Shown: in pieces, positions 1 through 36,000 of the stretch
Layout of the letters: every line of letters begins with the position of its first letter
How positions within the stretch are numbered: position 1 is the stretch's first letter
Virus record (IMG/VR): IMGVR_UViG_2534681759_000010
Coordinates: 1 to 36,000 of that record
Length of the DNA stretch: 36,000 nucleotides
Reading direction: 5' to 3' (one strand)
Source of the DNA: a virus
Lineage: Duplodnaviria; Heunggongvirae; Uroviricota; Caudoviricetes
Notes under the pieces: generated by a model
Seen by the model: only the letters and a program-made list of their open reading frames with translations
Database searches by the model: none
What the model was told of the DNA's origin: nothing
Made by a program: the position numbers and the translations under genes

Positions 1-351
1 ATGCGAGAGACAGTCGAAATTATGCGTTATCCCGTCACTCTTACACCCGCGCCGGAAGGCGGTTATATGGTTTCTTTTGTGGATATCCCTGAAGCGTTGA
101 CGCAGGGCGAAACTGTCGCTGAAGCGATGGAAGCGGCAAAAGATGCTTTACTGACCGCATTTGATTTTTATTTTGAAGATAACGAGCTAATCCCGTTACC
201 TTCGCCATTAAATAGTCATGATCACTTTATTGAAGTACCTTTGAGCGTCGCCTCTAAGGTATTGCTGTTAAATGCTTTTTTACAGTCAGAAATCACTCAG
301 CAAGAGTTAGCCAGGCGAATTGGCAAACCTAAATGTTGTAAACCCCAATAA
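1..351 (+). CDS. hicB: HicB-family antitoxin, C-terminally truncated: HicA-neutralising N-terminal fold retained, DNA-binding tail replaced by CCKPQ-stop
   Basis: Translation MRYPVTLTPAPEGGYMVSFVDIPEALTQGETVAEAMEAAKDALLTAFDFYFEDNELIP...QQELARRIGKPK matches my recollection of enterobacterial HicB over about 105 residues, then diverges at about nt 336. Not verified by search. Confidence 0.6.
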   Translation: MRETVEIMRYPVTLTPAPEGGYMVSFVDIPEALTQGETVAEAMEAAKDALLTAFDFYFEDNELIPLPSPLNSHDHFIEVPLSVASKVLLLNAFLQSEITQQELARRIGKPKCCKPQ

Positions 352-364
352 CTAAAATTTTTGC

Positions 365-396
365 AATAAAAAAGCCCCATCACAAGGACAGGGCTA
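365..396 (-). terminator. Weak rho-independent terminator for the minus-strand gene 415..720
   Basis: AGCCC...GGGCT stem with a large loop; the A-run on the + strand gives a U-run after the hairpin on the minus-strand transcript. Confidence 0.35.
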
Positions 397-414
397 TAGA
401 ATCAATCACTTACA

Positions 415-720
415 TCACTTAATGTCTTTCATTCTACGGATACGCGCGCTTGCTTCCGGTAGTTCATCCAGTGTTACGTGATAAGCAAGCATACAGACAG
501 GAGTCGGATCAAATCCCTCATGAGTATTGATCAGATGGCTATTCCCGCCTTTAAACTCATCCTGTCCATCCCATATAGCGTACACGTCATCTTCTGCTAC
601 ATAGATAATCAATCCAATAGGGGAGTTAGTAAGCTGGAAGATGCAGCCAGTAGAATCAATACGATGTTCCCGAACGTCATCAACAGTTTCAAAGTCAATC
701 TTAATATCTTTAGTCTTCAT
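415..720 (-). CDS. Hypothetical protein, 101 aa, immediately inside the candidate junction
   Basis: Intact ORF with a downstream hairpin plus U-run; no family recognised. Confidence 0.5.
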   Translation of the reverse strand: MKTKDIKIDFETVDDVREHRIDSTGCIFQLTNSPIGLIIYVAEDDVYAIWDGQDEFKGGNSHLINTHEGFDPTPVCMLAYHVTLDELPEASARIRRMKDIK

Positions 721-1019
721 GATTTGCCCTCGCGTGAAAAATATTTTCGATTATTTATAAAAAAGACTTGACAAAATCAAAAGGTACTGTTCCACGGGTG
801 AAATAAAGCGAGTTTTCGGCACCCCGGTTTTTGATGTGCGTGTGAGATTTCAAAACAGGTGCAGTGCAGCCCACCAGCGCGGTCGCTACGCGACTATTAA
901 CACCAGCCAATCCCTTTCCCTGCCTCGATCTTTCCCTTCGTTATAAAGCGTTTTAGGCGCTCTCCTGAATGCGCAGATCAGATAAATAATTTTACGCAAA
1001 TTTAATGGAGGATAACCGG

Positions 1020-1580
1020 ATGAAAGAAGAATTAACCCTTACAGAAATTTCCCGCTTATACGGCTATACAATCAACGCCGCTAAGAAATGGCAAGAACGA
1101 GGAATGCCATTTAATACCAATACACGACGCGTGCCAGCCAAAGAAGGAACAGAATGGGTCTTGAAGAACATCATTAATCCGCTCAAAGAAACTACTGTCA
1201 AAGAACAAATCGATGTAGAGAAATTACGCCGTGAGCGTGCTTTGGCAGATGCAGCCGAACGAGAGAACCAGGAAGCAATGAATCTCCTGATTCCCGTCGG
1301 TTATGTGGAGCAGGAGCTAGCGGAATACTGCGGGAAAGTGAAGCAGACTATTTTGCAGATCGCCACAATCGACGCTTTAGAAATTCTCGAATCTGCCACT
1401 GATCAGAAAACATTGAAGAATAAGCTAAGGGAGATCATCGAGCGTCGTTTAAATGAAGTAGGGGACTTGTTCGAAAATGCAGATTTGGGAGAAGACGAGG
1501 AAGAAGAATTACCATTAATGGATGAACCGGAAGAACAAGAACAAGAACCAGAAGAAGACGATGAATTTGATGTGTCTTAA
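1020..1580 (+). CDS. Terminase small subunit, lambda Nu1-like winged-HTH, with acidic C-terminal tail
   Basis: GGAGG 8 nt upstream of the internal ATG (ORF-track start 1005 + 15). LTLTEISRLYGYTINAAKKWQERGMP resembles Nu1 KKQLADIFGASIRTIQNWQEQGMPV; EKLRRERALADAAE resembles Nu1 ENEKLRREVEEL. Confidence 0.6.
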   Translation: MKEELTLTEISRLYGYTINAAKKWQERGMPFNTNTRRVPAKEGTEWVLKNIINPLKETTVKEQIDVEKLRRERALADAAERENQEAMNLLIPVGYVEQELAEYCGKVKQTILQIATIDALEILESATDQKTLKNKLREIIERRLNEVGDLFENADLGEDEEEELPLMDEPEEQEQEPEEDDEFDVS

Positions 1581-1674
1581 AACGCGTTATAAATAAATGT
1601 ATGAAGGGTGTTGAACGGGTCAACGCCTACGGGGGAGAACATCCCCCGCTTAACTTTTAAGAGGATATAAAACT

Positions 1675-1959
1675 ATGGCTACTTTTATTACCTATGCTGT
1701 CATCATTACTATTCTGGCTGCTATCTCTGCTTATAAACTCGGAACCGAACCGAAAGAACGAGGCGAATTATTCTTAGGTGCGTTTGTTGCATTTGCTAGC
1801 CTTGCGTTAATTGTCGAAGGAATTTCTTATATTGTTGGCCTAGTTAGTATGACACTTTTTAACTTCCATCCAACTATTGCTATGCATTTGATGCTGACCG
1901 TACTTTGGGTATATTGCTTAATCGAATTTTTAACGTTTGTTTTCAAACAGACTAAATAA
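1675..1959 (+). CDS. Small integral membrane protein, 94 aa, about 3 hydrophobic helices
   Basis: Strongly hydrophobic translation, followed by two hairpin terminators. Confidence 0.55.
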   Translation: MATFITYAVIITILAAISAYKLGTEPKERGELFLGAFVAFASLALIVEGISYIVGLVSMTLFNFHPTIAMHLMLTVLWVYCLIEFLTFVFKQTK

Positions 1960-2118
1960 TATTGTAATCTGCCATTTCTCCTTATGTGGTTTTAACAGGG
2001 AATTTTCGAAAGAGAGTTCCCGATTAAAAGCCATAAAACACATTCAGTACCGTGTTTTCATAGTCAGTGATCTATACAACATAAAAACATAACAAGTATA
2101 GATTGAGTATTAATCCTC

Positions 2119-2145
2119 CCGCCCCGAAGGGGGCGGTTATTTTTC
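2119..2145 (+). terminator. Rho-independent terminator
   Basis: CCGCCCC-GAAG-GGGGCGG hairpin followed by TTATTTTTC. Confidence 0.6.
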
Positions 2146-2221
2146 TGGCTTTACTAGATAATGTAGCATTATATTCATTATAACCTCATCTTTGTTGTGC
2201 AAACCTAACCTAAACTTACTA

Positions 2222-2247
2222 GGGACTCTTCGGAGTCCCTTTTTTTA
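2222..2247. terminator. Rho-independent terminator, possibly bidirectional
   Basis: GGGACTC-TTCG-GAGTCCC hairpin followed by TTTTTTT; abuts the stop codon of minus-strand gene 2245..3186. Confidence 0.5.
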
Positions 2248-3186
2248 TTGGCAGTAAGAAAAGTTAGTACCGTACATTTCATCATGAAGCATTGCAGCAT
2301 TGCGTTTCTGTTCTTCTTCCTCATCTTCTACATCACTAGAAAAATGAGATTTGCCCTTAAAAGAACGAAGTAATTGCAGTGCAGCCATCGGATCACGCAT
2401 CACATCGATTTTCACTTCTACTTCATCATTTGCGGCCTCATCAGCCGCGTTTTCAACTACTGCCACCGGAGCAACTTCTTTAGCTTTCAGTTCTTCAATC
2501 TCAGCTTTCTGTGCTTCGATAATCTGGTCTTTTTCTTCCAATGCAGCTTTCAGTTCTGCGATCTGTGCTTCCAGTGCAGCAAAGCGATCTTCAACAACCG
2601 GAGAAACAGCATTCACCTGTGCTTCCAGTTCCAGAAATGCTTCGCAAGATTCAATACGTTCTTTCTCTTCACCTTCATAAGCAACCAGTTCTACAACTTC
2701 TTTTTCGGTAGCGTGGCTGTTAAAGAAAACAGCAAAGTAAGGATTGCCGGATTTAGTGAAGTTCAGTTTAGCTTTTCCGGTAACTTCTTTACGACGACCG
2801 AAGGTGATCTGGCAATCAGCGGTATCCTGAAAATCCATGTTAGGAGCGGAAACGATAGCAGTATCACCAGCAATAACCAGGTGGAACAGTTCAGAAGAGT
2901 TCTTAACGGTAAAAGTAACGATGTGGTCTACTGCAACGTCTTTAGCAGGTTTAACGCGGTCGATTGCTTTACGAATGCCGTTAGGCAGTTTACCGTCAAC
3001 ACCAAAGCCAGCCGCGATCAGTGCTTCACGATGTGCTTTAAAGCCAGCGAAAGCGGATTTCTGCTGCGCAAAGGAAACATGAGCAACAACTTTCGGCTGA
3101 ATCTTCTTGTTTGCTTCGGTGCCAAATTTGATAACTGCTTTAGCGTTGGTTACTTCGTTAGTGAAAAAGTTAGCGGAAAATAACAT
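2245..3186 (-). CDS. Hypothetical protein, 313 aa, with central coiled coil (AALEAQIAELKAALEEKDQIIEAQKAEIEELKAKE) and acidic C-terminus
   Basis: Long intact ORF; the + strand ORFs across it are low-complexity shadows. No family assigned. Confidence 0.55.
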   Translation of the reverse strand: MLFSANFFTNEVTNAKAVIKFGTEANKKIQPKVVAHVSFAQQKSAFAGFKAHREALIAAGFGVDGKLPNGIRKAIDRVKPAKDVAVDHIVTFTVKNSSELFHLVIAGDTAIVSAPNMDFQDTADCQITFGRRKEVTGKAKLNFTKSGNPYFAVFFNSHATEKEVVELVAYEGEEKERIESCEAFLELEAQVNAVSPVVEDRFAALEAQIAELKAALEEKDQIIEAQKAEIEELKAKEVAPVAVVENAADEAANDEVEVKIDVMRDPMAALQLLRSFKGKSHFSSDVEDEEEEQKRNAAMLHDEMYGTNFSYCQ

Positions 3187-3300
3187 TATAAATACTCCTG
3201 TGGAAAGTTAGTTTTAATTGTTCATTTCAAGCCTCCCTTGTTGCAGCAAAGGAGGCTTTTTCTTTTTTAAAGCCATCATATAATTCTCAGTCAAAGTTGA

Positions 3301-3483
3301 TTACCAAACGGTAGCTTCAATCTTCACTTTAATGTCATATCGTTTTAGCAGTTTATGAAAGGTTGATTTATCGATGCCCTCATTTTTAAACCACTCTTCA
3401 ATTCTCACACCCGGCGTTAACTCAAAGTAGCGTTTAGCCATTTCTAAGATGATTTCGCGAGTGAACTTAACAGGTCGTGCCAT
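3301..3483 (-). CDS. Small HTH-type DNA-binding protein, 60 aa; regulator or excisionase/RDF-like candidate
   Basis: Compact basic ORF; co-oriented with 2245..3186 and downstream of the leftward promoter at about 3905-3933. Confidence 0.45.
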   Translation of the reverse strand: MARPVKFTREIILEMAKRYFELTPGVRIEEWFKNEGIDKSTFHKLLKRYDIKVKIEATVW

Positions 3484-3904
3484 CTCGAATCCTCCTACAA
3501 TGTGGATTAATGATTTCTTAAAAAAGAGCGTTAACCGCTCACTATTATTTATATGGGGATTGTATTTTATTTTTCAACCCCTCACATTTATCTCTTATAT
3601 ATGTATTTACAACAGAGATATGTTAAAATGTTATTCAGATGTTATCAGACGTGTTAAATGTGTTAAACCACAGCACGAATTGCTAAAGCGAAGAACACGA
3701 TTTAACCAAATTGATGTATATTCAATCAATTTAGAAAAAGGCATAGCACTTTTTGCTAAAGCGGTGAGCATTAATTGAGCTATGAATTGTAAAGATTTGT
3801 TACAAGATTTTCTCTCAGATCCAAATCTTCACAGGCATATAACAATTTAACACGGTGATAACAAACGGAAGGAAAATCGGTAAATTTTCACTTTCAATAC
3901 AAAT

Positions 3905-3933
3905 ATTATACCACATTTTTCTCCAATTGTCAA
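3905..3933 (-). promoter_or_regulatory. Leftward sigma70 promoter: TTGACA, 17-nt spacer, TATAAT on the minus strand
   Basis: + strand ATTATA near 3905-3910 and TTGTCAA near 3927-3933 are the reverse complements of TATAAT and TTGACAA with a 17-nt spacer. Confidence 0.45.
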
Positions 3934-4000
3934 GTGTAGCACCGATCCTACACAGTGTCAACAAAGGATTTTCAAACCTACACTAGCCCTACACTATGAA

Positions 4001-4195
4001 AATTGCCCCTGAATTTTTGCCCCTGAACCAAAATCCCCTAGATTCCACATCCAATTTTTGCCCCTGAAACCCACTATTTTTGCCCCTGAAATTCTGGGAA
4101 ACAGTGATTTTGCCCCTCATTTTTGCCCCTGAAATGCCAATAATTGCCCCTGAAAATCTAATTTTTGCCCCTGAAATTTGCCCCCCCGAAAAGGA
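4001..4195. repeat. Array of about 8-9 direct copies of (T)TTTGCCCCTGAA(A) with irregular spacing
   Basis: Copies read at approximately 4001, 4013, 4054, 4076, 4107 (degenerate), 4121, 4142, 4160 and 4176 (degenerate). The same core forms the palindromic stem of the terminator at about 6494-6522. Confidence 0.65.
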
Positions 4196-4352
4196 TTGGT
4201 GAGAAAAACTCTTTATAAAACATTAACTTAGTGAGGGGCAAAAGCGGGGGATCGGGCGTGCATAGATATTATATAACACATTCGCTACGCTCATGTGTAA
4301 AACCAAAAACAACAAATAACCAAAAAGATATTAGGAGGGCGTAGCCCGACTG

Positions 4353-4650
4353 CGCGAAGCGCCAACCAATTACTTCTAGTAACAACTAATTTAAACTAGA
4401 TGATCTTAGAAGGAATTAACTAGTTTGCTCGCTCGCTTCGCTCACTCCCAAACGTCTGCGACGCCACTGCGTGGCATCGAGAATCACTTTTGAAAGGATT
4501 TTCTTAGAAAGGGATTTAATACCAGATGATAACTGATTCTAGTAAACGAACGAAGTGAGTAACAATCACTTTCTAGAAAGGTATTGGTTATCCCTTCGGG
4601 ATTGCAACCTTCGGTTGCCAAATTGCTTCCTGATTATTATTATTTCTCCA
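4353..4650 (+). ncRNA. Candidate structured non-coding RNA or leader: two tandem UUCG-tetraloop hairpins, then a U-rich tract
   Basis: No ORF; repeated CTAGAAAGG-ATT motifs; ATCCC-TTCG-GGGAT and GCAAC-CTTCG-GTTGC hairpins near 4590-4620 followed by a T-rich run; bracketed by an 18/20 direct repeat. Strand and ends uncertain. Confidence 0.25.
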
Positions 4651-4824
4651 AAAGAAAGATTCTTATATTCTAAAGATACTTCTTCGTTTTGATGATGGTT
4701 TAATCAAATTATGAAGGAGGGCTTTGCCCGACTGAATACAATCACCTTTCATAATAACAAGAATTTTCTCTTTATAAATAATAGTGAACTTACTTGATTC
4801 ACTTTCTTTTAGAGGATTTCCACT

Positions 4825-5292
4825 ATGAACCATAAACTGACTACCACTACTCCTTTTATCCTTCTGGGTCTGGATGCAGATAGCTTTCACAATGACAAGT
4901 TAATGAAGATGTTCCGTGAACGTGGTTATAACATCCTTTACAATACCGATGAATCCCATTTCTCTAGTGCATGGTATGTTTTCGGAAGAAATAAACGTCC
5001 TACCATCGTTGTTAACTGCTTCACCGATGAAGACCGCCTGAAATACCAGAACATTCCAGCAATCATTGTTCGTGATGACCTGCCTTTCGAAGTCCGTGAT
5101 TATGACATTGATTTAGGTAGCTTCGTTACTGTCTATGAACTGGATGAAGCCATGTTTAACTACGGCAAAGAAACCGCTCAGGAAGCCCCAGAACACGATG
5201 AACAAGACGAAGATGACGACGACTACACACCAATCTGTTTCTCTTCTCACGGTGGCTTCTACGGTTACGATGAAGGCTTAGATATGCTGTAA
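4825..5292 (+). CDS. Hypothetical acidic protein, 155 aa (C-terminal DEQDEDDDDY)
   Basis: GAGGA RBS about 8 nt upstream; first rightward gene after the non-coding block. Confidence 0.55.
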   Translation: MNHKLTTTTPFILLGLDADSFHNDKLMKMFRERGYNILYNTDESHFSSAWYVFGRNKRPTIVVNCFTDEDRLKYQNIPAIIVRDDLPFEVRDYDIDLGSFVTVYELDEAMFNYGKETAQEAPEHDEQDEDDDDYTPICFSSHGGFYGYDEGLDML

Positions 5293-5314
5293 TTTAGGTC
5301 AACCCTTTGGCGTC

Positions 5315-5356
5315 TTGTCAAGGGGTATTGACAAAAATTTCTGACTTTTTTATGAT
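5315..5356 (+). promoter_or_regulatory. Rightward sigma70 promoter (TTGACA, 17-nt spacer, TATGAT) overlapped by a perfect palindrome TTGTCAA-ggggta-TTGACAA
   Basis: Read directly from sequence; a second TTGACA follows about 35 bp downstream. Confidence 0.5.
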
Positions 5357-5414
5357 TATCGCACTTGACAACTTTGAACCTATTTGACCTAGATTTGTAA
5401 AGAGGATGTTAATT

Positions 5415-5561
5415 ATGAACACTACTAAGAAAATTGATGGACGTAAAAACCCGAACCGCAAACCGTGGACCCCAAACCTGAATTTCTCAATGGTTGACTT
5501 CCATGAACGCCAGCGTCGCATTCAAGAAGAAATTGATCGCGCGATTGCTGAATCTAAATGA
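5415..5561 (+). CDS. Small basic protein, 48 aa (MNTTKKIDGRKNPNRKPWTPNLNFSMVDFHERQRRIQEEIDRAIAESK)
   Basis: Below the ORF-track size cut-off; GAGG RBS upstream; immediately downstream of the promoter. Confidence 0.35.
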   Translation: MNTTKKIDGRKNPNRKPWTPNLNFSMVDFHERQRRIQEEIDRAIAESK

Positions 5562-5662
5562 GATAAAAACTTCTTATAAATAAAATTGTTCCGCGCGCCG
5601 TTGGCGTGTGGACAGTTAAAACAGGAGAATCAATCACTAAACCGTTTAAGGGGAATTTAATT

Positions 5663-6487
5663 ATGAATACTGTTACTGCTATGAATACTGCTAAAACTGC
5701 TTCCGTGTCTCTGGTTGTTGATAACACCAAACCGCTGACCATGTCTTCTCGTCAGATCGCTGAATTTACCGATAAGAAGCACAGCAATGTAATGCGCGAT
5801 ATTCGCGAAATGTACGAATCTTTAGGTATTATCGATCAGCTCAAAACTGAATTTGTCGAGAGAATCAATAACTTAGGATATGCTGTTAAAGAACCAGTAT
5901 ATCACTTAGACGAAGAAATGACGCTGACTCTTGTCACTGGTTACGATGTTAAGCGTCGAATGGTTGTTATTCAGGAATGGAAGCGACTGAAAGAAGAAAA
6001 TGAAAAACTGCGTCAGGAACGTTTAGCTGCTAACCCGTATGCAGACTTTGAAGAAACAGACTGGATCGAACTGGCATTAAAGAAAACTCGCGAAAATAAA
6101 AAGCTGATTGAACTTCATGTTCGCAAATCCGTAGATAGCCATTCAATGACCCGTCTGTTAGGCGCTAAAAAGGGCGCTACGAAGGTTAAAGAAGCACTGA
6201 CGGCCTTGCGTACTGCTGGCTACATTGAGCGCGTCTACGATGAAAATAACAAGCCGTGTGGGTATGTTGCTAATGACTCTTCTCTGTCTTTCTGCCGCAT
6301 GAATGCTCACTACCAACTTGAGTTTACTGTTGATGTTCTTCCGGTGCTGGTTGAATTGGGCGTTTTGGAAGAAGAACAGAAAGCAACTCTTAAACTACCG
6401 CAGCCAAATAACACTATTCTGATTCAAAACAAAGCGGCTGAACGTCTCCGCCAGAATGTTGGATCACTGGAACACTTCGGACTGTAA
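5663..6487 (+). CDS. Rha-family phage regulatory protein
   Basis: N-terminal LTMSSRQIAEFTDKKHSNVMRDIREM fits the Rha signature; start taken at the internal ATG with an AGGGG RBS (track start 5606 + 57). Confidence 0.65.
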   Translation: MNTVTAMNTAKTASVSLVVDNTKPLTMSSRQIAEFTDKKHSNVMRDIREMYESLGIIDQLKTEFVERINNLGYAVKEPVYHLDEEMTLTLVTGYDVKRRMVVIQEWKRLKEENEKLRQERLAANPYADFEETDWIELALKKTRENKKLIELHVRKSVDSHSMTRLLGAKKGATKVKEALTALRTAGYIERVYDENNKPCGYVANDSSLSFCRMNAHYQLEFTVDVLPVLVELGVLEEEQKATLKLPQPNNTILIQNKAAERLRQNVGSLEHFGL

Positions 6488-6493
6488 TAATTT

Positions 6494-6522
6494 TTGCCCC
6501 TGAAATTCAGGGGCTTTTTTTG
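6494..6522 (+). terminator. Strong rho-independent terminator
   Basis: GCCCCTGA-AAT-TCAGGGGC hairpin followed by TTTTTTT. Confidence 0.7.
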
Positions 6523-6532
6523 TTTTCTATAG

Positions 6533-6566
6533 GTATAAAAAAAGGCCAACCCCGAAGGATTGGCCT
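6533..6566 (-). terminator. Terminator for minus-strand gene 6573..6803
   Basis: GGCCAA...TTGGCC hairpin with a CCCGAAGG centre; U-run on the minus strand. Confidence 0.45.
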
Positions 6567-6572
6567 AGAGAA

Positions 6573-6803
6573 TCAAATTCCTGTTGCTTCTACCATTTCA
6601 CCATCAACCTGAACAAAGAATTTCAAATCAACTTTATGGAGTGATTTGTAGAATTGAGCAATTGAAATACCATGTTCACTCAATACTTGTTCTTTTTCGG
6701 CTTTACCTTTCGGTGCTTGATAGTACGCTTTTACAATCGCTGCCAGTTGTTCACGATCAAAACGGCAAGGACGACCGCGAGTAGCTTTAGTAGTCATAGT
6801 CAT
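6573..6803 (-). CDS. Stand-alone Hin/resolvase-type HTH DNA-binding protein, 76 aa
   Basis: TRGRPCRFDREQLAAIVKAYYQ...HGISIAQFYKSL follows the GRP-x-HTH pattern of Hin-family C-terminal domains; no catalytic domain. Confidence 0.5.
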   Translation of the reverse strand: MTMTTKATRGRPCRFDREQLAAIVKAYYQAPKGKAEKEQVLSEHGISIAQFYKSLHKVDLKFFVQVDGEMVEATGI

Positions 6804-6831
6804 TTCTCCAAATTAAAGTGAATGTTCACCT

Positions 6832-7437
6832 TTATTTAGAGGACTTACATTTTATCGGAAAAAGTTCTCCATCGTCAATACTCATAAAGAACTCTGCCTT
6901 AATCCCGTACTTCTTCAACCGTGAATAGTATGTCCCCCGACTTATATCAACCTTGCGAAGCACTTCAAAGAACCCTTTAGGATCGTTGTAATAGTGGCTA
7001 TAACGCACGTTAGCGAGTTCAACGAATAGTTCCCTTGTATCACCATAGCCTTTCTTGAAAGCCTCGTTACGATAGCGTGTAATGGCATGATTCAATCTCT
7101 TCTGTTTCAACACTTCCCTGATCGGTGTCCACTGCAACCGATAGATAGGACCGTCATCAATGCGATAATAACGCTTGATATCAAAATCAAACCAATCTCG
7201 GACTCTCCGAAACTCTGTATGTGATGTGCGATGCTTCTTAAAGAAGTTATGGATATCTGTATACCCATGATCGCGATACAACTCGATTAAAATTTGCTTC
7301 GCTTCCTCACGACTAAAGCCGGATGTTGTGTAATCAGTCTTCTTGTGATGGTGCTTAACTGGCAAACGATATTCATGATCGGTACAACAAGACAAGGCTA
7401 ATTCTACTTCATCTCTTTGTTGCTGATTAATTAGCAT
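6832..7437 (-). CDS. Hypothetical basic protein, 201 aa, with C-terminal HTH ([15 protein letters not shown])
   Basis: Intact ORF co-oriented with 6573..6803; HTH-like C-terminus; N-terminal domain unassigned. Confidence 0.5.
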
Positions 7438-7524
7438 ACAACCCCCTTAAATCTTAATACCCGTATTTATCAAAATATCAACAATTTAATAAATACCTTC
7501 ATATTTCGTAATGAGGGTAATTAC

Positions 7525-9429
7525 ATGAAACTAATTTCTAATAAGGCCAAATTAAAAAAGATTCTCAGAAATGCAGCCAAATATATTACGCCACCGCCTA
7601 AACTCCTTCCTTCTGAATGGTGCGAAGCGAATATGGTGCTGGTAGATGGTCCTCAAGCGGGGGATAAAGTTAAATTGCTGTCATTCCAGAAAGGCATGAT
7701 TGATGCTCCTTTCCTTGAGAATAAGAAAAAGTATGTACTGATGACCAGTGCGCAGATCGGAAAAACTACCATCCTAAACGGTATCCTGTTTAACCAGATG
7801 GCTAACGATCCATGCAATATGATTATCGGACAATCAACCGCTAAAGAAATGTCTCAATATCTCGCGGGTAAGATCCGACCGTCTATCGAAGCATGTGATG
7901 CATTGAAAGACGTGGTTACAGACAAGAATGATCGTAATGCGGTTAACAACAATAACCAACTCCAGTTAAAAACGAATCACTTCCTGTACATGGTATCGCT
8001 TACCAGTCCATCAACCCTACGCGGTAAGACCGCAAAGGTTGGATTGCTTGACGAAATCGATGCTGCCACAGCCTCAGAAGAAGGTGATCCGGTGGCACTG
8101 GCTGCTAACCGTTTAACTACCTTTGGCGATGAAGGTCGATTAGTCGTATCCAGTACCCCGACCAGTAAGCTGGGAAGCATTAACCAGCAATGGTTATCAA
8201 ACGATATGCGTATGTTTTTTGTTCCGTGTCCTCATTGCGGGGAACACCAGGTGATCGAGTGGGAAAACGTTCAATTTGAATGGCGTAACATTGATGGTAA
8301 GAACTTACCCGATCCTGATACCGCTCGTTATATTTGCCCCCACTGTAAGAACGCATGGACCGAAGGGGAACGAATCAGGGCAGTAGCACAAGGCGAGTGG
8401 AGAGCAACCCGTGAAAGTGAGGTAGCAGGATTCTGGATTAGCCGTCTGTATTCACCTTTCAGCACGATTCGCGCTTGTGTGGTTGATTTTAGTCATGCGT
8501 GGCAATCCTTTGATTTACAATCATTTTATAACACCGTGTTAGGCAAGGTATACGACGATCAGGACACGGCAGTAGAAGCAAATGAACTGGAACAACTCAA
8601 AACAGATGTTTCTATCGAGAATATCCCTGATGACGTGATTTTCTTGTGTGCGGGTACTGACCAGCAATTAGATCGCGCAGAAACTACGATCATGGGCGTG
8701 GCAAAGGATAAAATTTATATTCTGGATCACCGCAGCTTTTACGATCATAACTGTGAACGATATGAATCCCCTGTATGGGATAGATTAATCAACTTCCATA
8801 AAACCAAATTTACTACTGTATCGGGTGATCGTGTTCCTATGCTCGCCAGCTTCCTTGATACATCGAACGGTCGATTCACTCAAGCTGGATACCGTATTTG
8901 CGGCAAGTGGAAGAACTTACACGCTATCAAAGGTAGTTCTGCTGGTAACGCTCCGATCATTCCGGTTAAACCTACCCGCACAGGTGGTCATGAATTGCTT
9001 ATGTTGGGTGTTAACGTGGGTAAAACTGCATTTCGTGAAATGTTGGCTAGGAACCTGAAAGATAATCCTCATATTGGCTTAGAAATATCAGACACCGTTC
9101 CTGATGATTATCTCGATCAGCTTTTAAGTGAATCTGTCAAGCGTACTACTACTGGCGTGAGATGGGTAAAGAACCCAGGCGTTAGGAACGAGGCGCTCGA
9201 CTGCGCCGTGTATGCTACAGCGGCTTCTCGCTACGTCCTTTCAAAAATGTCATGGGATAAACTCATTGCAATGAAAGACAGCTTAAACCGTGTTGTCGAA
9301 GAACCCGTAGAAGCTCCTAAATCGCAATCTGACGAGCAAATCGAAGAAAATAAGCCAATCACACGACCACAACGTAAAAACATCGCCAGACGTCCAAATA
9401 GAGGCCGTAGCTGGGTAACATCGTTCTAA
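7525..9429 (+). CDS. Terminase large subunit, lambda GpA family
   Basis: PCPHCGEHQ vs lambda ACPHCGEEQ; YSPFST vs YSPFTT; [12 protein letters not shown] vs AGIDSQLDRYEM; [15 protein letters not shown] vs RRNEALDCFVYALAA. Confidence 0.85.
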
Positions 9430-9501
9430 TAACTCGCCGTCCTTCGGGGCGGCTTACTCCTAAATATTGTTAATCCAATAACAATTAAATAAGGGGTAAT
9501 T

Positions 9502-9996
9502 ATGAGTTTAGAACTAATTCCCTTAGTAATTCGTAAAGGCGAAAAAATCACGCTGGCGAATGAAGAGGGTGTAACAATTCAGGTAGGTAATAGCAAAGAC
9601 ATTGTCTATCAGGTCGATGATGCACCGGAAAATCACGAGATTAAAACGTTAGACTTTCCAGAAGGGAAGATGACCATTGTTATTACTCTTGATGAAGAAC
9701 TGGTATCCATGCAGGAATTAACCGTATTGCCAGTATTCGCCAAACAATCCAAAAAAGAATATCTGCGGGAAACTATCACCTTAATCGAGCAAGTTATTTT
9801 CGCCCGTTTATATGGGGACGAAGCCGCATTATCTGCAATGACAATAAAAGGGAACTCATTCGCTTATGAGTCATTGGGTGTTCTCCAGCAATTGAAGACT
9901 GATTATGAACGTCAGTTATCTAAATTAATTCAAGCCGAACGACGTAAACAGGGAATTAGCCCGATTAAAAATATCAAATTACGTCTTACGCGATAA
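9502..9996 (+). CDS. Hypothetical head protein, 164 aa, at the lambda W position
   Basis: Position between terminase and portal; weak C-terminal resemblance to gpW. Confidence 0.35.
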   Translation: MSLELIPLVIRKGEKITLANEEGVTIQVGNSKDIVYQVDDAPENHEIKTLDFPEGKMTIVITLDEELVSMQELTVLPVFAKQSKKEYLRETITLIEQVIFARLYGDEAALSAMTIKGNSFAYESLGVLQQLKTDYERQLSKLIQAERRKQGISPIKNIKLRLTR

Positions 9997-10006
9997 GGGG
10001 TAAATC

Positions 10007-11518
10007 ATGTTTAATCTTTTTCGACGCAAAAAGGCGGTAGAAACTCCAGTTAAAACTAATCACCGCCAGCAACAACCAAAAATTTTCATCGACAAATCTA
10101 TAGAAAGATACCAGAAATCTCTGGCGACTCGTAGTTTAGGACTGGTTGGTGATCGTATTGATGGATCACTTCAACAAGACACCATTACAGGAACCTTCAA
10201 TAAGGCTCTCAAATCGAACGGTAAGCGCCTTTATGATCAGGGTCGTACTCTGGCCTTAAACACTTCCGTTGGCAGTCGCTACACGCAATACATCACCGAT
10301 ATGGTGGTCGGTACTGGACTAGATCCGAAGCCGTCAATCGTTAAATCAAATGGCAAACTTGATAGCGCACTGAATAAGCAGATCGAGAATGCTTTCTGGA
10401 AGTGGGCGCAGAACGCTAAACGCTTCTCTCGTAACGGTCGCTTTAACTTCCGTGAACTGTTGGTAATGGCTGAACGTGAGCGCGTTATGGGTGGTGAATG
10501 CTTTATCGTTTTAACCAAAGAAAACAATAAGTTAAATGTTTCTATCCTGTCTGCTGATAAATGCGACTGGTCGCTAAACCGTGAAGTAAGCAAAGACCGT
10601 GCGATATATCAAGGTGTGGAGTATGACGTAGAGACGATGAAGCCCGTAGCATACTGGTTTCGTAAAATCAATCTACTGACTCAGACTTACACAGGTGATA
10701 ACTATCGTGTCGAGGCTTCGCAAGTATGTCATTATTATCAACCACTTGCGGCTGAATCTCTGCGTGGTGTGACTGACTTCCTGCCAGTGATTAAGGATAT
10801 CGCACATCAAGACGCATTCCGCGAAGCTGTATTGGTCCAGAAACGAATTTCAGCTAGTAGCATGGCGTTCATCGAGCGTCCGAAAGATTCTGGTGACGAT
10901 TTTGATACTGGTGAAGATGATGAACAATATCAAGCGCCGGAAGTTATTCACGATTTCGCGCCAGGTACTATTCAGGAATTACCGGAAGGGGCAACGATCA
11001 AGAGTATTCAATCCACGCAAAGCGGCGATGATTTCAATTCCTTTAACGCTGGTATGTTCACGAGTATAGCGATGGGTCTTGGCGTGTTCAATCAGGGCTT
11101 AACTGGCGATACTAGCCAAATAAATTACAGCGCCGCACGCTACGGCGAATTACTTCAAAGAACGCGCGTTAAAGCACTGCAAAACAAATTGATTGAAACA
11201 GTGGTATTGCCAATTTTCGAAGCATATCTACGCCATTATTCCGCGCGTGGTATTGTTCCGATTCGTATTACTGCAATTCCGCATATTATCGACAACACTA
11301 CTATTATCCGTCCGCGTTTTGAATCCGTCGATCCTATTAAAGACGTAAACGCCGAGATTGCTTTAATTGATAAAGGACTTAAATCACGTACTGCCGTTAT
11401 ATTAGAACGTGGTGATGATCCTGAAAAAGTATTCTCAGAGATTCAAGCCGAAAAGAGCGCACTAAATATTATCGTTAATGGCGAGGGTGAAGAAAAAAAT
11501 TCCCCAGCCGATCCCTAA
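10007..11518 (+). CDS. Portal protein, lambda gpB type
   Basis: 503 aa directly after the terminase; AMGLGVFNQGLTGDTSQINYSAARYG resembles lambda B AAGLGVSYEQLSRNYAQMSYSTARAS. Confidence 0.8.
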   Translation: MFNLFRRKKAVETPVKTNHRQQQPKIFIDKSIERYQKSLATRSLGLVGDRIDGSLQQDTITGTFNKALKSNGKRLYDQGRTLALNTSVGSRYTQYITDMVVGTGLDPKPSIVKSNGKLDSALNKQIENAFWKWAQNAKRFSRNGRFNFRELLVMAERERVMGGECFIVLTKENNKLNVSILSADKCDWSLNREVSKDRAIYQGVEYDVETMKPVAYWFRKINLLTQTYTGDNYRVEASQVCHYYQPLAAESLRGVTDFLPVIKDIAHQDAFREAVLVQKRISASSMAFIERPKDSGDDFDTGEDDEQYQAPEVIHDFAPGTIQELPEGATIKSIQSTQSGDDFNSFNAGMFTSIAMGLGVFNQGLTGDTSQINYSAARYGELLQRTRVKALQNKLIETVVLPIFEAYLRHYSARGIVPIRITAIPHIIDNTTIIRPRFESVDPIKDVNAEIALIDKGLKSRTAVILERGDDPEKVFSEIQAEKSALNIIVNGEGEEKNSPADP

Positions 11519-11564
11519 TAACCAACGGGGGGCGCAATGCCCCCAATTAATTAAAGGTGATTAA

Positions 11565-13577
11565 ATGCTTAAATTTCGCCGCGATCTTAACGGTTACGGT
11601 GGAGTTATTAACGAAGGGCATAACGATCAATACGAATTTGAAATTGCTTTCTCAAGTACACTGCCTTATCAGCGCCAATTTTGGGATGAGCAAAATCAAG
11701 AAATGGTGGTATTAGATGAAATTCTGGTACATACACCGGAAGCGGTTGATCTGTCTCGTCTGAATAATAACGCTCCGTTGCTGTTCAATCATAATTTCGA
11801 TAATCATATTGGTGTCGTTTGTAACGCTCGAATCGATGCGGATAACGTAGGTCGTGCTCTGGTTAAATTCTCTAAGCATGGCACTTTGGCTAATGATATT
11901 CGTAATAAAGTTATTGAAGGTACGATGGAAAAAATTTCTGTCGGCTATGACATTAAAGAATATCACATCGATTACGCTAAATCGCAACTCATTGTTTCTA
12001 AATGGATTCCGCACGAAATTTCATTTGTGACGGTCCCGGCGGACGATTCGGTCGGTTTAAATCGCTCTCTAAATACTATCACAGTTAATTTGGGGGCTAA
12101 ACGCGATATGACTAAAGAACAAATCGAAGAAATCAAAGAAGAACAAGAATCCGCTCAGGTTGAAGAAACTCCGGTAGAAGAAAATAAAGAACCGGAAGTT
12201 GAAGAAACTCAAGAGCGCCAAGTTGAAGAGAATGAAGAAAATGAAAATCTCGAAGACGGAAAAGACGCTGAACATCCTGAAAGTGTTGATGATGATAGTT
12301 CAACTGTTCGGGAAACAGAAGAAGTAAAAGAAGAACGTGAAGCCGCTCCGGTTGAAGAAGAAAAAACCGAGGAAGTGGCTGAACGTTCCGAAGAAGACGA
12401 ATTAGAAATCCGAGCAATCGCTCGTGAGTTAAATATTAACGAAGACGATGAAGAATTTAAACGCGCATTGGCAAATAAAGAAATCACGCCGGAAGCATTC
12501 CGCACTAAGGCACTAAATAAAATCGCTACTGCTCAACGTAACAACGAACAAATTAATAAGGAACAAATCATGGAAAAAACTTTCGATCTTAATAACGTAA
12601 TCCGCTCCCTGGTAGATGGCGACGTGCTCGGCGCTAACGAAGCTGAATATTCCGCTATGGCTGCTACTGCAACTATGCAGCGTGGTCGTGCTGCTCGTGG
12701 TGGCTCTGTATTCGTTCCGGCTGCTGCTATGCGTGCTGCTTCCGAAGGTAACACCAAAGCTACTCTGACTGCTGTTACTGATGAAAAACTGCTGACTGAA
12801 TCCTACATCGAAATGCTGCTTCCACAGTCTGTTCTGGGTCGTCTGGGTGTGACTGTTCTGTCTGGTCTGAATAGCCCGATTGCAGTACCAAAAATGACTG
12901 CTTCCAGCGTCGAAGCCTTTGGTTTTGTTGATGAAAATGGAAGTGCCCCCGAGTCGAAGGCTACCTTTGCAAACGTGAAAATGTCTCCTAAGACGTTTGC
13001 TGGTGGGAACCCGATCAGCAGAGCTAGCATTAAGCAAGTTCCCGGCATCGCTACCCTGATCACTGATCACATTAACAAAGCTGTTCGGATCAAACTGGAA
13101 CAACTGATTCTGTCTGACAAAGATAATACTCGTGGTCCGGCTGGTCTGGTTAAGCAACTGGTAGACGGTGGTCGCGTTACTAAGAAAGCCGCTTTTAGCT
13201 ACAAAGACTTCCTGAAAGAAATTGCAGCACTGACCGACGCTGGCGTTCCGGCACAGTCCATCAAGTTTGCAATGAGCGGTGCAACTTCTGCTGAACTGGA
13301 ATCTACCCTGAAAGATAACGGCGTTTCCGGTTATATCATCGAAAACGGCAAACTGGCTGGTTACGATGTAGTTACTTCTGGCGTTATTCCGGCAGACCAC
13401 ATCGTTCTGGGTGACTTCTCCGGTATCATGATCGGTGAATGGGGTGGTCTGGAACTGGATATGGACGACACCACTTACCGCGCACAGTCTGCTATCGTTC
13501 CGCGTATCTGGGTAGACCTGGACTTCACCGTAGTTCAGCCGGAAGCTCTGAAAGTTCTTCACATCTCCGCTGAATGA
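11565..13577 (+). CDS. Fusion polyprotein: HK97-type (S78) prohead protease, acidic scaffold-like linker, HK97-fold major capsid protein
   Basis: N-terminal LLFNHN...HEISFVTVPADDS fits S78 motifs; an E/D-rich stretch of about 150 aa; C-terminal half ends like an HK97-fold capsid protein (GDFSGIMIGEWGGLELD...). Confidence 0.7.
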   Translation: MLKFRRDLNGYGGVINEGHNDQYEFEIAFSSTLPYQRQFWDEQNQEMVVLDEILVHTPEAVDLSRLNNNAPLLFNHNFDNHIGVVCNARIDADNVGRALVKFSKHGTLANDIRNKVIEGTMEKISVGYDIKEYHIDYAKSQLIVSKWIPHEISFVTVPADDSVGLNRSLNTITVNLGAKRDMTKEQIEEIKEEQESAQVEETPVEENKEPEVEETQERQVEENEENENLEDGKDAEHPESVDDDSSTVRETEEVKEEREAAPVEEEKTEEVAERSEEDELEIRAIARELNINEDDEEFKRALANKEITPEAFRTKALNKIATAQRNNEQINKEQIMEKTFDLNNVIRSLVDGDVLGANEAEYSAMAATATMQRGRAARGGSVFVPAAAMRAASEGNTKATLTAVTDEKLLTESYIEMLLPQSVLGRLGVTVLSGLNSPIAVPKMTASSVEAFGFVDENGSAPESKATFANVKMSPKTFAGGNPISRASIKQVPGIATLITDHINKAVRIKLEQLILSDKDNTRGPAGLVKQLVDGGRVTKKAAFSYKDFLKEIAALTDAGVPAQSIKFAMSGATSAELESTLKDNGVSGYIIENGKLAGYDVVTSGVIPADHIVLGDFSGIMIGEWGGLELDMDDTTYRAQSAIVPRIWVDLDFTVVQPEALKVLHISAE

Positions 13578-13711
13578 ACTAACGTAGAACCATCTGAACC
13601 TTCCCCCGATTTGGGGGAAGAAAATCTGATTCCATCTCAGGAAGAAGAATCTCAGACGGTTACGGCGAAAGCCACAGTTAAAAAACAACGTAAAACTAAA
13701 GAATAATAATT

Positions 13712-13740
13712 AGCCCTGCCTAACGGTGGGGCTTTTTTGT
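13712..13740 (+). terminator. Rho-independent terminator downstream of the capsid gene
   Basis: AGCCCTGCC-TAAC-GGTGGGGCT hairpin followed by TTTTTT. Confidence 0.6.
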
Positions 13741-13768
13741 ATGTAAATACTCCATAAAGGGGGTAACT

Positions 13769-14059
13769 ATGTTCAAATTATCAGAATCACAATTATCAAG
13801 AATGTTCCGAAGTGCTCCTGTATTTTCGGTGGAAGGTGGTAAATCAATTCGTGCTTATCATGAAATTACTACTACCGACGAATCAGGGGTAATGACAGAA
13901 ACAGAATTTCTATTTTGTCGTGAGGGAGACTTAAAGCAGGGTGATATTGTCATTGTAGAAAATCAGCGTTTCAAAGTTCAATACATTAAGCGCAATGGTG
14001 ACAATACAACTGATTGCTTTATTACTCTGGCAGGGGGTACACATGCTCGCTACCGTTAA
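13769..14059 (+). CDS. Putative head completion or head-tail adaptor protein, 96 aa
   Basis: AGGGGG RBS; position after the capsid gene. Confidence 0.4.
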   Translation: MFKLSESQLSRMFRSAPVFSVEGGKSIRAYHEITTTDESGVMTETEFLFCREGDLKQGDIVIVENQRFKVQYIKRNGDNTTDCFITLAGGTHARYR

Positions 14060-14465
14060 TAACATGCCTAGACTGAAAATCAAACGCGCCTTGCAAGATA
14101 TTATCGAACAAGATTTAGGTCTGGCTTTAAACGTAGAACAAACTCAGCAAGGCTTTAGTGATGACGTGGTTTGTTGGATCACCGGAATGAATGAGACTTA
14201 CACGCGTGTTCGTGGCGGTAATGCAATGCAAGCTGAATGTGTTATCGAAATGCAATTGTATTCTCAGATTCATGAAACCAAAATTCATGAGGGTATTTGC
14301 CAGATAATCCAGATTCAGCCGGATAACCCACGTTTTAAAGATTTGGGCTTCGCTATTTCAGATATCACTCCAGTAGCTTCTAATACCGATTATGACGATG
14401 ATTCTAGTGATGGGGGTATCGTTGGGACACTTAGCCTTAAATTTTCTTATCTAGCGCGTTTTTAA
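14043..14465 (+). CDS. Putative neck or tail-terminator protein, 140 aa
   Basis: Internal ATG with AGGGGG RBS (track start 13995 + 48); overlaps the upstream gene by 17 nt. Confidence 0.4.
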   Translation: MLATVNNMPRLKIKRALQDIIEQDLGLALNVEQTQQGFSDDVVCWITGMNETYTRVRGGNAMQAECVIEMQLYSQIHETKIHEGICQIIQIQPDNPRFKDLGFAISDITPVASNTDYDDDSSDGGIVGTLSLKFSYLARF

Positions 14466-14474
14466 GGGGTAATA

Positions 14475-15308
14475 ATGAATATTACACAAGATAACTTAGA
14501 CATTTTCACGGGGTCACATGTTGTCGTTTCCGTGTCTGATATGGTTGATAACCAGCCGGACTTCTTCGATCCCAGCTTTAGCCCGATTGATAACGTGGCA
14601 TCATTCCCGACGATCACCGAATCCACCGAGATAGAAACTCTTGAGGAATATGATCATGATGCTACTGGTAAACTTGCCGGATACCGCAAATTAGAACCGA
14701 CTACGCTTGTTTTAAACCGTGTTATCGACGACGAACATCAAGCAATGTTGATGAAAGCGGTAGAGGATAAAACACCTTTACGCTTCCGTATGTTCTATGT
14801 TGTGAACTCCGGTTACAGTGCTGCTAACACAGGTTACTATGTGATCTATGATGCTTATGTCACATCACACAAAACCCGTGGTAGCGATAACAAAGCTGTA
14901 ACTATGGAATTTAAGATCGAACCTGATGGCGGGATTCTGGATCGCGGTATTGCAACCGAGGGTCGTCTGCTCCGTCAGGGCGATATGGGCGTTGGTGCAG
15001 GAATTAGCCCGTTCACTGGTCCTACCGATAGCGAAGTATTAGCGGGTAACCGTTTCGTAACTTATCAGGGATCGAGCGCATCTAATCCATTTAGTGCTGA
15101 TACTTCACTAATTCACGTTCAACCTAATGACGATGGTGGATGGCAATTAACTTGCACCGCTTCCGGCGCACCACGTTTACGAGTTCGCACAGTCCAGAAA
15201 GACGGTAATTCTGGATGGGTGAAAGTGTATTCCACAGAAGAAAAACCGACACCAGCCGAGATTGAAGCCGTTTCTATCCATGACCGGATCGATTTCGGTG
15301 AGTTCTAG
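14475..15308 (+). CDS. Structural protein, 277 aa; C-terminus carries a KPTPAEIEA motif shared with the tail fibre
   Basis: GGGG RBS; C-terminal EEKPTPAEIEAVS echoes DKPTPAEIGAYS inside 15384..18914. Confidence 0.45.
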   Translation: MNITQDNLDIFTGSHVVVSVSDMVDNQPDFFDPSFSPIDNVASFPTITESTEIETLEEYDHDATGKLAGYRKLEPTTLVLNRVIDDEHQAMLMKAVEDKTPLRFRMFYVVNSGYSAANTGYYVIYDAYVTSHKTRGSDNKAVTMEFKIEPDGGILDRGIATEGRLLRQGDMGVGAGISPFTGPTDSEVLAGNRFVTYQGSSASNPFSADTSLIHVQPNDDGGWQLTCTASGAPRLRVRTVQKDGNSGWVKVYSTEEKPTPAEIEAVSIHDRIDFGEF

Positions 15309-15383
15309 TATTCACTTCCTAAATAAAACATGACGCGGGGAGGTTAACGCCTCCCTTATTCCTGTTTTATGTGAGGTGATTAG

Positions 15384-18300
15384 ATGCAATCAATCCAATT
15401 TAAGCGAACTAATGTAGCTGGCAAAAAGCCAACGCCGGAACAATTACAGGTCGGTGAGGTAGCAATCAACCTTAAAGACCATGTTATTTTTACCAAAGAC
15501 CGAGATCATGAAGTAGTTCAAATCTCTGTTTCTCCTGAAACTCACGCGGCACTAGAATCTAAAGTTGATGCTAACAAACAAGAACTGGATAGTACAATTG
15601 CAGTAAATGACCGCAATATTCACGCTAAAGTAGATGAAATTAAACAAACTACTGATGCAACCATCGCAGCAAATCACGCAGAAATTAACAATAAAGTTGA
15701 TGTAATTAAACGCGAAACCGACGCGACAATCGAGGCCAATAAAAATAAAGCTGCTTCCGATCTTGCTGGTGTTAAAGCTGAATTGTCGGATACCATCAAC
15801 GCTAATAAAAATGCGGCTGCTGTAGCAACTCAGGAACTGGACACCCGCATCAATAAAAAAGTTGATGATATTAAATCCCGTACCGATGCAACCATCGCAA
15901 GCAATTACAAAGCAATCAATGACAAAGTTGATTTGATTAAGGCAGAAACTGACCGCACTATCGCAGCAAATCACGCCTATGCGGAAAATCAGTTAACTGA
16001 CACCTACAATAACCTTACTGGTGTGATTGCGGCTAATAAGCAAGAGGCAGCGGATAACGTCGCAGCATTAACCCGTGATGTTGAAGCCAAAAATTCAGCA
16101 ATTCATAGCAAAGTTGACAATAACAAGTCTTACACTGATTCTGAACTGGCACGCTTAGAAAGCCGTATTGATGCAGCCGACGGATCGAGTGATGGCAAGT
16201 ACATCAAAAAACACGTAAACACTTATACTGATGGTTATTTGTTGTCTAAGACCGCAAACTATTTTGATGATCCGACCGCACGAAATCTTGATTATTTTGG
16301 TGCATTCCGCATGAATGACCTGGCGGGTCATATTGCAATGATCTTGCATGTTCCGCATCCATCTGGTGTTAATCATGCTCGTGGCTTTGAGTTCACTTAT
16401 GGGTCTAATCCGGTTCATACGGTAAGAACATACGGCTACGATGAATTGGGTAACTTGTCATATTCTCACCGCATGTATCATGAAGGCGATAAACCTACTC
16501 CGGCTGAAATTGGCGCATATTCGAAAGCAGAAATTGACCGACTGTTCCAGAAGACGCTTAATTTTGGGATCGAGGGTGGTTGGTTTAAACTAGGCACTTT
16601 GACAATGCCACAGCAACACGGTCGTAGTGCTAAGATCCGCTTAGTTGGTGGTAACGGTTATAACGTCGGGATGAATGGACAAGCCAATATTATCGAATTG
16701 GTGATTCGATGCGGCAACAATAGCCCGAAAGGTGTTGTATTCAATGCGTATTATACTATTTGGCATTATGAACAACATTTTTGCGCTATTCCAACCGATG
16801 GCGACAATTACGATCTTTACGCTTACTACGGTGCACATACAGGATTTGTTTTAGCAGAATATCAAGTTTCTTCCGGTGGTGTTTCTTTAAACCTGTTGGA
16901 TACTCCTGAATATCTGGGTGGTGAAAAACCTGTTGCAGATGAAATTTTTGATGCTCTTAACATTTCATCGTTCAATAACTTTAGCAACCGTGGAACGTTA
17001 AATTTTGCTGGAAACCATCAAGGCCAATACGACATTGAGCATATGAACGAACAACCGACAAATGCTAAAAAGATGTTGCGTCGCTTCCGTAGTTCTGCTC
17101 CTGCCACTATCTGGCACGAAAGTGTTGATGACCAAAATTATCGTCTTGCTACTGGATATACCGATGTAACCCAACAATTATTGCTTTCGGCTGTAACCGG
17201 TTTGCATATTCGTAGATTGACCATCGATGGTGGCTTGGGTTCCGGTTCTAATGCTGGTATTGATATTCGTCGAGGACCAAACGAAGCAAGCCATTTTAAT
17301 TTTATGGATTATCGCACTGGTCAAGATGTTCGTAATGGCTGGTTTGGTTTTGGTGATTTGACGACCAAAGATTTTATTTGGTGGAACGATAACGGTCAAA
17401 ACTCAATAAACTTGATCGAAAACGGTGAATTGCATATTACTGGCGGTAAAGGCCAGAAAATTGTAATGAATAGCGAAGTTGCATTATCTGAAAATGCTCG
17501 TTTGGCTGTCAGAGGCGGTAACTATGGTTTGATATTACGCAATGATGGTTCTAACTTCCATATTCTTACTACCGATTTAAAAGATTCTTTTGGTAATTGG
17601 AATAATCGCAGACCATTCAGCTATAATTTTGAGGACGGTGGACTATATTTAGGTGGCACTGAAACTGCTCGTTGTTTGCATCTGGGAATTGATGGTAGCA
17701 CTCGTCTCGAAGACAACCTTTTCTTTAAATCTGGTTCTCGTCAATCTATGGACTATATGGAACTCGTCCATTGGGGGGCAAGCAATACAGGTCGAAATAA
17801 CGTTTTAAGTCTTCGTGACTCAAAAGGATTTTTAGCCGAATTTGAACGCGTGGGGGGGACTAACGGCGTTAAAACCAGATTCTTTGGTGAAACCTTCACT
17901 GACGGTACATTATACCTAAATCAGATGAATAATAGCTCTGAACGATTCTCTATCAACAATTGGGGAAATTCAGAAGTTGGTCGCGCGGCAGTAATGGAAA
18001 TCGGCGATTCAAAAGGTTATCACTTCTATACTGAACGTAGGACAGATAACAGTTTGATGTTTGATGTTGCTGGCGCTTTTACTGTGCATGGATCTAGCGG
18101 GATCACTATCAAAAACTCTGATGGTGCTCGTCACATCTGGTTTAGAGATAACAGCGAATCGGAAAAGGCTGTTATTTGGGCGACCGATGAAGGTATTTTA
18201 CATATTCGCAATAACCACGGTGGACCATTTAGTCATCACTTTAAGGGTGCAATGATTCAACTGGAAGGGCGTGTTCCTTATGCCGCAGATCAAGGACTTA

Positions 18301-18914
18301 TCCGTGGTGAAGTTGATGGTGGTGCATATGTTGCATGGAGAGACCGCCCTGCTGGTTTGTTGGTTGACTGCCAGAAAAGTGTTGACAGTGCTCATGCTGT
18401 TTGGAAAGCGGTTGATTGGGGGCGTCAATATATCGCTGCTATGGACGTTCACTGTCCGGGTGATGGTAATAATACCGCAGCCGCTGTTCTTCATGTTCAG
18501 GCTGCCGATTATCAATTCCATGCAAGCGGAGAATTTCATGCCACTGGCAACGGAAACTTTAACGATGTGTATATTCGTTCTGACCGTCGCCTTAAAGACA
18601 ATATAGAAGATTATACCGGAAATGCGTTAAGTTTGATTGGTAAGCTGAAAGTGAAAACTTACGATAAAGTTAAATCTCTTAAGGACCGTGAAATTATAGG
18701 CCATGAGATTGGCATTATCGCACAGGATTTACAAGAAATATTACCAGAAGCTGTGAAATCTTCAAAAGTTGGCAATCTTGATAATCCAGACGATGTTCTG
18801 ACAATTTCTAACTCGGCAGTGAACGCGCTGTTAATTAAAGCGATTCAAGAAATGAGCGAAGAAAATAAAATCCTTCGTGAACGTCTTGCTGCAATTGAGG
18901 CTAAATTAGGGTAA
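15384..18914 (+). CDS. Tail fibre with N-terminal repeat region and C-terminal S74-type intramolecular chaperone domain
   Basis: About 19-aa repeats (KVDxIKxxTDATIAAN) in the first 250 residues; C-terminal NDVYIRSDRRLKDNIE...IIAQDLQEILPEAV resembles the self-cleaving chaperone domains of T5 pb1 and K1F endosialidase. Confidence 0.8.
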   Translation: MQSIQFKRTNVAGKKPTPEQLQVGEVAINLKDHVIFTKDRDHEVVQISVSPETHAALESKVDANKQELDSTIAVNDRNIHAKVDEIKQTTDATIAANHAEINNKVDVIKRETDATIEANKNKAASDLAGVKAELSDTINANKNAAAVATQELDTRINKKVDDIKSRTDATIASNYKAINDKVDLIKAETDRTIAANHAYAENQLTDTYNNLTGVIAANKQEAADNVAALTRDVEAKNSAIHSKVDNNKSYTDSELARLESRIDAADGSSDGKYIKKHVNTYTDGYLLSKTANYFDDPTARNLDYFGAFRMNDLAGHIAMILHVPHPSGVNHARGFEFTYGSNPVHTVRTYGYDELGNLSYSHRMYHEGDKPTPAEIGAYSKAEIDRLFQKTLNFGIEGGWFKLGTLTMPQQHGRSAKIRLVGGNGYNVGMNGQANIIELVIRCGNNSPKGVVFNAYYTIWHYEQHFCAIPTDGDNYDLYAYYGAHTGFVLAEYQVSSGGVSLNLLDTPEYLGGEKPVADEIFDALNISSFNNFSNRGTLNFAGNHQGQYDIEHMNEQPTNAKKMLRRFRSSAPATIWHESVDDQNYRLATGYTDVTQQLLLSAVTGLHIRRLTIDGGLGSGSNAGIDIRRGPNEASHFNFMDYRTGQDVRNGWFGFGDLTTKDFIWWNDNGQNSINLIENGELHITGGKGQKIVMNSEVALSENARLAVRGGNYGLILRNDGSNFHILTTDLKDSFGNWNNRRPFSYNFEDGGLYLGGTETARCLHLGIDGSTRLEDNLFFKSGSRQSMDYMELVHWGASNTGRNNVLSLRDSKGFLAEFERVGGTNGVKTRFFGETFTDGTLYLNQMNNSSERFSINNWGNSEVGRAAVMEIGDSKGYHFYTERRTDNSLMFDVAGAFTVHGSSGITIKNSDGARHIWFRDNSESEKAVIWATDEGILHIRNNHGGPFSHHFKGAMIQLEGRVPYAADQGLIRGEVDGGAYVAWRDRPAGLLVDCQKSVDSAHAVWKAVDWGRQYIAAMDVHCPGDGNNTAAAVLHVQAADYQFHASGEFHATGNGNFNDVYIRSDRRLKDNIEDYTGNALSLIGKLKVKTYDKVKSLKDREIIGHEIGIIAQDLQEILPEAVKSSKVGNLDNPDDVLTISNSAVNALLIKAIQEMSEENKILRERLAAIEAKLG

Positions 18915-18952
18915 TTGGAAAGCGGGGAGAAATCCCCGCTAAGGATTCTTAT

Positions 18953-19249
18953 ATGGGATATTGGGTAAGTAGTGAAATTAATACTAAAATCGATGCTTTA
19001 AAATGGCATGTATTTGATATTCCTAACGGTTATGGTACTGCTCGCGCTGGTGTTGCTGTTTTAAAATATAATGCTGGTGGTGGATGGGCTGATGGTGTGA
19101 TTAACGTAGATGGTTTGACCGTTGCTCGTCGTCGTGGTGGAACTAATTGGGGATCTACTATAAATTCGTTTGTTCCTGCTGGCTGCACCGTCACCTGTGG
19201 ACACGGCGGTGATGGTGGTATTGAATATTTTAAATTCATGGAGTTTTAA
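18953..19249 (+). CDS. Gly-rich small protein, paralog 1 of 3 (FDIPNGY motif)
   Basis: 98 aa; shares W...FDIPNGW/Y, Gly-rich centre and an aromatic-basic C-terminus with the next two ORFs. Confidence 0.6.
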   Translation: MGYWVSSEINTKIDALKWHVFDIPNGYGTARAGVAVLKYNAGGGWADGVINVDGLTVARRRGGTNWGSTINSFVPAGCTVTCGHGGDGGIEYFKFMEF

Positions 19250-19251
19250 TT

Positions 19252-19557
19252 ATGGCTGGATGGATAAATCAAAGAATGTCAAACGCTATTAGTATTTGGG
19301 CTAATGGTGGGTATTTTGATATCCCAAACGGTTGGGTCACTGATTCATGCGGAATTGTTTTTGCTCATATGGAAGCCGTTAACGGTGCTGGTGATCTTGA
19401 TTCTGAATTGGCTGTAAATGGATTGATTGAATCAGGTCATCATGCTGGTGATGCTGGGAGTTGGGGCGCTAGTTCTTTAGTTGGCGCTGGTGCTACCGTT
19501 AGCTTTACATTGGGTAAAGGTAGTTTGCATTATTTCAAATTCAGGAGAATGCACTAA
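19252..19557 (+). CDS. Gly-rich small protein, paralog 2 of 3 (FDIPNGW motif)
   Basis: 101 aa; start 2 nt after the upstream stop. Confidence 0.6.
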   Translation: MAGWINQRMSNAISIWANGGYFDIPNGWVTDSCGIVFAHMEAVNGAGDLDSELAVNGLIESGHHAGDAGSWGASSLVGAGATVSFTLGKGSLHYFKFRRMH

Positions 19558-19859
19558 TGGCATTTTGGGTAGATGGCGCTTTGGGGAATAGGGCGGGTAA
19601 AGCAAATCAAGGATGGTTTGATATTCCTAACGGTTGGACAGCCGACGCTTTCGGGACTATTTCATTCTGTGCTCATTCTTCCGGTGGTGGCGGCGGTGAC
19701 TCTGAATTGTTTATTCATGGTTTTTGTGTTTCTGGAAGCCATAAGGGTCATGATTGGGGACAGATTCATTCTTGTATTGCACCGCAAGGGGCGGTAATTA
19801 CCGTTAGCACAAATAGGGGGATCGCTCATCTTCGTTATAGACGTTTGAGCAACCGCTAA
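19557..19859 (+). CDS. Gly-rich small protein, paralog 3 of 3 (FDIPNGW motif)
   Basis: 100 aa; TAATG stop-start overlap with paralog 2. Confidence 0.6.
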   Translation: MAFWVDGALGNRAGKANQGWFDIPNGWTADAFGTISFCAHSSGGGGGDSELFIHGFCVSGSHKGHDWGQIHSCIAPQGAVITVSTNRGIAHLRYRRLSNR

Positions 19860-19913
19860 ATAAATAGAATTACGGGTATGTGCCCTATTGTTTAAAATAG
19901 AAGGAAAAGAATA

Positions 19914-20384
19914 ATGACTACTAAATTTGATATTTTTTCTGGTGGCCTCGTTGGTCTGTTTCTGCATGAAGAAGTAACTAACACCGATCTTGACAGTGAA
20001 AGCTATCTGGAAATTCCAGAATGTGCGGCTTTCCCGGAAACTGGTGTAGAACGTTCTACTATCGATGTTCCTAACTTCGGTGGTCCGTATAACCGTAAGC
20101 TGGTTGGTCGTATGTCTGTACCGGATATCGAACTTTCGATCAACTACATGCCGGGTAACGAAGTACACGAAAAACTGATTAAAGCAACCGAAGACGGTAA
20201 GCGCGTACAGCTTAAAATTGCTTACTACATCGACGCTACGAAAAAATCTGGTGTGCACATCGCTTATAACGGCTTCCTGTCTAAAACTACCATGACTGGT
20301 GGTGAGGATGCTGTAGTAGGCCGTACCTTCACCTTTGTAGTAGATGGTGCTCCGGTTAAACAAGCTGTTTTCCAGAAAGTCTAA
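19914..20384 (+). CDS. Major tail tube protein
   Basis: 156 aa immediately upstream of the chaperone pair and tape measure; followed by a strong terminator, as expected for an attenuated highly expressed gene. Confidence 0.6.
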   Translation: MTTKFDIFSGGLVGLFLHEEVTNTDLDSESYLEIPECAAFPETGVERSTIDVPNFGGPYNRKLVGRMSVPDIELSINYMPGNEVHEKLIKATEDGKRVQLKIAYYIDATKKSGVHIAYNGFLSKTTMTGGEDAVVGRTFTFVVDGAPVKQAVFQKV

Positions 20385-20392
20385 TATTCTCT

Positions 20393-20419
20393 AGCCATCC
20401 TTCGGGGTGGCTTTTTTGT
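20393..20419 (+). terminator. Rho-independent terminator after the tail tube gene
   Basis: AGCCATCC-TTCG-GGGTGGCT hairpin followed by TTTTTTG. Confidence 0.65.
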
Positions 20420-20466
20420 TTCCAATTCTAAATAAACATATCTAATTAACTTAAGAGGAAACAAGA

Positions 20467-20775
20467 ATGAATATTAATGAAATGTTAGCCGCACTCTCTC
20501 CGAAACGCGAATCTGTAACCATCGGTGGATTCACTTTCTATGCTCGCCCTATGTCAGTAAAAGAATTTAATGAACATGTTTTCAATACCGATAAAGAAGA
20601 CCGTGATGAACGTTCTATTCTTCGTTGTATTGAAGATGAAGACGGTAAGCCAGTATTTGAATCTATGGAACAAGTTAAGGCACTGTATACTAACGTCCGC
20701 AGTGAATTAATCGGTTTAGTTGCTCAAGCGTCATTGATGCAAGATCCGGCAGTAATTGAAAACGAGGTAAAGTAA
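20467..20775 (+). CDS. Tail assembly chaperone, lambda G-like
   Basis: 102-aa acidic protein immediately upstream of the tape measure. Confidence 0.55.
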   Translation: MNINEMLAALSPKRESVTIGGFTFYARPMSVKEFNEHVFNTDKEDRDERSILRCIEDEDGKPVFESMEQVKALYTNVRSELIGLVAQASLMQDPAVIENEVK

Positions 20776-20804
20776 ACCCGCTTCTGAATTTCTACTTTCG
20801 GCAA

Positions 20805-21146
20805 ATGATGCGATCGGGGCTTAGTAAAGATGAAATGGATAATATGCCAATCACTCTGTTTTGGAAATTATACATTTTCGACACCTACTTAGAACCACAA
20901 AGCCCCGCGTTTCATGATATGCAGAATGCGATGTTGCAATATTCCATGTATATGACGTCGCAAGGAATGACACTCGAAACTGCACGTAAACTCAAGCCTA
21001 GCCAATTCCAATTAATTAGAGAAGAAAAACTCTTTAAAACTAAAGAAGAACTGGAAGAAATTGCACGCAAGAAAGAAGAAGAACGTAAAGCGGCAATGCT
21101 GAACATGTTTGATCCATCTTTGCTTGAGAAACTCAGAAGCGGTTAA
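20805..21146 (+). CDS. Tail assembly chaperone extension, lambda T-like; probably made as a G-T frameshift fusion
   Basis: The frame is -1 relative to G and open from about 20760, overlapping the end of G by about 13 nt; no RBS before the first ATG at 20805. Confidence 0.45.
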   Translation: MMRSGLSKDEMDNMPITLFWKLYIFDTYLEPQSPAFHDMQNAMLQYSMYMTSQGMTLETARKLKPSQFQLIREEKLFKTKEELEEIARKKEEERKAAMLNMFDPSLLEKLRSG

Positions 21147-21157
21147 AGGGGTAATTT

Positions 21158-23587
21158 ATGACAAGACATATAGTAACAATAGAAGGGGATAATAAAGGTC
21201 TAAGGAGAAGTACCAATGAAGCCGCCGACCTTCTCGATAGTTTGTCTGAAAAGGCAAGTAATATTGATTTTGGTGGTGGCTTGTCTGGTCTGACTGGATC
21301 TCTTCGTGGTATTGCTGGCTCTGCTGGTTTGGCTGCTGGTGGTATTGGCTTAGTTGCGACCGCAGTGGTTGCAGCCGCTAAAGCTGGTGCGGAATACGTT
21401 AAACAGTATTCAGAAGTATCTAAGGCGACCGGACTCTCGATTGAATCCCTTCAAAGACTAGAAAAGGAATTTTCTGGCACTGGCCTAACAGTTGAAAAAT
21501 TTGGTGATATCAACAAAGACACCTTAGATAAAATGGGTGATGCATGGGCTAACGGTGGCGGTATTGCCGATGACTTAGAATCGGTTGGCCTTAAGTTAGA
21601 AAACTATGCTCACTTCATGACCGATCCGCAAGGTGGTATGAAAGCGGCGATCCAAGTGTTCTATGACATGAAGAAAGCCGGAAAATCAATGGCTGAAATC
21701 AAGTTCATGATGGAATCTTTAGCCAGTGATTCAAGCCATATGACCAGCCAGCTTGAGAAATATAATAGTGCTCAAGAGGCGATGATCGCTATTCAGAATC
21801 AATCTGTTAACGTCACCGAAGAAAACGCTAAAAAATATGATAAATTTTCTCAGAATATTAATAAGCTGGAAAATAACCTGAAAGGTGTCGGTATGACCAT
21901 TACTGGTCCGCTGGTTGATAGCTTAAACTGGTTATTTGAATGGTTTAATATTGATTGGGAAAAGAGTTCTCTATTCAGGGCATTAGACCGTCTGAATAAA
22001 GAAGGTAAGACCGCAACTGGTGGTATTCTTAACACCAACCATAAAGACGCTCAAAAGATTATTGACAAGTACAATAAAGAAAAGCGTTGGAATAATCTGG
22101 CAGATTGGGAAAAGGCCGCGATCCGTGGTGCTGGTGTCGATCCTCGTACTGCTGGCTTTGATGTTGAAGGATTTAAGAAACGTTTTGGTGATTCTTATAA
22201 GAAAAATGGCTCTCTGATTGTTGTCGATAACGGGGAACATCTAACCCGCAAGGCAGATCCTAACCATGATTTGACTATCCCGACTACACCAACTCGACCA
22301 GCTTCATTGGGTAAGTCTGGCAACGAGAAGAAAGCCGAGGAAGAAGCCAAAAAGAAAGCGGAAGAGGCAGCTAAAAAGGCTAAGGAAGCCGCAGAAAAAG
22401 CACAGAAAGCACGCGAGGATGCAATCAAGCGACTGAATGCACTTGATGTTAAATTGCAAGGGCAAGTTGCAGCGTCTATCACTTCTCAAAATAGCCAGTT
22501 GCAAAACAGCTTAAAAGATGTGAACGACGCGTTAGCTCTGGGCTTAATCTCTCAGGAAGACGCAGCCGCGAAACGCCAGGCGCTAATCGATCAGAATACT
22601 GAAAACGTTTATAAAATGATGTTGGGTGCTGATCCGATTGATGCTCTGAATGCTTTAACACAATTGCAACAAATCAGGGACAACGAGCTAGAAAGCCATA
22701 AACGGTTACTTGATGGTAAAGCTATCTCCTACGAAGAATATATGCGTCGTGTGAACGATACCGAGCAAAACTATTCTCAGATTGAAAATTCTTTACAGGG
22801 AATGGATGGTTATAAAACCAATCAATTAACTAGTGGTTATGATTATCAAGACTCAAATAATCCGTTTGCTAAATTTAATGCAATCGATAAAGAGAAATCG
22901 GAAGCGGAACAAGATCATAAGACCGATAAACTCAAGATTGATGGGATCACCGATCCGGCTAAACGGATGGAAGCATTAGAAAAACTCAATGAAAACCATC
23001 AAAAACGAATGGCTGCAATTGAGAAGAAATATGCTGATGCTCGTCAGTCAATAGCTGATGATATGTATGGCGGTTTTGCTGCTGCAATGACTCTCTTCGG
23101 GCAGGAAAACACTAAAGCAATGCAGATGGCTTTCACTGCTCATAAAGCATTCTCCATTGGACAAGCGACGGTGAACATGTGGACGGCTGCTACCGATGCA
23201 TGGAACGATCCGACCAACGTAACCACAGGTCAAAAAATCGCTGCTGCTGCATTGGCTGTTTCTCAGAACATGGGGAACATCGCAAACATCAAGTCTACTA
23301 ACGTTAGCGGTATGGTTCACGATGGTATTGATAACATCCCTCGTGAGGGTACATGGTTGCTTGATAAGGGTGAACGAGTAGTTGATCAGCGTACTAACGG
23401 CGATTTGAAAGACTTCCTTGCTGCTCAAAAATCAGGCGGTGGCAACTCTCAGCCGATTGAAGTTAATGCGCCTTTGAACATTAACGGCAACGTTAATAGC
23501 TCAGACAAGATGGTCATGGATGCTATCAAACGTCACGCTAAGTTAGTTGCTCAGGCGGTAGAAGACGCACAGCGTCGTAAGATGTAA
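21158..23587 (+). CDS. Tail tape measure protein
   Basis: 809 aa; Gly/Ala-rich hydrophobic N-terminal segment; long coiled-coil and K/E/A-rich regions; position after G/T. Confidence 0.8.
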   Translation: MTRHIVTIEGDNKGLRRSTNEAADLLDSLSEKASNIDFGGGLSGLTGSLRGIAGSAGLAAGGIGLVATAVVAAAKAGAEYVKQYSEVSKATGLSIESLQRLEKEFSGTGLTVEKFGDINKDTLDKMGDAWANGGGIADDLESVGLKLENYAHFMTDPQGGMKAAIQVFYDMKKAGKSMAEIKFMMESLASDSSHMTSQLEKYNSAQEAMIAIQNQSVNVTEENAKKYDKFSQNINKLENNLKGVGMTITGPLVDSLNWLFEWFNIDWEKSSLFRALDRLNKEGKTATGGILNTNHKDAQKIIDKYNKEKRWNNLADWEKAAIRGAGVDPRTAGFDVEGFKKRFGDSYKKNGSLIVVDNGEHLTRKADPNHDLTIPTTPTRPASLGKSGNEKKAEEEAKKKAEEAAKKAKEAAEKAQKAREDAIKRLNALDVKLQGQVAASITSQNSQLQNSLKDVNDALALGLISQEDAAAKRQALIDQNTENVYKMMLGADPIDALNALTQLQQIRDNELESHKRLLDGKAISYEEYMRRVNDTEQNYSQIENSLQGMDGYKTNQLTSGYDYQDSNNPFAKFNAIDKEKSEAEQDHKTDKLKIDGITDPAKRMEALEKLNENHQKRMAAIEKKYADARQSIADDMYGGFAAAMTLFGQENTKAMQMAFTAHKAFSIGQATVNMWTAATDAWNDPTNVTTGQKIAAAALAVSQNMGNIANIKSTNVSGMVHDGIDNIPREGTWLLDKGERVVDQRTNGDLKDFLAAQKSGGGNSQPIEVNAPLNINGNVNSSDKMVMDAIKRHAKLVAQAVEDAQRRKM

Positions 23588-23637
23588 TTAAAAGCCCTCA
23601 TAGTGATAAATAATCATAAAACTATGGGGGCTTTTCT

Positions 23638-24198
23638 ATGTTCAAATCCAAGAATATTAAAATCACAGATTTTACTCTTAAATCAAAACAGCCTTTCTTC
23701 AAGGCGCAATCTATTTCTGGTAAGTTCCAGCGTCGCTTTACTGGCATCCATTTTTACGAAGCAGAATTTACCGCGAATTACATGGCTCAGGATATTAACG
23801 AAGTAAAAGAATTTGTAGCACGTCACCTTTTTGGTCGTCCTTTCAGTGTGCCGCTGTCTTACTTTTCAAAATATACAGGTGATGTACGCCAGATGGTTAC
23901 GGCTGCTGCTGGTACTGCTCGCGGTGGGCGTAAGGTAAGACTCTCCAACTTCACCGGAACACTGAAAGCGGGAACTATCATCCAGTTTGAGAACCACAAG
24001 AAAATCTACACGATCACCGAAGACGTGAAATCAGGTGGTGAAATGAAACTCTTCCCTAACTTGCGTCAGAACGTCCTGGCGGGTGAGGTGATCAAGTATC
24101 AGAACGTAGAAGGTGAATTTGTTCTCAAAACTGAAAACATCGATTGGAAGATCGCCCAGATTGGCAAGATGAAATTCGAATTAGTGGAGAATGTATAA
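23638..24198 (+). CDS. Minor tail protein, lambda M-like
   Basis: Position after the tape measure; loose pattern similarity to gpM. Confidence 0.45.
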   Translation: MFKSKNIKITDFTLKSKQPFFKAQSISGKFQRRFTGIHFYEAEFTANYMAQDINEVKEFVARHLFGRPFSVPLSYFSKYTGDVRQMVTAAAGTARGGRKVRLSNFTGTLKAGTIIQFENHKKIYTITEDVKSGGEMKLFPNLRQNVLAGEVIKYQNVEGEFVLKTENIDWKIAQIGKMKFELVENV

Positions 24199-24851
24199 TG
24201 GCAACTATTCAGGAATCATTCAGCAAACTATGCACTAATCTGGACTTCATCGAGGTCTACAACGACCAGACAGGTCAGAACGTGTCTAGATTGACGCTAC
24301 CGCAGCTTTTCTCCACTGGATCGATGTTTCACATTATCGAAGTGATAACAGCGTCAGGGGACGTTCTACGGCTTACTGATGGGTATTTCGATTTGGACTA
24401 TAACGGATTTACGTATCTCGCAACGGGTGATTTTCTTCAAATCTCATCGAATACCGAAGAGAAGGAGATCAACAACAACGGGATTAACGTAACCGTTTCT
24501 AACGTTCGCGAAGAATACATTACTCTCATTCGAAACAAGCAATTCGATAAATCCGATGTGAAAATCGAAATGGTTTTCCTTAACCCCAACACGGGCAAGG
24601 TTGAGACAACTTACCCTGTTTTCCGTGGGGTAGTCGATTCCATCGGTATTAACATCGAACATGAAGATGATGAGTGTAAAAACGAATCAGAATTTCAGCT
24701 TAATAGTATCTGGGAAGTTCTAGATAAAAACGCTCGTAGTCATGCCTCCGATGGTATCCACCGATCCTATGCCGGAAACGAGAACGATCTATTCTTCTCC
24801 CGTGCCGGGAAGTGGAATAGCGAAAGCCGCTGGCATTCATCGAAGAAATAA
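24198..24851 (+). CDS. Minor tail protein at the lambda L position
   Basis: Internal ATG (track start 24144 + 54); gene order. Confidence 0.45.
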   Translation: MATIQESFSKLCTNLDFIEVYNDQTGQNVSRLTLPQLFSTGSMFHIIEVITASGDVLRLTDGYFDLDYNGFTYLATGDFLQISSNTEEKEINNNGINVTVSNVREEYITLIRNKQFDKSDVKIEMVFLNPNTGKVETTYPVFRGVVDSIGINIEHEDDECKNESEFQLNSIWEVLDKNARSHASDGIHRSYAGNENDLFFSRAGKWNSESRWHSSKK

Positions 24852-24897
24852 TCCCTTCTCCCTAAGCCTAGTAAATAACAGCATGGAGGTATTCAAC

Positions 24898-25317
24898 ATG
24901 CTAAAAACTAGGCTTATCACCGATTACATCAATTCTTTAATAGGTCAGGAGTTCGTTCAAGGCGAGAATGATTGCAATATAATTGCATGTAAGATCATCG
25001 ATATTCTCGCTGGTACTGACCTATATAATTCTCTTTATAAAAAATATTCAACTAAAGAAGAAGGCTTGAAAATCTGCAAAGAATTAAGCGGATACACAAA
25101 CATCCTTCAACCAATTAAGAAACATTTCAAATTAGTCACTGATGATTTACAGGACGGCGACTTACTGGTCACAGCCCACAAATTAGGGAACCGCAAATAT
25201 TATTCCGTAGTTCCTCATTATTCCGGTTATGGCCTCGTTGAAGAAGATGGTATCTGGATGACCATTCCTGTTTCAGACATTGACTATGAACAAGTTTATA
25301 GATTCGGGGGTGAATAA
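24898..25317 (+). CDS. Tail-tip assembly protein with NlpC/P60-like Cys motif (GENDCN), lambda K-like
   Basis: GGAGG RBS; internal ATG (track start 24742 + 156); gene order. Confidence 0.45.
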   Translation: MLKTRLITDYINSLIGQEFVQGENDCNIIACKIIDILAGTDLYNSLYKKYSTKEEGLKICKELSGYTNILQPIKKHFKLVTDDLQDGDLLVTAHKLGNRKYYSVVPHYSGYGLVEEDGIWMTIPVSDIDYEQVYRFGGE

Positions 25318-28300
25318 TGGGATTTGAAGTATTGGTAGGCGCGGTTATTGCTGGTGCGTCTGCTGGGATGGCGGCAGCCGCAACATTTTCTGTTATGACC
25401 GCAGTCGCTATCGGTATGGCTGCTGGTGCAATGACCTTGATCGCTTCCACTGTAGGCGCACCAAAAACACCTAAAGTACAAAGCCCAGATAATGCGGTGA
25501 CACTAGGAACATCAAACGATCCTAAGACAGTGTTACCCGTTCTTTTCGGTACTACCCGCACGGGTGCAATCTGCGTTTATAAAGCAATTTCACAGCGTGA
25601 AAACAACAAACTGGTACAAATTTTTGCTATTTCCGAAGGTGAGATCGATCACTTTAAAGCACTGCACATCGATAATAAAAACGTTCTCATTAGCCAGAAT
25701 ATGACAATTCGTGATGGTATTCTCGATAAAGGAAACATTAAAGACGAATACCGCAAAGTGTTAGAAGTCGAGTTTCGCACTGGTAAAAATCCTAACACTG
25801 CATTGGATCTGGCTAAACATCATTTGGGCGCAGATTGGGATGATCGGTATCAGGGTAACGGCATTGCGACTATGTGTATTGTTTTACGTCGTGATGACAA
25901 ATCTCTTGCTGCTGGTGTTGATATTCTCCAGCCTAATAGCCAGGTAGCGGTCGATGTTATGGGCTTAAAAATCCGTAACCTCGAAACCAATGCTATTGAG
26001 GCTAGCACTAACGGAGTGGATCAGATTTTCCACTACCTAACAAATGAAAAATATGGCTTATCCGTACCAATTGAAAACATTAACGTTGATTCATTCCTGA
26101 AAGTACGTAAACAAGTACGCCAGATGGATTTGCATTCAAACGGTGCATGTGATCCGAACGCCAGCTTTAAAGAGAACTTGACCAGTCTTATGCAGACTTT
26201 CGGCGGGGTGATGTTCGAATCCTTTGGACGTATTACGCTGAAACTGGATGCTCCTGATATTGTTAAGCACACCTTCAATGAAGACAATATTATGATGGGG
26301 AAAGTATCACTGAAAACAGGTGGCACTAACGGTTATTTCAATACCATTAATGCGATGTATCAAGAACCATCAATCGACTATTCAGAGCAAATGCTACGTT
26401 ATCCGGCTGATGCTGAAAACGATGCTACTGTTCGCGCAGATGGTCGAATTATTGCTAAGGATGTAGAATATCGTTTCGTTAAGTCTAAAGCCCAGATTGA
26501 TAAACTCGCGAGCATTGAGCGAAATAAATCTCGTATCACTCAGGTTATCAGCTTTATGACTACTGACGCATTCACTGCCGAAGTTTGGGACGTTATCAGC
26601 GTAACCTATGATGAATTAAAACTGAATAATTCACTTTGGCGCATTACTGCAATTGATCGTTCTATTGATTCTGGTATTGCTGGGATGATGACTATCACCG
26701 CTACAGAATATAATTCTCAGGTTTATACTGACCTGAACTATGCGGCGACTCCAGACAATAGACCTACTGGTTTACCGGATTCAATGACAGTACAGAAACC
26801 GACTAATTTCAGAATTAAGGCAACTGGTGAGACAATCCACGGTAAAAACGTAACTTTGACATGGGATGCACCGGAAGATTTCAACCGCTACGGTTTCCAG
26901 ATTGATTATCGTGTGAGTGGATCACCTAACTGGATTAAGCTGGGACAGACTTCACAGCAAATTTTCAATATCAATGCACTGGCAAAAGATCGCTCCTACG
27001 ATTACCGCGTTTGTGCTTTCGGTATTATTGCTCGTTCCGAATGGGTGGAACTGGTTAACCAGAATCCAGAAGTTACCTATGAATTGCCTACGCCAGTGAT
27101 CCGCATCAAAAATCAGGGTAGCACACCAGGAACTTTTGAAGGCAATGATCTGATTATCGAATGGGAAAATCAGCAAGCCTTAGATGTGGTTATCAACGGT
27201 GAAACTAACAAGTTTAGTGACCTGTTTGAAGCCTACATTATCAAGGTAACTAACAAGGCTGGTAAGTCTATTCAGTACCGTACCCGCGATCCTGAATCAT
27301 GGACTTATACGCTTGATATGAACCAGTTTAACGGCCTTTCCCGTGAATTGACGGTAGAAGTATCAGTCAAGGGCTATAACAACTCAGAGAGCGCCCCAGC
27401 GCGTTTAGTGGCTATTAACCCACAGCATAAGCCAATGAAAGGTTTTAGTGCGCGTGGTGGCTTTAATACTGCGTTTGTTAGCTGGGCGGATGACGTAGAA
27501 CATGACTATGCAGGGTCAATCATCCAGTATGCAACCGATAACACTTTCTCAGATGCAAGGGCAGTGACTACCAATAGCGTCAGTCATACTTCCTTTGATT
27601 TGGCTGACGGTGATTATTATATCCGTGGTGCTCACTATGATATTTTCGGTATGGATGATGCTGTTTGGTCTGAACCGTATTTCATGCAAATGAAATCTAC
27701 CATTAGCTGGGACGATCAGGACAAAGAAGCACTGGAAGACCTGATTGGTTTACAAGACCGCTTAGATGAAACTATCGCGGATGCTATTGCTCAAGCTGGC
27801 GCTAATGCCGATGCTAAAATTGATGCAATGCATAAGCAAATCACTACCGAAACAGGGCAGACGGTCCAAGCCTCAGCCGATACTCTCAAGAGTCTGATTG
27901 CTACCAGCGAGCAAGCTAGCTCCACTAAGATTGATCAGGTTAAAGCTGAACTGAAAGGCGATATCACCAAAGAAGTTAGTGCATCTGCTACTACCCTGAA
28001 ACAAGCAATTGCTACCAGTGAGGCAGCAAGCGCAAGTAAGATTGATCAAGTTAGGGTAGAAATGGATGGCAAGATTGCTGGTGTGAATCAGGAAGCAGAT
28101 GTAAAAATCGATGCTTTGAAGGGAACCATTAACAGCAAATATAATCTGGCGGTTAATGCAGATGGTCGCGTGGCTGGTATTCATATGAGCGCAACCAACG
28201 ATCCGGCGCAACCGACAAGAATCATCTTTACGGCTGATAAAATCGCGGTAGCTCCACAAGACGGATCGGAAGTATGTCCGTTTGGCATCGAAGATAACAA

Positions 28301-29093
28301 AGTTTATCTCGATAATGCGATGATTCGTAATGGGGCGATCGGAACAGCCCAGATCAACGATGCTAGTATCACCACGGCTAAGATCGGCACAGCCCAGATT
28401 AACGGCGCTCACATCCAACACGCACAGATCGGAACAGGTCATATTATTGATGGCTCTATCGATAATGCTAAAATTGGTAACTATATCCAGTCTTATAACT
28501 GGAATGGTAACGATGGATGGTATATCGGCAAAGATGGCACTTGTCATTTTAGACACGCTAATATTCGTGGTCATTTGGTGGCTGATTCCGGCGAAATGAA
28601 CAACGTAACGATTAATTCAAGTTGCCGCATTTTGGGTATGCTTGATGCTAATCAGGTGCGTGGTGACTTCGTGAAAGCTATTGGTCGTCGATTCCCACAT
28701 TGGGACGAAAACCCATCATTGGGCTATCCCGGTTATCCGCAAGGTACAATCACTGTTCGAATTGAAGATGATCACCCGTTTGATCGTCAGATTATCGTTC
28801 CGGCTATTAGCTTTGGTGGTCTTAATGCGCGTGAAGGCTCGAATAACAATACTTACTATGATAACTGTCGCTTGATTGTTCGCAAGAACGGTGCTGAATT
28901 ATATAACCGTGCATATGGTAGACAGACTGGATTGTATAGTGCTGTTATTGATATGCCAGCCGGACACGGACCAGTTACGCTAACTTTTGAAGTAAGTTCA
29001 AGCGCAATCAACAACTGGACTCCCAGCACATGGATCAGCGATCTTTCTGTAATTGTTACTAAGAAAGCCGCTACGGGTATTTCTGTTTCTTAA
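25317..29093 (+). CDS. Central tail fibre / host-specificity protein: lambda I C-terminal domain fused to lambda J, with a lambda-J-like C-terminal receptor-binding domain
   Basis: N-terminal hydrophobic Gly/Ala segment and KTVLPVLFGTTRTG resemble the gpI C-terminus (NVLPVLYGEMRVG); IFAISEGEIDHF resembles J VIDAISEGPIEG; C-terminus DDHPFDRQIIVPAISF...VIDMPAGHGPVTLTFEV...ISDLSVIVTKKAATGISVS closely parallels lambda J DDHPFDRQIVVLPLTF...IVDMPAGRGNVILTFTL...VMVIKKQALGISVV. Confidence 0.85.
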   Translation: MGFEVLVGAVIAGASAGMAAAATFSVMTAVAIGMAAGAMTLIASTVGAPKTPKVQSPDNAVTLGTSNDPKTVLPVLFGTTRTGAICVYKAISQRENNKLVQIFAISEGEIDHFKALHIDNKNVLISQNMTIRDGILDKGNIKDEYRKVLEVEFRTGKNPNTALDLAKHHLGADWDDRYQGNGIATMCIVLRRDDKSLAAGVDILQPNSQVAVDVMGLKIRNLETNAIEASTNGVDQIFHYLTNEKYGLSVPIENINVDSFLKVRKQVRQMDLHSNGACDPNASFKENLTSLMQTFGGVMFESFGRITLKLDAPDIVKHTFNEDNIMMGKVSLKTGGTNGYFNTINAMYQEPSIDYSEQMLRYPADAENDATVRADGRIIAKDVEYRFVKSKAQIDKLASIERNKSRITQVISFMTTDAFTAEVWDVISVTYDELKLNNSLWRITAIDRSIDSGIAGMMTITATEYNSQVYTDLNYAATPDNRPTGLPDSMTVQKPTNFRIKATGETIHGKNVTLTWDAPEDFNRYGFQIDYRVSGSPNWIKLGQTSQQIFNINALAKDRSYDYRVCAFGIIARSEWVELVNQNPEVTYELPTPVIRIKNQGSTPGTFEGNDLIIEWENQQALDVVINGETNKFSDLFEAYIIKVTNKAGKSIQYRTRDPESWTYTLDMNQFNGLSRELTVEVSVKGYNNSESAPARLVAINPQHKPMKGFSARGGFNTAFVSWADDVEHDYAGSIIQYATDNTFSDARAVTTNSVSHTSFDLADGDYYIRGAHYDIFGMDDAVWSEPYFMQMKSTISWDDQDKEALEDLIGLQDRLDETIADAIAQAGANADAKIDAMHKQITTETGQTVQASADTLKSLIATSEQASSTKIDQVKAELKGDITKEVSASATTLKQAIATSEAASASKIDQVRVEMDGKIAGVNQEADVKIDALKGTINSKYNLAVNADGRVAGIHMSATNDPAQPTRIIFTADKIAVAPQDGSEVCPFGIEDNKVYLDNAMIRNGAIGTAQINDASITTAKIGTAQINGAHIQHAQIGTGHIIDGSIDNAKIGNYIQSYNWNGNDGWYIGKDGTCHFRHANIRGHLVADSGEMNNVTINSSCRILGMLDANQVRGDFVKAIGRRFPHWDENPSLGYPGYPQGTITVRIEDDHPFDRQIIVPAISFGGLNAREGSNNNTYYDNCRLIVRKNGAELYNRAYGRQTGLYSAVIDMPAGHGPVTLTFEVSSSAINNWTPSTWISDLSVIVTKKAATGISVS

Positions 29094-29111
29094 AATTTAA
29101 TTCTAATAATT

Positions 29112-29152
29112 AATCCCGCTTAATTCTTTGTGGTTAGGCGGGATTATTTTTA
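29112..29152 (+). terminator. Rho-independent terminator after the central fibre gene
   Basis: AATCCCGC...GCGGGATT stem followed by ATTTTT. Confidence 0.55.
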
Positions 29153-29197
29153 TCTAAATAATTTTGCCATTAAACTATATAAAATATCGGGGGCGTA

Positions 29198-29476
29198 ATG
29201 ACTGAAATTATATATGGCGGTATCGGTGTTATCGCCTTAATTTGTGGTGGGCTTTGGAGACTCCACCGAAATCAATTAGCCACAGAAAATAGATTGTCGA
29301 AATTAGAATCCAGCGACGCATTGTTAAACCAGAAGTTTGAGACGATGCAGAATAACCACGATCAGATCGCCGAGAGGGTTTATCGCATGGAACAAACACT
29401 ACACGGTATAGAAAAGAAAGTGGTTGCGATGGACGCTAAATTTGACCAAGTTCTCGACATACTCAAACAAAAATAA
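29198..29476 (+). CDS. Lysis-associated membrane protein: one N-terminal TM helix plus coiled coil; i-spanin- or holin-like
   Basis: IIYGGIGVIALICGGLW TM segment followed by a predicted coiled coil; lies upstream of the endolysin. Confidence 0.45.
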   Translation: MTEIIYGGIGVIALICGGLWRLHRNQLATENRLSKLESSDALLNQKFETMQNNHDQIAERVYRMEQTLHGIEKKVVAMDAKFDQVLDILKQK

Positions 29477-29495
29477 TAATAAAGGGGTGAATATA

Positions 29496-29666
29496 TGAAG
29501 AATAAACTTAAGAAATATTTTGGTTATCTCTTGATTATCGCCCTCACTTATAACGTAGCAATTAGACCTCTGCTTACGTCCTTTGGGCTTGAACTCCCGG
29601 CTATGACCGTGGATGAACAATTGCTAAGGACACTGGCGGGGGTCTTTTCGTTATTAGGGGGCTAAC
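29496..29666 (+). CDS. Small membrane protein, 56 aa; holin candidate
   Basis: Below the track cut-off; MKNKLKKYFGYLLIIALTYNVAIRPLLTSFGLELPAMTV... has a hydrophobic segment; its stop abuts the start of the next gene. Confidence 0.35.
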
Positions 29667-30350
29667 ATGGCAACCAGTACCAATAAACGAAACGCTCTAA
29701 GGACAAAGAAAGCGTTACGCCAATGGACTGATAAAGCAACCGATACATTCGAAAGGGCGATAGGGGAAGGGGCGATCTTTGCTGCTCGTGCACTCCAGAA
29801 GAAGATTAACAAGAATGTTGATAGACCTACTCGCTGGACTCAGCAAGCTGTAGGTAATACCAACTACAAGAACCGATCAGGGACGAGACACCAAATCTTC
29901 ATCAAGGGCGCAAGGGATAAGGATAAGAAGATCGGCAGTCAGGACGACTATCTGAAACACTATTTCGATGGGGGCAAAATCAATAAGCTAGTTCCAATCG
30001 CCAACGGTAAGGTCTTAGACGCTCACGGGAACATTAAGGCCATCAAAGGCGGTAAGATGATGCGTAACCTCGAAAACGGCAACTTCATCAAGGTAGAGAA
30101 CAAGGAAGGGACTTTTATCATGAAGAAGTACAAGCCTAAGAAATCCCGAACCAAACGCGCTAGGAATGGATCGGCGGTGGCAAAACGTCGCTTAGAGAAA
30201 CGCATACAGAAACAGAGCAAGCGAATTGTTGCCGTTAAATCGGATAAAATTTCTACTCGTTATTCGACGCTAGGATCGTGGGAAAGCAACGAGGAAATGA
30301 TGCTTAAGAACATTAATAAGCACATTAAATCGCGCATGAAATACGTTTAA
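29667..30350 (+). CDS. Hypothetical very basic protein, 227 aa (K/R-rich)
   Basis: Intact ORF within the lysis-region operon; no family recognised. Confidence 0.5.
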   Translation: MATSTNKRNALRTKKALRQWTDKATDTFERAIGEGAIFAARALQKKINKNVDRPTRWTQQAVGNTNYKNRSGTRHQIFIKGARDKDKKIGSQDDYLKHYFDGGKINKLVPIANGKVLDAHGNIKAIKGGKMMRNLENGNFIKVENKEGTFIMKKYKPKKSRTKRARNGSAVAKRRLEKRIQKQSKRIVAVKSDKISTRYSTLGSWESNEEMMLKNINKHIKSRMKYV

Positions 30351-30388
30351 TCAATAAATACCCTCATAGAATCTTATGGGGGTATAAC

Positions 30389-30736
30389 ATGGCTAAAAAT
30401 ATTTTCACTGAATTTCCTACTTATCCGGTCGATCAGCTTTCCGGTATTTTTATTAATGGCATTAGCCCAGAATCTATGACACATGATTTTGAGGCGAAGA
30501 GAGTTAAACATAAACAATATAAAGAATGTATCCGCGATCATGAAAAAGGGACCGTGTTTTGTGTCGCTACATTGGCTAAACGTCCTAAGTATCGTTTTCG
30601 TGTAGGACAAGAAGTTGATGTGGTTAATCCTTATAGCTTTAACTGTCTGGGCGATGCACGCGCGGTGTGTGTAGGCACTGCTCCTTATTATATCAAGGGT
30701 ATGCGCTTTATTGGTTATATCTTCGAAATGATCTAA
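30389..30736 (+). CDS. Hypothetical protein, 115 aa
   Basis: Intact ORF between the basic protein and the endolysin. Confidence 0.45.
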   Translation: MAKNIFTEFPTYPVDQLSGIFINGISPESMTHDFEAKRVKHKQYKECIRDHEKGTVFCVATLAKRPKYRFRVGQEVDVVNPYSFNCLGDARAVCVGTAPYYIKGMRFIGYIFEMI

Positions 30737-30745
30737 GGGGGTAAT

Positions 30746-31099
30746 ATGTTAAGTAAGCATTTTTCTCGCAAGGAATTTAAATGTAAATGCGGAAAATGTG
30801 ATTATGATACAATCGACGCTGAATTACTGGTGATTCTTGAGGATGTACGAGAGCACTTCGGGAAACCAGTAATTATTAACAGTGGGAACCGTTGTCCGAC
30901 TCATAACAAGAATGTAGGCGGGGCAACCAACAGCTATCACGTTCGAGGCCGTGCGGCTGACATTGTGGTCAAGGGTGTCTCCCCTGATATTGTCCATGCT
31001 TATCTTGATGGGAAATATCCTACTCAATACGGCTTAGGCAAATATAAAACCTTTACGCATATTGATAGCAGGTCGAAAAAATCTCGATGGAATGGATAA
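30746..31099 (+). CDS. Endolysin, peptidase M15 family (zinc D-Ala-D-Ala carboxypeptidase-like, L-alanyl-D-glutamate peptidase type)
   Basis: GGGGG RBS; NSGNRCPTHNKNVGGATNSYHVRGRAADIVV ... FTHIDSR carries the H-x-D ... H zinc-ligand pattern of M15 peptidases. Confidence 0.75.
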   Translation: MLSKHFSRKEFKCKCGKCDYDTIDAELLVILEDVREHFGKPVIINSGNRCPTHNKNVGGATNSYHVRGRAADIVVKGVSPDIVHAYLDGKYPTQYGLGKYKTFTHIDSRSKKSRWNG

Positions 31100-31104
31100 A
31101 ATTA

Positions 31105-31130
31105 AAGCGCCTCTAGTGGGCGCTTTTTTG
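31105..31130. terminator. Bidirectional rho-independent terminator between convergent genes
   Basis: AAGCGCC-TCTAGTG-GGCGCTT hairpin followed by TTTTTG on + and a T-rich tract on the minus strand. Confidence 0.6.
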
Positions 31131-31712
31131 TTAGAATATGCTGGCGACGTTAGCTATATTTCTGACCATTTTTTCATTATAAACAAACGTTTCTGTAGCA
31201 CCTTCTTTAATATCAAAATCACCTTTTACTAGGTTTTTCTTGATAAACAATTCTGCCGCGTATGCGTCTTTTTCGTCTTGAAATTCGAAAGCCTCGATGA
31301 TATCAAATTTCATCTTATTCTGGCATCTTAGCTTATGTTTTCTCTTCAACACATTGTGACTTACTCCAACCTTACCCACATCACCACACCGCATAACATA
31401 TAATACTGGTTGCCCATTTTTATATTTGTTGTCATATTTGCTACGATTACACGGGCACACAGTAGGATTATGTAAGAATTGTTTTGCTGTTATATCTCTG
31501 ATTCTTGCGCAGCTTTCACACTCTAGCACAATACGGCTATTGATTGATTTATACTCACCTTTGAATCCGTGGTAAATCAAGGGTAAACCCTCGTTTTCAA
31601 TACGGGTCACGATCCTTGCTTCCATATCAATTGGATGTGATGGCGCTTTGCCATTTTTGGTGCGGATAAAATTGAACGGGATATCACATGCTTTGCGCAC
31701 ATCATTCATCAT
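31131..31712 (-). CDS. Zinc-finger plus T5orf172 (GIY-YIG superfamily) domain protein; homing-endonuclease-like
   Basis: Cys cluster CESCARIRDITAKQFLHNPTVCPC; LYVMRCGDVGKVGVSHNVLKR ... ETF fits the T5orf172 pattern. Start set at the internal ATG with a GAGG RBS (track start 31724 is a GTG). Confidence 0.55.
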   Translation of the reverse strand: MMNDVRKACDIPFNFIRTKNGKAPSHPIDMEARIVTRIENEGLPLIYHGFKGEYKSINSRIVLECESCARIRDITAKQFLHNPTVCPCNRSKYDNKYKNGQPVLYVMRCGDVGKVGVSHNVLKRKHKLRCQNKMKFDIIEAFEFQDEKDAYAAELFIKKNLVKGDFDIKEGATETFVYNEKMVRNIANVASIF

Positions 31713-31752
31713 AAAAAACCTCACTTAATTTATCTTATAGGCATTACCTTTA

Positions 31753-32205
31753 ATGTTGATGATCGAGTTCGTAGAAACCGAATTAACTAAACTGGCTTCC
31801 GAAATGGAAGAAGAAACTCCGGCAGAAGGAACCAGTATTAACGATCTTATTCTGGCAGCAGATACCGCAGATGATAAAGTAGTATTCGACGAAGTTGATC
31901 CGTCTCTGGTTGAAGCAATGAAAGAACCTGAGATCGTCATTGAAGAAACAAAAGAAGAATCTCCAGCAGTTGAACCAGTGGTCGAAGAAGTTAAGTCAGA
32001 TGTTGAAGAAGCACCGGAAGTTAAAGTGAAATCTCCGGTAGCAAACATTTTCTCTGACGAAGCAGAACATCGTTCCCCAGCACATGACACTGATTCATTT
32101 TGCGATCTTACTGGCTTCCGTCCGACCATTTGCTTGATCGGTGGCGGTCGTGGTTACTACTCCTGCCCGTGGTCTTCAACCATTACAACAAATTTTTCTC
32201 AATAA
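31753..32205 (+). CDS. Highly acidic protein, 150 aa (E/D/V/P-rich, VEE repeats); DNA-mimic or anti-restriction candidate
   Basis: Frame uses codons I recall as preferred in enterobacteria (GAA, CCG, CTG, GCA); the overlapping minus-strand ORF 31725..32129 is a Ser/Thr-rich antisense shadow. Confidence 0.5.
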   Translation: MLMIEFVETELTKLASEMEEETPAEGTSINDLILAADTADDKVVFDEVDPSLVEAMKEPEIVIEETKEESPAVEPVVEEVKSDVEEAPEVKVKSPVANIFSDEAEHRSPAHDTDSFCDLTGFRPTICLIGGGRGYYSCPWSSTITTNFSQ

Positions 32206-32240
32206 ATAGTAGTGAACTTATTATTTTCGAGGACACTAAT

Positions 32241-33239
32241 ATGAATACTACTTTAGCAAAGGATATCGAATTTACCGCAAAAAGCAAACGTGCGACCCCT
32301 CCGGTCGAATATGAAACCAGAATCATTAAAGTTTGTCAAGCGCATGGATGGTTATACAGTGGTTTTGTGCTTCCTGTAAAGAAACCATTCCAGAACACCA
32401 AAGTTTGCATAGAAGTTAACGGAAAGGTTAAAACGCCATGTATTAGTCATGTTCTAACTGGTCAGTTTACTGGCAAAGATAGAGTATCACCGCCTAAGAA
32501 GAAGTTTAGATTTACCGAAGAAGAACACTTAGAAAACGCTCGCAAGTTCTACAAGCCGATAGGGTGGGATGTGTTAGGTCTGGCTGAACCTTATCAGGGT
32601 GTTGACACTAAACTAATTCTTCGTTGTAAGTGCCACGGAAAGATTCACAAGAAAGGTGATTTACACAATAACCGCAGACAAGGCGGGTTAACATGCCCTT
32701 TGGTTAGGGGTGTACTTAAATCAATTCAGAATGGTAGAAAACAGGTTATCAGAAACAAGTTTGCACAGCGCCCTATGCACTTTTATCTAATTCGTGTTGG
32801 CGAGAAGTTTTTCAAATATGGAATTACCACTCGCAAAGATCCGATGCAACGGGTAAGAGAACACCAGAAGCACACCAGCGAGAAAATCACCTTTGAATGC
32901 TCACATTTGTTTAACATTGGATGGAAAGCTGGTGATTTAGAAATGGGGATTAAAAAGAATATTCAGGGCAAGAAAATCCCACGTAAGGTAATGAATAGCG
33001 GATTCACAGAAACGCTACCGATTAGCAAGCTGAAAGATGTTAAATCATTCATCAATGAATACATCCACACCAACCCATCTAAGCCAATGTATTTTGATGA
33101 TACCAACGCAATCAATCTGAACAACTACATTAGTGATGAAGACATAGAACGAGATTTATCGCAGTGGATGAATGCACCGTTAGCTGATTTAACACCGGAA
33201 AACTTAGAACTCGATTTAAGCCCTTTAGAGGCTCTCTAA
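32241..33239 (+). CDS. Second zinc-finger plus T5orf172 domain protein, divergent paralog of 31131..31712
   Basis: GAGG RBS before the internal ATG (track start 32100 + 141); Cys/His cluster RCKCHGKIHKKGDLH...LTCPL; HFYLIRVGEKFFKYGITTRKDPMQRVREH fits the T5orf172 core. Confidence 0.55.
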   Translation: MNTTLAKDIEFTAKSKRATPPVEYETRIIKVCQAHGWLYSGFVLPVKKPFQNTKVCIEVNGKVKTPCISHVLTGQFTGKDRVSPPKKKFRFTEEEHLENARKFYKPIGWDVLGLAEPYQGVDTKLILRCKCHGKIHKKGDLHNNRRQGGLTCPLVRGVLKSIQNGRKQVIRNKFAQRPMHFYLIRVGEKFFKYGITTRKDPMQRVREHQKHTSEKITFECSHLFNIGWKAGDLEMGIKKNIQGKKIPRKVMNSGFTETLPISKLKDVKSFINEYIHTNPSKPMYFDDTNAINLNNYISDEDIERDLSQWMNAPLADLTPENLELDLSPLEAL

Positions 33240-33253
33240 CGCAATTAAATTCA

Positions 33254-33285
33254 AAAGGGGTACTAATACCCCTTAACTGTTTTAG
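33254..33285. terminator. Bidirectional terminator between convergent genes
   Basis: AAGGGGTA-CTAA-TACCCCTT hairpin with T-rich flanks on both strands. Confidence 0.5.
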
Positions 33286-33310
33286 CTCGTTATACGTCGA
33301 TTTAGGCCGC

Positions 33311-34990
33311 TTAAATTCCAAATTCCTGTAATGGACCTGGTATTTCCTCTTCTGGTTTCCAGTTCTTATCTGTCAGCATGTCTAAACATGGATGCAAAAC
33401 AAGCCCGTTACTTTCCAGAATCTGTCTATCATTGATAGTTTTCAAATCAACGAAGATCCGGCCTTTCCTCGGTCCTCTTGAATTTTCTATTACAACTCTC
33501 TGGGTCTTGCCATCGATGTATTCCAGTACAAACAAGTTTTTGTACTTGTCAATCCTGCTACACCCGATCCGTTTTAGAGCTTGCTTAATCTTAAACCGGA
33601 CCTTAATGCGATCCTCGTTGTAAACATCTTCTATATCAAATTCTGCGAGCTTCTCCCAGCCTTGAGAGTCAACAGAATACATTTCCTCTTCTGCCATCTT
33701 AATTTGATTGTAGAGTGTTTCACGCTCGCTATTGAGGGTAGTAATCTGATCGGCTAGCTCCTTCGTTGCTCCTGTCATAGCAGAAAGGGTAATCAGGTTA
33801 TCAATCTTGCGTGATATTTCATCAATCTGTACTTTCAAAGCCGGAACCGGATTAGCCTTATCCTCAGCAATCCAGATTTTATCAGCCAGCAATTGCAATA
33901 CAGCTTTCTCTAATTGATCACCTCGAAAACTCCAGTTTGTATGCACACATGCAATACGACTAGAGCGCATTGCATCGCATGAATAACGATATTGGTTAGG
34001 ACGTTTGTTAGTTCCTTTCACCTTAACCATAGCGGAACCGCAATGTTCACATTTCAATAGACCAACACCACTAAGCAAGGGAATAGGTTTAACTTCTTCC
34101 TTGTCTCCATAGTTACATGCTCTAACACCAATGCTTTTCTTAAGGTGATAAAACTCAGCGTCATCTAGCACACGAGGATAATAATCCTTTAACTCATACT
34201 TAACGCCATCTACAGAGATTTCCTTGATACCAATCAAAGCGCGGGTATGGAACAACCTTTCAATCATTGCCCGTGACCAGTTTGAATGCCTCTTGTGACT
34301 TGCGGCTGGTGGTGGTGTGTATGTCGCGTTAAGGTGATCCAGTATCTCGGCGGTTGACCGTCCATTCCTGCGTAATTCCACAACTTCCTGAACAATAGGG
34401 AAGAAGACCGGATGAGGAAGCACATAACCAGATGTGGTATCAGTCCACCACATATTCTTTCCAATTTCCTCGATTGCAACAGCCGGATTTTGTGGATTTT
34501 CTTGATGAGCTTTAATCTTAATCAATGCGCTTGAGTTAGTACGATTGCGCTTAGTCTGACTTTCCTCGTTAGCTCTCGCAAACAACATGACACTCAACAG
34601 CAAATCAATAGGATTGGCATTAACCGATTCCTTGCTATAGACCTTACCATCCATGCCAGTTACGATAGTTATTCCCCTACGGATAATCGAGAGAAATAGC
34701 TCTTGTGCTTCAATGATGGATTGGCGAGAGATACGGTCTAAGTTTTCCACAACCAGCCAGCTACCAACCGGAACGGATCGACCAATCTCATCCAGAAAGC
34801 GAGATAGTGCACCTGTTCTACTGTTAGCCCCTTTGAATGCAGATACACCAAAATCCTGATAGGAAGTAACCAGTTCAAGGTCATATTTTGCGGCTATCTC
34901 TGCGGCTGTTCTCTTTTGGCGTTCATAAGAACTACCATCTGCTTGCTTCATGGAAGAGAAGCGAATATACGAATACAGTTTAGTTTTCAT
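33311..34990 (-). CDS. Large serine recombinase (serine integrase or invertase-like)
   Basis: N-terminal resolvase catalytic domain (MKTKLYSYIRFSSMKQADGSSYERQ); long C-terminal extension with Cys cluster (CEHCGS...C...C) and coiled coil, typical of large serine recombinases. Start at the internal ATG (track start is a TTG). Confidence 0.8.
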   Translation of the reverse strand: MKTKLYSYIRFSSMKQADGSSYERQKRTAAEIAAKYDLELVTSYQDFGVSAFKGANSRTGALSRFLDEIGRSVPVGSWLVVENLDRISRQSIIEAQELFLSIIRRGITIVTGMDGKVYSKESVNANPIDLLLSVMLFARANEESQTKRNRTNSSALIKIKAHQENPQNPAVAIEEIGKNMWWTDTTSGYVLPHPVFFPIVQEVVELRRNGRSTAEILDHLNATYTPPPAASHKRHSNWSRAMIERLFHTRALIGIKEISVDGVKYELKDYYPRVLDDAEFYHLKKSIGVRACNYGDKEEVKPIPLLSGVGLLKCEHCGSAMVKVKGTNKRPNQYRYSCDAMRSSRIACVHTNWSFRGDQLEKAVLQLLADKIWIAEDKANPVPALKVQIDEISRKIDNLITLSAMTGATKELADQITTLNSERETLYNQIKMAEEEMYSVDSQGWEKLAEFDIEDVYNEDRIKVRFKIKQALKRIGCSRIDKYKNLFVLEYIDGKTQRVVIENSRGPRKGRIFVDLKTINDRQILESNGLVLHPCLDMLTDKNWKPEEEIPGPLQEFGI

Positions 34991-34999
34991 ACCATTTCC

Positions 35000-35040
35000 A
35001 AACAAAAACGCCCCTACCGCGTATTATAACGATAGGGGCA
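35000..35040 (-). terminator. Hairpin terminator immediately upstream of the recombinase start
   Basis: GCCCCTA...TAGGGGC stem with a 16-nt loop containing TATTATAAC, followed on the minus strand by GTTTTTGTTT. Confidence 0.4.
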
Positions 35041-35055
35041 TTGGTTAGTAAGTCA

Positions 35056-35301
35056 TTAATATTTCTTTCCAGTTAGTTTTGCATCACGTTTATTAATATC
35101 CTCGATATGACTCCATACACACGCAGTAATAAAGTCGTCATCGTCACCAACTCCGGCAACCTGTGCTAATTCAGTACACAGTTGATTTAAAGAAGGTGCA
35201 ACGGCAGCACGCTTGACACTATCACCCTGTACATATTGATCCGCATTAGCAGCACCAACCAAACCCAGAGCAAGAACAACACCAGCGATAATCTTTTTCA
35301 T
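35056..35301 (-). CDS. Small secreted (periplasmic) protein, 81 aa, with Sec signal peptide and no lipobox
   Basis: MKKIIAGVVLALGLVGAANA followed by DQ; mature part about 60 aa with two Cys. Confidence 0.55.
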   Translation of the reverse strand: MKKIIAGVVLALGLVGAANADQYVQGDSVKRAAVAPSLNQLCTELAQVAGVGDDDDFITACVWSHIEDINKRDAKLTGKKY

Positions 35302-35346
35302 AGTAGAATTTCCTCTTGTTGTTTGAATTACGATATATTTATATCG

Positions 35347-35472
35347 TTAAAAGTTAATACTAATAATCAGACCAAACACAACCGCACCAATCAAATCAAT
35401 CCAGTTAATACACAATCCGCTATATTCTTTCTTGAATGTCTTAGATGAAATGCCATCATGAAATTGTTTCAT
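35347..35472 (-). CDS. Small peptide, 41 aa, with C-terminal TM helix (MKQFHDGISSKTFKKEYSGLCINWIDLIGAVVFGLIISINF)
   Basis: Below the track cut-off; read from the minus strand. A second hydrophobic 26-aa ORF lies just upstream on the same strand. Confidence 0.3.
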   Translation of the reverse strand: MKQFHDGISSKTFKKEYSGLCINWIDLIGAVVFGLIISINF

Positions 35473-35585
35473 TGCTCACCCCATACTAACGACAATATAA
35501 GAAAGGCTGATCATAGTTGTGAGACTACCTCCCACGAATGAGATAAAAGCTAACATGTTTGATTCTCCAGTTTAAAAAGCGGTGG

Positions 35586-35612
35586 GAATTACACCCACCA
35601 AATTAGAAATTA
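35586..35612 (-). terminator. Terminator for the minus-strand gene 35614..36000
   Basis: GGTGGG-AATTACA-CCCACC hairpin followed on the minus strand by GCTTTTT. Confidence 0.5.
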
Positions 35613-35613
35613 A

Positions 35614-36000
35614 TTAAGCGCGAACGATGGTCAGAGTATCCAGCAAACCTTTTTCGTATAATTCGAAACACGTTTTATATTGCTCAATCTTCCAACCGTA
35701 GCGGGTGATCTTATTCAGTAGAATAATCGCGCTATTCTCATCTAGGTATTGTCCTTGTTGTCCAATGACATAAGTCTCGCGGGATAGTCTCAGCTTACGG
35801 AAACCTTTAACACCTAATTCCTTAGCCACCGTTTTAATCTCGTTAATCTCACCTTCTGCGGCTACATATTCAGCGTCGATAATCTCAGGTGATGATCTCA
35901 GTGCTACCAGAACTAAGGCCATTGCTTCTTCTTCGGTACGAGCAACACCAGCTTTCTCGAAAGTCATCTCGCCAAATTTACGAATCATGATATTGAACAT
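35614..36000 (-). CDS. Hypothetical protein; N-terminus may lie beyond the window edge
   Basis: ORF runs to the window boundary; no family recognised. Confidence 0.45.
   Translation of the reverse strand: MFNIMIRKFGEMTFEKAGVARTEEEAMALVLVALRSSPEIIDAEYVAAEGEINEIKTVAKELGVKGFRKLRLSRETYVIGQQGQYLDENSAIILLNKITRYGWKIEQYKTCFELYEKGLLDTLTIVRA

Follow-up and report, generated by a model that had tools for sequence, protein, structure and literature searches.

Does a viral contig that opens inside a bacterial antitoxin gene carry that gene as its own, or does it preserve the point at which a phage entered a chromosome? The stretch of DNA analysed here (the window, 36,000 nucleotides in all) begins with a shortened hicB and goes on with phage genes, and it therefore raises three connected questions: where host and phage DNA meet, what joined them, and what the insertion leaves of the HicAB toxin-antitoxin system. 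Our answer, to which we give a probability of about 0.9, is that nt 1-352 constitute the attL of a tailed-phage prophage of ~35.7-36 kb, integrated in E. coli hicB by its own serine integrase, and that the probable consequence is a HicB protein consisting of residues 1-104 followed by CCKPQ. The coordinates of the relevant features are collected in Table 1.

Table 1. Features of the window on which the argument draws
Feature	Position (nt)	Strand	Remarks
hicB' (truncated hicB ORF)	1-351	+	116 codons if counted from the longest-ORF ATG, 109 with the RefSeq/PDB start (nt 22)
Host-derived part of hicB	22-326	+	last ~25 nt form the B half-site of attL
Probable crossover dinucleotide AA	325-326		placed by attL/attR comparisons
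Phage P' half-site of attP, ACCTAAATGTTGTAAACCCCAATAAC	327-352		attL, attR and attB compared in six genomes
-35-like hexamer TTTACA	337-342	-	predicted promoter; TATAAT -10 in the P arm, ~30 nt past the right end of the window (L006 about 34240-34246)
Terminator-like hairpin	373-395	-	ends the leftmost phage gene; would block phage transcription antisense into hicB'
Leftmost phage gene, 101 aa	415-720	-	no Pfam or PHROG match; variable cargo slot beside attL
TerS-like gene	1005-1580		PHROG 57
Large terminase	7525-9429		
Large serine integrase, 559 aa	33311-34990	-	ATG at 34990; longest ORF starts at TTG 35005
Terminator-like hairpin	35580-35600	-	follows the 128-aa gene immediately
Last phage gene, 128 aa	35614-36000	-	phrog_14908; start codon is the last triplet of the window; attR of relatives ~44 nt on

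The identity of the first ORF is beyond dispute. Using K-12 HicB (the PDB 6HPB sequence, 138 aa) as a tblastn query, we found residues 1-104 encoded by nt 22-333 with 100% identity, and the rest of the window held no other HicB-like sequence. The last 34 residues of the antitoxin are swapped for five foreign codons (CCKPQ), and a TAA at nt 349-351 closes the frame. HicB_lk_antitox (PF15919, E=5.6e-8, above the gathering score) was the sole Pfam domain of this ORF, whereas full-length HicB shows in addition an HTH_3 domain at residues 88-134. With HTH_3 undetected and hence no recognisable C-terminal DNA-binding domain, the window ORF is a truncated member of the HicB family. Among relatives, RefSeq labels the corresponding stretch 'hicB, incomplete, missing C-terminus', and in 14 of 14 attL variants the truncated ORF is equally long, its tail reading CCKPQ, VVNPK or VVNPQ.

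The original prediction, made from the letters alone, had assigned this ORF to the neutralising N-terminal domain of HicB, and the PF15919 match together with the perfect identity over residues 1-104 bears it out. It had further held that a ribbon-helix-helix domain was replaced by five residues and a stop. The five residues and the stop are present, but the replacement is not complete, as the first two helices of the DNA-binding domain are kept, and the domain in question is an Xre-type helix-turn-helix (Pfam HTH_3; PMC11594946), not a ribbon-helix-helix. E. coli HicB carries a helix-turn-helix and dimerises via the beta-strand that follows it, and ribbon-helix-helix domains occur in the HicB proteins of Yersinia, Streptococcus and Burkholderia (PMC11594946). 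Judging by the Pfam coordinates, ITQQELARRIG would correspond to helix 2 and KPKQEITRLFN would start the recognition helix; the cut would thus spare two helices and remove the recognition helix, the next helix and the dimerising strand. These missing elements are what sets the window ORF apart from HicB of the K-12 hicAB locus (6HPB, 6HPC, 6U0I), with which it agrees in residues 1-104, and whose neighbourhood (yncJ-hicA-hicB-ydcR) relatives of the window share.

Since the window shows nothing upstream of hicB, the fragment might be phage-borne, picked up by imprecise excision or maintained as an antitoxin mimic, instead of marking a junction with the host; Moraxella phages match nt 16-187 with 68% identity, and phage-borne HicAB has been reviewed (PMC11594946). 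Complete E. coli genomes speak firmly against this. Nine of them match nt 1-800 throughout with 96.5-99.4% identity, others match the hicB part or the phage part alone, and in eight of the nine the whole junction has a single matching place in the record. In the same genomes the host-derived part of hicB is 96.5-99.4% identical at the DNA level, and it finds matches in >5,300 genomes of E. coli. Of 5,426 complete E. coli genomes, 37 (0.7%) cover a 180-nt probe with the junction at its centre, a recurrence that excludes a chance match, and the integrase module was present in 58 genomes. One record, NZ_CP063332.1 (BS74R-D), is matched at additional places by the attL probe and by the integrase module; it may hold a pair of related prophages, perhaps with one copy in hicB and the other in ycdX, and if so both attachment systems coexist in one strain.

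Both flanks of the element are visible in five strains that could be followed end to end (PE15, L3Cip3, ETEC1717, PRO_A-1412 and O55:H7 DEC5A). Each has the order yncJ-hicA-5' part of hicB-prophage (33-41 kb)-3' part of hicB-ydcR, and RefSeq calls both hicB pieces partial. The left-hand order, yncJ-hicA-hicB'-phage, recurs in eight further lysogens, so that yncJ and hicA stand directly upstream in 13 of 13 relatives, hicA lying 45 nt before hicB'. Moreover, the same phage end is joined in sister prophages to another gene, ycdX, without any hicB sequence; the protein encoded by the fragment is fully identical to chromosomal HicB; and phage genomes with the same hicB fragment, which would favour a phage-borne gene, numbered zero in a DNA search of 50,697 phage records. 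On the strength of host synteny in 13 genomes we reject a phage-borne origin, whose likelihood is very small. The proposal of a prophage-host junction inside a toxin-antitoxin locus, with everything downstream phage-like, is upheld by this synteny, by the presence of both ends in five strains, and by the TerS-like, TerL, portal, capsid, tail and large serine recombinase genes that follow. As neither hicA nor attR falls within the window, the synteny of the present copy is deduced from relatives with 96-99% identity to it.

The 3' remnant of hicB (QEITRLFNLHH... and its DNA), which the original prediction expected elsewhere on the contig, was absent from the window, because attR lies beyond the window's end; in the five relatives the remnant does follow the other end of the prophage. 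There it begins 36-44 nt past the start codon of the last phage gene, a position equivalent to one outside the window. The sequence past the right end should accordingly read '...GGGGGCATTATATTAGG(G/C)AAACCTAAACAGGAGATTAC...', followed by the rest of hicB and by ydcR. The left edge of the window coincides with the longest-ORF ATG of hicB, 21 nt ahead of the RefSeq/PDB start, and the right edge with the start codon of the last phage gene (nt 36000). IMG/VR provirus calls of the same phage family are mostly trimmed at this same right-hand gene boundary, which confirms the earlier idea of a provirus call defined by gene boundaries. One such IMG/VR provirus has an integrase 100% identical to that of the window and a different tail sequence. 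The window is a provirus call with 326 nt of host DNA on its left and a right edge ~44 nt short of attR, and these two offsets fix the true boundaries of the prophage.

An empty site provides the most direct view of the recombination. The left half-site of the window joined to the right half-site of PE15 gives 400 nt that are 100% identical to the uninterrupted hicB-ydcR region of strain 504838; the region is uninterrupted in 5,281 of 5,415 matching genomes. Recombination was conservative, in that the left half of attL and the right half of attR rejoin without gained or lost bases. Comparison of attL with attR limits the exchange from both sides. In ETEC1717, attR reads 'tagggAAacc' and attL 'ttggcAAacc', which makes nt 325 the leftmost position possible for the exchange; in PRO_A-1412 and DEC5A, attL reads 'ggcAAccc' and attR 'ggcAAacc', which makes nt 326 the rightmost. 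From these limits we infer a crossover at the AA of nt 325-326, not at nt 336 as originally predicted. Identity with hicB DNA runs on to nt 333 and stops there, because the first 7 nt of the P' half-site happen to match hicB. The outer repeat of P', CCCCAATAAC, contains the TAA that terminates hicB'.

The reconstructed attP, GTGTTATTGTGGGGGCATTATATTAGGG-AA-ACCTAAATGTTGTAAACCCCAATAAC, spans 56 bp and forms an imperfect inverted repeat centred on AA. In the window type 14 of 26 positions are symmetric and in the DEC5A type 18, against ~6.5 expected by chance. An imperfect inverted repeat around a 2-bp crossover is typical of serine-integrase attachment sites. For an uncharacterised lineage of E. 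coli temperate phages that lacks an isolated representative, the attachment site can now be named as codons 102-103 of hicB.

On either side of the PE15 prophage stands a 14-bp direct repeat, TTGGCAAACCTAAA, such as might be left by transposition with target-site duplication or by a tyrosine integrase acting on a long identical core. However, the stretch common to attL and attR shrinks to 9 bp in ETEC1717 (AAACCTAAA) and to 5 bp in PRO_A-1412 and DEC5A (GGCAA), and in the prophages inserted in ycdX it is only GGAA, overlapping the same AA once the attPs are aligned. Because its length varies between lysogens, the flanking repeat reflects similarity of attP to attB and not duplication. In PE15 the P arm beside the crossover in attR (L001 44735-44753) reads ...tatatTTGGC, the same as the B arm of hicB, hence the 14-bp repeat; other phages have TAGGG, TAGGC or TAGTG at this place. 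The TTGGC of PE15 could be an attP polymorphism or a product of conversion between attL and attR. The absence of extra bases in the rejoined halves, the 56-bp symmetric attP and the fact that the only recombinase of the element is a serine recombinase all weigh against either mechanism. A 14-bp target duplication and a tyrosine-integrase core are both rejected on account of the differing repeat lengths, and we regard any such route as hardly credible.

What remains is integration by the phage's own large serine integrase. The protein matches Resolvase (E=7.6e-15), Recombinase (E=1.4e-7) and Zn_ribbon_recom (E=6.6e-10) in Pfam, the latter two above the cut-offs, and PHROG 95 'integrase' (E=1e-56), and it bears the motif YIRFSS near its N-terminus. 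IS transposases aside, a large serine integrase is the sole recombinase annotated in related prophages. Its closest match among 50,697 phage records was ~30% identical. No candidate for a recombination directionality factor emerged, the small ORFs near the integrase being without family matches in Pfam and PHROG.

Sister prophages with the same phage end, which split ycdX, a gene for a zinc-binding phosphatase, offer a comparison of target choice. We aligned the integrases of six hicB-targeting and four ycdX-targeting phages, which are 87-93% identical between the groups. The two types are separated by 27 fixed differences, all of them between residues 196 and 351 of the DNA-binding domains (recombinase and zinc ribbon); the catalytic domain occurs as two alleles that assort independently of the target. 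The switch from hicB to ycdX thus appears to map to this set of 27 substitutions. For genome engineering, the hicB- and ycdX-specific variants may serve as a compact natural map of the residues that set the target choice of a large serine integrase.

Whether the element is still a working prophage is less certain than its junction. The same junction could belong to a decaying, immobile prophage, in which case hicB would be permanently inactivated and not reversibly split. No free attP form was found in IMG/VR (0 matches) or, with a strict pattern, in metagenome contigs (0 matches), and a looser pattern gave 2 unrelated chance matches. A close phage isolate was likewise lacking among the 50,697 records, which contained only tail-fibre mosaics with T4-like phages and the ~30% identical integrases. 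No repressor or replication module was recognisable in the window by Pfam or PHROG, and IS elements, an mcr-1 insertion resembling Tn6330 or a truncated terminase occur in several relatives. In contrast, the terminase, portal, capsid, tail and integrase ORFs of the window are all full length. The phage family is present in strains from pig, human, cattle, goose and river water on several continents, and the occupation of the same two sites in unrelated strains, with differing cargo and attP alleles, implies repeated recent integrations. Decay is a minority reading, unlikely though by no means negligible.

The slot beside attL, filled in the window by the 101-aa gene, is taken in other lysogens by a GIY-YIG nuclease gene, by one for an LprI-family protein (lysozyme inhibitor) or by others; JSE-like T4-type phages contain a 73.5% nucleotide match to the 101-aa gene, especially to nt 523-624. 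A stretch of ~6 kb, occupied mostly by unassignable ORFs and by a Rha/anti-repressor gene, sets the large terminase apart from the TerS-like gene. The tail-fibre gene (nt 15384-18914, 1,176 aa) is 79-92% identical at the nucleotide level, over 1-3.4 kb, to genes for the distal subunit of T4-like long tail fibres, which suggests that a host-range module may have been exchanged between this temperate phage and lytic T-even phages. On the minus strand between the integrase and the 128-aa gene, nt 35056-35472 hold two ORFs, one of 81 aa whose N-terminus resembles a signal peptide and a hydrophobic one of 41 aa, and terminator-like hairpins at 35007-35042 and 35580-35600 bound this block. In PE15 (NZ_CP041628.1; L001 5817-10470), an ISApl1-mcr-1.1-pap2-ISApl1 unit resembling Tn6330 sits inside the hicB prophage, between the TerS-like gene and a gene for a 313-aa protein. 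At least one member of the family (PE15) has thus taken the colistin resistance gene mcr-1 into a prophage; a search of the literature for this context of mcr-1 in PE15 returned nothing relevant.

The attP itself may have a second role. Read on the minus strand, the window-type attP contains TTTACA-N18-TATAAT, a near-consensus sigma-70 promoter-like site with 11 of 12 matches, a score that 21 of 5,000 dinucleotide shuffles attained. The DEC5A type has TTGACT-N17-TATCAT and the ycdX type TTGACT-N18-TATCAT, so that a promoter-like site lies across the crossover in every reconstructed attP variant, comprising three diverged types. Neither attR nor attL retains the match, the -35 hexamer falling to 2-3 of 6 positions in attR. 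As a prediction, the intact site would drive the cargo gene next to attR, where a conserved leader precedes different genes in different phages. The integrase is probably outside this transcript, because terminator-like hairpins follow the 128-aa gene and precede the integrase gene. The hexamers could instead reflect binding of the integrase.

Taken together, these features permit a more ambitious proposal, in which attP would do double duty: an embedded sigma-70 promoter would be split by integration, the attR cargo would be transcribed only while the phage is unintegrated, HicB would be deprived of its DNA-binding domain and become an unregulated antitoxin, and 27 residues of the integrase would switch the target between hicB and ycdX. 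We advance this combination tentatively, as an idea whose chances are well below even. Junction promoters are familiar from the circular intermediates of IS elements, and integration-dependent immunity from phages. The predicted attP promoter resembles both in that it would be whole only in the unintegrated genome; it differs from them in being a prediction drawn from sequence.

For the host, the question is what a HicB cut after residue 104 can still do. The N-terminal domain of HicB neutralises HicA, and the helix-turn-helix binds the hicO operator in P2; transcription from P1 covers hicA and hicB, and P2, which HicB represses, yields HicB only (PMC11594946; PMC10865869). We propose that the large serine integrase inserts the prophage into chromosomal hicB by conservative site-specific recombination, and that the lysogen would then make HicB(1-104)+CCKPQ, which would keep the HicA-neutralising domain whole, together with the two leading helices of the helix-turn-helix. 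Given the published domain functions, and because the cut falls before the recognition helix and the dimerising strand, this protein should still sequester HicA and should fail to bind hicO and repress P2. The antitoxin-only promoter P2 would then be constitutively on, giving more antitoxin rather than less, and precise excision would restore hicB.

Neutralisation of HicA without autorepression is plausible on these grounds, agreeing both with the published domain functions and with hicA being intact by annotation in 12 of the 13 sampled lysogens, which is consistent with a harmless outcome of the insertion. The exception, PRO_A-1412-6M-A_ESBL, has a frameshifted hicA (L007 420-574), which could be a sequencing error or the result of selection against the toxin. 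HicB proteins without a DNA-binding domain are common (PMC11594946). The truncated product is predicted to act like these natural forms, neutralising HicA without autoregulation; it differs from them in arising through prophage insertion, in being reversible in principle and in keeping the stump of a helix-turn-helix. About 0.7% of sequenced E. coli may in this way be regarded as natural deletion mutants of the hicB DNA-binding domain, mostly with intact hicA, and hicB lysogens would provide a ready-made test of whether autoregulation matters.

It is tempting to go further and see in the insertion an adaptive switch, akin to active lysogeny, by which the phage rewires or disarms HicAB as a candidate anti-phage system and excision restores it. 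Systems with HicA domains have indeed been proposed to act in phage defence (PMC10865869), serine-integrase prophages that split and rebuild a gene are known, SPbeta in spsM among them (PMC5499854), and the truncation point retains exactly the neutralising domain. Sister phages, however, target the unrelated ycdX, which means that a toxin-antitoxin target is not a requirement of the family, and only 0.7% of genomes are lysogenic at the hicB site. An adaptive switch is accordingly improbable in our estimation.

Neither hicB nor ycdX was found described as a prophage attachment site in the literature searched. The event as such is of an ordinary and well-known kind: serine-integrase prophages that split a host gene do not overturn current understanding, and RefSeq annotation already marks the hicB genes of these lysogens as broken. 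The Listeria phages A118 and phi10403S in comK and the mycobacteriophage Bxb1 in groEL1 likewise use a serine-integrase attB inside a host gene, with a phenotype in the lysogen; their hosts, target genes and integrase lineages differ from those described here. In Bacillus subtilis, SPbeta is placed in spsM by the large serine integrase SprA, and its recombination is conservative, so that excision rebuilds the gene (PMC5499854). The hicB prophage resembles SPbeta in that a large serine integrase puts a whole prophage inside a protein-coding gene. Developmentally programmed excision with a directionality factor, SprB, is known of SPbeta and not of the system described here. The hicB prophage, for its part, is distinguished by a Gram-negative host and by the nature of the split gene, an antitoxin whose 5' fragment is probably functional.

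Follow-up and report, generated by a model that had tools for sequence, protein, structure and literature searches.

The gene at 1020-1580 of the window (the whole stretch of 36,000 nucleotides analysed here) likely encodes a genuine Nu1-type small terminase subunit, and we hold with good confidence that its position, separated from the large terminase gene by an early region, is a gene order inherited in one enterobacterial clade. This reading draws on homology, predicted fold, synteny, conservation and the lack of an alternative candidate. The original prediction placed a Nu1-like small terminase about 6 kb from a GpA-like large terminase, and this is borne out by a full-length match of the first product (terS) to PHROG 57, by the GpA Pfam domains of the second (terL), and by a gap of 5,944 bp between the terS stop and the terL start. 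The window corresponds almost exactly to a single ~35.7 kb E. coli prophage, integrated in hicB by a large serine recombinase.

The two terminase genes

The terS open reading frame spans 1005-1580 on the plus strand, but homologues and a GGAGGA ribosome-binding site support the ATG at 1020 as the true start, in agreement with the predicted coordinates. The 186 aa product matches PHROG 57 ('terminase small subunit') at E=1.7e-15, with residues 2-179 aligned to profile positions 5-196 of 199, and the same family takes lambda Nu1 itself (E=1.3e-76) as well as the TerS proteins of phages Persinger, ECO1230-10 and FoX1. With Pfam Phage_Nu1 (PF07471) the product scores 15.3 bits, against a gathering cut-off of 30, and the alignment covers the helix-turn-helix (HTH) only; 11 of 20 family members match this model at E<=1 (best 3.7e-5), and judged by sequence against the Pfam standard the protein is a divergent Nu1 member. 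A BLASTP alignment with lambda Nu1 is likewise restricted to the HTH (9/27 identical residues). A profile built from the terS family aligns with Persinger TerS over its whole extent (37.6 bits, profile positions 8-162 of 184) and scores 25.9 bits with ECO1230-10, 25.5 with lambda Nu1 and 17.7 with FoX1.

In the AlphaFold2 model of TerS (mean pLDDT 72.5), a winged HTH is followed by three long helices and then by an acidic tail that is disordered. The N-terminal winged HTH is formed by residues 4-39 as strand-helix-helix-strand (pLDDT about 78-86), helices are predicted at 40-89, 93-125 and 129-152, and the tail ends in a conserved EFDVS. The best Foldseek match is 6hn7_B (probability 0.98, target-normalised TM 0.63), a solved small-terminase N-terminal domain with the chain name 'Terminase small subunit' (entry of Mol Cell 2019, 'Hijacking the Hijackers'). 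Searching PDB sequences with a profile gave weak matches to 6hn7_B, 1j9i (lambda Nu1) and 7lw0, all of which are small-terminase DNA-binding domains.

terS seems to be transcribed as a unit of its own. On the plus strand, the search 5' of the gene gave no sigma-70-like promoter, the TTGACA motif there being without a matching -10, and a terminator-like hairpin lies 3' of the gene (1630-1648, plus strand). Recombination joints are located inside terS, as in the L039 protein, which is 59% identical over residues 1-90 and 100% identical over residues 91-155. A divergent TerS C-terminal type occurs alongside a divergent TerL N-terminus, in few independent lineages, and all TerL N-termini have the same basic motif.

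The terL product (7525-9429, plus strand), which has a basic N-terminal segment, matches Pfam GpA_ATPase (1.8e-55, 188.7 bits, cut-off 25.6), GpA_nuclease (7.7e-46, 157.1 bits, cut-off 22.5) and PHROG 15 (2.6e-139); with both the ATPase and the endonuclease domain present it is, by sequence, a clear GpA-type large terminase. It is followed on the same strand by a head-tail joining gene (9502-9996, PHROG 5774) and a lambda-type portal gene (10007-11518, PHROG 21), so that the head module starts at terL, in the same joining and portal order as in ECO1230-10, Persinger and FoX1.

The early region between terS and terL

The interval is the phage's own early and regulatory region, and nowhere else in the 35.7 kb element did we recognise a regulatory or replication module. 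All of its predicted contents were located: a membrane protein, terminators, a leftward operon, divergent promoters, repeats and a Rha gene. The hydrophobic, membrane-type accessory protein (94 aa, 1675-1959, plus strand), recognised from its reading frame and sequence, has terminator-like hairpins on either side (1630-1648, 2119-2136 and 2221-2240), and is present in some relatives and missing from others. Next to it is a leftward early unit, the first gene of which encodes a 60 aa HTH protein (3301-3483, minus strand; HTH_Tnp_1 E=0.0033, below the cut-off), and the second a 313 aa coiled-coil protein (2245-3186, minus strand) that has marginal family matches only and is variable between relatives.

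The 60 aa protein is a candidate regulator on the evidence of its sequence. With tblastn, homologues were found in the loci of E. coli/IMG-VR, L032 and Salmonella; in L032, Salmonella, Edwardsiella and Providencia, gene calling puts a leftward gene of 59-60 aa at the corresponding position, homology having been tested for E. coli, L032 and Salmonella. Atlantibacter has a 55 aa open reading frame at this position. No homologue was found there in L020, in which the 60 aa query cross-matches at the position of a second small gene (76 aa, below), and a phage resembling DCP80 has no obvious equivalent.

Between the leftward and rightward genes is a 1.3 kb control region free of open reading frames (3484-4824). 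Two consensus promoters point leftward, at 3933-3905 (12/12 consensus) and 3961-3933, and rightward promoter-like sites are present at 4615-4643 and, further downstream, at 5328-5356. An iteron array of about nine copies of TTGCCCCTGAAA, spaced by 21-22 bp, occupies 4003-4185, with an inverted copy at 4234-4250. No Rfam family matches in this region, which is probably an operator or origin region. The iterons were also considered as TerS sites, and this was rejected because repeat type and TerS allele vary independently of each other. Relatives, Atlantibacter and the DCP80-like phage among them, have an equivalent gap of ~1.3-1.6 kb. Overall, promoter-like sites are not in excess of shuffled expectation (14 compared with 17.5), and terminator-like sites exceed it (15 compared with 6.1).

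Rightward from the control region are an early protein of 155 aa with an acidic C-terminus (4825-5292), for which tblastn finds homologues in E. coli/IMG-VR loci as well as in L032 and Salmonella, there with 35-39% identity, and a Rha-family regulator or anti-repressor-like protein (5663-6487; Pfam Phage_pRha 3.5e-12, PHROG anti-repressor families). The Rha reading frame opens at 5606 with a likely start at 5663, and its terminator (6496-6514) is formed by one iteron copy. Two leftward genes then adjoin terL, encoding a 76 aa paralogue of the 60 aa HTH protein (6573-6803, terminator at 6566-6543) and a 201 aa protein divergent from terL (6832-7437), the latter without a family match and missing in Edwardsiella and some Salmonella relatives. 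These had been described as two HTH genes; the 76 aa protein has a weak match to HTH_Tnp_1 (E=0.13), and nothing of the kind was seen for the 201 aa protein. As the leftward genes adjoining terL are missing in Edwardsiella and partly in Salmonella, they do not encode an essential subunit. No motif is common to the block upstream of terS and the region upstream of terL.

Prophage ends, the putative cos block and the origin of the split

The 5' part of host hicB (1-351, plus strand; Pfam HicB_lk_antitox 5.6e-8) is interrupted by the prophage, and in NZ_CP157110 hicB is split at both ends of a homologous prophage. The attL crossover would lie near CCCCAATAAC, at about 342-351, and with a relative integrated at another site the common sequence is limited to the CCCCAATAAC core. 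The integrase, a large serine recombinase (Pfam Resolvase, Recombinase and Zn_ribbon_recom; PHROG 95), is encoded at the opposite end (33311-35005, minus strand), such that in the circular phage attP is directly upstream of the terS block. Between attL and this block is a 101 aa cargo gene without a family match (415-720, minus strand), the position of which is taken in relatives by LprI-family, CapR-domain or RT-TIR genes, or by nothing; terS is ~670 bp from attL here and 70-120 bp in some relatives. Several chromosomal sites carry the element, hicB and ycdX among them, and 63 of 5,426 complete E. coli genomes contain the block with terS, a distribution that argues for an active phage.

The block itself (762-1019, plus strand) is a conserved non-coding segment that moves with terS. 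Its conservation begins at AAAAAGACTTGACA regardless of the upstream content, and two variants of its central element co-vary with two TerS HTH types. Over ~250 bp it shows collinearity with the sequence between the lysis genes and terS in ECO1230-10 and Persinger, and also with the ends of the linear FoX1 record once joined, the shared elements being CTTGACA, GGTACTTCCG, a GC-rich stretch and TGCGTG. Because the block accompanies terS and has a collinear counterpart in the Jilinvirus-like lysis-terS region, cos is probably located within it; the evidence for this placement is the collinearity seen in relatives, together with the ends of a single linear record as deposited. Cleavage would then occur at about 800-840, with putative TerS-binding sites extending from there to the ATG.

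A check of synteny with related phages, as the original prediction had suggested, shows the same split in every relative examined (E. coli, Salmonella, Edwardsiella, Providencia and Atlantibacter prophages, and the ~30 kb DCP80-like phage), with terS upstream of terL by 4.4-8.5 kb and the same interval layout. Thirteen IMG/VR loci have distances of 5.7-8.5 kb; for L036 (a metagenome contig of E. coli type) and for L032, Salmonella, Edwardsiella and Providencia the values are 6.1-7.4 kb, with about 5.3 kb for the DCP80-like phage and about 4.4-4.7 kb for Atlantibacter, and the layout persists down to 32% TerS and 43% TerL identity. The interval backbone (a small leftward gene or HTH gene, the gap, rightward early genes and Rha) is found in relatives from Escherichia, Salmonella, Edwardsiella and Providencia; in Atlantibacter and the DCP80-like phage, leftward genes, the gap and rightward genes precede terL, with no Rha seen in the examined part of the DCP80-like phage. 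We found no publications describing this phage lineage. As to gene order, relatives sharing the split favour a conserved lineage trait over an insertion.

Among 56 GpA-terminase loci taken from GTDB species representatives of many phyla, a Nu1-family gene was detected in 51, and in 48 of these it is directly upstream of or overlaps terL; in two others it is 0.6 and 1.6 kb away, and it is split from terL only in one close relative. The adjacency expected of Nu1-type genes, a contextual rather than a molecular feature, is lacking here (5,944 bp). Since adjacency is the rule in the outgroups, and in ECO1230-10 and Persinger, the split is a derived state. Judged from these sequence comparisons, it is specific to this clade and inherited, with no recent local insertion. 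The proposal that a module was inserted between the terminase genes therefore holds in a deep evolutionary sense, given the adjacent outgroups, but not for this prophage, whose relatives have the same layout.

The alternative also raised by the original prediction was that the Nu1-like protein has been recruited elsewhere, as a transcription regulator or as the excision directionality factor of the serine integrase, packaging proceeding with an unrecognised small subunit or with none. A monocistronic terS near attL and far from terL would suit such a role, as would a winged HTH that the Foldseek list shows to be common to MerR, BldC and Xis proteins, weak matches of relatives to PHROG 66 ('excisionase and transcriptional regulator'), and the failure to recognise an excision factor for the recombinase. 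However, the small-terminase homology covers the full length, beyond the HTH, and the best structural and PDB-sequence matches are small-terminase DNA-binding domains, whereas the window protein matches neither PHROG 66 nor Pfam HTH_17/MerR at E<=0.01 (HTH_17 is touched by just two of 20 family members, at E about 0.13). Its length of 186 aa, and a C-terminal two thirds that resembles TerS, set it apart from the small single-domain architecture of excisionases and MerR proteins. Furthermore, the DCP80-like phage keeps a homologue after its lysis genes with no integrase called in the ~16 kb examined, terS and terL occur together in all complete elements, and family and profile searches of the whole window gave no other small-terminase candidate, all of which makes recruitment improbable.

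Recent entry of a foreign regulatory or accessory module between adjacent genes, in this prophage or its immediate ancestors, we consider very improbable: the membrane protein and the 313 aa protein do behave as variable cargo, and adjacency is normal elsewhere, but the interval backbone recurs across relatives, the element has no other recognisable early region, and IS or integrase boundaries around the interval are absent. That terS is the remnant of a different, decayed neighbouring element, and the prophage defective, is hardly credible. In its favour are the location of the gene at the very edge of the element, a truncated terS in one relative (L008), and lysis genes upstream in Providencia that possibly belong to another prophage; nevertheless, the split hicB junction lies outside terS, placing it inside the element, and terS travels with the element to different integration sites, together with terL in every complete copy.

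If terS is the small subunit, the clade ancestor would have descended from phages with adjacent terminase genes and come to carry its early region between them, an arrangement present in all descendants examined. terS and its ~250 bp recognition block would constitute a cassette of site plus DNA-binding domain beside attP/attL, with terL leading the structural operon 5.9 kb downstream. By analogy with lambda, the winged HTH of TerS may bind sites in the upstream block and its long helices may mediate oligomerisation, and the C-terminal part (the helical domain and/or the acidic EFDVS tail) could recruit TerL by way of its basic N-terminus. TerL would then cleave cos, and packaging would run rightward, taking in terS first, then the early region, terL and the late genes. 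In this scheme, where cos lies, the contact of TerS with TerL and when the genes are expressed are what we infer.

Comparison with known terminase arrangements

Likenesses to lambda include a small subunit in PHROG 57 with an N-terminal winged HTH, a large subunit with the same Pfam domains, a non-coding block of ~200-250 bp directly upstream of terS, and a connector gene then the portal after terL. Nu1 and A are indeed adjacent in lambda, as had been stated, and overlap (191-736 and 711-2636), in contrast to the 5.9 kb separation here; TerS also differs in its long acidic tail ending EFDVS, and the phage in its serine recombinase integrase, with attP beside the terS block.

Within the phage collection searched, the nearest TerL matches after DCP80, at about 29-32% identity, are in Jilinvirus (ECO1230-10 and ep3), Harrisonburgvirus (Persinger) and Foxunavirus (FoX1). 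These share full-length TerS homology with an acidic C-terminus, and the order TerL, a joining protein of ~165-180 aa, portal and fused protease-capsid. Their terS directly follows the lysis cassette, and overlaps the GpA terL in ECO1230-10 and Persinger or is 0.6-0.8 kb upstream of terL in FoX1, whereas here integrase and attP lie between lysis and terS, and the early region between terS and terL.

The closest TerL (43.5%) and TerS (32.6%) in the phage database are those of the DCP80-like phage, represented by the first ~30 kb of GenBank PQ671644 and by metagenome contigs L040 and L041. It has the same succession of terS, 5.3 kb with leftward early genes and a 1.4 kb gap free of open reading frames, and terL. 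Its terS is directly after the endolysin, two small open reading frames are directly upstream of its terL, one overlapping the terL start, and no integrase, Rha or 60 aa HTH gene was seen in the parts examined. A separation of terminase genes is also present in the cos phages P2 and 186, whose small (gpM) and large (gpP) subunit genes are non-adjacent. Their terminase families are unrelated to those here, and in P2 the genes are on opposite strands and separated by scaffold and capsid genes rather than by an early region, but they indicate that non-adjacency is compatible with normal packaging.

Small and large terminase genes

The small terminase gene (terS) lies within an ORF at window 1005–1580, and because every homologue begins with MKEE and the ATG at 1020 has a GGAGGA ribosome-binding site in front of it, we take the gene to be 1020–1580, encoding 186 aa. 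The assignment of a Nu1-like small terminase to this position is upheld by a match to PHROG 57 'terminase small subunit' over the whole length of the protein (E=1.7e-15), a family that includes lambda Nu1 itself (E=1.3e-76). The score with Pfam Phage_Nu1 is below threshold (15.3 bits vs 30), 11 of 20 members of the family also match this model, and pairwise similarity to lambda Nu1 is restricted to the helix-turn-helix (HTH). An AlphaFold2 model (mean pLDDT 72.5) places a winged HTH at the N-terminus, followed by three long helices and then a disordered acidic tail terminating in a conserved (D/E)FD(V/L)S. Its top PDB structural match is 6hn7_B, a solved small-terminase N-terminal domain (probability 0.98), followed by MerR, BldC and Xis-type winged HTH proteins, and a PDB-sequence profile search gave weak matches to three small-terminase DNA-binding domains, including that of lambda Nu1 (1j9i). 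For a profile of the window TerS family, the alignment to TerS of the Pseudomonas phage Persinger runs from end to end (37.6 bits), and the small terminases of ECO1230-10 (an E. coli phage), lambda, and FoX1 (a Xanthomonas phage) score as well; the homology therefore spans the C-terminal two thirds, beyond the generic DNA-binding fold.

The original prediction also allowed that the Nu1-like protein was recruited to another role, with the true small subunit unrecognised. The full-length homology to small terminases argues against this, as does the lack of any other small-terminase-like ORF in the window in Pfam and PHROGs searches. The two leftward genes beside terL were considered as a hidden TerS and rejected, as they are on the opposite strand, match no family, and are absent in the Edwardsiella and some Salmonella relatives. 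We thus read the 186-aa protein with good confidence as a genuine Nu1-type small terminase. In RefSeq, most copies of the protein are labelled 'hypothetical'.

The large terminase gene (terL, window 7525–9429) is unambiguously of the GpA type, and downstream of it come genes for head-tail joining, a lambda-type portal, and a fused protease-capsid protein. After DCP80, the nearest TerL proteins in the phage collection are those of Persinger, ECO1230-10 and FoX1 (~29–32% identity), all of which have the same gene order downstream of terL as the window; in Persinger and ECO1230-10, however, terS overlaps terL. Across the clade, a basic segment and variants of it are common to all TerL N-termini, and a divergent type of TerS C-terminus co-occurs with a divergent TerL N-terminus. 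A TerL just 59% identical, paired with the common TerS, is unchanged in its first 16 residues. These patterns fit binding of the TerL N-terminus by the TerS C-terminus as in lambda, although with few lineages they are not decisive. Four relatives (L023, L025, L026 and L035) carry this 59% identical terL allele, with flanking genes ~88–97% identical. Where this allele accompanies the common terS, identity is retained for exactly the first 16 codons (the N-terminus being read in the E. coli loci L025 and L026), reflecting either a recombination joint just inside terL or constraint on the N-terminal peptide.

Conservation of the split gene order

In 13 IMG/VR loci with both genes, the terS stop is 5.7–8.5 kb before the terL start. 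The distance is 7.4 kb in a contig whose TerS is 58% identical, 6.3–6.4 kb in Salmonella relatives, 6.7 kb in an Edwardsiella tarda relative, 6.8 kb in a Providencia relative, and about 4.4–4.7 kb in an Atlantibacter relative. A common backbone is present in Escherichia, Salmonella, Edwardsiella and Providencia, consisting of terS, variable cargo, a leftward unit that begins with a ~59–60-aa gene, a 1.2–1.6 kb gap free of ORFs, rightward early genes (Rha among them), and terL. Of this backbone, the Atlantibacter element and the DCP80-like phage possess the leftward genes, the gap, and rightward genes ahead of terL. Synteny with related prophages thus bears out the split, which is found in every relative examined, and not an insertion specific to this prophage.

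The nearest match for both proteins is GenBank 'Escherichia phage DCP80' (TerL 43.5%, TerS 32.6%). On its circular map the order is terL, heads, tails, endolysin, terS, a 5.3 kb stretch comprising small leftward genes and a 1.4 kb gap free of ORFs, two small ORFs, and terL again, showing that the split is present even in a distant, apparently non-integrating relative. The DCP80 record (PQ671644; L027 and L028) is 141 kb and filed as a T4-like Gaprivervirus, with a ~30 kb small lambda-head-type phage followed by T4-like genes (motA, ndd). We compared the small-phage portion against separate ~30 kb metagenome contigs (L040–L042), and the first ~30 kb of DCP80 is the counterpart of such independent contigs; the record seems to represent a chimeric assembly, or else a mixed lysate.

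A pattern scan based on the TerS alignment returned no match in species-representative genomes, and a second scan based on TerL was used in its place. Taking one genome per bacterial species, this yielded 56 GpA-type terminase loci from many phyla, whose ORFs were searched with a broad Nu1-family profile. A small-terminase-like ORF is present in 51 of the 56, and in 48 of these it abuts or overlaps terL, with two more at 0.6 and 1.6 kb upstream; the sole split case is a close relative in Atlantibacter (TerL 49% identical). With 48 of 51 loci adjacent and the split in just Atlantibacter, we conclude that adjacency is ancestral, and that the split is derived and conserved in one enterobacterial clade. 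It is an old gene order of that clade, and neither an insertion nor a change of function.

The intervening early region and the block upstream of terS

All of the elements predicted for the 5.9 kb interval are present: a hydrophobic 94-aa protein with terminator-like hairpins on both sides, a two-gene leftward unit, a leftward promoter with a 12/12 consensus match together with rightward promoter-like sites, an iteron array of ~9 TTGCCCCTGAAA repeats spaced 21–22 bp (window 4003–4185), a Rha-family gene, and two leftward genes adjoining terL, for which the HTH label is weak. What had been proposed as an inserted module is the early region of the phage itself.

An ORF-free region of 1.2–1.6 kb (window 3484–4824) is at the equivalent place in the relatives examined (L004–L047), including the 30 kb DCP80-like phage. 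These regions bear strain-specific repeats (TTGCCCCTGAAA nine times in the window, AAACCTACACT or CCCCCGGATTCCAC elsewhere), and the region probably acts as an origin or operator. One additional iteron copy constitutes the Rha terminator (6490–6514). We considered the array as a set of cosB-like TerS sites, and rejected this because the type of repeat is not tied to the TerS allele: prophages with 98–100% identical TerS differ in repeat type (TTGCCCCTGAA or AAACCTACACT), and the repeats are unlike in two Salmonella prophages whose TerS is identical. When tabulated, the repeat types did not follow the TerS, 60-aa HTH, 155-aa or Rha alleles.

The leftward proteins of 60 aa (3301–3483) and 76 aa (6573–6803) are paralogous, with the 60-aa query cross-matching the other locus in the relative L020, and the 201-aa protein (6832–7437) seemingly has, by eye, two similar C-terminal-type modules. 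These three look like a small phage-specific DNA-binding family reused in the early region. No family was found for the early proteins of 60, 155, 51, 76, 201 and 313 aa, and no known RNA family scored above threshold in window 1–8000. No promoter of the sigma-70 type could be recognised ahead of terS, and no promoter or motif common to the terS and terL upstream regions was found.

Upstream of terS, conservation starts at AAAAAGACTTGACA (window 762) and extends to the terS start, whatever gene adjoins attL. The central part of this block (762–1019) has two versions, which co-vary with two versions of the TerS HTH (Y-T-x-N-A-A-K-K-W and Y-S-L-P-A-V-x-K-W), and recombination joints lie within terS, as in the relative L039 (59% identical over residues 1–90, 100% over residues 91–155). 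The block shares a collinear series of elements (CTTGACA, GGTACTTCCG, a GC-rich stretch, and TGCGTG) with the region between the lysis genes and terS in ECO1230-10 and Persinger, and the joined ends of the FoX1 linear record land inside the same block. We infer a putative cos at roughly window 800–840, about 190–220 bp before the terS ATG, a spacing much like that in lambda. Contig ends were rejected as physical cos ends, since the two contigs that start ~388 bp upstream of terS, one of them a 35.5 kb Logan contig, carry host flank there from another integration site. Both ends of the DCP80 small-phage portion fall within a single ~50 bp stretch of the circular map, and this spot is indel-variable in another contig, making it an ambiguous test of cos ends.

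The prophage, its cargo and the meaning of the split

The window is almost exactly one E. coli prophage (~35.7 kb) in the hicB antitoxin gene, with a large serine recombinase as inserter. The 5′ part of hicB is at 1–351, and the 560-aa recombinase is encoded on the minus strand near the far end of the element (33311–35005). E. coli UTME-9 (NZ_CP157110) has a 92% identical copy of ~35.8 kb with hicB fragments on both sides and the same gene order. G+C content is ~42% throughout the window, and no tRNA is present in it. Related elements occupy different chromosomal sites (hicB, ycdX and others), and the junction of L036, a relative at another site, has just the CCCCAATAAC core in common. The upstream block and terS were found in 63 of 5,426 complete E. 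coli genomes; the INPHARED collection has no phage similar to the window at the DNA level, and literature searches on the prophage family, DCP80, and split Nu1/GpA genes turned up no relevant paper. Nowhere in the 35.7 kb element was a replication initiator, helicase/primase, CI/Cro-type repressor or excision factor recognised.

Both flanks of terS are cargo hot spots (window 415–720 and 1675–3186; in relatives, L039 99–1295, L043 5500–7131 and L045 10652–11554). Among the cargo of relatives are genes for a CapR/T5orf172-type nuclease, an LprI-family protein, a reverse-transcriptase-TIR protein (Edwardsiella) and AbiTii (Providencia), suggesting that the flanks are defence or moron islands; the window accessory genes have no credible PADLOC (defence) or NCBIfam assignment, and its cargo genes drew no PADLOC hit. 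Between the lysis genes and the integrase (31131–33239) are two further genes with similarity to PHROG 681 'endonuclease' and CapR-T5orf172, encoding 197 aa (minus strand) and 379 aa (plus strand).

With attP just 70–480 bp upstream of the conserved block, the cos-terS cassette might be imagined to have been uncoupled from the late operon and set beside attP for a functional reason, as an excision factor or switch, or for interference, although we consider this very improbable. The TerS winged HTH could double as an excision directionality factor or switch for the adjacent serine integrase, which would couple excision to packaging commitment; or a separately regulated TerS could be expressed alone by the prophage and interfere with other cos phages or satellites.

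As a conserved gene order the split has practical consequences, as annotators and prophage finders seek terS beside terL, a rule that fails in this lineage. If cos adjoins attP, the prophage map would be nearly collinear with the virion map, which bears on predicting mispackaged host DNA. The element is also a natural case in which the packaging-specificity cassette of a lambda-type system, made up of a site and a DNA-binding domain, is physically, and probably transcriptionally, apart from the motor subunit and recombines as a module within terS; such a separate, recombining cassette is useful for studies of the control of terminase subunit stoichiometry and timing, and for prediction of virion DNA ends. 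Apart from these uses, the split is a peculiarity of gene order with no new mechanism. The lambda-type terminase system itself is well known, and it is the split that is a new organisational arrangement.

Follow-up and report, generated by a model that had tools for sequence, protein, structure and literature searches.

An array of short direct repeats lies in non-coding DNA near the left end of the stretch analysed here, positions 1 to 36,000 of IMG/VR record IMGVR_UViG_2534681759_000010 (hereafter the window). The locus raises two questions: which protein recognizes these repeats, and what function do the sites serve?

The host element

The window is not a free phage genome. It is Escherichia coli chromosomal DNA carrying a cos-type prophage of ~36 kb (42% GC) inserted in hicB. 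The first ORF of the window is this antitoxin gene, and an NCBI E. coli contig with the same genes has the host genes ydcO, ydcN, ydcP, yncJ and hicA upstream. In strain ES2, the same element, also spanning ~36 kb, interrupts ycdX. The element was found in 58 of 5426 complete E. coli genomes, and all of its 64 places were chromosomal, none being on a plasmid; the prophage family is carried by about 1% of complete E. coli genomes and by some Salmonella. In the metagenome, the related contigs reaching the left end of the element all continued into E. coli hicB, other matches to the motif corresponded to unrelated repeats, and the scan yielded no virion-derived linear contigs ending at a cos site. 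Neither the element nor its large terminase has a close relative in culture, and identity to the best terminase match is 43%.

The element begins with a 101-aa ORF (minus strand), the small terminase gene, a gene for a 94-aa membrane protein, and the p313 and p60 genes (both minus strand). The array is located in the 1.34 kb of non-coding DNA after p60, beyond which lie p155, a small ORF, Rha (5606–6487) and the minus-strand genes p76 (6573–6803) and p201. The large terminase gene is followed by the portal gene, a protease-capsid fusion, tail and lysis genes and variable cargo, and the serine integrase gene is followed by three small genes. The genes considered below are:

1005–1580: small terminase, Nu1-like, phrog_57
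2245–3186, minus strand: p313, a 313-aa orphan protein and, from its co-variation, the candidate array binder
3301–3483, minus strand: p60, HTH-like and small, whose gene comes first in the leftward p60–p313 operon, between p313 and the array
7525–9429: large terminase, lambda GpA type
33311–35005, minus strand: large serine recombinase (serine integrase)

No replication protein was identified in the ~36 kb element by PHROGs, Pfam or RefSeq annotation; the phage encodes no helicase, loader or primase, and no ParA- or ParM-type NTPase is encoded in the element. The region upstream of the small terminase gene (~760–1005) is conserved in every relative, whatever the array type, and contains a cos-like palindrome, GTCGC-TAC-GCGAC (882–894), followed by CCCTTTCCC-type repeats. 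This is the lambda-like place for cos, and we consider the region a candidate cos site.

Organization of the repeat array

The array and its inverted companion have the following layout:

4001–4190, plus strand: type-A array, nine co-oriented units TTTTGCCCCT(GAA) with the core TTTTTGCCCCT(GAA)
4001, 4015, 4056, 4078, 4108, 4121, 4142, 4163 and 4176, plus strand: starts of the type-A units
4231–4243, minus strand: single inverted unit, GTGAGGGGCAAAA on the plus strand, 40 bp to the right of the array

A search of the window with the 13-mer TTTTGCCCCTGAA identified exact copies on the plus strand at 4015, 4056, 4078, 4121 and 4163, and copies with two mismatches at 4001, 4108 and 4142. The unit at 4108 is a variant ending in ...CCTCAT, and the ninth unit (4176–4190, ATTTGCCCCCCCGAA) is degenerate. 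The initial annotation, which had recorded at least eight direct repeats, was right on this point: with up to two mismatches allowed, the window contains 10 matches to the 13-mer, against 1.27 expected by chance, and none of 100 shuffles reached this number. It had placed the array at 3780–4200, which is too wide on the left: the first unit is found only at 4001, and the DNA from 3780 to 4000 holds a leftward sigma-70 promoter instead. The start-to-start spacings of the units are 14, 41, 22, 30, 13, 21, 21 and 13 bp, with multiples of ~21 bp as the main series. The inverted unit is the exact complement of the variant unit (4108–4119), and it is able to pair with any unit of the array over 10–12 nt.

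Conservation of the array and its types

A search of related genomes, proposed with the initial annotation as a check on its reading, showed that the array is kept; the lack of conservation that was to count against that reading is thus not observed. The A array was found in 15 IMG/VR contigs, 33 of the 5426 complete E. coli genomes, gut metagenome contigs and one Salmonella prophage (L045). In 22 distinct type-A sequences, the units are essentially invariant and the spacers vary; between the window and L045, identity is 93% in unit columns and 74% in spacer columns (Fisher p = 4e-4), and E. coli and Salmonella share one spacing pattern (13, 21, 22 and 41–43 bp) to within 1 nt. A divergent relative, L071, has seven units sharing only TTTTTGCCCCT with the others, which suggests that the recognized core is ~11 bp; its p313 homologue (P0192) is 56% identical in the N-domain, and the array is again followed by an inverted copy. 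This copy is kept in most A-type relatives, including Salmonella L045 and L071, and is degenerate in L005, L010, L049, L050 and L012.

Relatives from E. coli and Salmonella have an array at the same place, built from at least four unrelated types of unit (A, B, C and D):

Type B: unit CCCTACACTAG, in Salmonella L046 and 11 E. coli loci
Type C: unit ATCCCCTAGATTCCAC; AAAATCCCC(T/C)(A/G)GATTCCAC, in L047
Type D: TCCCCG-based units, in L037

Types B, C and D, like type A with its nine units, consist of co-oriented direct repeats in helical phase; a full or partial inverted unit recurs at the right edge of arrays of types A, A' (L071), B and D. The initial annotation had suggested that the repeats act as iteron-like binding sites, and with co-oriented, helically phased units that are more conserved than their spacers and kept in relatives, the array does appear to behave in this way. 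Units of other types also occur in and beside the A array of the window:

3977–3997, plus strand: two B-type units, CCTACACTAG and CCTACACTAT, at the left edge of the A array
4030–4048, plus strand: one C-type unit, AAAATCCCCTAGATTCCAC, between A units 2 and 3

The B-type units, near which there is a further CCTACAC (3947–3953), are kept in many A-type relatives, L071 included. The C-type unit, which explains the 41-bp gap in the array, likewise recurs in several relatives, Salmonella L045 among them. These units may be relics or sites for one or more other factors.

The core of the repeat also recurs, as had been noted initially, in the terminator of the Rha gene, where an exact copy (6492–6504) supplies the 5' arm of a hairpin, GCCCCTGAAATTCAGGGGC, with a T-run after it. 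This copy persists in E. coli elements that have B-type arrays, whereas the Salmonella A-type element lacks it. Its retention is therefore unrelated to array type, and it is part of the Rha module rather than of the array system.

Apparent second arrays were detected in five genomes. Those of L069 and L070 were checked and proved to be off-register self-matches within one array. An additional genome, NZ_CP063332, does carry two arrays. Strain BS74R-D has two different A-type prophages with identical p313 in one chromosome, a single case in which gene conversion between the copies is possible.

Sequences flanking the array

An alignment of A, B, C and D loci showed that type-specific DNA begins exactly at the first array unit and that loci of different types can be aligned again only from ~4480. 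Two flanking features are relevant here:

4191–4480, plus strand: type-specific right flank, which travels with the array
3905–3933, minus strand: consensus leftward sigma-70 promoter, TTGACA (3933–3928), 17 nt, TGnTATAAT (3910–3905); 12/12, extended −10

The right flank consists, in order, of 40 bp of AT-rich DNA, the inverted unit, a GC-rich stretch (4244–4261), TCGCTACGC (4282–4290), an A-rich tract and the first structured modules. The GC-rich stretch is variable, and it was dropped as a candidate cosN because it is not kept in Salmonella L045. One relaxed DnaA box (4294–4302) is not kept in L045 either, and no consistent pattern of DnaA boxes, IHF sites or a strongly AT-rich unwinding element was found beside the arrays across the types, the flanks being moderately AT-rich.

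The leftward promoter would drive the p60–p313 operon. Its −35 hexamer lies 68 bp from the start of the array in the window, whereas the equivalent promoter is ~200 bp from the array in relatives with a swapped regulatory cassette, so the geometry of promoter and array is not fixed. No sigma-70-like promoter on the plus strand was detected in, beside or upstream of the array in the window. A −10-like TAT(T/G)AT sequence, read directly from the window and L045, is conserved 22–23 nt downstream of the inverted unit, which could overlap the −35 position of a weak putative promoter with TATTAT (4267–4272) as its −10. In relatives, LexA boxes (SOS boxes) are found upstream of the array.

Directly downstream of the array, the plus strand contains hairpins with compensatory changes (4330–4820), the changes being read directly from the sequences. 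No match to Rfam families was obtained at gathering or E-value thresholds, and a tRNA scan found nothing. A DNA search of GenBank phages with the non-coding region yielded only chance AT-rich matches to T4-like phages, and a literature search with the assembly accession or the repeat sequences found nothing relevant. Arrays of all four types are C-rich and G-poor on the plus strand (GC skew −0.30 to −0.69), a bias that is fully explained by none of the models considered below.

Co-variation of the array with p313

Every neighbouring protein was compared with 48 loci by tblastn, and p313 alone was present in every A locus while being undetectable in every other locus. A co-variation table was then compiled by tblastn, in which the A, B, C and D proteins, each divided into an N-terminal and a C-terminal fragment, were run against 50 array-bearing loci. 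Array type was paired with the type of p313 N-domain in all 42 typed loci covering both features, and the table contained no cross-match between array types and N-domains. The 28 A arrays were associated with the A N-domain (98–100% identity in E. coli, 77% in Salmonella), the 12 B arrays with the B N-domain (69–72% between the two genera), and the single C array and single D array each with its own unrelated N-domain. The 33 complete E. coli genomes with a p313 gene are the same 33 that have the A cassette; four more genomes contain only IS-truncated 3' remnants of p313, and no array. The C-terminal part of the protein assorts separately, L015 and L030 having the A N-domain with another C-terminus.

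The p313 gene lies 0.8 kb from the array, and part of this co-inheritance could be due to plain linkage. However, the 3354–4009 segment has been swapped in L005, L010 and L015, with breakpoints between gene and array, and there is homology for recombination beyond the array as well (4480–4824). Despite these breakpoints, no discordant gene–array pair was seen in the typed loci, and linkage alone is therefore an imperfect explanation. We infer that selection keeps p313 and the array together.

None of the binders named in the initial annotation showed this behaviour. It had pointed to Rha, to the products of 3301–3483 (p60) and 6573–6803 (p76), and to the Nu1-like protein, all of which assort independently of array type. 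The Rha, p76, p201, p155, TerS and TerL variants had no association with array type. The p60 clusters cross array types (cluster 0 is common to A and B, cluster 3 to B and A, cluster 4 to D and B, and cluster 5 to A and C), so p60 is not the specificity partner, and the whole regulatory cassette comprising p60 and 3484–4000 assorts independently of the array. The small terminases of L045 and L046 are identical (P0048), yet these prophages have A and B arrays, respectively. The most likely partner would be a gene that the initial annotation did not name, located at 2245–3186 on the minus strand. Intuition would connect the repeats with Rha, the HTH proteins or the terminase, and the analysis corrects this view.

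Given this pattern of co-inheritance, p313 probably binds the array. The question of specificity is reduced to one pair, a 175-residue orphan domain and a 14-bp unit, for which four natural specificity variants exist. We therefore report what appears to be an iteron array with a cognate specificity protein of an unrecognized family, in an uncharacterized group of enterobacterial phages.

Features of p313

The p313 protein comprises a beta-rich N-domain (aa 1–175, nt 2662–3186), a coiled coil (~aa 182–236), an acidic linker and a conserved C-terminal tail, LHDEMYGTNFS. It has architecture, but not sequence, in common with its B, C and D analogues, in which a variable N-domain of ~170 aa is followed by a long helix or coiled coil, an acidic low-complexity linker and a short C-terminal tail. 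The tails are of two kinds, (L/I)LHDxxYxTN(F/Y)S or VExWNKY..., and often end in -AA.

Searches with p313 produced no match in Pfam, PHROGs or PDB sequences, and those with the analogues nothing meaningful in Pfam or PHROGs. No homologue of p313 was found in 50,697 GenBank phages, and no p313-type protein of types A, B or C on 72,556 plasmids (PLSDB). An exhaustive HMMER search of 1.8 billion representative proteins with the N-domain identified only two real distant homologues, P0192 and P0195; the matches to three giant repetitive proteins were sums of spurious hits and were discarded, and a word-indexed search with P0195 returned only itself. p313 belongs to none of the known Rep or O families, in one of which the protein of an iteron origin would be expected. 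The best AlphaFold2 model (three-sequence alignment, pLDDT 58) has a beta-rich N-domain and two or three helices, and fold searches retrieved only generic beta-barrels. The predicted fold speaks neither for nor against any function.

Possible functions of the array

In the model that we favour, the N-domain of p313 would be the binder of the array, and the two would form a specificity cassette existing in at least four versions (A–D) in one family of cos-type temperate phages of E. coli and Salmonella. The phased direct repeats would be filled by p313 monomers, which the coiled coil would join in a nucleoprotein complex, and the conserved C-terminal tail would recruit host replication proteins, a role that we propose because the phage has no helicase, loader or primase of its own. 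It is possible, although somewhat short of probable, that p313 and the array are the initiator and origin of lytic replication. Several observations point in this direction: the iteron geometry with its terminal inverted copy; the lambda-O-like modularity, with an N-domain matched to the sites and a C-terminus that varies on its own; the lack of any other replication function in a complete, inducible-looking phage; the availability of a separate regulatory cassette for the switch, with plentiful candidate regulators (p60, p76, p201, Rha and the LexA boxes); and the co-residence of two different A-type prophages in BS74R-D, which an origin accommodates more readily than an immunity determinant does. 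However, the signature of DnaA, IHF and unwinding sites is inconsistent, no known initiator fold is recognizable, and there is no plasmid or other independent replicon context. Furthermore, the array lies between divergent promoters, a position that would suit a regulatory role just as well, and an origin does not predict the C-rich, G-poor plus strand.

We suggest, with considerable reservation, that p313 and its B, C and D analogues constitute a previously unrecognized family of phage initiators, with a beta-rich DNA-binding domain unlike the winged-helix Rep and O proteins, a swappable cassette of N-domain and iterons, and a replisome-recruiting C-terminal peptide; perhaps together with the adjoining structured RNA, this would be the origin of a phage family without other replication genes. 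If p313 and the array are indeed initiator and origin, they would provide a new initiator fold and compact orthogonal replicon parts for enterobacteria.

A transcriptional control array is the main competitor, albeit a somewhat less likely one. p313 would then be a repressor or autoregulator, and maybe the immunity determinant, types A–D being hetero-immune in the manner of lambdoid cI and operators; a p313 multimer on the array and inverted copy would block or activate the rightward early operon (structured leader, p155 and Rha), feed back on the p60–p313 promoter, or both. The array is appropriately placed between a consensus leftward promoter and a rightward operon, SOS boxes lie upstream of it in relatives, the inverted unit would overlap the −35 position relative to the −10-like TAT(T/G)AT, and domain and sites are exchanged as a unit, exactly as in immunity cassettes. 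Nevertheless, nine asymmetric head-to-tail sites over 190 bp are atypical of operators, no rightward sigma-70-like promoter was detected in or beside the array, and the distance to the leftward promoter varies (68 bp versus ~200 bp). The independently assorting cassette of p60 and 3484–4000 looks like the real switch and can account for the choice between lysis and lysogeny. The two distinct A-type prophages with identical p313 in one chromosome also count against this explanation, as a single, suggestive case. If the array is regulatory or confers immunity, it would define a new class of repressor with iterated asymmetric operators.

The array might instead act at the RNA level, an explanation that we regard as improbable. 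It would be transcribed rightward as part of a long leader, with Rho loading or an RNA-binding p313 controlling read-through into p155 and Rha. The excess of C over G on the plus strand in all four types, the compensatory changes in the downstream plus-strand hairpins and the capacity of the inverted copy to pair with the units are consistent with this. However, no plus-strand promoter was identified upstream of the array in the window, and no Rfam match was obtained. Nor would co-variation with a protein domain be required of a generic Rho site, and phasing at 21 bp is a feature of the DNA duplex.

Still less likely is a centromere-like site for the partition or anchoring of the excised circular genome, similar to ParR/parC. 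A set of some ten direct repeats, phased and beside a promoter, together with a coiled-coil protein, does resemble parC and ParR of R1, but the element encodes no ParA- or ParM-type NTPase and, with its serine integrase, was always chromosomal (64 places, no plasmid).

Packaging recognition, also suggested by the initial annotation, is the least credible function: a cosB- or pac-like site bound by the small terminase, with 4244–4261 as cosN in a mirror image of lambda cos, would suit the lambda GpA-type large terminase, the nearby phrog_57 small terminase and an order of array, AT-rich spacer, inverted unit and GC-rich stretch recalling R1/R2-I1-R3-cosN, but an identical small terminase is found with A and B arrays, the TerS and TerL variants are uncorrelated with array type, the whole 4001–4480 segment is type-specific although the terminase genes are common to the types, and in all relatives the small terminase gene is immediately preceded by a strongly conserved region with a palindrome.

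Comparison with known systems

The resemblance to lambda cosB, with its R1–R3 sites bound by Nu1, lies in the repeated sites, one of them inverted, and a GpA-type terminase in the genome. Unlike cosB, the array neither adjoins the small terminase gene nor co-varies with it, and a separate cos-like region exists at ~760–1005.

Prophage origins of a non-RepA, RNA-based kind have been described in mycobacteriophages, in extrachromosomal parABS prophages for which no repeat array was reported (Wetzel et al. 2020, PMC7157519). The element studied here shares with these a long structured non-coding region and the lack of a recognizable initiator gene; it differs in that a protein partner can be inferred, a role for RNA being only possible. 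The direct repeats bound by a plasmid initiator are typically in tight linkage with the gene for that initiator (PMC7157519). The p313–array pair differs from this arrangement in being split by an unrelated regulatory cassette, which is unusual.

As in the immunity cassettes of temperate phages (lambdoid cI and operators; the phi105 repressor), protein and sites are swapped together and are located between divergent promoters. The operators of the phi105 repressor are asymmetric direct repeats. However, the nine head-to-tail sites lack dyad symmetry and have no demonstrable promoter overlap, p313 has no HTH or S24 domain, and a separate regulatory cassette assorts independently.

Iteron plasmids (pSC101 RepA, P1 RepA/incC, F RepE and R6K pi) have a single initiator of ~300 aa, to which p313 would correspond, co-oriented repeats with ~22-bp spacing and, as here, a partial inverted copy beside the direct repeats, and they depend fully on the host replisome, as the phage would. 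In contrast to these replicons, p313 falls in no Rep_3 or RepA family, neither DnaA boxes nor a clear unwinding element were found, and the module, part of an integrated prophage, was never on a PLSDB plasmid.

The lambdoid ori/O cassettes (lambda O, P22 gene 18) likewise have phased direct repeats, whose specificity follows the N-terminal domain of a single phage protein. In both cases, this protein continues with a flexible acidic linker and a C-terminal module that assorts on its own, and the cassette is exchanged among otherwise similar phages. Lambda has its iterons within the O gene itself, which is followed by a partner gene (P or a helicase). In the present element, 0.8 kb with another gene and a promoter region separates the array from p313, and there is no partner replication gene; p313 is not similar to O in sequence, and its predicted fold is unlike that of winged-helix initiators. 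While a demonstrable member of neither family, the p313–array pair is closest in its behaviour to the lambdoid ori/O cassettes and the iteron plasmids.

Integration site and gene content of the element

Prophage integration splits either hicB, as in the window (1-415), or ycdX, and this is consistent with the large serine recombinase of the prophage. The integration-site loci considered were window 1-415, L021/L022 (NZ_CM184352) and L072/L073 (NZ_CP063332); the last of these genomes, strain BS74R-D, carries two different copies of the prophage, 94% identical, one in hicB and the other in ycdX. In the element (~352-36000), otherwise a complete temperate siphophage, neither a known initiator nor any helicase, primase, loader or polymerase was detected with PHROGs, Pfam and RefSeq annotation. 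The stretch at 31131-33239, bounded by the lysis genes and the integrase, is a variable cargo slot, occupied by endonuclease-like genes in the window and, in other copies (L022, L072), by a GIY-YIG nuclease together with a DEAD/DEAH helicase. The slot is probably a hotspot for defence or moron genes.

Non-coding regions flanking the terminase gene and the array

The small and large terminase genes are 6 kb apart, and the small one has its own promoter. Non-coding DNA at 760-1005, upstream of the small terminase gene and conserved in all relatives whatever their array type, is likely to be the cos site. The features of this region and of those around the array are as follows.

Features of the window
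760-1005, cos-like region: promoter-like AAGACTTGACAAA; GTGCAGTGCAGCCC; palindrome GTCGC-TAC-GCGAC at 882-894; CCCTTTCCC/GATCTT motifs
3526-3540, minus strand, terminator-like hairpin directly before the p60 ribosome-binding site
3905-3933, minus strand, consensus leftward promoter (12/12)
4333-4352 and 4715-4734, repeated GGAG-hairpin-GACUG modules
4590-4602 and 4604-4618, two adjacent hairpins

The 9-mer TCGCTACGC occurs at two places in the window, inside the cos-like palindrome (883-891) and just to the right of the array (4282-4290), and the latter copy is kept in A-type relatives, including the Salmonella prophage L045 and the divergent L071.

The region between the array and p155, a gene preceding Rha, is conserved and structured (4330-4820), and matched no Rfam family. 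Its hairpin stems differ by compensatory changes between relatives from E. coli and those from Salmonella (GCAACC/GGTTGC, GGATGC/GCATCC, GGACAC/GTGTCC), which suggests a plus-strand transcript, either a leader or a non-coding RNA, or else hairpins formed in ssDNA. Within the A-type arrays of L069 (NZ_CP122768) and L070 (NZ_CP041628), spacers are duplicated between units (ACCCACTA, for example, is found twice), indicating gene conversion or slippage inside the array, with the units and their number retained.

Leftward transcription and the regulatory cassette

The terminator-like hairpin before p60 lies ~370 nt downstream of the leftward promoter, an arrangement that suggests either leftward transcription of a ~370-nt non-coding RNA or attenuation within a leader. 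A motif of the form GIxxSxFxKxLKKYxIK is common to the minus-strand products p60 (3301-3483), p76 (6573-6803) and p201 (6832-7437), and p201 has two copies of it. The three proteins appear to be small HTH-like regulators that are paralogues of one another.

In relatives, the regulatory cassette to the left of the array contains LexA boxes that are perfect or nearly so, implying that these cassettes would be under direct SOS control.

LexA boxes in relatives
L045, 13153-13168
L047, 6441-6456
L046, 12939-12954
L024, 3408-3526

A good LexA box is absent from the window's version of the cassette (3484-4000), which carries five TGTTA repeats at 3620-3668.

C-terminal tails of the p313 analogues

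Many analogues of p313, the putative array-binding protein, have C-terminal ends in -AA (YAA, FAA, RAA, KAA), and downstream of them lies a small coiled-coil gene whose product terminates in KKP(S/T)LR(L/I)V(S/A).

p313 analogues and downstream genes
p313 analogues: L046 11516-12535; L047 4707-5867; L037 3100-4101; L024 2004-3005
Small coiled-coil gene: L045 11292-11621; L024 1746-1988

Both kinds of tail look like interaction or degradation peptides, the -AA end of the p313 analogues resembling a ClpXP degradation signal.

Follow-up and report, generated by a model that had tools for sequence, protein, structure and literature searches.

A conserved chain of small hairpins in the control region of an Escherichia coli prophage, whose likeliest role is in a replication origin or in early control

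Which function resides in positions 4333-4734 of an E. coli prophage, a segment that sits in a 1.34-kb gap without genes, flanked by divergent operons and next to nine phased iterons? The window, that is, the whole stretch of 36,000 nucleotides that was analysed, represents this prophage, which features a serine integrase and an insertion site in hicB. The divergent operons have strong promoters at 3933->3905 and 5328-5356, and the operon downstream of the segment includes an Ant/Rha-type gene. About 1% of the complete genomes available for E. coli contain the prophage family, and the segment is found only in this prophage, at a median of one place per E. coli genome. When compared with plasmids and phages by megablast, the region gave no match, nor did a scan of ORF155, the product of the gene at 4825..5292, against GTDB representative genomes; a tRNA/tmRNA scan found none, and literature searches on this prophage family were unproductive. 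A preliminary description had left the choice between a structured small RNA, a long regulatory leader for the ORF155 gene and a small insertion with terminal repeats. What the sequence shows in the prophage control region is a genuine chain of small DNA or RNA hairpins, conserved and non-coding, the features of which are compiled in Table 1.

Table 1. Features in and around the segment, by position in the window; loop nucleotides stand in square brackets
Feature	Position	Strand	Basis or remark
g313, 313-aa orphan protein with beta-rich N-domain, coiled coil and acidic tail	2245..3186	-	
Nine direct iterons TTTTGCCCCTGAA at 21-22 bp phasing, plus one inverted copy (4232-4243)	3997..4243		Repeat analysis
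Direct repeat copy 1 (AGGAG-hairpin-GACTG)	4333..4352	+	Contains mini-hairpin GGGC[GTA]GCCC (4337-4347)
Mini-hairpin GCGC[GAA]GCGC, tandem partner of the 4337-4347 hairpin	4352..4362	+	GNA triloop on + strand
AT-rich palindrome AAACTAG...CTAGTTT, between the + and - strand hairpin pairs	4393..4426		Repeat and fold analysis
GCTTCGC, reading on the - strand as the classic mini-hairpin heptamer GCGAAGC	4435..4441	-	Read from sequence
Tandem pair CGTC[TGC]GACG (4453-4463) and GCCAC[TGC]GTGGC (4463-4475)	4453..4475	-	GCA loops on - strand
AT-rich spacer with class-II repeats (ATCACTTT..GAAAGGnATT)	4482..4585		Includes quasi-palindrome 4562-4585
Tandem pair ATCCC[TTC]GGGAT and GCAACC[TTC]GGTTGC, first part of the composite module	4590..4618	-	Folding
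AT-rich conserved core, ending in AU hairpin TTTGAT (4688-4693)/ATCAAA (4703-4708)	4636..4708		Match to RB49-type phages
Sigma-70-like site TCATCA-17-TAGAAT, 8/12 matches	4667..4695	-	Only one holding its position in the module
Direct repeat copy 2	4715..4734	+	Contains hairpin GGGC[TTT]GCCC (4719-4729)
Promoter-like site for ORF155, ATAACA-17-AATAAT	4754..4782	+	Contains invariant TATAAATA at 4773-4780

Repeats and triloop hairpins of the segment

The direct repeat of 18/20 nucleotides that had been noticed at both ends of the segment was recovered as AGGAGGGCGTAGCCCGACTG (4333-4352) and AGGAGGGCTTTGCCCGACTG (4715-4734). With up to three mismatches allowed, the 20-mer has just these two matches in 36 kb (shuffle expectation 0.00), and a reverse-complement copy is absent from the window even with 3 mismatches. 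Both copies are composed of a hairpin followed by GA and CTG. Copy 1 is restricted to relatives with iteron type A, among which its loop reads GTA, TTT or TTTA; the flanks of copy 2 are invariant across all relatives, and the hairpin between them is variable in both loop and stem length (TTT, TTTA, TAT, CTAG, GGC[GAA]GCC and, in relative L017, TGGC[TTTA]GCCA). The repeated motif of the earlier reading is equally real, being present as TAGAAAGGGATT (4505-4516) and TAGAAAGGTATT (4574-4585), and it belongs to the wider local set of class-II repeats at about 4482, 4564, 4740 and 4797, although ATCACTTT as such shows no window-wide enrichment. Relatives contain 3-5 copies of these repeats, at which mosaic and deletion breakpoints fall, and in L098 the quasi-palindrome has turned into a perfect 36-bp palindrome. 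That the segment is free of coding sequence also stands, since its reading frames reach at most 45 aa and are broken in relatives through 1-nt indels and through hairpin lengths of 9, 10, 11 or 12 nt. The small frames considered as genes (45 aa at 4484-4621 and at 4555-4692, 28 aa at 4711-4797) were rejected because of these indels.

Tandem UUCG-tetraloop hairpins followed by a U-rich run had also been described. The two adjacent hairpins (4590-4602 and 4604-4618) do exist, but they carry UUC triloops on stems of 5 bp and 6 bp rather than tetraloops, since the G of UUCG pairs with the preceding C. Likewise, the U-rich run is present but starts about 17 nt beyond the second stem, and a terminator scan of 4333-4734 on both strands, in which a GC stem of at least 5 bp with an immediate U-tract was demanded, called none. 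In total, the window holds eight triloop mini-hairpins of the form C(GNA)G/C(TNC)G, six of which are arranged as three tandem pairs within 441 bp (4300-4740), corresponding to a density of 13.6 per kb as opposed to 0.056 per kb elsewhere, an enrichment of about 240-fold. The six perfect C-G-closed GNA/TNC hairpins in 4300-4740 compare with a shuffle mean of 0.04, and 0 of 2000 shuffles reach six. In agreement with the d(C-GNA-G) motif, all six are closed by C-G, with the GNA triplet on the plus strand in two and on the minus strand in four.

The structured character of the segment is borne out by the relatives, which retain the hairpins through compensatory or wholesale replacement of stems. 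GC-hairpin stems differ completely between relatives and the copies in phage RB49 (see below) and nevertheless stay self-complementary, with loops of 3 to 4 nt and stems of 3 to 7 bp, and loop substitutions in relatives preserve G-N-A (GAA<->GTA; TTC->TGC, which equals GAA->GCA on the minus strand). In type B relatives, the loop of the 4352-4362 hairpin changes GAA<->GTA with its stem intact. A long-range helix between 4354-4361 and 4434-4441 was disfavoured because GAA->GTA in relatives breaks this helix and leaves the local hairpin intact. Type B relatives further carry a different palindrome (CCTGCAAGCAGG) at 4393-4426 and ACGCC[TAC]GGCGT at 4453-4475, and GCTTCGC is invariant in types A and B. 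In the window, the second stem of the 4453-4475 pair (H4) reaches 9 bp on the minus strand, including one G.U pair. At 4590-4618 the loops change TTC->TGC in L001/L002, and the stems are different in L006/L009 and the RB49 copies. DNA mini-hairpins of the GCGNAGC type are unusually stable and poorly bound by SSB, and they are known at the primase sites of phages G4, St-1 and alpha3, in RSF1010 ssiA and in the N4 hairpin promoters (PMC13037366).

The comparative data already contradict an insertion with terminal repeats. Among about 33 distinct relatives no empty site with a single repeat copy occurs, and the sole deletion variant (L003/L040), whose prophage is otherwise apparently whole, loses 4572-4737 between CAATC microhomologies and not between the direct repeats. 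Terminal inverted repeats, multiple copies and presence/absence polymorphism, the hallmarks of insertions and MITEs, were not found, and type B relatives exhibit a diverged but collinear hairpin architecture with the second direct repeat only.

Iterons, g313 and a candidate origin

The iteron motif recurs in the window only in the Rha terminator; an apparent extra copy at 6494 was discarded as one arm of that terminator. Relatives carry iterons of the types GCCCCTGAA, CCTACAC, CCCCGGTATTAG+ATGTACAAG or CCCCG, and iteron type agrees with the g313 allele present in 29 of the 29 loci examined. On the contrary, TerS, g60, ORF155 and g201 do not track iteron type, and an assignment of the iterons as cosB or terminase sites was rejected because TerS does not co-vary with them. 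The left hairpin block (H1-H4) travels with the iteron/g313 module, the breakpoint being at about 4484.

Judged from this co-inheritance, g313 is probably the iteron-binding protein and may act as a replication initiator, though it could equally be an immunity repressor instead. It belongs to a distant allelic, tiny orphan family: the homologue search returned near-identical hypothetical proteins only, exhaustive phmmer retrieved 11 proteins with no informative domains, tblastn against plasmids and phages found none, and comparison with PDB, NCBIfam, Pfam and PHROG, including allelic variants and a 4-sequence profile, gave coiled-coil noise only. A single-sequence AF2 model (pLDDT 46) was unusable.

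Tentatively, as a possible rather than a probable assignment, the segment may be viewed as the zone in which an iteron-type origin initiates, or as an early-control region. In such a scheme, the g313 protein would bind the phased iterons at 3997-4243, to the right of which a short GC-rich block (4243-4260) and an A-rich, easily melted stretch (4262-4332) would lead into the hairpin zone. DNA unwinding or a short leftward transcript would expose single strands, on which the tandem C(GNA)G mini-hairpins could fold, with one pair of stable loops on the plus strand (4337-4362) and two on the minus strand (4453-4475, 4590-4618). Folded hairpins would remain free of SSB and thereby mark priming or strand-initiation sites, outward both ways, in an arrangement of the kind known from the ssi signals in RSF1010 or R1 and from the phage G4 origin. 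Hence, the hairpins would presumably act as single-stranded DNA at which priming starts, and the composite module at 4590-4708 might serve as a portable device that unites a weak promoter with an AT-rich unwinding element and tandem hairpins.

This assignment draws on several observations. As in iteron origins, the repeats are helically phased and accompanied by an adjacent, co-varying protein gene and an AT-rich element next to them; GC content amounts to 30-38% with a strong A-skew over 4260-4349, and to 22-27% at 4620-4709 and 4740-4829. Nine iterons phased at 21-22 bp plus an inverted copy, a motif nearly absent elsewhere in the window, the agreement of g313 allele with iteron type at each of the 29 loci, and the inheritance of the H1-H4 block with the iteron/g313 module all favour an origin, as does the fact that a scan of the ORFs revealed neither a further replication gene nor a further origin candidate. 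The same applies to the clustering of GNA/TNC hairpins, whose loop changes keep G-N-A, and to the perfect palindrome of L098, which typifies hairpin and template-switch dynamics at the DNA level. In RSF1010, iterons are followed by a GC-rich and an AT-rich block and then by ssi hairpins on opposite strands, an order paralleled by positions 3997-4476 of the window. Moreover, CTG, the start triplet of DnaG, follows hairpin and GA in both direct repeats.

Other observations speak against an origin. A DnaA box (TTATCCACA, one mismatch allowed) is absent from 3510-5715, and an IHF consensus from the gap. The g313 protein is unlike any initiator, no known Rep family member or plasmid or phage homologue having been found for it. 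Furthermore, 4572-4737 is missing from L003/L040, and part of the core described below from L124.

A neighbouring explanation, which appears distinctly unlikely, regards the class-II repeats, the AGGAG..GACTG elements and the GC palindromes as operators, bound by g60, Rha, g313 or another repressor, that control the divergent promoters, the hairpin potential being a by-product of dyad symmetry. The location between divergent operons with strong promoters would suit operators, and so would the class-II repeats, which lie on either side of the ORF155 promoter-like site and form arrays differing in copy number, the 22-36 bp perfect palindrome of L098, which is of the operator type, and the immunity-like polymorphism of the iteron/g313 module, as expected for a repressor/operator pair. 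However, GC stems are swapped completely and yet stay self-complementary, which operators of sequence-specific dimers would not tolerate, and the bias towards GNA/TNC loops with C-G closure is a signature of single-strand folding, not of duplex recognition. In addition, no candidate binding protein common to RB49 and the prophage was found.

A composite module shared with RB49-type phages

The composite module at 4590-4708 consists of two hairpins, a 75-nt AT-rich core and the AU hairpin. Over 74 nt, its core matches RB49-type phages with 80% identity (59 records, E = 4e-7), and viral and metagenome scans with the core returned just the same two phage lineages. In the T4-like phage RB49, the module occurs four times at three loci, always in intergenic position and with stems that are different but compensated, while the AU hairpin covaries from A-T over G.T to G-C, the G.T intermediate being a wobble on the plus strand only. 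The RB49 copies reside in regions of late genes and are devoid of adjacent iterons; of the three loci, two coincide with strand-switch points. In reverse orientation all four are co-directional with the next gene; copies B, C and D lie between the end of the upstream gene and the promoter of the next one, with C and D terminating in U-rich tails, and copy A, like the prophage segment, is situated between divergent genes. The sigma-70-like site of the module occupies equivalent positions in the window and RB49 copies A, B and D, though it is weak and its retention is not independent of overall conservation; a consensus sigma-70 promoter common to the five module instances was not found, the best conserved site reaching 8/12. 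Searches with the RB49 locus against Rfam returned nothing relevant, and RB49 ORF164c/165c has no homologue in the prophage. Prophage and RB49 have clearly exchanged DNA: they share an inh-like gene (31759-32173) with 89% nucleotide identity and a gp37-like fibre, and a 29-nt terminator is identical in both.

For the origin or early-control assignment, the placement of the RB49 copies in late regions and at strand switches offers a further argument, since it resembles that of T4 oriE/F/G. By extension, tandem C(GNA)G mini-hairpins and the AT-rich core might form an undescribed, portable, host-factor-dependent priming or R-loop origin module common to the temperate E. coli prophage family and the virulent, T4-like Krischviruses (RB49, phi1, JSE), the three RB49 loci then corresponding to the unmapped replication origins of RB49, a generalisation that we consider unlikely. 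The RB49 copies lack iterons, and their co-directionality with the next gene fits a role at the level of transcription as well.

Folding of 441 nt gave dinucleotide-shuffle z-scores of -4.0 on the plus and -3.4 on the minus strand. The structured small RNA envisaged at the outset is possible, but an Rfam match and a canonical promoter/terminator pair are lacking in the window. Rfam 15, which includes the C4 antisense RNA, yielded 0 hits at the gathering threshold across the whole window and, at E <= 10 on 3700-4900, four chance-level snoRNA/sRNA hits with E >= 1.1. In relatives, terminator-like structures were recorded for H1 on the minus strand (type B) and for the second hairpin of the composite module on the plus strand (L009). 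GNA triloops are not DNA-specific, an argument against an origin, and a genuine RNA terminator in the window (2116-2145) uses C[GAA]G. If an RNA is made at all, the minus strand is the better-supported one.

The leader proposed for ORF155 found no support, given that a promoter-like site intervenes between segment and gene, that the minus strand folds better and that the module is opposite to leader orientation in three of the four RB49 copies. A plus-strand leader of ORF155, a small RNA of the plus strand that stops at the two hairpins and U-rich run, or an insertion with terminal repeats must together be regarded as very improbable. Plus-strand transcription could account for the whole-fold z-score of that strand, the G.T wobble of the AU hairpin, the plus-strand terminator score of hairpin 2 in L009 and a -10-like box upstream of the leftmost hairpin that is kept in all types. 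It would also agree with the downstream Ant/Rha-type gene, which has a parallel in the c4-icd-ant and P4/N15 systems. Yet the promoter-like site of ORF155 lies downstream of the segment, upstream plus-strand promoters are without a -35 element, no terminator was called within 4333-4734, c4 and other Rfam families are unmatched even at E <= 10, and nothing inside the segment is complementary to the repeats; the orientation in RB49, moreover, opposes the flanking genes in three of four copies. A cis-acting, non-coding element, and not a gene, an insertion or an ORF155 leader, is the best explanation; a place in a replication-origin or early-control region is more likely for the segment than the status of an inserted element or of a leader for the gene that follows.

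Doubtful, but ranked nearly as likely as an origin or early-control zone, is the view that one or more structured non-coding RNAs are read leftward from the minus strand and regulate the divergent operons in cis or act in trans. Candidate starts are TCATCA-17-TAGAAT (4695->4667), a TG-extended site (4778->4751) and TTGTTA-18-TAGAAT (4565->4536), from which RNAs of about 75-420 nt would cross the tandem hairpins and end at H2/H1 with a U-rich tail near 4325. In trans, each repeat would present GCCCUCCU, an anti-Shine-Dalgarno motif, on the minus strand, and the RB49 copies would equal paralogous small RNA genes. Consistent with such RNAs are minus-strand z-scores of -2.2 and -2.9, with the MFE structure equal to the centroid, as compared with -1.8 and -1.6 on the plus strand, the z-score of -3.4 for the whole segment, GNA loops on the minus strand in four of six mini-hairpins and the 9-bp stem of H4 on that strand. 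An A-rich run 5' of the leftmost hairpin, which corresponds to a U-rich tail on the minus strand, is found in all four module types, and that of type B was scored as a minus-strand terminator (ACGGCTACGCCGT+ATTCTTTTTG). The co-directionality of all four RB49 copies with local transcription, the U-rich tails of C and D and the minus-strand location of the sole position-keeping promoter-like site point the same way. On the other hand, no promoter exceeds 9/12 and none is well conserved across relatives, no terminator is called within 4333-4734 of the window itself, and the L009 composite hairpin scores as a terminator on the plus strand. The G.T intermediate of the AU hairpin wobbles on the plus strand only, H1 and H2 carry their GNA loops there, an Rfam match is missing, and the window contains no complementary target copy of the repeat.

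Another explanation at the transcript level, which seems improbable, is transcription punctuation, with hairpin pairs as (bidirectional) terminators, insulators or stabilisers of mRNA ends and AT-rich spacers with promoters. The units would resemble PeSLs (promoter-early stem-loops), the intergenic promoter plus stem-loop cassettes of RB49 and phi1 (Arbiol et al. 2010, PMC2839356), and would also provide homology patches for the exchange of phage modules. PeSLs in RB49/phi1 do terminate transcription and mediate modular shuffling (PMC2839356), and the DNA exchange between prophage and RB49 (inh-like gene, gp37-like fibre, terminator), mosaic and deletion breakpoints of the prophage family at local repeats, single terminator-like hairpins in relatives and the placement of RB49 modules B, C and D between a gene end and the next promoter all conform to this explanation. 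It is opposed by the prophage segment and RB49 copy A, which stand between divergent genes, so that nothing needs terminating, and by a module without a consensus sigma-70 promoter (best 8/12), unlike PeSL promoters. Furthermore, the stems in the window are not directly followed by a U-tract, conservation of the 75-nt core extends to its sequence and not just to AT-richness, and the prophage module is not adjacent to the exchanged genes.

Significance and comparison with known systems

If an origin or early-control zone were confirmed, an origin and an initiator could be assigned to an uncharacterised prophage family, and there would be concrete candidates for the origins of RB49-type phages, which are still unmapped. 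GNA mini-hairpins, which so far belong to ssDNA phages, RSF1010 and N4, would then be reused as a modular signal in dsDNA phages, spanning very different lifestyles. If the RNA alternative were true, it would add a new structured phage RNA family outside Rfam, of which a phage genus used in therapy has paralogous copies. Whichever applies, the module is a marker of DNA exchange that links temperate with virulent coliphages.

The P1/P7 c4, P4 CI and N15 CA systems share with the segment a structured non-coding region with direct repeats upstream of an Ant/Rha-type operon but differ in hairpin architecture, and no Rfam C4 match was obtained at E <= 10. An antisense immunity RNA of the c4/P4-CI type was rejected, as a repeat-complementary segment is lacking in the window even with 3 mismatches. 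REP/BIME elements are likewise clustered GC-rich intergenic palindromes with short linkers for which roles at the DNA and RNA level are proposed, whereas the segment is single-copy per E. coli genome, phage-specific and devoid of a REP consensus, and has much shorter stems.

PeSLs feature a consensus sigma-70 early promoter and G-run/C-run stems and flank early ORFans in hyperplastic regions, and a GGGC...GCCC motif was noted at T4 deletion endpoints (PMC2839356). Common to PeSLs and the module are the intergenic, repeated combination of an AT-rich tract with GC stem-loops, the phage group and mosaic exchange. In contrast to PeSLs, the module has no consensus sigma-70 promoter, possesses tandem GNA-loop hairpins and a conserved 75-nt core, and is located in late-gene regions in RB49.

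In T4, oriE/F/G are located where late-transcribed regions switch strand; oriE comprises evenly spaced iterons and uses an early promoter (Kreuzer & Brister 2010, PMC3016281). The module resembles oriE and the R-loop origins oriF and oriG in its promoter with a downstream AT-rich unwinding element and in its late or strand-switch location, a positional parallel that is approximate for RB49; sequence similarity is absent, the T4 origins have no motif in common with one another, and tandem hairpins are undescribed in them.

Iteron origins with ssi signals, namely RSF1010 oriV with ssiA/ssiB, R1 oriR with its G-site and the G4 origin, differ from the segment in that the presumed initiator g313 resembles no Rep protein, DnaA boxes are missing and the hairpins are tandem pairs of 4-6 bp instead of the 3-stem G4 fold or the 40-nt ssiA; moreover, the element is part of an integrating prophage. 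Conversely, the likeness encompasses iterons beside a co-varying gene, a GC-rich followed by an AT-rich block, GNA hairpins on opposite strands and CTG after the repeat hairpins.

Tandem mini-hairpins of the segment

The segment 4333-4734 represents a real, conserved and structured non-coding element of a family absent from Rfam, which is common to a temperate prophage family and T4-like phages and whose function is putative. A scan of the whole window for perfect C-G-closed triloop hairpins with a GNA or TNC loop placed six of the eight hits within 4300-4740, corresponding to a density of 13.6 per kb versus 0.056 per kb elsewhere, while 2000 dinucleotide shuffles yielded a mean of 0.04 and never reached six. 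The six mini-hairpins are arranged as three tandem pairs (see table), separated by AT-rich spacers containing a palindrome, a GCGAAGC heptamer and the class-II repeats ATCACTTT..GAAAGGnATT; the repeated TAGAAAGGnATT motif pointed out in the preliminary description is indeed present and a member of this local set. The 18/20 direct repeat reported to bracket the segment is likewise genuine and unique (two matches in 36 kb with up to three mismatches, none being expected by chance), and each copy constitutes a small hairpin between the conserved flanks AGGAG...GACTG. The two adjacent hairpins proposed earlier do exist but are devoid of the UUCG tetraloops ascribed to them, since both fold with C-G-closed UUC triloops, as ATCCC[UUC]GGGAU and GCAACC[UUC]GGUUGC. 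The U-rich run said to follow them is present, though about 17 nt further downstream, and no terminator was called there. In agreement with the suggested lack of coding capacity, the longest ORFs in the segment comprise 45 aa; these are broken in relatives by a 1-nt indel ahead of the hairpins and by length variation of the hairpin inside the second repeat (4715-4734), which measures 9, 10, 11 or 12 nt.

A further C-G-closed mini-hairpin, GTCGC[TAC]GCGAC, is found at 882-894, in non-coding DNA (721-1004) upstream of the TerS-like gene, and has the same stem as one RB49 composite hairpin; the GC-rich stretch around it might hold cos.

Features of the window and their coordinates
Feature	Position	Strand	Remarks
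Strong terminator-like hairpin, GAGCGGTTAACGCTC+TTTTTT	3540->3526	-	immediately 5' of the g60 ribosome-binding site
Perfect consensus sigma-70 promoter, TTGACA-17-TATAAT with TG	3933->3905	-	
Hairpin pair 1	4337-4347 and 4352-4362	+	loops GTA and GAA
Palindrome in spacer	4393-4426		
GCGAAGC heptamer	4435-4441	-	
Hairpin pair 2	4453-4463 and 4463-4475	-	GCA loops
Hairpin pair 3	4590-4602 and 4604-4618	-	GAA loops
Strong rightward promoter, TTGACA-17-TATGAT	5328-5356	+	
gp37-like fibre, 1176 aa	15384-18914	+	43% identity over 922 aa to RB49 gp37 (distal long tail fibre)
Terminator hairpin, 29 nt (AGCCATCCTTCGGGGTGGCTTTTTT region)	20393-20421		identical in the RB49 ORF167c-hoc intergenic region
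Match to RB49 inh (inhibitor of prohead protease)	31753-32205	+	89% nucleotide identity over 421 bp
Large serine recombinase	33311-35005	-	

Conservation of pairing in prophages and RB49-type phages

In an alignment of about 33 distinct relatives, the sequence left of ~4484 is co-inherited with the neighbouring iteron/g313 module, by which types A (the window) to D are distinguished. The left part of type B is strongly diverged, yet it retains the same hairpin chain: CGGC[GTA]GCCG, GCGC[GAA or GTA]GCGC, a different central palindrome, an invariant GCTTCGC and ACGCC[TAC]GGCGT. Types C and D carry a 6-bp GC hairpin in its place. The flanks of the second repeat are kept in every relative while loop and stem of its hairpin vary, including a compensated G-C to U-A change in one locus (L017). 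Moreover, in some relatives the loop seen in the first repeat is that of its partner, suggesting conversion between the two. One prophage (L003/L040) has lost 4572-4737 between CAATC microhomologies, and another locus (L098) features a perfect 36-bp palindrome, GGATACCAATCACTTTCTAGAAAGTGATTGGTATCC, at -300 to -250 relative to ORF155 (the gene at 4825-5292), its counterpart in the window being a 76% quasi-palindrome. The collinear chains, repeat variants, CAATC deletion and palindrome do not fit an insertion with target duplications; the proposed small insertion with terminal repeats and its companion, a plus-strand leader or small RNA, are the least supported of all readings and very improbable.

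The right part, a composite module (4590-4708) of tandem hairpins, AT-rich core and AU hairpin, extends beyond prophages: 4636-4708 matches RB49-type Krischviruses with 80% identity (E = 4e-7, 59 records), and viral and metagenome scans revealed no core outside these two lineages. RB49 contains four copies (~62.8, 97.5, 97.7 and 150.0 kb), three of which have the full architecture of two adjacent GC hairpins, AT-rich core and AU hairpin, whereas copy B has one hairpin only. Stems differ between RB49 copies (GTCGC/GCGAC with GTGCC/GGCAC; TCGC/GCGA with CTCC/GGAG; CCGC/GCGG) and in the prophage relatives L006/L009 (TGC/GCA with GACGCTC/GAGCGTC), and all of those compared are entirely Watson-Crick; the AU hairpin displays the series A-T, G.T, G-C. 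The covariance check proposed at the outset bears out the pairing: in the part that MAFFT aligned in register, 90% of cells are paired versus 27-60% with the partner slid, and the covariation score of 0.171, compared with at most 0.093 in slid controls, was matched by 2 of 500 shuffles. Judging from these comparisons, the hairpins of this gene-free region are probably selected as structures. Duplex operators alone are an improbable explanation, leaving both the sequence-changing but still-paired stems and the loop bias unaccounted for.

Genomic setting, iterons and shared genes

The window harbors a ~35-kb prophage of the E. coli chromosome, matched in 58 of 5,426 complete E. coli genomes and chromosomal every time; ORF155 is encoded identically in GCA_000355255.2. 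The window and DEC5A, an O55:H7 strain, share hicB as the insertion site, and strain ES2 has its prophage in ycdX; the window opens within the truncated hicB (1-351). Besides the recombinase, a gpA-type large terminase, a lambda-type portal and a TerS-like protein are encoded, and no close relatives were found among deposited phages and plasmids.

The segment lies in a 1.34-kb gap without genes (3484-4824), between a leftward operon of g60 (HTH-like protein) and the orphan g313 and a rightward operon of ORF155, a small ORF and a Rha/Ant-like gene. A leader of ~375 nt separates the leftward promoter from the terminator-like hairpin ahead of g60; this minus-strand region (3520-3933), which may specify an abundant leader, an attenuator or an ncRNA, includes a conserved hairpin, GGGGATTG...CAACCCC, at ~3555-3581. 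Inverted repeats of TTGTCAA/TTGACAA (3927-3961, 5315-5371) overlap the strong leftward promoter(s) and the rightward one; these operator-like dyads might belong to the lysis/lysogeny switch, and the heptamer shows no window-wide enrichment. Upstream of ORF155, TATAAATA (4773-4780), a full match to the consensus of T4 late promoters, is unchanged in all relatives, and similar boxes follow the RB49 module copies beside genes 3 and 36.

Directly left of the segment, nine TTTTGCCCCTGAA iterons with 21-22 bp phasing and one inverted copy occupy 3997-4243. Relatives carry wholly different iterons here (CCTACAC; CCCCGGTATTAG with ATGTACAAG; or CCCCG), amounting to four unrelated types (window; L005, L006, L009), while TerS, g60, ORF155 and g201 are common to all. 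Each type is paired with its own allele of an orphan protein of 313-371 aa, and in each of 29 loci the GCCCCTGAA type and g313 are either both present or both absent. Since iteron type tracks the allele, we infer that g313 is the cognate iteron binder; it could instead be a repressor. The protein matches no family, structure, plasmid or phage searched, and its replacements, distantly related to it, combine an N-domain that is beta-rich and variable with a coiled coil and an acidic tail; a second protein ending ...PTLR(L/I)VA accompanies some alleles. The terminator of the Rha gene (GCCCCTGAAATTCAGGGGC+TTTTTTT, 6490-6520) has the iteron sequence as its left arm, and this copy recurs in relatives with other iteron types.

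Coding DNA has been exchanged between the prophage and RB49 groups as well, namely the inh-like gene and the gp37-like fibre, together with a 29-nt terminator of identical sequence. The inh match overlaps a minus-strand ORF (31725-32129), the plus-strand ORF being the real gene, and indicates that DNA has recently passed between this prophage and a virulent T4-like phage; similarity to gp37 implies that the prophage carries a T4-type receptor-binding fibre. No candidate binding protein common to prophage and RB49 was found.

Possible functions and known counterparts

The element presumably belongs to origins or regulatory hairpin cassettes, kinds already known in other forms. A role as origin or initiation zone is tentatively favoured, albeit short of an even chance, by the gene-free setting, the iteron/protein module, the lack of any other recognisable replication function in the phage and a likeness to RSF1010 and T4. 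It is weakened by the absence of detectable DnaA and IHF sites, by the alternative that g313 acts as a repressor, and by a genuine RNA terminator (2116-2145) that also has a GNA triloop.

A structured minus-strand RNA is less likely, though not negligible: the minus strand has the better-defined fold under RNA and DNA parameters alike, a G.U pair extends the stem of H4 (among the four leftmost mini-hairpins), each of the four module types has a U-rich tail past its leftmost hairpin, a minus-strand terminator is called in type B, and the sole position-keeping promoter-like site (8 of 12) is on this strand. On the other hand, promoters are weak, the L009 terminator call is on the plus strand, and the AU hairpin wobble points to that strand too. 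In RB49, every copy, when taken in reverse orientation, is co-directional with the next gene (gene 3, ORF164c for two copies, gene 36) and lies just upstream of its promoter, an arrangement equally suited to transcription and to an origin. Terminator/promoter cassettes akin to the promoter-early stem-loops (PeSL) of phi1/RB49 would agree with the RB49 literature (PMC2839356), but are doubtful given that no qualifying promoter was found and that the segment is located between divergent genes.

With regard to the favoured origin role, C-G-closed GNA mini-hairpins are documented in G4-type phage primase sites, RSF1010 ssiA and N4 hairpin promoters, and resist SSB (PMC13037366). Within the window, the order is iterons, GC-rich block, A-rich block and opposite-strand hairpins. 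This resembles the oriV of RSF1010, in which iterons, GC-rich and AT-rich stretches and then ssi hairpins on opposite strands succeed one another. T4 origins are situated at strand switches in late regions, oriE with iterons and an early promoter (PMC3016281), and two of the three RB49 module loci likewise lie at strand switches.

Follow-up and report, generated by a model that had tools for sequence, protein, structure and literature searches.

The analyzed DNA, a stretch of 36,000 nt (one strand, positions 1 to 36,000 of the IMG/VR record IMGVR_UViG_2534681759_000010; hereafter the window), carries on its plus strand an open reading frame (ORF) that starts with ATG at position 11565, ends at 13577, and encodes a protein of 670 amino acids and 73.8 kDa. 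The upstream genes encode a gpA-type large terminase (7525–9429), a small head–tail joining-like protein (9502–9996), and a lambda-type portal protein (10007–11518), and the ORF lies directly downstream from the portal gene. The gene serves head assembly in a temperate siphovirus that resides as a prophage in E. coli. The features of the locus are collected in Table 1. A conserved extension of 42 codons was also observed 3′ of the capsid gene, and the data on readthrough of the TGA codon into this extension are ambiguous.

Table 1. Observed and proposed features of the protease–scaffold–capsid locus (window coordinates)
Feature	Position	Strand	Description
Shine–Dalgarno (SD) sequence of the full-length ORF, weak	11552..11558	+	AAAGGTG; anti-SD duplex -4.3 kcal/mol
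Full-length ORF	11565..13577	+	Protease, acidic linker/scaffold, and major capsid protein; would be the minor "long form"
Prohead serine protease module	11565..12107	+	aa 1–181; Pfam S78 match at aa 40–162; phage-background codon bias (Fop 0.51)
His76 codon	11790..11792	+	Aligns with HK97 gp4 His65; invariant among divergent fusions
Ser125 codon	11937..11939	+	Aligns with HK97 gp4 Ser114; invariant among divergent fusions
Internal SD sequence	12092..12096	+	GGGGG, with GGAGG in the majority of E. coli relatives; spacing of 11 nt to ATG182; -8.4 kcal/mol (relatives -9.3)
Proposed nested in-frame gene, ATG182	12108..13577	+	Scaffold–capsid "short form", 489 aa, 53.2 kDa; predicted from sequence
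Acidic low-complexity linker	12120..12464	+	aa 186–300; net charge -37 and 43.5% D/E; rich in indels among relatives
Scaffold-like segment, predicted alpha-helical	12378..12575	+	aa ~272–337; AlphaFold model
Second, weaker candidate internal start	12558..12572	+	AAGGA (12558–12562) and ATG336 (12570–12572); conservation limited to the close E. coli clade
HK97-fold major capsid domain	12798..13562	+	aa 412–666; Fop ~0.8–0.97 (high-expression level) except in a divergent mosaic patch at aa ~441–500
Terminator-like hairpin and T-run	13712..13733	+	3′ of the capsid gene and its extension

To define the parts of the protein, its sequence was compared with profile libraries and solved structures. 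The Pfam search placed a Peptidase_S78 domain (PF04586) at residues 40–162 (E = 6.8e-10, 39.8 bits versus a cut-off of 21) and a Phage_capsid domain (PF05065) at residues 412–666 (E = 1.4e-25, 90.7 bits versus a cut-off of 24.2), while residues 412–663 matched 8gta_A, the solved structure of the roseophage R4C capsid protein, which has the HK97 fold, with E = 1.3e-27. The stricter equivalog profile TIGR01543 gave 33.9 bits, which is under its cut-off of 59, and judged by these scores the protease belongs to the HK97-type S78 peptidases (MEROPS S78 / PF04586) at the level of the family rather than of the equivalog. Alignment with MAFFT paired His76 and Ser125 with His65 and Ser114 of HK97 gp4, the catalytic residues of that protease; the serine was also aligned by BLASTP, and both residues are invariant in six divergent fusions. 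Self-processing by the protease is plausible, because the residues that align with His65 and Ser114 of gp4 are conserved. Between the two domains, aspartate and glutamate make up 36% of the 150 residues from 186 to 335, with the highest content in the core of this region (Table 1). The AlphaFold2 model of the whole protein, which was built from a shallow alignment of 18 sequences that are 93–97% identical, had a mean pLDDT of 31 and was unusable as such, with values above 70 reached only at residues ~272–323. The domain matches, the acidic stretch, and the gene position taken together exclude chance, and it is almost certain that a protease, a scaffold, and a capsid protein are joined here in one frame. 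Hence, the three-part layout proposed in the preliminary description, including its acidic, scaffold-like linker of about 150 residues, is borne out by these data.

The same description had named a sequencing frameshift, which would merge separate protease and capsid genes, as the scenario that would undo its reading, and an assembly error could have the same result. Comparative data refute this explanation, and no evidence was found in its favor. The best 120 database homologs, which are independent E. coli and Shigella sequences of 666–670 aa and 93–97% identity, all contain both Pfam domains. At the DNA level one intact ORF of 666–693 aa was present in all 12 relatives checked, and 80 divergent IMG/VR loci with 24–94% identity matched both domains in one frame, over residues ~25–662. 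In sum, the single ORF was retained in more than 100 E. coli and Shigella variants and in at least 581 viral contigs, and the family has a full-length PHROG profile, which altogether makes an artefact vanishingly improbable. Among 5426 complete E. coli genomes the gene is carried by 55 (~1%), and 44 match at least 80% of the stretch 11400–13800, which contains the ORF. A megablast search of deposited phages gave no match to the ORF, and the identity to the nearest protein of a deposited phage is only 43%.

The three-part architecture is neither new nor unusual; it is that of a catalogued family found in hundreds of phages, and it is also described in the literature. Besides PHROGs and NCBIfam, it is recorded as a pair of Pfam domains and in the vocabularies used for phage annotation. 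The ORF product matched PHROG 617 over its full length (positions 28–621 of 626, E = 7e-92). Other catalogued names are "major head and protease protein" for PHROG 4523 and "prohead protease/major capsid protein fusion protein" for the NCBIfam entry NF045541. The match to NF045541 covered only the N-terminal part of the protein (residues 22–343) and reached 127.9 bits, with the cut-off at 525, and on this score the ORF is to be classed as a relative of the NF045541 family rather than as its member. The known fusion phages contain the S78 protease, the scaffold region, and the HK97-fold capsid domain in the same order, within a single ORF that immediately follows the portal gene, and gave end-to-end tblastn matches at 25–43% identity, while the linker encoded by ORF 11565–13577 differs from theirs in being unusually acidic. 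In the accessible descriptions of these phages an internal start is nowhere mentioned. The papers on Stx-phage Sp5, R4C, XM1, Avs-1, cf-PICI, and CBASS contain nothing about triple fusions or their processing, and in an incomplete search of the literature no report was found of a triple fusion of this type that yields two products.

To understand how the ORF could be expressed, potential internal translation starts were compared along it. The codon ATG182 (nt 12108) is in frame and sits exactly at the junction between the protease and the linker. The SD sequence that precedes it includes one G–U pair in the window, where the spacing of 11 nt is long, and it is built of rare codons (TTG, 4 of 49 Leu; GGG, 3 of 42 Gly; and, in the relatives, GAG, 6 of 77 Glu). 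An in-frame start codon with an SD sequence was found at the junction in every lineage examined, even though the local sequences are unrelated. Beside ATG182 of the window clade (-8.4/-9.3 kcal/mol), these starts were GTG187 in the relatives L003 (-6.4 kcal/mol) and L004 (-9.8 kcal/mol), ATG180 in DCP80 (-6.2 kcal/mol), ATG216 in ECO1230-10 (-6.0 kcal/mol), and ATG215 in Arya (-5.9 kcal/mol), whereas across all internal codon positions only 5.3% have a value of -5 kcal/mol or stronger. The junction is also a boundary of module exchange, as L003 has a different protease module on the same linker and capsid, with identity resuming at nt 12123, five codons past ATG182.

The family-wide tests were carried out on 49 non-redundant members. 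The density of start codons with SD sequences was maximal 20–59 codons past the protease motif, with 23.5 and 15.3 per 1000 codons, compared with ~2 per 1000 codons in the other frames and ~4 farther downstream in frame. An ATG was present at the junction in 45 of the 49 members (34 expected, p ~ 1e-4) and was missing in four. The ATG was combined with an SD sequence of -5.5 kcal/mol or stronger in 31 members, where 7.1 were expected (p = 7e-15), while the remaining 18 were without such a combination. SD sequences of this strength preceded 47% of the junction ATG codons, but only 7% of other internal ATG codons, and the local baseline was 13%. This baseline, together with the off-frame controls, led us to reject the explanation that the SD-like motifs merely reflect the composition of a glutamate-rich linker. 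Additionally, the mRNA around the junction ATG codons is unstructured, with a mean dG of -5.4 kcal/mol versus -12.2 kcal/mol across the ORF (paired p ~ 1e-10 to 1e-11). For the window sequence taken alone this test of local structure is non-discriminating, because the whole linker is A-rich.

The codon usage changes along the ORF as well. The Fop value of the protease part is 0.51, which equals the phage background, while it is 0.70 for the linker and 0.80 for the capsid part; the protease part differs from the remainder of the ORF with p = 3.5e-8. The same step was observed in 12 relatives, including those with different protease modules and one at 43% identity, and with a host-independent measure the codon bias was higher in the capsid than in the protease part of 40 of the 49 members (p = 1e-9). 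The change point depends on the lineage, from aa ~203 to ~345, and the step is weak in the Jilinvirus-type fusions ECO1230-10 and Arya. A single change-point fit to the window only, which placed the change at aa 516, was misleading due to the low-bias mosaic patch at aa 441–500. In phage HK97, which served as a control, Fop is at background for the separately translated gp4 (0.57), compared with 0.72 for the delta domain and 0.65 for the mature capsid protein. The delta domain is co-translated and then discarded, and yet its bias matches that of the mature protein. The idea that codons are optimized only in the part of the capsid protein that is retained thus fails to account for the step and was rejected. 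On the other hand, the step could partly reflect a mosaic ancestry of the protease module.

These data can be compared with the predictions of a single obligatory polyprotein, in which the 670-aa chain would be the only product, the protease, scaffold, and capsid would be made at 1:1:1 and separated by autoproteolysis, and the ATG and SD sequence at the junction would be a relic or a coincidence. The uninterrupted ORF in all relatives agrees with such a polyprotein, as does the annotation of single fusion proteins in databases and literature, and HK97-type capsid proteins already have their scaffold at 1:1. However, a polyprotein leaves unexplained the enrichment of ATG codons with SD sequences at the junction (31 observed versus 7.1 expected), the unstructured mRNA at this site, and the rare-codon make-up of the SD sequence. 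It also fails to account for the background codon bias of a protease that would be translated equally, in contrast to the delta domain of HK97, which is co-translated and fully biased. We consider this explanation possible but doubtful. As to the origin of the junction signals, it is conceivable that they are left over from an ancestor with a separate capsid gene, but their retention among members at 24–40% identity argues against decay-free neutrality. The internal start with its SD sequence, the codon-bias step, and the module boundary point instead to nested expression, in which scaffold–capsid would be made in far larger amounts than protease. The expression of the ORF as two nested in-frame products is the reading that we favor, with moderate confidence. 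On this nested reading, the stoichiometry would probably be set by the two initiation sites instead of being 1:1:1, which suggests that the earlier claim that the fusion fixes the stoichiometry is wrong.

A further or alternative start could be located at ATG336, where translation would produce a capsid protein of 335 aa and 35.3 kDa that lacks the scaffold. Such a start is compatible with initiation at ATG182, and there would then be three nested products. The AAGGA motif in front of it has a spacing of 7 nt, a duplex energy of -6.2 kcal/mol, and an A-rich context, and it is conserved in two haplotypes that code for different residues (NKEQIM and IKDSKM). In L004 (ATG354, -5.6) and DCP80 (ATG321, -5.6), too, an ATG with an SD sequence precedes the same motif by no more than 15 codons, and Fop rises again from the linker (0.70) to the capsid (0.82, p = 0.04). 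On the other hand, the residue aligned with ATG336 is leucine (CTG or CTC) in L004 and DCP80, starts with SD sequences are not enriched there across the family (~6 versus 3–4 per 1000 codons), and the Jilinvirus-type fusions have no such start. A capsid protein without scaffold would also be expected to assemble poorly. The leucine in divergent relatives and the lack of family-wide enrichment led us to downgrade ATG336 as the main internal start, and its use in addition to or instead of ATG182 is unlikely.

In the nested reading with ATG182, initiation at 11565, which has the weak SD sequence, would yield a minor 74-kDa long form, with the protease covalently tethered to a scaffold–capsid subunit. 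Initiation at ATG182, which has the strong SD sequence, would yield the major 53-kDa short form, equivalent to HK97 gp5. The two forms have identical scaffold–capsid parts, by means of which they would assemble together on the portal, and the few protease-bearing subunits would bring the protease into the procapsid. The protease would then cut off itself and the scaffold, which by analogy to HK97 would leave a mature capsid protein of ~270–300 aa. The alignment with 8gta suggests that the maturation cleavage site may be located somewhere before residue ~401.

The comparison with HK97 gp4 and gp5 shows which parts of this scheme have a known counterpart. The protease, with its aligned catalytic histidine and serine, and the capsid protein are of the same families as gp4 and gp5, the scaffold is N-terminal to the capsid in both systems (the delta domain in gp5), and the proposed short form, residues 182–670, is laid out like gp5. 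In both systems the protease is at background codon bias, while that of the scaffold and capsid is high. The HK97 proteins are encoded by separate genes in different frames (3348–4025 and 4028–5185), whereas here the protease has no stop codon and reads into the scaffold–capsid part. Moreover, gp4 has a C-terminal tail of ~60 aa, which reportedly targets it into the prohead, and this tail is missing in ORF 11565–13577. In the proposed scheme the covalent tether would replace the targeting tail of free gp4.

Nested in-frame protease and scaffold genes have been shown by Ribo-seq and mass spectrometry for gp17/gp17.5 of the Haloferax virus HFTV1, and the lambda C/Nu3 and HSV-1 UL26/UL26.5 pairs are precedents cited in that work. 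In all three systems the long form is a protease–scaffold protein, while the abundant short form arises from an in-frame start just past the protease domain. At the level of sequence, the internal SD and ATG and the higher downstream codon bias observed here fit this scheme. The major capsid protein of those systems is, however, encoded by a separate gene, whereas here the nested unit would include the capsid. If nested expression is real, it is a variant of the lambda, HSV-1, and HFTV1 scheme that falls outside the set described so far. The lambda protease is of a different family. The model nearest to the single polyprotein is gpO of phage P2, a self-processing protease–scaffold fusion which is described as being made only full length. 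It likewise joins protease and scaffold in one polypeptide, but the capsid protein is not included, and the signals in ORF 11565–13577 argue for an extra internal start.

The fusion by itself is ordinary, and what could be of importance is the expression model. If initiation takes place at the internal start, two ribosome-binding sites would tune the number of protease copies per procapsid, which would no longer be fixed at one for each subunit. The role of the full-length form would then be to deliver the protease by a covalent link, in parallel to the herpesvirus and lambda solutions, and the logic of C/Nu3 and UL26/UL26.5 would be carried on through the capsid gene. We find it fairly probable that the widespread fusion genes of tailed phages are in general nested gene pairs, with scaffold–capsid as the main product and the full-length protein as a minor protease tether. 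If this is true, thousands of annotations miss a gene and those of a large family need correcting; the E. coli copies are labeled in RefSeq only as "phage major capsid protein." The E. coli prophage would then offer a simple, testable system for the role of protease dosage in capsid assembly.

The open reading frame (ORF) that joins prohead protease, acidic linker and major capsid protein was recovered exactly as the preliminary description had it, and both terminal domains, an S78 protease and an HK97-fold capsid protein, were recognized by Pfam profile mapping. Residues 412–663 also matched (E=1.3e-27) the capsid protein of roseophage R4C (PDB 8gta), a structure described with an HK97-like fold, the chain of which starts at about the equivalent of residue 401. 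The linker is indeed rich in Asp and Glu, which make up 36% of residues 186–335 and 43.5% of an acidic core at residues 186–300 (net charge −37). In an AlphaFold model of the protein that was unusable as a whole (pLDDT 31), only a helix at residues ~272–323 was confident, which would fit a scaffold-like helical segment following a disordered acidic stretch. Upstream of the ORF lie genes for a gpA-type large terminase, a small head-tail joining-like protein and a lambda-family portal; head-tail and tail genes follow it. The gene is real and had been correctly described; as an architecture, it is ordinary.

Features of the fusion ORF, predicted Shine-Dalgarno (SD) pairing, codon bias (Fop) and other genes
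Feature	Position	Strand	Details
Fusion ORF	11565..13577	+	ATG start, 670 aa
Peptidase_S78 (caudovirus prohead serine protease)	aa 40–162		Pfam, E=6.8e-10, over gathering score
Phage_capsid	aa 412–666		Pfam, E=1.4e-25
Annotated start, window	ATG1, 11565		SD −4.3 kcal/mol
Junction start, window	ATG182 (GGGGG)		SD −8.4 kcal/mol
Junction start, most E. coli relatives	ATG182 (GGAGG)		SD −9.3 kcal/mol
Junction start, L003 (E. coli OkiPb01713)	GTG187		SD −6.4 kcal/mol
Junction start, L004 (further relative)	GTG187		SD −9.8 kcal/mol
Junction start, Escherichia phage DCP80	ATG180		SD −6.2 kcal/mol
Junction start, ECO1230-10	ATG216		SD −6.0 kcal/mol
Junction start, Arya	ATG215		SD −5.9 kcal/mol
Protease part			Fop 0.51
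Linker			Fop 0.70
Capsid part			Fop 0.80, stretches 0.9–0.97
Terminase			Fop 0.51, background
Portal			Fop 0.54, background
PHROG 158 'major tail protein' match	14475–15308		277 aa, Fop 0.55
PHROG 158 'major tail protein' match, likely tail tube gene	19914–20384		156 aa, Fop 0.76
CapR homology domain protein	one of 31131–31724 / 33311–35005	−	E=1.2e-5

The window represents a prophage of E. coli/Shigella, and relatives with 87–94% DNA identity were present in 55 of the 5,426 complete genomes of E. coli. A sequencing frameshift merging separate genes, the scenario raised against the single ORF in the preliminary description, is excluded, because the ORF is whole in database homologues, DNA-level relatives and viral contigs. 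The best 120 homologues (93–97% identity, 666–670 aa) all contain both Pfam domains, and the ORF is intact (666–693 aa) in 12 of 12 relatives examined at the DNA level, two of which differ in their protease module and one of which is 43% identical in protein sequence. The best 80 of >581 relatives from a viral-contig scan (24–94% identity) match in one frame over residues ~25–662.

The fusion as first described adds a member to a known family. Its match to PHROG 617, a 626-position family called 'major head protein', runs end to end (E=7e-92); PHROG 4523 bears the name 'major head and protease protein', and NCBIfam NF045541 (scaf_prot_MCP2) 'prohead protease/major capsid protein fusion protein'. 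The ORF is a relative and not a member of NF045541, since its score of 128 bits is far under the 525-bit cut-off. The same full-length layout was found by tblastn in phiHAP-1, VP882, the RcCronus group, PPpW-3, ECO1230-10, ep3, Arya, Mica and Xanthomonas FoX phages; the Murka copy is annotated as 'major capsid protein and protease'. In RefSeq the present gene is simply named 'phage major capsid protein'. The protease/capsid layout is also explicitly described in the published literature.

Codon usage, measured as Fop with E. coli optimal codons, differs between the protease part and the rest of the ORF (p=3.5e-8). This step was seen in 12 of 12 relatives, including L003, L004 and DCP80 (43% identity), and among 49 non-redundant family members, 40 had a higher SCUO, a host-independent measure subsampled to equal length, for capsid than for protease (Wilcoxon p=1e-9). 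In HK97, which serves as a control for co-translation, the separate protease gp4 has a background Fop of 0.57, while the disposable delta domain, translated together with the capsid protein, matches the mature part in bias (0.72 vs. 0.65). Were the ORF translated only as one full-length chain, its protease and capsid parts would be made equally often. The step is weak in Jilinvirus-type fusions and its position differs among lineages, both points against nested expression of the ORF; a single polyprotein is in our view the less likely alternative.

The in-frame start codons of each lineage were scanned for anti-Shine-Dalgarno pairing, and in every lineage scanned a start with a good SD immediately follows the protease domain, also in lineages with unrelated local sequence. 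Among the 49 members, the density of starts with an SD is maximal 20–59 codons past the protease motif (23.5 and 15.3 per 1000 codons), against ~2 in the two other frames and ~4 downstream in frame. An ATG is present at the junction in 45 members (34 expected, p~1e-4), and one with an SD of ≤−5.5 in 31 (7.1 expected, p=7e-15); such an SD precedes 47% of junction ATGs, 7% of other internal ATGs and 13% of codons in the local all-codon baseline. The 51-nt mRNA segments at junction ATGs are weakly folded (mean −5.4 kcal/mol vs. −12.2 for the ORF and −12.0 for the downstream linker; paired p~1e-10). The window SD is built from rare codons (TTG, 4/49 Leu; GGG, 3/42 Gly), and that of relatives uses rare GAG (6/77 Glu). 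The boundary of protease-module recombination between L003 and the window is at nt 12123, five codons past ATG182. On the other side, the window SD lies far from its start (11-nt spacing), the local-structure test yields no information for the window sequence taken by itself, and roughly one in three family members is without a strong SD. A second start, ATG336 with AAGGA, is kept in the close clade as two haplotypes encoding different residues. Divergent relatives have Leu at its position, and starts with an SD are not enriched family-wide in its region; it is a weak additional candidate.

Weighing these observations, we think that the ORF is probably expressed as a nested pair. The codon-bias step and the conserved internal start with its SD speak against the earlier claim that the fusion fixes the stoichiometry of its parts. 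These signals fit the scheme of the nested protease/scaffold genes lambda C/Nu3 and HSV-1 UL26/UL26.5; for gp17/gp17.5 of the archaeal virus HFTV1, ribosome profiling and mass spectrometry have recently demonstrated this scheme. In the present ORF, the nested unit would extend through the capsid protein.

The protease itself looks active, judging from its conserved residues. His76 and Ser125 are invariant across six divergent fusions and align by MAFFT with His65 and Ser114 of HK97 gp4, reportedly its catalytic residues; BLASTP covers the Ser region. HK97 gp4 has ~60 additional C-terminal residues without a counterpart in the fusion protein.

Several other features were observed around the ORF. 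A GC-rich hairpin (11526–11545, GGGGGG-CGCAAU-GCCCCC) with flanks conserved among relatives lies after the portal stop and before the weak SD of the ORF, and might damp translation or transcription into the long form; taken as a whole, the 96 nt around it fold unremarkably (z=−1.06). At the other end, the frame stays open past the TGA stop for 42 codons (13575–13709, TNVEPSEPSPDLGEENLIPSQEEESQTVTAKATVKKQRKTKE), ending in TAATAA immediately ahead of a terminator hairpin. The TGA and the extension are conserved in 11 E. coli relatives, with indels all multiples of three (+2, +3, −14 codons) and pN/pS of 0.59 in the capsid frame vs. 0.98 and 1.37 in the two others, and no convincing start codon of its own was found. 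The stretch could extend the capsid protein C-terminally by readthrough. This case is ambiguous, because in L004, whose divergent capsid gene stops with TAG, the same peptide is encoded in the −1 frame relative to that gene.

Mosaicism is also apparent. The segment 12885–13065 (residues ~441–500) has a Fop of 0.50 vs. 0.66–0.88 in relatives and lower DNA identity to all of them (67–91%), and looks like a recombinant segment brought into the capsid gene. In L003 and L004, the same linker and capsid are joined to another protease module (~50% DNA identity). L003 further has an additional 340-aa gene located between portal and fusion and, ahead of the tail fibre gene, a gene for a GIY-YIG nuclease (1351–2373 and 6323–7360), which may reflect homing-endonuclease-associated mosaicism. 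The closest deposited phage relative, DCP80 (PQ671644.1), is a 141-kb record classed as T4-like Straboviridae, of which 1–13786 is a lambda-like terminase/portal/fused-capsid module annotated almost wholly as hypothetical; it may be a chimeric assembly. The two PHROG 158 genes are paralogous; a tail fibre gene of 1176 aa and several small ORFs lie between them (15384–18914). Duplication of the major tail protein has also been reported, next to a capsid-protease fusion, for Arthrobacter cluster AU and other clusters. A 313-aa ORF (2245–3186, − strand) has capsid-level Fop (0.77) and matched neither Pfam nor PHROG; it may be a strongly expressed gene, of unassigned function, in the early or accessory prophage region. 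The right end of the prophage holds, on the − strand (31131–31724 and 33311–35005), the CapR-domain protein next to a large integrase of the serine recombinase type.

Under nested expression, the internal start would be used in vivo to give a short form (residues 182–670, 53.2 kDa) with the scaffold and capsid layout of HK97 gp5. The long form, a 73.8-kDa capsid subunit bearing the protease, would be the minor species and would co-assemble, bringing the protease into the procapsid and taking over for the gp4-type tail, which is missing; the protease would afterwards cut off itself and the scaffold. What the sequences show is the domain architecture, the conserved catalytic residues and the signatures of internal initiation and of unequal translation; in vivo use of the internal start, the ratio of long to short form, co-assembly and the pattern of cleavage are inferred. 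We found no report of nested gene pairs for the triple fusion in the searchable part of the literature. The reading that we favour is that the whole family of such 'fusions' would consist of nested gene pairs.

Follow-up and report, generated by a model that had tools for sequence, protein, structure and literature searches.

A tail-tube paralogue with a gp36-type terminus as the probable anchor of a gp37-type side fibre in a lambda-like Escherichia coli prophage

How might a lambda-like tail carry a fibre that is encoded ahead of its tail-tube gene, and what is the protein encoded immediately upstream of that fibre? The stretch of DNA analyzed here (the window, ~36 kb) is an E. coli prophage integrated in hicB, with a lambda-like, non-contractile tail and a J-type central fibre bearing a lambda GpJ-like receptor domain. 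Both open reading frames of the original prediction were found on the + strand, at 14475-15308 (277 aa) and 15384-18914 (1176 aa), and we give a probability of roughly two in three to the reading that their products form a two-protein side fibre on this tail, a tube-duplicate adaptor plus a gp37-type fibre with T-even-derived parts, in which the 277-aa adaptor probably anchors the fibre. A single fused product via readthrough or frameshift was rejected, as the two frames are in register but the 75-nt gap between them holds four stop codons.

A tail-tube paralogue upstream of the fibre gene

The adaptor and its surroundings comprise the following features:

14043..14465, + strand: 140-aa protein, candidate tail terminator, outside the fibre assembly (synteny, weak PHROG matches)
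14475..15308, + strand: adaptor gene, 277 aa, 30.4 kDa, tube paralogue with central domain and gp36-type plug
14490..14960, + strand: adaptor residues 6-162, domain with the tail-tube fold, paralogous to the tube protein of this phage
14961..15221, + strand: adaptor residues 163-249, Gly-rich linker and central domain
15222..15305, + strand: adaptor residues 250-277, gp36-type C-terminal plug KVYSTEEKPTPAEIEAVSIHDRIDFGEF
15243-15263, + strand: KPTPAEI copy 1, adaptor residues 257-263
15337..15356, + strand: terminator-like hairpin GGGGAGG-TTAA-CGCCTCCCT with T-rich tail, in the adaptor-fibre gap (consensus scan)
19914..20384, + strand: canonical tail-tube protein, 156 aa (phrog_158, E 3e-20; Pfam Phage_TTP_12/11 below cutoff)

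The 277-aa protein had been taken for a neck protein, which our analysis overturned, revealing instead a paralogue of the tail-tube protein with a C-terminal connector of gp36 type fused to it. The adaptor matched phrog_158 (major tail protein) at E 1.5e-8, and the best fold matches of its predicted domain were true tube proteins over the full domain length, long beta-hairpin included. Its identity to the canonical tube protein is 20% by profile-profile comparison, which was needed because plain BLASTP between the two gave no significant similarity. By fold and profile homology the adaptor thus belongs among tail-tube proteins, whereas the position of the major tube subunit, directly 5' of the G/T-type chaperone genes and the tape measure (TAC_13, Phage_tail_T matches), is taken here by the gene of the 156-aa protein, which PGAP labels 'phage tail tube protein' in relatives, and in every relative by a separate canonical tube gene. 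Accordingly, the claim that the fibre is encoded between neck and tail-tube genes held on one side only: the fibre gene does lie 5' of the tube gene and not after J, while the adjacent upstream gene is no neck gene. Between 25317 and 29093, 3' of J, no fibre- or tfa-like gene was recognized, the ORFs there having no or unrelated Pfam matches.

Upstream, the 140-aa gene precedes the adaptor gene in all relatives, and one of four orthologues gave weak PHROG tail-terminator matches (phrog_78, E 1e-3; phrog_176, E 0.025), with no Pfam match and no PDB match in sequence and profile searches of the 140-aa protein. Were it the terminator, a weakly supported identification, the adaptor would be excluded from that role. 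Could the adaptor instead co-polymerize with the tube (cf. SPP1 gp17.1*, lambda gpV Ig domain), such that fibres stand all along the tail? Its full tube fold and paralogy could keep both stacking interfaces, and the hairpin 3' of its gene has similar counterparts at 13712-13733, behind the capsid gene, and at 20393-20412, behind the tube gene; yet we hold this to be improbable, given the separate canonical tube gene before the chaperone and tape-measure genes, an identity to the tube protein low enough to suggest diverged interfaces, and the fibre plug that every adaptor copy carries.

Homologues of the adaptor fall into 84 clusters from enterobacterial genomes and range over six genera at identities between 96% and 41%; synteny is kept in DCP80, Proteus and metagenome contigs. 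Across 35 homologues, G163, G169, G172, G174, G176, NR192-193, W223, R236, R238 and W248 are invariant, as are D273 and G275 in the plug, where F274 is nearly so. The adaptor had no useful match in a PDB sequence search and no Pfam family. Its C-terminal half was modeled as a monomer at pLDDT <50, so trimerization and plug structure draw no support from the model, although low values in the central region would also be expected of an obligate oligomer.

The longer homologues (465-699 aa) resemble fibre proteins with additional shaft modules, which would suit an adaptor that forms a trimeric proximal fibre segment in an external collar, its tube-like domain outside the tube stack. Such an arrangement would avoid a 6-to-3 mismatch and has precedent in the external dodecameric collars of known siphophage side fibres. 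We judge it slightly less probable even than co-polymerization, as the known collar folds differ (p132 is Ig-like; Stf-N is a six-strand sheet with a helix) and the adaptor domain fits ring-forming tube proteins end to end.

The fibre and its exchanged cassette

Within and behind the fibre gene we distinguish:

15384..18914, + strand: fibre gene, 1176 aa, 129.9 kDa precursor
15384..15518, + strand: residues 1-45, gp37-type N-terminal socket MQSIQFKRTNVAGKKPTPEQLQVGEVAINLKDHVIFTKD
15531..16178, + strand: residues ~50-265, 11/22-residue-periodic, probably alpha-helical coiled-coil spacer
16236..18578, + strand: residues 285-1065, gp37-like shaft and receptor-binding tip
16491-16511, + strand: KPTPAEI copy 2, residues 370-376, internal
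17322-17624, + strand: Gp34_trimer domain (profile match)
about 18336-18578, + strand: most divergent part of the tip (nucleotide comparison with G37-3)
18579..18911, + strand: S74 intramolecular chaperone, residues 1066-1176, 12.3 kDa (Pfam PF13884)
18953..19859, + strand: three tandem paralogous genes (98, 101 and 100 aa) that stand where gp38 would be and moved together with the fibre end

The fibre matched phrog_1699 (long tail fiber distal subunit) at E 3e-135, and BLASTP against gp37 of Krischvirus vB_EcoM_G37-3 aligned residues 285-1176 at 75% amino acid identity and residues 1-73 with the gp37 N-terminus at 36% (E 6e-10). Homology to T-even gp37 therefore spans the full length, the N-terminal gp36-binding region included, interrupted by a lineage-specific coiled-coil insert. 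This insert, missing from G37-3 gp37, is the coiled repeat region that had been noticed at the fibre start, and its self-identity is 26% at offset 22 and 31% at offset 77; the repeat is seen only in the protein, with no tandem repeat of note in the DNA of the coiled region, and a Pfam Apolipoprotein (11/22-mer helices) match is weak and below cutoff. In the Proteus relative, the spacer is a separate 198-aa protein. No ORF of the size or annotation of gp34 or gp35 appears in the window's gene map, in which the small ORFs were profile-searched in part.

At the C-terminus, the S74-type chaperone foreseen in the original prediction was recovered by the HMM search proposed there, PF13884 (Peptidase_S74) matching residues 1066-1125 over profile positions 1-58/58 with 57.2 bits (E 2.1e-15) against a gathering cutoff of 22 bits. 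The domain follows the gp37-like body and runs to the stop codon. Ser1066 opens SDRRLK (codon nt 18579-18581, a single base from the predicted nt 18578), with Lys1071 five residues on, and both align with SDRRIK of S16 gp37 (6f45) and the equivalent position of MyRF (7dc3). Roles of this Ser/Lys dyad are established in the Peptidase_S74 family. The chaperone would drive trimer folding and then cleave itself off before Ser1066, Lys1071 acting as general base, a reaction predicted to leave a 117.7 kDa mature fibre with its tip exposed and a 12.3 kDa fragment.

Compared at the nucleotide level with G37-3, the chaperone end and the three small downstream genes reach up to 99% identity, while the fibre is a mosaic of blocks at 60-97%, falling to 55-61% in 18336-18635. 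These sequence comparisons show an exchange of shaft, tip, chaperone and the three downstream genes with virulent T-even-like phages, and on this basis the fibre is classed as a recently exchanged T-even gp37 homologue with an inserted coiled-coil spacer. The small paralogues (~100 aa) are C1q/TNF-like, have only 10 homologue clusters and belong to no family in Pfam and PHROGs searches; together they might form a heterotrimeric C1q-like knob at the fibre end, which if true would be an undescribed kind of accessory adhesin or tip cap. The sister prophage ETEC4085 carries a gp37 plus gp38 cassette of precisely the T2/S16 type.

Among complete E. coli genomes, about 1% contain prophages of this kind, and DCP80 (35-43% amino acid identity) was the only relative among 50,697 phage records. 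Neither the prophage nature of the window nor its recently exchanged T-even gp37 had been noticed in the original prediction. Is the module then a decaying one, the fibre never being assembled? IS insertions lie within the fibre region of some relatives, no induced phage has been described, and a literature search on DCP80 found no relevant paper. We regard this as very improbable nonetheless, for the structural ORFs are all intact, the adaptor is kept across its six genera with invariant, functional-looking positions, and the cassette was exchanged recently.

Plug and socket at the adaptor-fibre joint

The C-terminal 28 residues of the adaptor and of G37-3 gp36 share 50% identity (E 9e-6), in an alignment that reaches the stop codon in both; T4 gp36 likewise ends in ...KDSVQDFGYY and the adaptor in ...IDFGEF. 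Only these residues align with gp36, and no gp36 PHROG or Pfam match was found, so that by sequence the adaptor is outside the gp36 family, though bearing a gp36-type terminus. Our sequence search with G37-3 gp36 as query found no solved gp36 structure. The terminus has the form KP(T)xx(E/D)...DFGx(F/Y) and stands directly 5' of a gene with a gp37-type socket, an arrangement that recurs in seven gene pairs at six loci, where one product ends in ...DFG(E/T)F and the next gene's product starts with IQFKR...GE.AIN. The socket motif is also N-terminal in T4 gp37, a 745-aa protein of DCP80, 198-aa and 675-aa proteins of Proteus and a 1053-aa metagenome protein. Guided by the homologous joint of gp36 and gp37 in T-even phages, we infer a contact between the adaptor C-terminus (...IDFGEF) and the fibre N-terminus (IQFKRT...GEVAINLKD).

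The original prediction had instead seized on KPTPAEI, and this exact 7-mer is indeed common to both proteins; any common 7-mer arose in only 18 of 20000 composition-preserving shuffles. The copies differ at 5/7 synonymous codon positions and therefore reflect protein-level conservation, a recent DNA duplication being rejected on the same count. A shared element specific to these two proteins is not what it proved to be: the motif (Y/H)xxxxKP(T/S)xx(E/D) terminates fibre modules, and Krischvirus gp36 by itself has four copies of it. The adaptor copy is part of the terminal gp36-like plug and the fibre copy is internal, and because the pairing conserved over seven gene pairs is that of DFG(E/T)F with IQFKR, we read KPTPAEI as a recurrent fibre-module motif.

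These observations bear on a fibre hung from the neck, with KPTPAEI as dedicated attachment or trimerization element of fibre and neck protein. Both genes do sit between the head-tail joining and tube genes, the common 7-mer is real and non-random, and a head-proximal ring would be compatible. Against this, the protein encoded upstream is paralogous to the tube protein and no connector, the motif recurs in gp36 and elsewhere in fibres, the fibre copy lies 370 residues from the N-terminus, and the conserved pairing joins DFGxF at a C-terminus to the IQFKR domain at an N-terminus, leaving a neck-hung fibre with a small chance.

Proposed assembly and its place among known systems

In the favoured two-protein side fibre, the adaptor's tube-like domain would form a specialized ring within the tube stack, three chains meeting via the Gly-rich linker and central domain as a trimeric stub that presents the plug, such that a hexamer would bear two fibres per ring. 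Since the T4 gp37 socket binds trimeric gp36, the fibre is expected to dock end-to-end onto the plug, with the hendecad coiled-coil spacer adding length before the gp37-like shaft and tip. Adsorption through the fibre would be fast and reversible, with commitment to infection left to the J-type central fibre. Weighing against this explanation are the symmetry mismatch of a six-fold ring with three-fold fibres and a plug similarity of about 28 residues only. As to where the ring would sit, we lean, at a little under even odds, to the distal tube end, because of the analogy with T5 p140 and because the fibre, at an estimated 80 nm or so on a tail of an estimated 120 nm or so, could not reach the tip from the neck; the head-proximal end, favoured by gene order, is a somewhat weaker candidate.

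T-even gp36-gp37(-gp38), as in T4 and G37-3, shares with this locus the gp37 fibre, its socket, a Gp34_trimer-type domain and the gp36 C-terminal sequence of the adaptor, the small genes here taking the gp38 position. It differs in having gp34, gp35 and a contractile baseplate, which the prophage lacks; here the gp36 body is replaced by the tube paralogue and a novel central domain, and a ~215-residue coiled-coil spacer follows the socket. Gp37 of the T2/S16 type (PDB 6F45) aligns through the S74 domain, SDRR(I/L)K included, but is served by a gp38 adhesin where the window has its three C1q/TNF-like paralogues, and the endosialidase/K1F tailspike, prototype of Peptidase_S74, shares the Pfam family and Ser-x4-Lys spacing, whereas here the domain is attached to a gp37-type fibre tip and no endosialidase.

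Functionally, T5 p140/p132/pb1 comes closest; there, a duplicate of the tube protein is the platform for fibre anchoring (PMC10038345). Pb1 is likewise a siphophage side fibre with a self-cleaving C-terminal S74 chaperone. However, the T5 proteins have no sequence relation to those of the prophage, p140 is a duplicated-domain trimer where the adaptor has one tube domain, and a separate Ig-like dodecameric p132 collar joins ring to fibre in T5, while here the tube duplicate itself bears the connector and no candidate p132-like gene lies between the adaptor and fibre genes. Dit and T4 gp54 are also tube-fold rings with docking extensions, yet the adaptor's best fold matches are true tube proteins, its extension is a gp36-type fibre plug, and its gene lies 5' of the tube gene; a 186-aa candidate of the window's own is encoded at the usual place, behind the tape measure.

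Ur-lambda, likewise temperate and an E. coli siphophage, pairs a central fibre of the J type with accessory side fibres (Stf/Tfa) that show homology to T-even gp37 in their distal part. Exchange of fibres between lambdoid and T-even phages has reportedly been on record since Montag et al. 1989 and Tetart et al. 1998, both cited in PMC11069274. In lambda, stf follows J and is served by the Tfa chaperone, whereas the gene here lies 5' of the tube gene and encodes an S74 domain; gene position and the gp37-type N-terminus set our fibre apart from the lambda Stf type. Lambda Stf anchors itself by its N-terminal domain, which forms a dodecameric collar where gpV meets gpM (PMC12617516). With this self-collar and the T5 p140/p132 collar as the two siphophage side-fibre anchors in the structural literature consulted, and further solutions expected by the T5 authors (PMC10038345), our analysis suggests a third, new route, a tail-tube duplicate bearing a T-even gp36 connector, by which a complete T-even distal half-fibre could be plugged onto a non-contractile tail.

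A wider and rather doubtful proposal combines a portable gp36/gp37 docking standard, plug fusion to a tube duplicate, free spacers and the C1q-like knob. If true, any protein ending in ...IDFG(E/T)F could bear any fibre with an IQFKR...GE.AIN socket across tail morphotypes, spacers could be added or fused freely, as exemplified by the 198-aa socket-coil-plug protein of Proteus, and a new attachment site would have arisen in this prophage lineage by tail-tube gene duplication and plug fusion. If confirmed, the plug-socket rule would provide a simple sequence signature predicting which proteins chain in multi-part fibres and a defined junction at which host range could be engineered between siphophages and myophages. 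Nucleotide identity of 93-99% with a virulent Krischvirus indicates that these prophages and T-even phages currently share one pool of receptor-binding cassettes, which bears on host-range evolution in phage therapy.

The tube-derived adaptor and its gp36-type end

As originally predicted, two neighbouring ORFs encode the fibre and the protein that precedes it (hereafter the adaptor). Both lie on the plus strand, and three small genes follow them.

14475-15308, + strand: adaptor ORF (277 aa)
15384-18914, + strand: fibre ORF (1176 aa)
18953-19249, 19252-19557 and 19557-19859: small paralogues, three tandem genes of about 100 aa at the gp38 position

The adaptor is a duplicate of the tail-tube protein that carries a gp36-type end. 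Its residues 11-154 match phrog_158 ('major tail protein') over the same profile region as the phage's own tube protein, and aligning family against family with hhalign paired adaptor residues 6-162 with tube residues 3-155 (98.5% probability, E 1.6e-15), a similarity that plain BLASTP between the two proteins did not detect. The AlphaFold2 model is confident over residues 12-162 (pLDDT 80-95) and poor thereafter. At the other end, the C-terminal 28 residues, KVYSTEEKPTPAEIEAVSIHDRIDFGEF, can be aligned over their whole length with the C-terminal 28 of gp36 from the T-even-like Krischvirus vB_EcoM_G37-3 (G37-3), ELYHEGHKPTPAEVGAVPLNAVIDFGTF, at 50% identity (E 9e-6); the G37-3 protein was confirmed as gp36 by its match to phrog_1425 (E 1e-54), and gp36 of T4 ends in ...KDSVQDFGYY. 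Homologues of the adaptor form 84 clusters, found in E. coli, Shigella, Salmonella, Providencia, Edwardsiella and Proteus; conserved in this family are the tube-like domain, the Gly-rich linker and central domain that follow it, and a terminal xIDFGEF in which D273 and G275 are invariant. Longer members (465, 482 and 699 aa) have extra shaft modules inserted ahead of this same terminus, each with a KPT-type motif at its end.

This terminus, which we call the plug, is paired with a particular start of the next gene product: for all examined proteins ending in ...D(F/L)Gx(F/Y/E), the following gene product starts with a gp37-type socket, (I/F)(Q/K)FKR(S/T)...GE.xIN..D..(F/Y).(K/G)(D/N). In T4-type fibres the N-terminal region of gp37 is bound by trimeric gp36 (PMC3004832).

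Consecutive gene products, the first with a plug and the second with a socket
T4: gp36 to gp37
G37-3: gp36 to gp37
Window: adaptor to fibre
DCP80: 699-aa to 745-aa protein
Metagenome: 482-aa to 1053-aa protein
Proteus: 275-aa to 198-aa protein
Proteus: 198-aa to 675-aa protein

The Proteus locus is the most informative of these cases, as its coiled-coil spacer is a separate protein, encoded between the adaptor and the gp37-like protein and bearing both an N-terminal socket and a C-terminal plug (MDFGTF); the window's fibre has this spacer fused onto its gp37-like body.

The gp37-type fibre and the genes beside it

The fibre is a T-even gp37. Its gene is matched by 85 T-even-like phages (megablast), and the protein shares 75% amino acid identity with G37-3 gp37 over residues 285-1176 and aligns to it again over its first ~45 residues (36% identity, E 6e-10), with residues ~50-270 having no counterpart there. 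The predicted coiled repeat near the fibre start was borne out by an 11/22-residue periodicity over residues ~50-265, which is typical of hendecad coiled coils, with no tandem repeat at the DNA level. An HMM search likewise recovered the predicted S74 chaperone (Pfam Peptidase_S74, residues 1066-1125, E 2.1e-15, well over the curated cutoff). The expected cleavage serine, the first residue of SDRRLK, is Ser1066 (nt 18579). In alignments, Ser1066 and Lys1071 fall on SDRRIK of S16 gp37 (construct 6f45) and on the corresponding site in the MyRF domain.

The original prediction also suggested that a KPTPAEI motif common to adaptor and fibre was a shared attachment or trimerisation element. The exact 7-mer is present in both (adaptor residues 257-263, fibre residues 370-376), the two copies differ at most synonymous positions, and any 7-mer common to the two proteins arose in just 18 of 20000 shuffles. 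The motif recurs at module ends, however, and given the gp36/gp37 joint and the four KPTPAEI-type copies in gp36, it is therefore no private link between adaptor and fibre; it is a recurrent module-end motif whose adaptor copy happens to fall inside the gp36-type plug.

Nucleotide identity to G37-3 is mosaic, at 60-70% over 16236-16985, 75-97% over 16986-18335, 55-61% over 18336-18635 (the tip just 5' of the cleavage site) and 93-99% over 18786-19875, the last block spanning the chaperone end and the three small genes and ending 16 nt past the third. In G37-3 these three genes occupy the gp38 position, with gp37 on one side and the holin on the other. Sister prophages have alternative cassettes at this place, ETEC4085 a gp37-like fibre with a T2-type gp38 adhesin and EC416 a fibre only. 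The small paralogues belong to no known family and have only 10 homologue clusters; sets of three are confined to 3 of 50,697 phage records and a few enterobacterial prophages. For one of the proteins, structure prediction gave a confident model (pLDDT 84): a helix at the N-terminus, then a C1q/TNF-like jelly-roll, a fold usual in trimers and at fibre tips. A C1q-like heterotrimer or knob formed by the three proteins is an attractive but speculative possibility. The small genes are 97-99% conserved with G37-3 beside a tip at 55-61%, which gives no suggestion that they co-vary with it.

The prophage, its relatives and its mobile DNA

The window is a prophage rather than a free phage. A search of 5426 complete E. 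coli genomes recovered its fibre region from 55, at 88-94% nucleotide identity. In strain PK8568 the element, of ~36 kb, encodes a large serine recombinase and splits hicB, one half of the gene lying on either side. Gene order is lambda-like, running from a gpA-type terminase, a lambda-family portal, a protease-capsid fusion, an FII-like protein and a 140-aa protein through the adaptor, fibre and three small genes to the tail-tube protein, G/T-type chaperones, tape measure and tip proteins. At its C-terminus the J-like tip protein (25317-29093) matches Pfam Ig_GpJ_C, the lambda GpJ receptor-binding domain (E 2e-35); the tip proteins upstream of it match phiJL001 Gp84_N and DUF6950 instead. The capsid fusion is one 670-aa ORF (11565-13577) in which an S78 prohead protease domain is connected to an HK97-type major capsid domain by a long, acidic, Glu-rich linker that is probably the scaffold.

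Only one of the 50,697 phage records, Escherichia phage DCP80, has a related structural module (35-43% amino acid identity, syntenic). In that record (PQ671644.1), the lambda/HK97-type morphogenesis module, adaptor and fibre included, lies within a 141-kb genome classed as Straboviridae, whose other genes include motA and endonuclease VII, and two metagenome contigs (L006, 246 kb; L007, 174 kb) carry the same module adjoining an endonuclease VII gene. Either these are large phages whose T4-type genes are accompanied by a siphophage-type virion module, or the records are misassembled or misclassified.

Elsewhere in the window, 415 bp at 31759-32173 (within the ORF 31753-32205, + strand) match the interior of Krischvirus 'inh' (e.g. 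JSE, phiS), the prohead protease inhibitor gene, at 99% identity. The segment is flanked by ORFs at 31131-31724 (- strand) and 32100-33239 (+ strand), an adjoining ORF has weak GIY-YIG-type matches (T5orf172, MUG113) and a CapR-domain match, and the PK8568 copy apparently lacks the segment, which looks like T-even DNA brought by a homing-endonuclease-type element. In other prophage copies (L003, at 31423-32193; relatives H57 and H64), the tail and fibre genes are interspersed with NUMOD3 or GIY-YIG nuclease genes and the fibre region contains IS elements, insertions that point to frequent mobile-element traffic in this module. Terminator-like hairpins lie 3' of the capsid (13712-13733), adaptor (15337-15356) and tube (20393-20412) genes and may be attenuators setting the stoichiometry of downstream products; their total count in the window is not above shuffled expectation.

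A possible mode of fibre attachment

Neither the S74 fibre nor the T-even exchange is out of the ordinary. Montag (1989) and Tetart (1998) reportedly described distal fibre exchange between lambdoid and T-even phages, and such trading of distal parts has long been known (PMC11069274; PMC12617516). What is new is how the adaptor is built and how general the plug-socket signature is. T5 relies on p140, p132 and pb1 (PMC10038345), and in Ur-lambda Stf itself assembles into a dodecameric collar where gpV meets gpM (PMC12617516); unlike both, the window has the T-even connector carried by the tube duplicate itself. We found no account of a tube duplicate with a T-even connector in the part of the literature covered.

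We propose that the tube-like domain of the adaptor would form a ring built into the tube stack. This ring may sit at the head-proximal end of the tube, as the gene order suggests, with the adaptor 3' of a possible tail-terminator gene (a weak match) and 5' of the tube gene. It may instead, and somewhat more probably, sit at the distal end. This is favoured by rough length estimates, ~80 nm for the fibre and ~120 nm for the tail, and by the precedent of T5, where p140, itself a tube-protein duplicate, rings the distal tube end at the site of the fibre collar (PMC10038345). From the adaptor ring, three chains would converge into a stub presenting the gp36-type plug, onto which the gp37-type socket of the fibre would dock, with the coiled coil giving the fibre extra reach. 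The S74 domain would fold the trimer and then release itself, taking the 129.9 kDa precursor to predicted products of 117.7 and 12.3 kDa, and the tip thus exposed would allow reversible adsorption before J-dependent commitment.

Follow-up and report, generated by a model that had tools for sequence, protein, structure and literature searches.

The question raised by this locus is what three small Gly-rich genes, lying in tandem directly downstream of a tail-fibre gene, contribute to the virus. The whole stretch of DNA that was analysed (36,000 nucleotides; hereafter the window) represents a prophage of E. coli, integrated within ycdX. In ETEC1739, the element in ycdX is ~35 kb long and ends with a large serine recombinase. 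The order of the genes is of the siphovirus type: terminase, portal, protease-capsid fusion, 1176-aa lateral fibre, the three small genes (the trio), tail tube, two chaperones, tape measure, and tip proteins. Megablast against 50,697 phage records gave no related phage, save two patches common to Krischvirus. At least 80% of positions 15000-24000 of the window was covered in 21 of 5426 complete E. coli genomes, and 57 genomes showed some match. In several sister prophages (H35, H37, H40, H43, and L025 at 5547-5855), the fibre/tail region carries an inserted IS element (IS3, IS421, or ISVsa5) or a gene for a GIY-YIG nuclease. In some genomes, RefSeq gives the label "cytochrome" to the small protein encoded 3' of the tail tube gene, which is probably a mis-annotated tail assembly chaperone. 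The genes in question are as follows.

15384..18914, plus strand: lateral tail-fibre gene, 1176 aa; distal half T-even gp37-like, with Peptidase_S74 at aa 1066-1125 (about nt 18579-18758)
18953-19249, plus strand: copy 1 of the trio, 98 aa; W4, helix 5-12, and a 7-strand C1q/TNF-like beta-sandwich in the model; C-terminus FKFMEF
19252-19557, plus strand: copy 2, 101 aa; architecture as in copy 1; C-terminus FKFRRMH
19557-19859, plus strand: copy 3, 100 aa; C-terminus LRYRRLSNR

The fibre protein matches Gp34_trimer (E 1.2e-14) and Peptidase_S74 (E 2.1e-15) in Pfam and "long tail fiber protein distal subunit" in PHROG (E 3e-135); the match to S16 gp37 (PDB 6F45_A) is weak. Its C-terminus is a self-cleaving intramolecular chaperone of the Peptidase_S74 type. 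At 15384-16200 (fibre aa ~60-260), in the N-terminal third of the protein, several degenerate ~30-aa repeats (..KVDxIKxxTDATIxAN..) are seen, which look like a coiled-coil shaft and give a spurious Apolipoprotein match in Pfam. The gene downstream of the trio encodes a lambda-like tail tube protein of 156 aa. A 277-aa protein encoded just upstream of the fibre (14475-15308) matches the major-tail-protein family phrog_158 (E 1.5e-8), as does the 156-aa tube protein; therefore, the fibre gene and the trio are flanked by two tube-like genes. By analogy with T5, the 277-aa protein may form a collar or a fibre-anchoring ring.

The three ORFs of the trio are real paralogs. Their pairwise identities in BLASTP are 38% (E 2e-9), 35% (E 4e-14), and 24% (E 5e-8), a similarity far beyond chance, and M1, W4, the F-D-I-P-N-G stretch, and several Gly residues are invariant across the three copies. 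The Gly content is 16-18%, compared with 7.2% for the remaining proteins of the window. Copies 1 and 2 are separated by a gap of 2 nt, and the start of copy 3 overlaps the stop of copy 2 by 1 nt (TAATG). These results bear out the initial annotation, which had described three consecutive, Gly-rich paralogs of ~100 aa with abutting or overlapping stops and starts. Its list of shared motifs needs correction, however: W4 and F-D-I-P-N-G are present in all three copies, but DSEL is found in copies 2 and 3 only, and the aromatic-basic C-terminus does not apply to copy 1, which ends in the aromatic-acidic FKFMEF.

Each gene of the trio has its own Shine-Dalgarno sequence, and those of copies 2 and 3 (19238-19246 and 19541-19549) lie inside the preceding gene, within conserved C-terminal codons: F-M-E-F corresponds to ATGGAGTTT and F-R-R-M to TTCAGGAGA. 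This means that part of the C-terminal conservation of the trio may reflect a constraint from translational coupling. In one IMG/VR cassette (L015, about 6200-6310), a frameshift is present near the end of copy 2, caused by either sequencing error or prophage decay; when read at a fixed offset, copy 3 is out of frame there as well.

A search with copy 2 gave 10 clusters among 5.8 billion proteins, and of 1.84 billion cluster representatives searched with the family profile, about 15 were genuine members of ~100 aa. Long repetitive proteins also appeared among the profile matches (P0022, P0025, and others); they are artefacts of composition or repeats. By tblastn, the family is present in three of 50,697 phage genomes, all Krischvirus myoviruses (G37-3, G2248, and UPWr_E1), and it is found in at least 22 of the 5426 complete E. 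coli genomes; a scan of viral contigs gave close relatives only. UPWr_E1 has been used in a phage cocktail for poultry litter (PMC12427302). The RefSeq annotation of all three genes is hypothetical protein.

The readable loci are from E. coli prophages, two Salmonella prophages (L002 and L007), the three Krischviruses, a contig of a T7-like podovirus (L017), and four further metagenomic lineages. In every one of them, the trio is located directly 3' of a fibre gene ending in an S74 chaperone. The order of the three genes is constant in every complete locus (the third ORF of L026 and L027 is cut at the contig end), and no singlet or doublet of the family was seen among the readable loci. The position between fibre and tail tube, taken as a clue in the initial annotation, holds for the window but is incidental: the neighbours of the trio are gp37 and the holin gene t in Krischvirus, and the gp17 fibre gene (Phage_T7_tail plus S74) and a gp17.5-like holin gene in the T7-like contig.

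The number, order, and orthology of the copies are fixed in all eight lineages examined. Identity within a position is 49-100% among E. coli, Krischvirus, and Salmonella, compared with 19-41% between positions. The position-1 proteins are monophyletic across all loci, and copy 1 always ends in F-x-F-[MQI]-E-[FLM]. Each gene is under purifying selection (dN/dS 0.07-0.37). This position-specific identity, together with the dN/dS values, indicates that the triplication is old and that all three genes have been individually maintained. The idea of a host-range diversification cassette, raised when the triplication was first noticed, is not supported, since the copies are ancient position-specific orthologs of fixed order and number under purifying selection; a DGR-like or interchangeable-variant set was rejected on the same grounds. 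Among close relatives, copy 1 is the most variable copy. Its changes cluster at residues 37-39, 46-49, and 81-90, all in Gly-rich loops, and these loops are reminiscent of the hypervariable segments of gp38, the separately encoded protein discussed below.

AlphaFold2 models were obtained for copy 1 (pLDDT 86.5) and copy 2 (pLDDT 81.8). In both models, a low-confidence N-terminus and a short helix right after W4 (residues 5-12 in copy 1 and 7-13 in copy 2) are followed by a confident all-beta sandwich, which extends from residue ~17-19 to the C-terminus and contains seven strands of at least three residues. Foldseek searches against viral models gave C1q-domain, collagen-repeat, and tail-fibre proteins with moderate scores (E 1e-4 to 1e-2; TM 0.45-0.65). 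The body of each trio protein is thus predicted to be a compact C1q/TNF-like jelly roll, and the jelly roll of this superfamily is present in the models.

In agreement with the initial annotation, which did not recognise the family, profile searches place the trio in no known family. Pfam gave neither C1q/TNF nor any other match for 20 family members at E <= 1, no family of PHROG or NCBIfam matched, and PADLOC models matched 0 families at E <= 1. No match to chaperones of the Tfa/Caudo_TAP or T4 gp38 type was obtained from Pfam, PHROG, or NCBIfam. PDB sequence matches to designed Pizza propellers were rejected as chance matches of "PNGxxxDSAG". No description of the trio was found in the literature.

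What, then, is the trio doing next to the fibre? The most informative comparison is with gp38 of T2, T6, and S16 (PDB 6F45 chain D, "receptor-recognizing protein"). The C-terminal part of the window fibre (mature tip plus S74) is ~90% identical in DNA and 88-96% identical in protein to ACG-C40/RB3 gp37 and the TO6 fibre; its last 283 aa are 92-96% identical to the gp38-using fibres of ACG-C40 and TO6. In the last ~150 residues preceding the cleavage site, a single position distinguishes the window from TO6. In ACG-C40, RB3, and TO6 the gene next to the fibre gene is gp38, and the RB3 gp38 is clearly homologous to that of S16 (PDB 6F45_D; E 1.5e-49). The slot of the trio is likewise occupied by gp38 in JS10. 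The gp38 protein pairs with the same or near-identical tips as the trio, and TO6 and the window represent a natural interchange between them. A second variant of the trio (G2248, UPWr_E1, and prophage PE15) is combined with another tip, 62-68% identical to that of JS10, which uses gp38. In total, at least four sequence types are represented among the tips of the fibres that accompany a trio. No gp38 homolog was found in the window (tblastn), in the complete ETEC1739 prophage, in the Salmonella loci, or in 165 of the 167.8 kb of G37-3. The left part of the exchanged segment is composed of the following features.

18858..18914, plus strand: left edge of the cassette, formed by the last ~16-19 fibre codons, which end in ..EENKILRERLAAIEAKLG in trio loci and in ..EEIKELKTPFFTKIARKISKYFKF in gp38 loci
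18921..18940, plus strand: GC-rich hairpin AGCGGGGA-GAAA-TCCCCGCT in the spacer that separates the fibre stop from copy 1 (MFE -18.1 kcal/mol, z -2.0)
18941-18945, plus strand: Shine-Dalgarno sequence AAGGA of copy 1, directly 3' of the hairpin

The breakpoints with G2248, PE15, ACG-C40, and TO6 were all located by blastn at window positions 18858-18870. The end of the fibre gene co-varies with the trio; the right edge is at about 19860-19875. TO6 contains, directly after gp38, a chimeric ORF of 70 aa (L003 5758-5970), which is also present in ETEC4085 (NZ_CP122634.1). This ORF is composed of Krischvirus intergenic sequence, nine Krischvirus codons (MVYNIIIGA..), and the last ~60 codons of copy 3. 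It indicates that a gp38 cassette replaced copies 1, 2, and part of 3, and the ORF is a scar of this gp38-for-trio replacement. The shared fibre tips, common breakpoints, TO6 scar, and absence of gp38 together show that the trio is a ~1-kb cassette (window ~18858-19875) alternating with gp38 on gp38-competent fibre tips.

A further patch of 415 bp in the window (31759-32173) is 99% identical to the region of "inh" (inhibitor of prohead protease) in the Krischviruses JSE, Phi1, and GEC-3S, although the DNA of the prophage is otherwise unrelated to theirs. This patch, the fibre/trio module, and the TO6 junction all point to repeated recent exchange between the prophage lineage and Krischvirus.

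The hairpin, followed by a Shine-Dalgarno sequence, precedes gp38 genes as well as the trio. The E. coli, Salmonella, and Krischvirus loci all have the hairpin of the window, with a loop of ATTTCT in UPWr_E1 as against AGAAAT. A hairpin and Shine-Dalgarno sequence of different sequence are found in three other trio loci (L017, L021, and L026) and in four gp38 loci (L003, L008, L009, and L023); in L019 and L022, a spacer of only 10 nt takes the place of the hairpin. The hairpin was not called by a terminator scan because it lacks a T-run, and by the criteria of that scan it is not a terminator. It may set the ratio of fibre to cap expression or stabilise the mRNA.

In spite of sharing a slot, the trio shows no detectable homology to gp38: hhalign of the two profiles gave E 0.7 with a probability of 0.07. 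The sole aligned stretch was the N-terminal W motif, MAGWINQRMSNA against GVPCWMSQFAGRS. The Trp motifs of T2-type gp38 are PGW-IGSS, QRW-MSQA, and PCW-MSQF, and the N-termini of the trio are MGYW-VSSE, MAGW-INQR, and MAFW-VDGA; the motif is short and beyond statistical test. W4 is invariant in all 21 enterobacterial sequences; some distant members have Y, L, M, or Q at this position. In Salmonella and several metagenomic contigs, the copy 2 orthologs have an N-terminal extension ending in ..RIPxxGW, which in the Salmonella type is close to ..GVPGW.. of gp38. Gp38-type gp37 has "YFKF" at its C-terminus, which resembles the last strand in copies 1 and 2, but the stretch is too short to interpret.

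The two systems are alike in having an N-terminal Trp followed by a short helix and in having variable, Gly-rich loops, and both genes are directly 3' of a gp37-type fibre gene with a self-cleaving chaperone. However, gp38 is a single chain of 250-266 aa with three helices, a beta-helix, and a polyglycine-II sandwich, and it sits as a monomer on a trimer, whereas the trio consists of three chains of ~100 aa, each with one predicted N-terminal helix and one predicted C1q/TNF-like jelly roll. Three Trp-tipped helices in one chain are therefore not seen in the trio. Nor is a polyglycine-II sandwich: the models are beta-sandwiches, and the Gly content of 16-18% contrasts with >50% in the gp38 sandwich domain (PMC6851490). 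The trio seems to be a functional replacement of gp38 from outside the gp38 family, from which it differs in sequence, chain number, and fold of the receptor domain.

According to the authors of the S16 structure, one gp38 monomer attaches via an N-terminal three-helix bundle after removal of the gp37 chaperone. The exposed Trp at the apex of each helix enters one of the equivalent hydrophobic pockets that the gp37 trimer presents every 120 degrees (PMC6851490; PMC9569957). From this mode of attachment and the Trp motifs of the trio, one Trp-tipped helix per paralog is proposed, with the fibre as the docking partner. The reading to which we give the greatest weight, with a probability of roughly 0.45, is that the trio assembles 1:1:1 into a heterotrimeric head, which attaches to the tip of the fibre trimer via three Trp helices, as the gp38 monomer does via its own three, and acts as the adhesin.

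The steps would be the following. The fibre trimer would fold via its own C-terminal S74 chaperone, which would then cut itself off. The tip so exposed would present three symmetry-equivalent hydrophobic pockets, those filled by the gp38 monomer in T2/S16-type phages. Each paralog would give one N-terminal Trp-tipped helix (M-x-x-W, then the helix), and the C1q/TNF-like jelly-roll bodies would pack around the fibre axis into a 1:1:1 head with pseudo-threefold symmetry. The tight translational coupling would lead to equimolar subunits, and the variable Gly-rich loops of the head might touch the host receptor. The earlier suggestion of fibre-associated adhesin or lectin-like subunits is supported by the genomic context, namely linkage to S74 fibres in three morphotypes and one-for-one exchange with gp38 on near-identical tips, and by the predicted head fold; receptor binding would be the corresponding function.

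Alternatively, the trio might consist of non-structural assembly factors or transient caps, which fold or protect the tip after the S74 cut and are absent from mature virions, so that the bare tip binds the receptor. Genes directly 3' of fibre genes often encode chaperones that act on the tip, such as T4 gp38, Tfa of lambda and Mu, the "transient caps" of Alteromonas phages, and Pam3 gp25 with its beta-sandwich domain (PMC9608196; PMC10579305). The mature tip also hardly differs from tips for which a partner is normally required. On the other hand, this fibre already has its own intramolecular chaperone, and the partner swapped onto the same tip is gp38 of the adhesin type, not a chaperone. 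In addition, the trio has no similarity to the Tfa, Caudo_TAP, and T4 gp38 families, and its predicted fold differs from theirs and is typical of fibre heads. The assembly-factor explanation is therefore considered unlikely.

Domains of the C1q/TNF-like type are usually homotrimeric. Each paralog might accordingly form its own TNF-like head, so that the fibres of one virion would carry different heads, i.e. three alternative adhesins for up to three receptors. The predicted fold is compatible with this arrangement, a homotrimer would likewise supply three Trp helices for three pockets, and in close relatives the variation of copy 1 exceeds that of copies 2 and 3, as if the copies had evolved independently. 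Alternative adhesins, however, should be gained, lost, and reshuffled, whereas number, order, and orthology are fixed in the eight lineages. The tight translational coupling also suits a stoichiometric complex. Separate homotrimeric heads thus seem quite unlikely.

That the trio is an unrelated moron, joined to the fibre by recombination hot spots and acting in superinfection exclusion, receptor masking, or anti-defence, might be imagined for genes so small, unannotated, rare, and horizontally mobile, but it is very improbable: the trio sequences contain no signal peptide or membrane segment, the promoter scan gave no promoter above chance inside the cassette, PADLOC gave no match, and the three genes, which share the orientation of the late structural operons in which they lie coupled, accompany S74 fibres in three morphotypes whose genomes are otherwise unrelated and are mutually exclusive with gp38.

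The proposed heterotrimeric head has parallels elsewhere. The head of complement C1q is one trimeric head encoded by three tandem paralogous genes, as is supposed for the putative trimer of the trio, and lymphotoxin a1b2 is a heterotrimer of the C1q/TNF family. The trio differs from these heterotrimers in showing no sequence similarity and in having a domain of about 80 aa instead of about 130. In addition, C1q is fused to collagen stalks, whereas the trio head would join a homotrimeric, beta-structured fibre non-covalently. In the fibre protein gp24 of the myocyanophage Pam3, an N-terminal helix for docking is combined, much as in the trio, with a TNF-like domain and with receptor-binding loops rich in Gly (PMC9608196); its structural resemblance to S16 gp38 was reported by the authors (PMC9608196). 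A precedent for the proposed stoichiometry is provided by the virophage DSLV2, in which three consecutive paralogous tail genes were biochemically shown to give a 1:1:1 heterotrimeric receptor-binding fibre (PMC12724248). The DSLV2 proteins are unlike the trio in that they resemble the gp37 needle, form the whole fibre and not a cap, and are unrelated in sequence.

The trio is thus a real, very rare, and uncharacterised fibre-tip cassette, an alternative to gp38, for which a heterotrimeric C1q-like cap is an attractive but unproven model. It may even represent a new class of host-recognition device, a heterotrimeric C1q-like head of three paralogs plugged non-covalently into a self-processed fibre tip and carried as a portable, gp38-replacing cassette across myo-, sipho-, and podoviruses; this wider claim is plausible, at somewhat less than even odds.

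In the T-even phages, host range is switched mainly through adhesins of the fibre tip that have a gene of their own, such as gp38, and these are a favourite target of engineering. The trio would be a second, structurally unrelated way to cap the same fibre tip, in which three small subunits swap as one ~1-kb cassette that already moves among enterobacterial phages, both temperate siphoviruses and lytic myo- and podoviruses. In three phage isolates and at least 22 complete genomes of E. coli, three adjacent entries of "hypothetical protein" gain a working name and a hypothesis. If the model is true, the broken threefold symmetry would create one asymmetric binding surface from three independently evolvable subunits. 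The trio would then be a case for how a symmetric fibre is matched with an asymmetric or pseudo-symmetric cap, and a parallel in bacterial viruses to the three-gene head of C1q.
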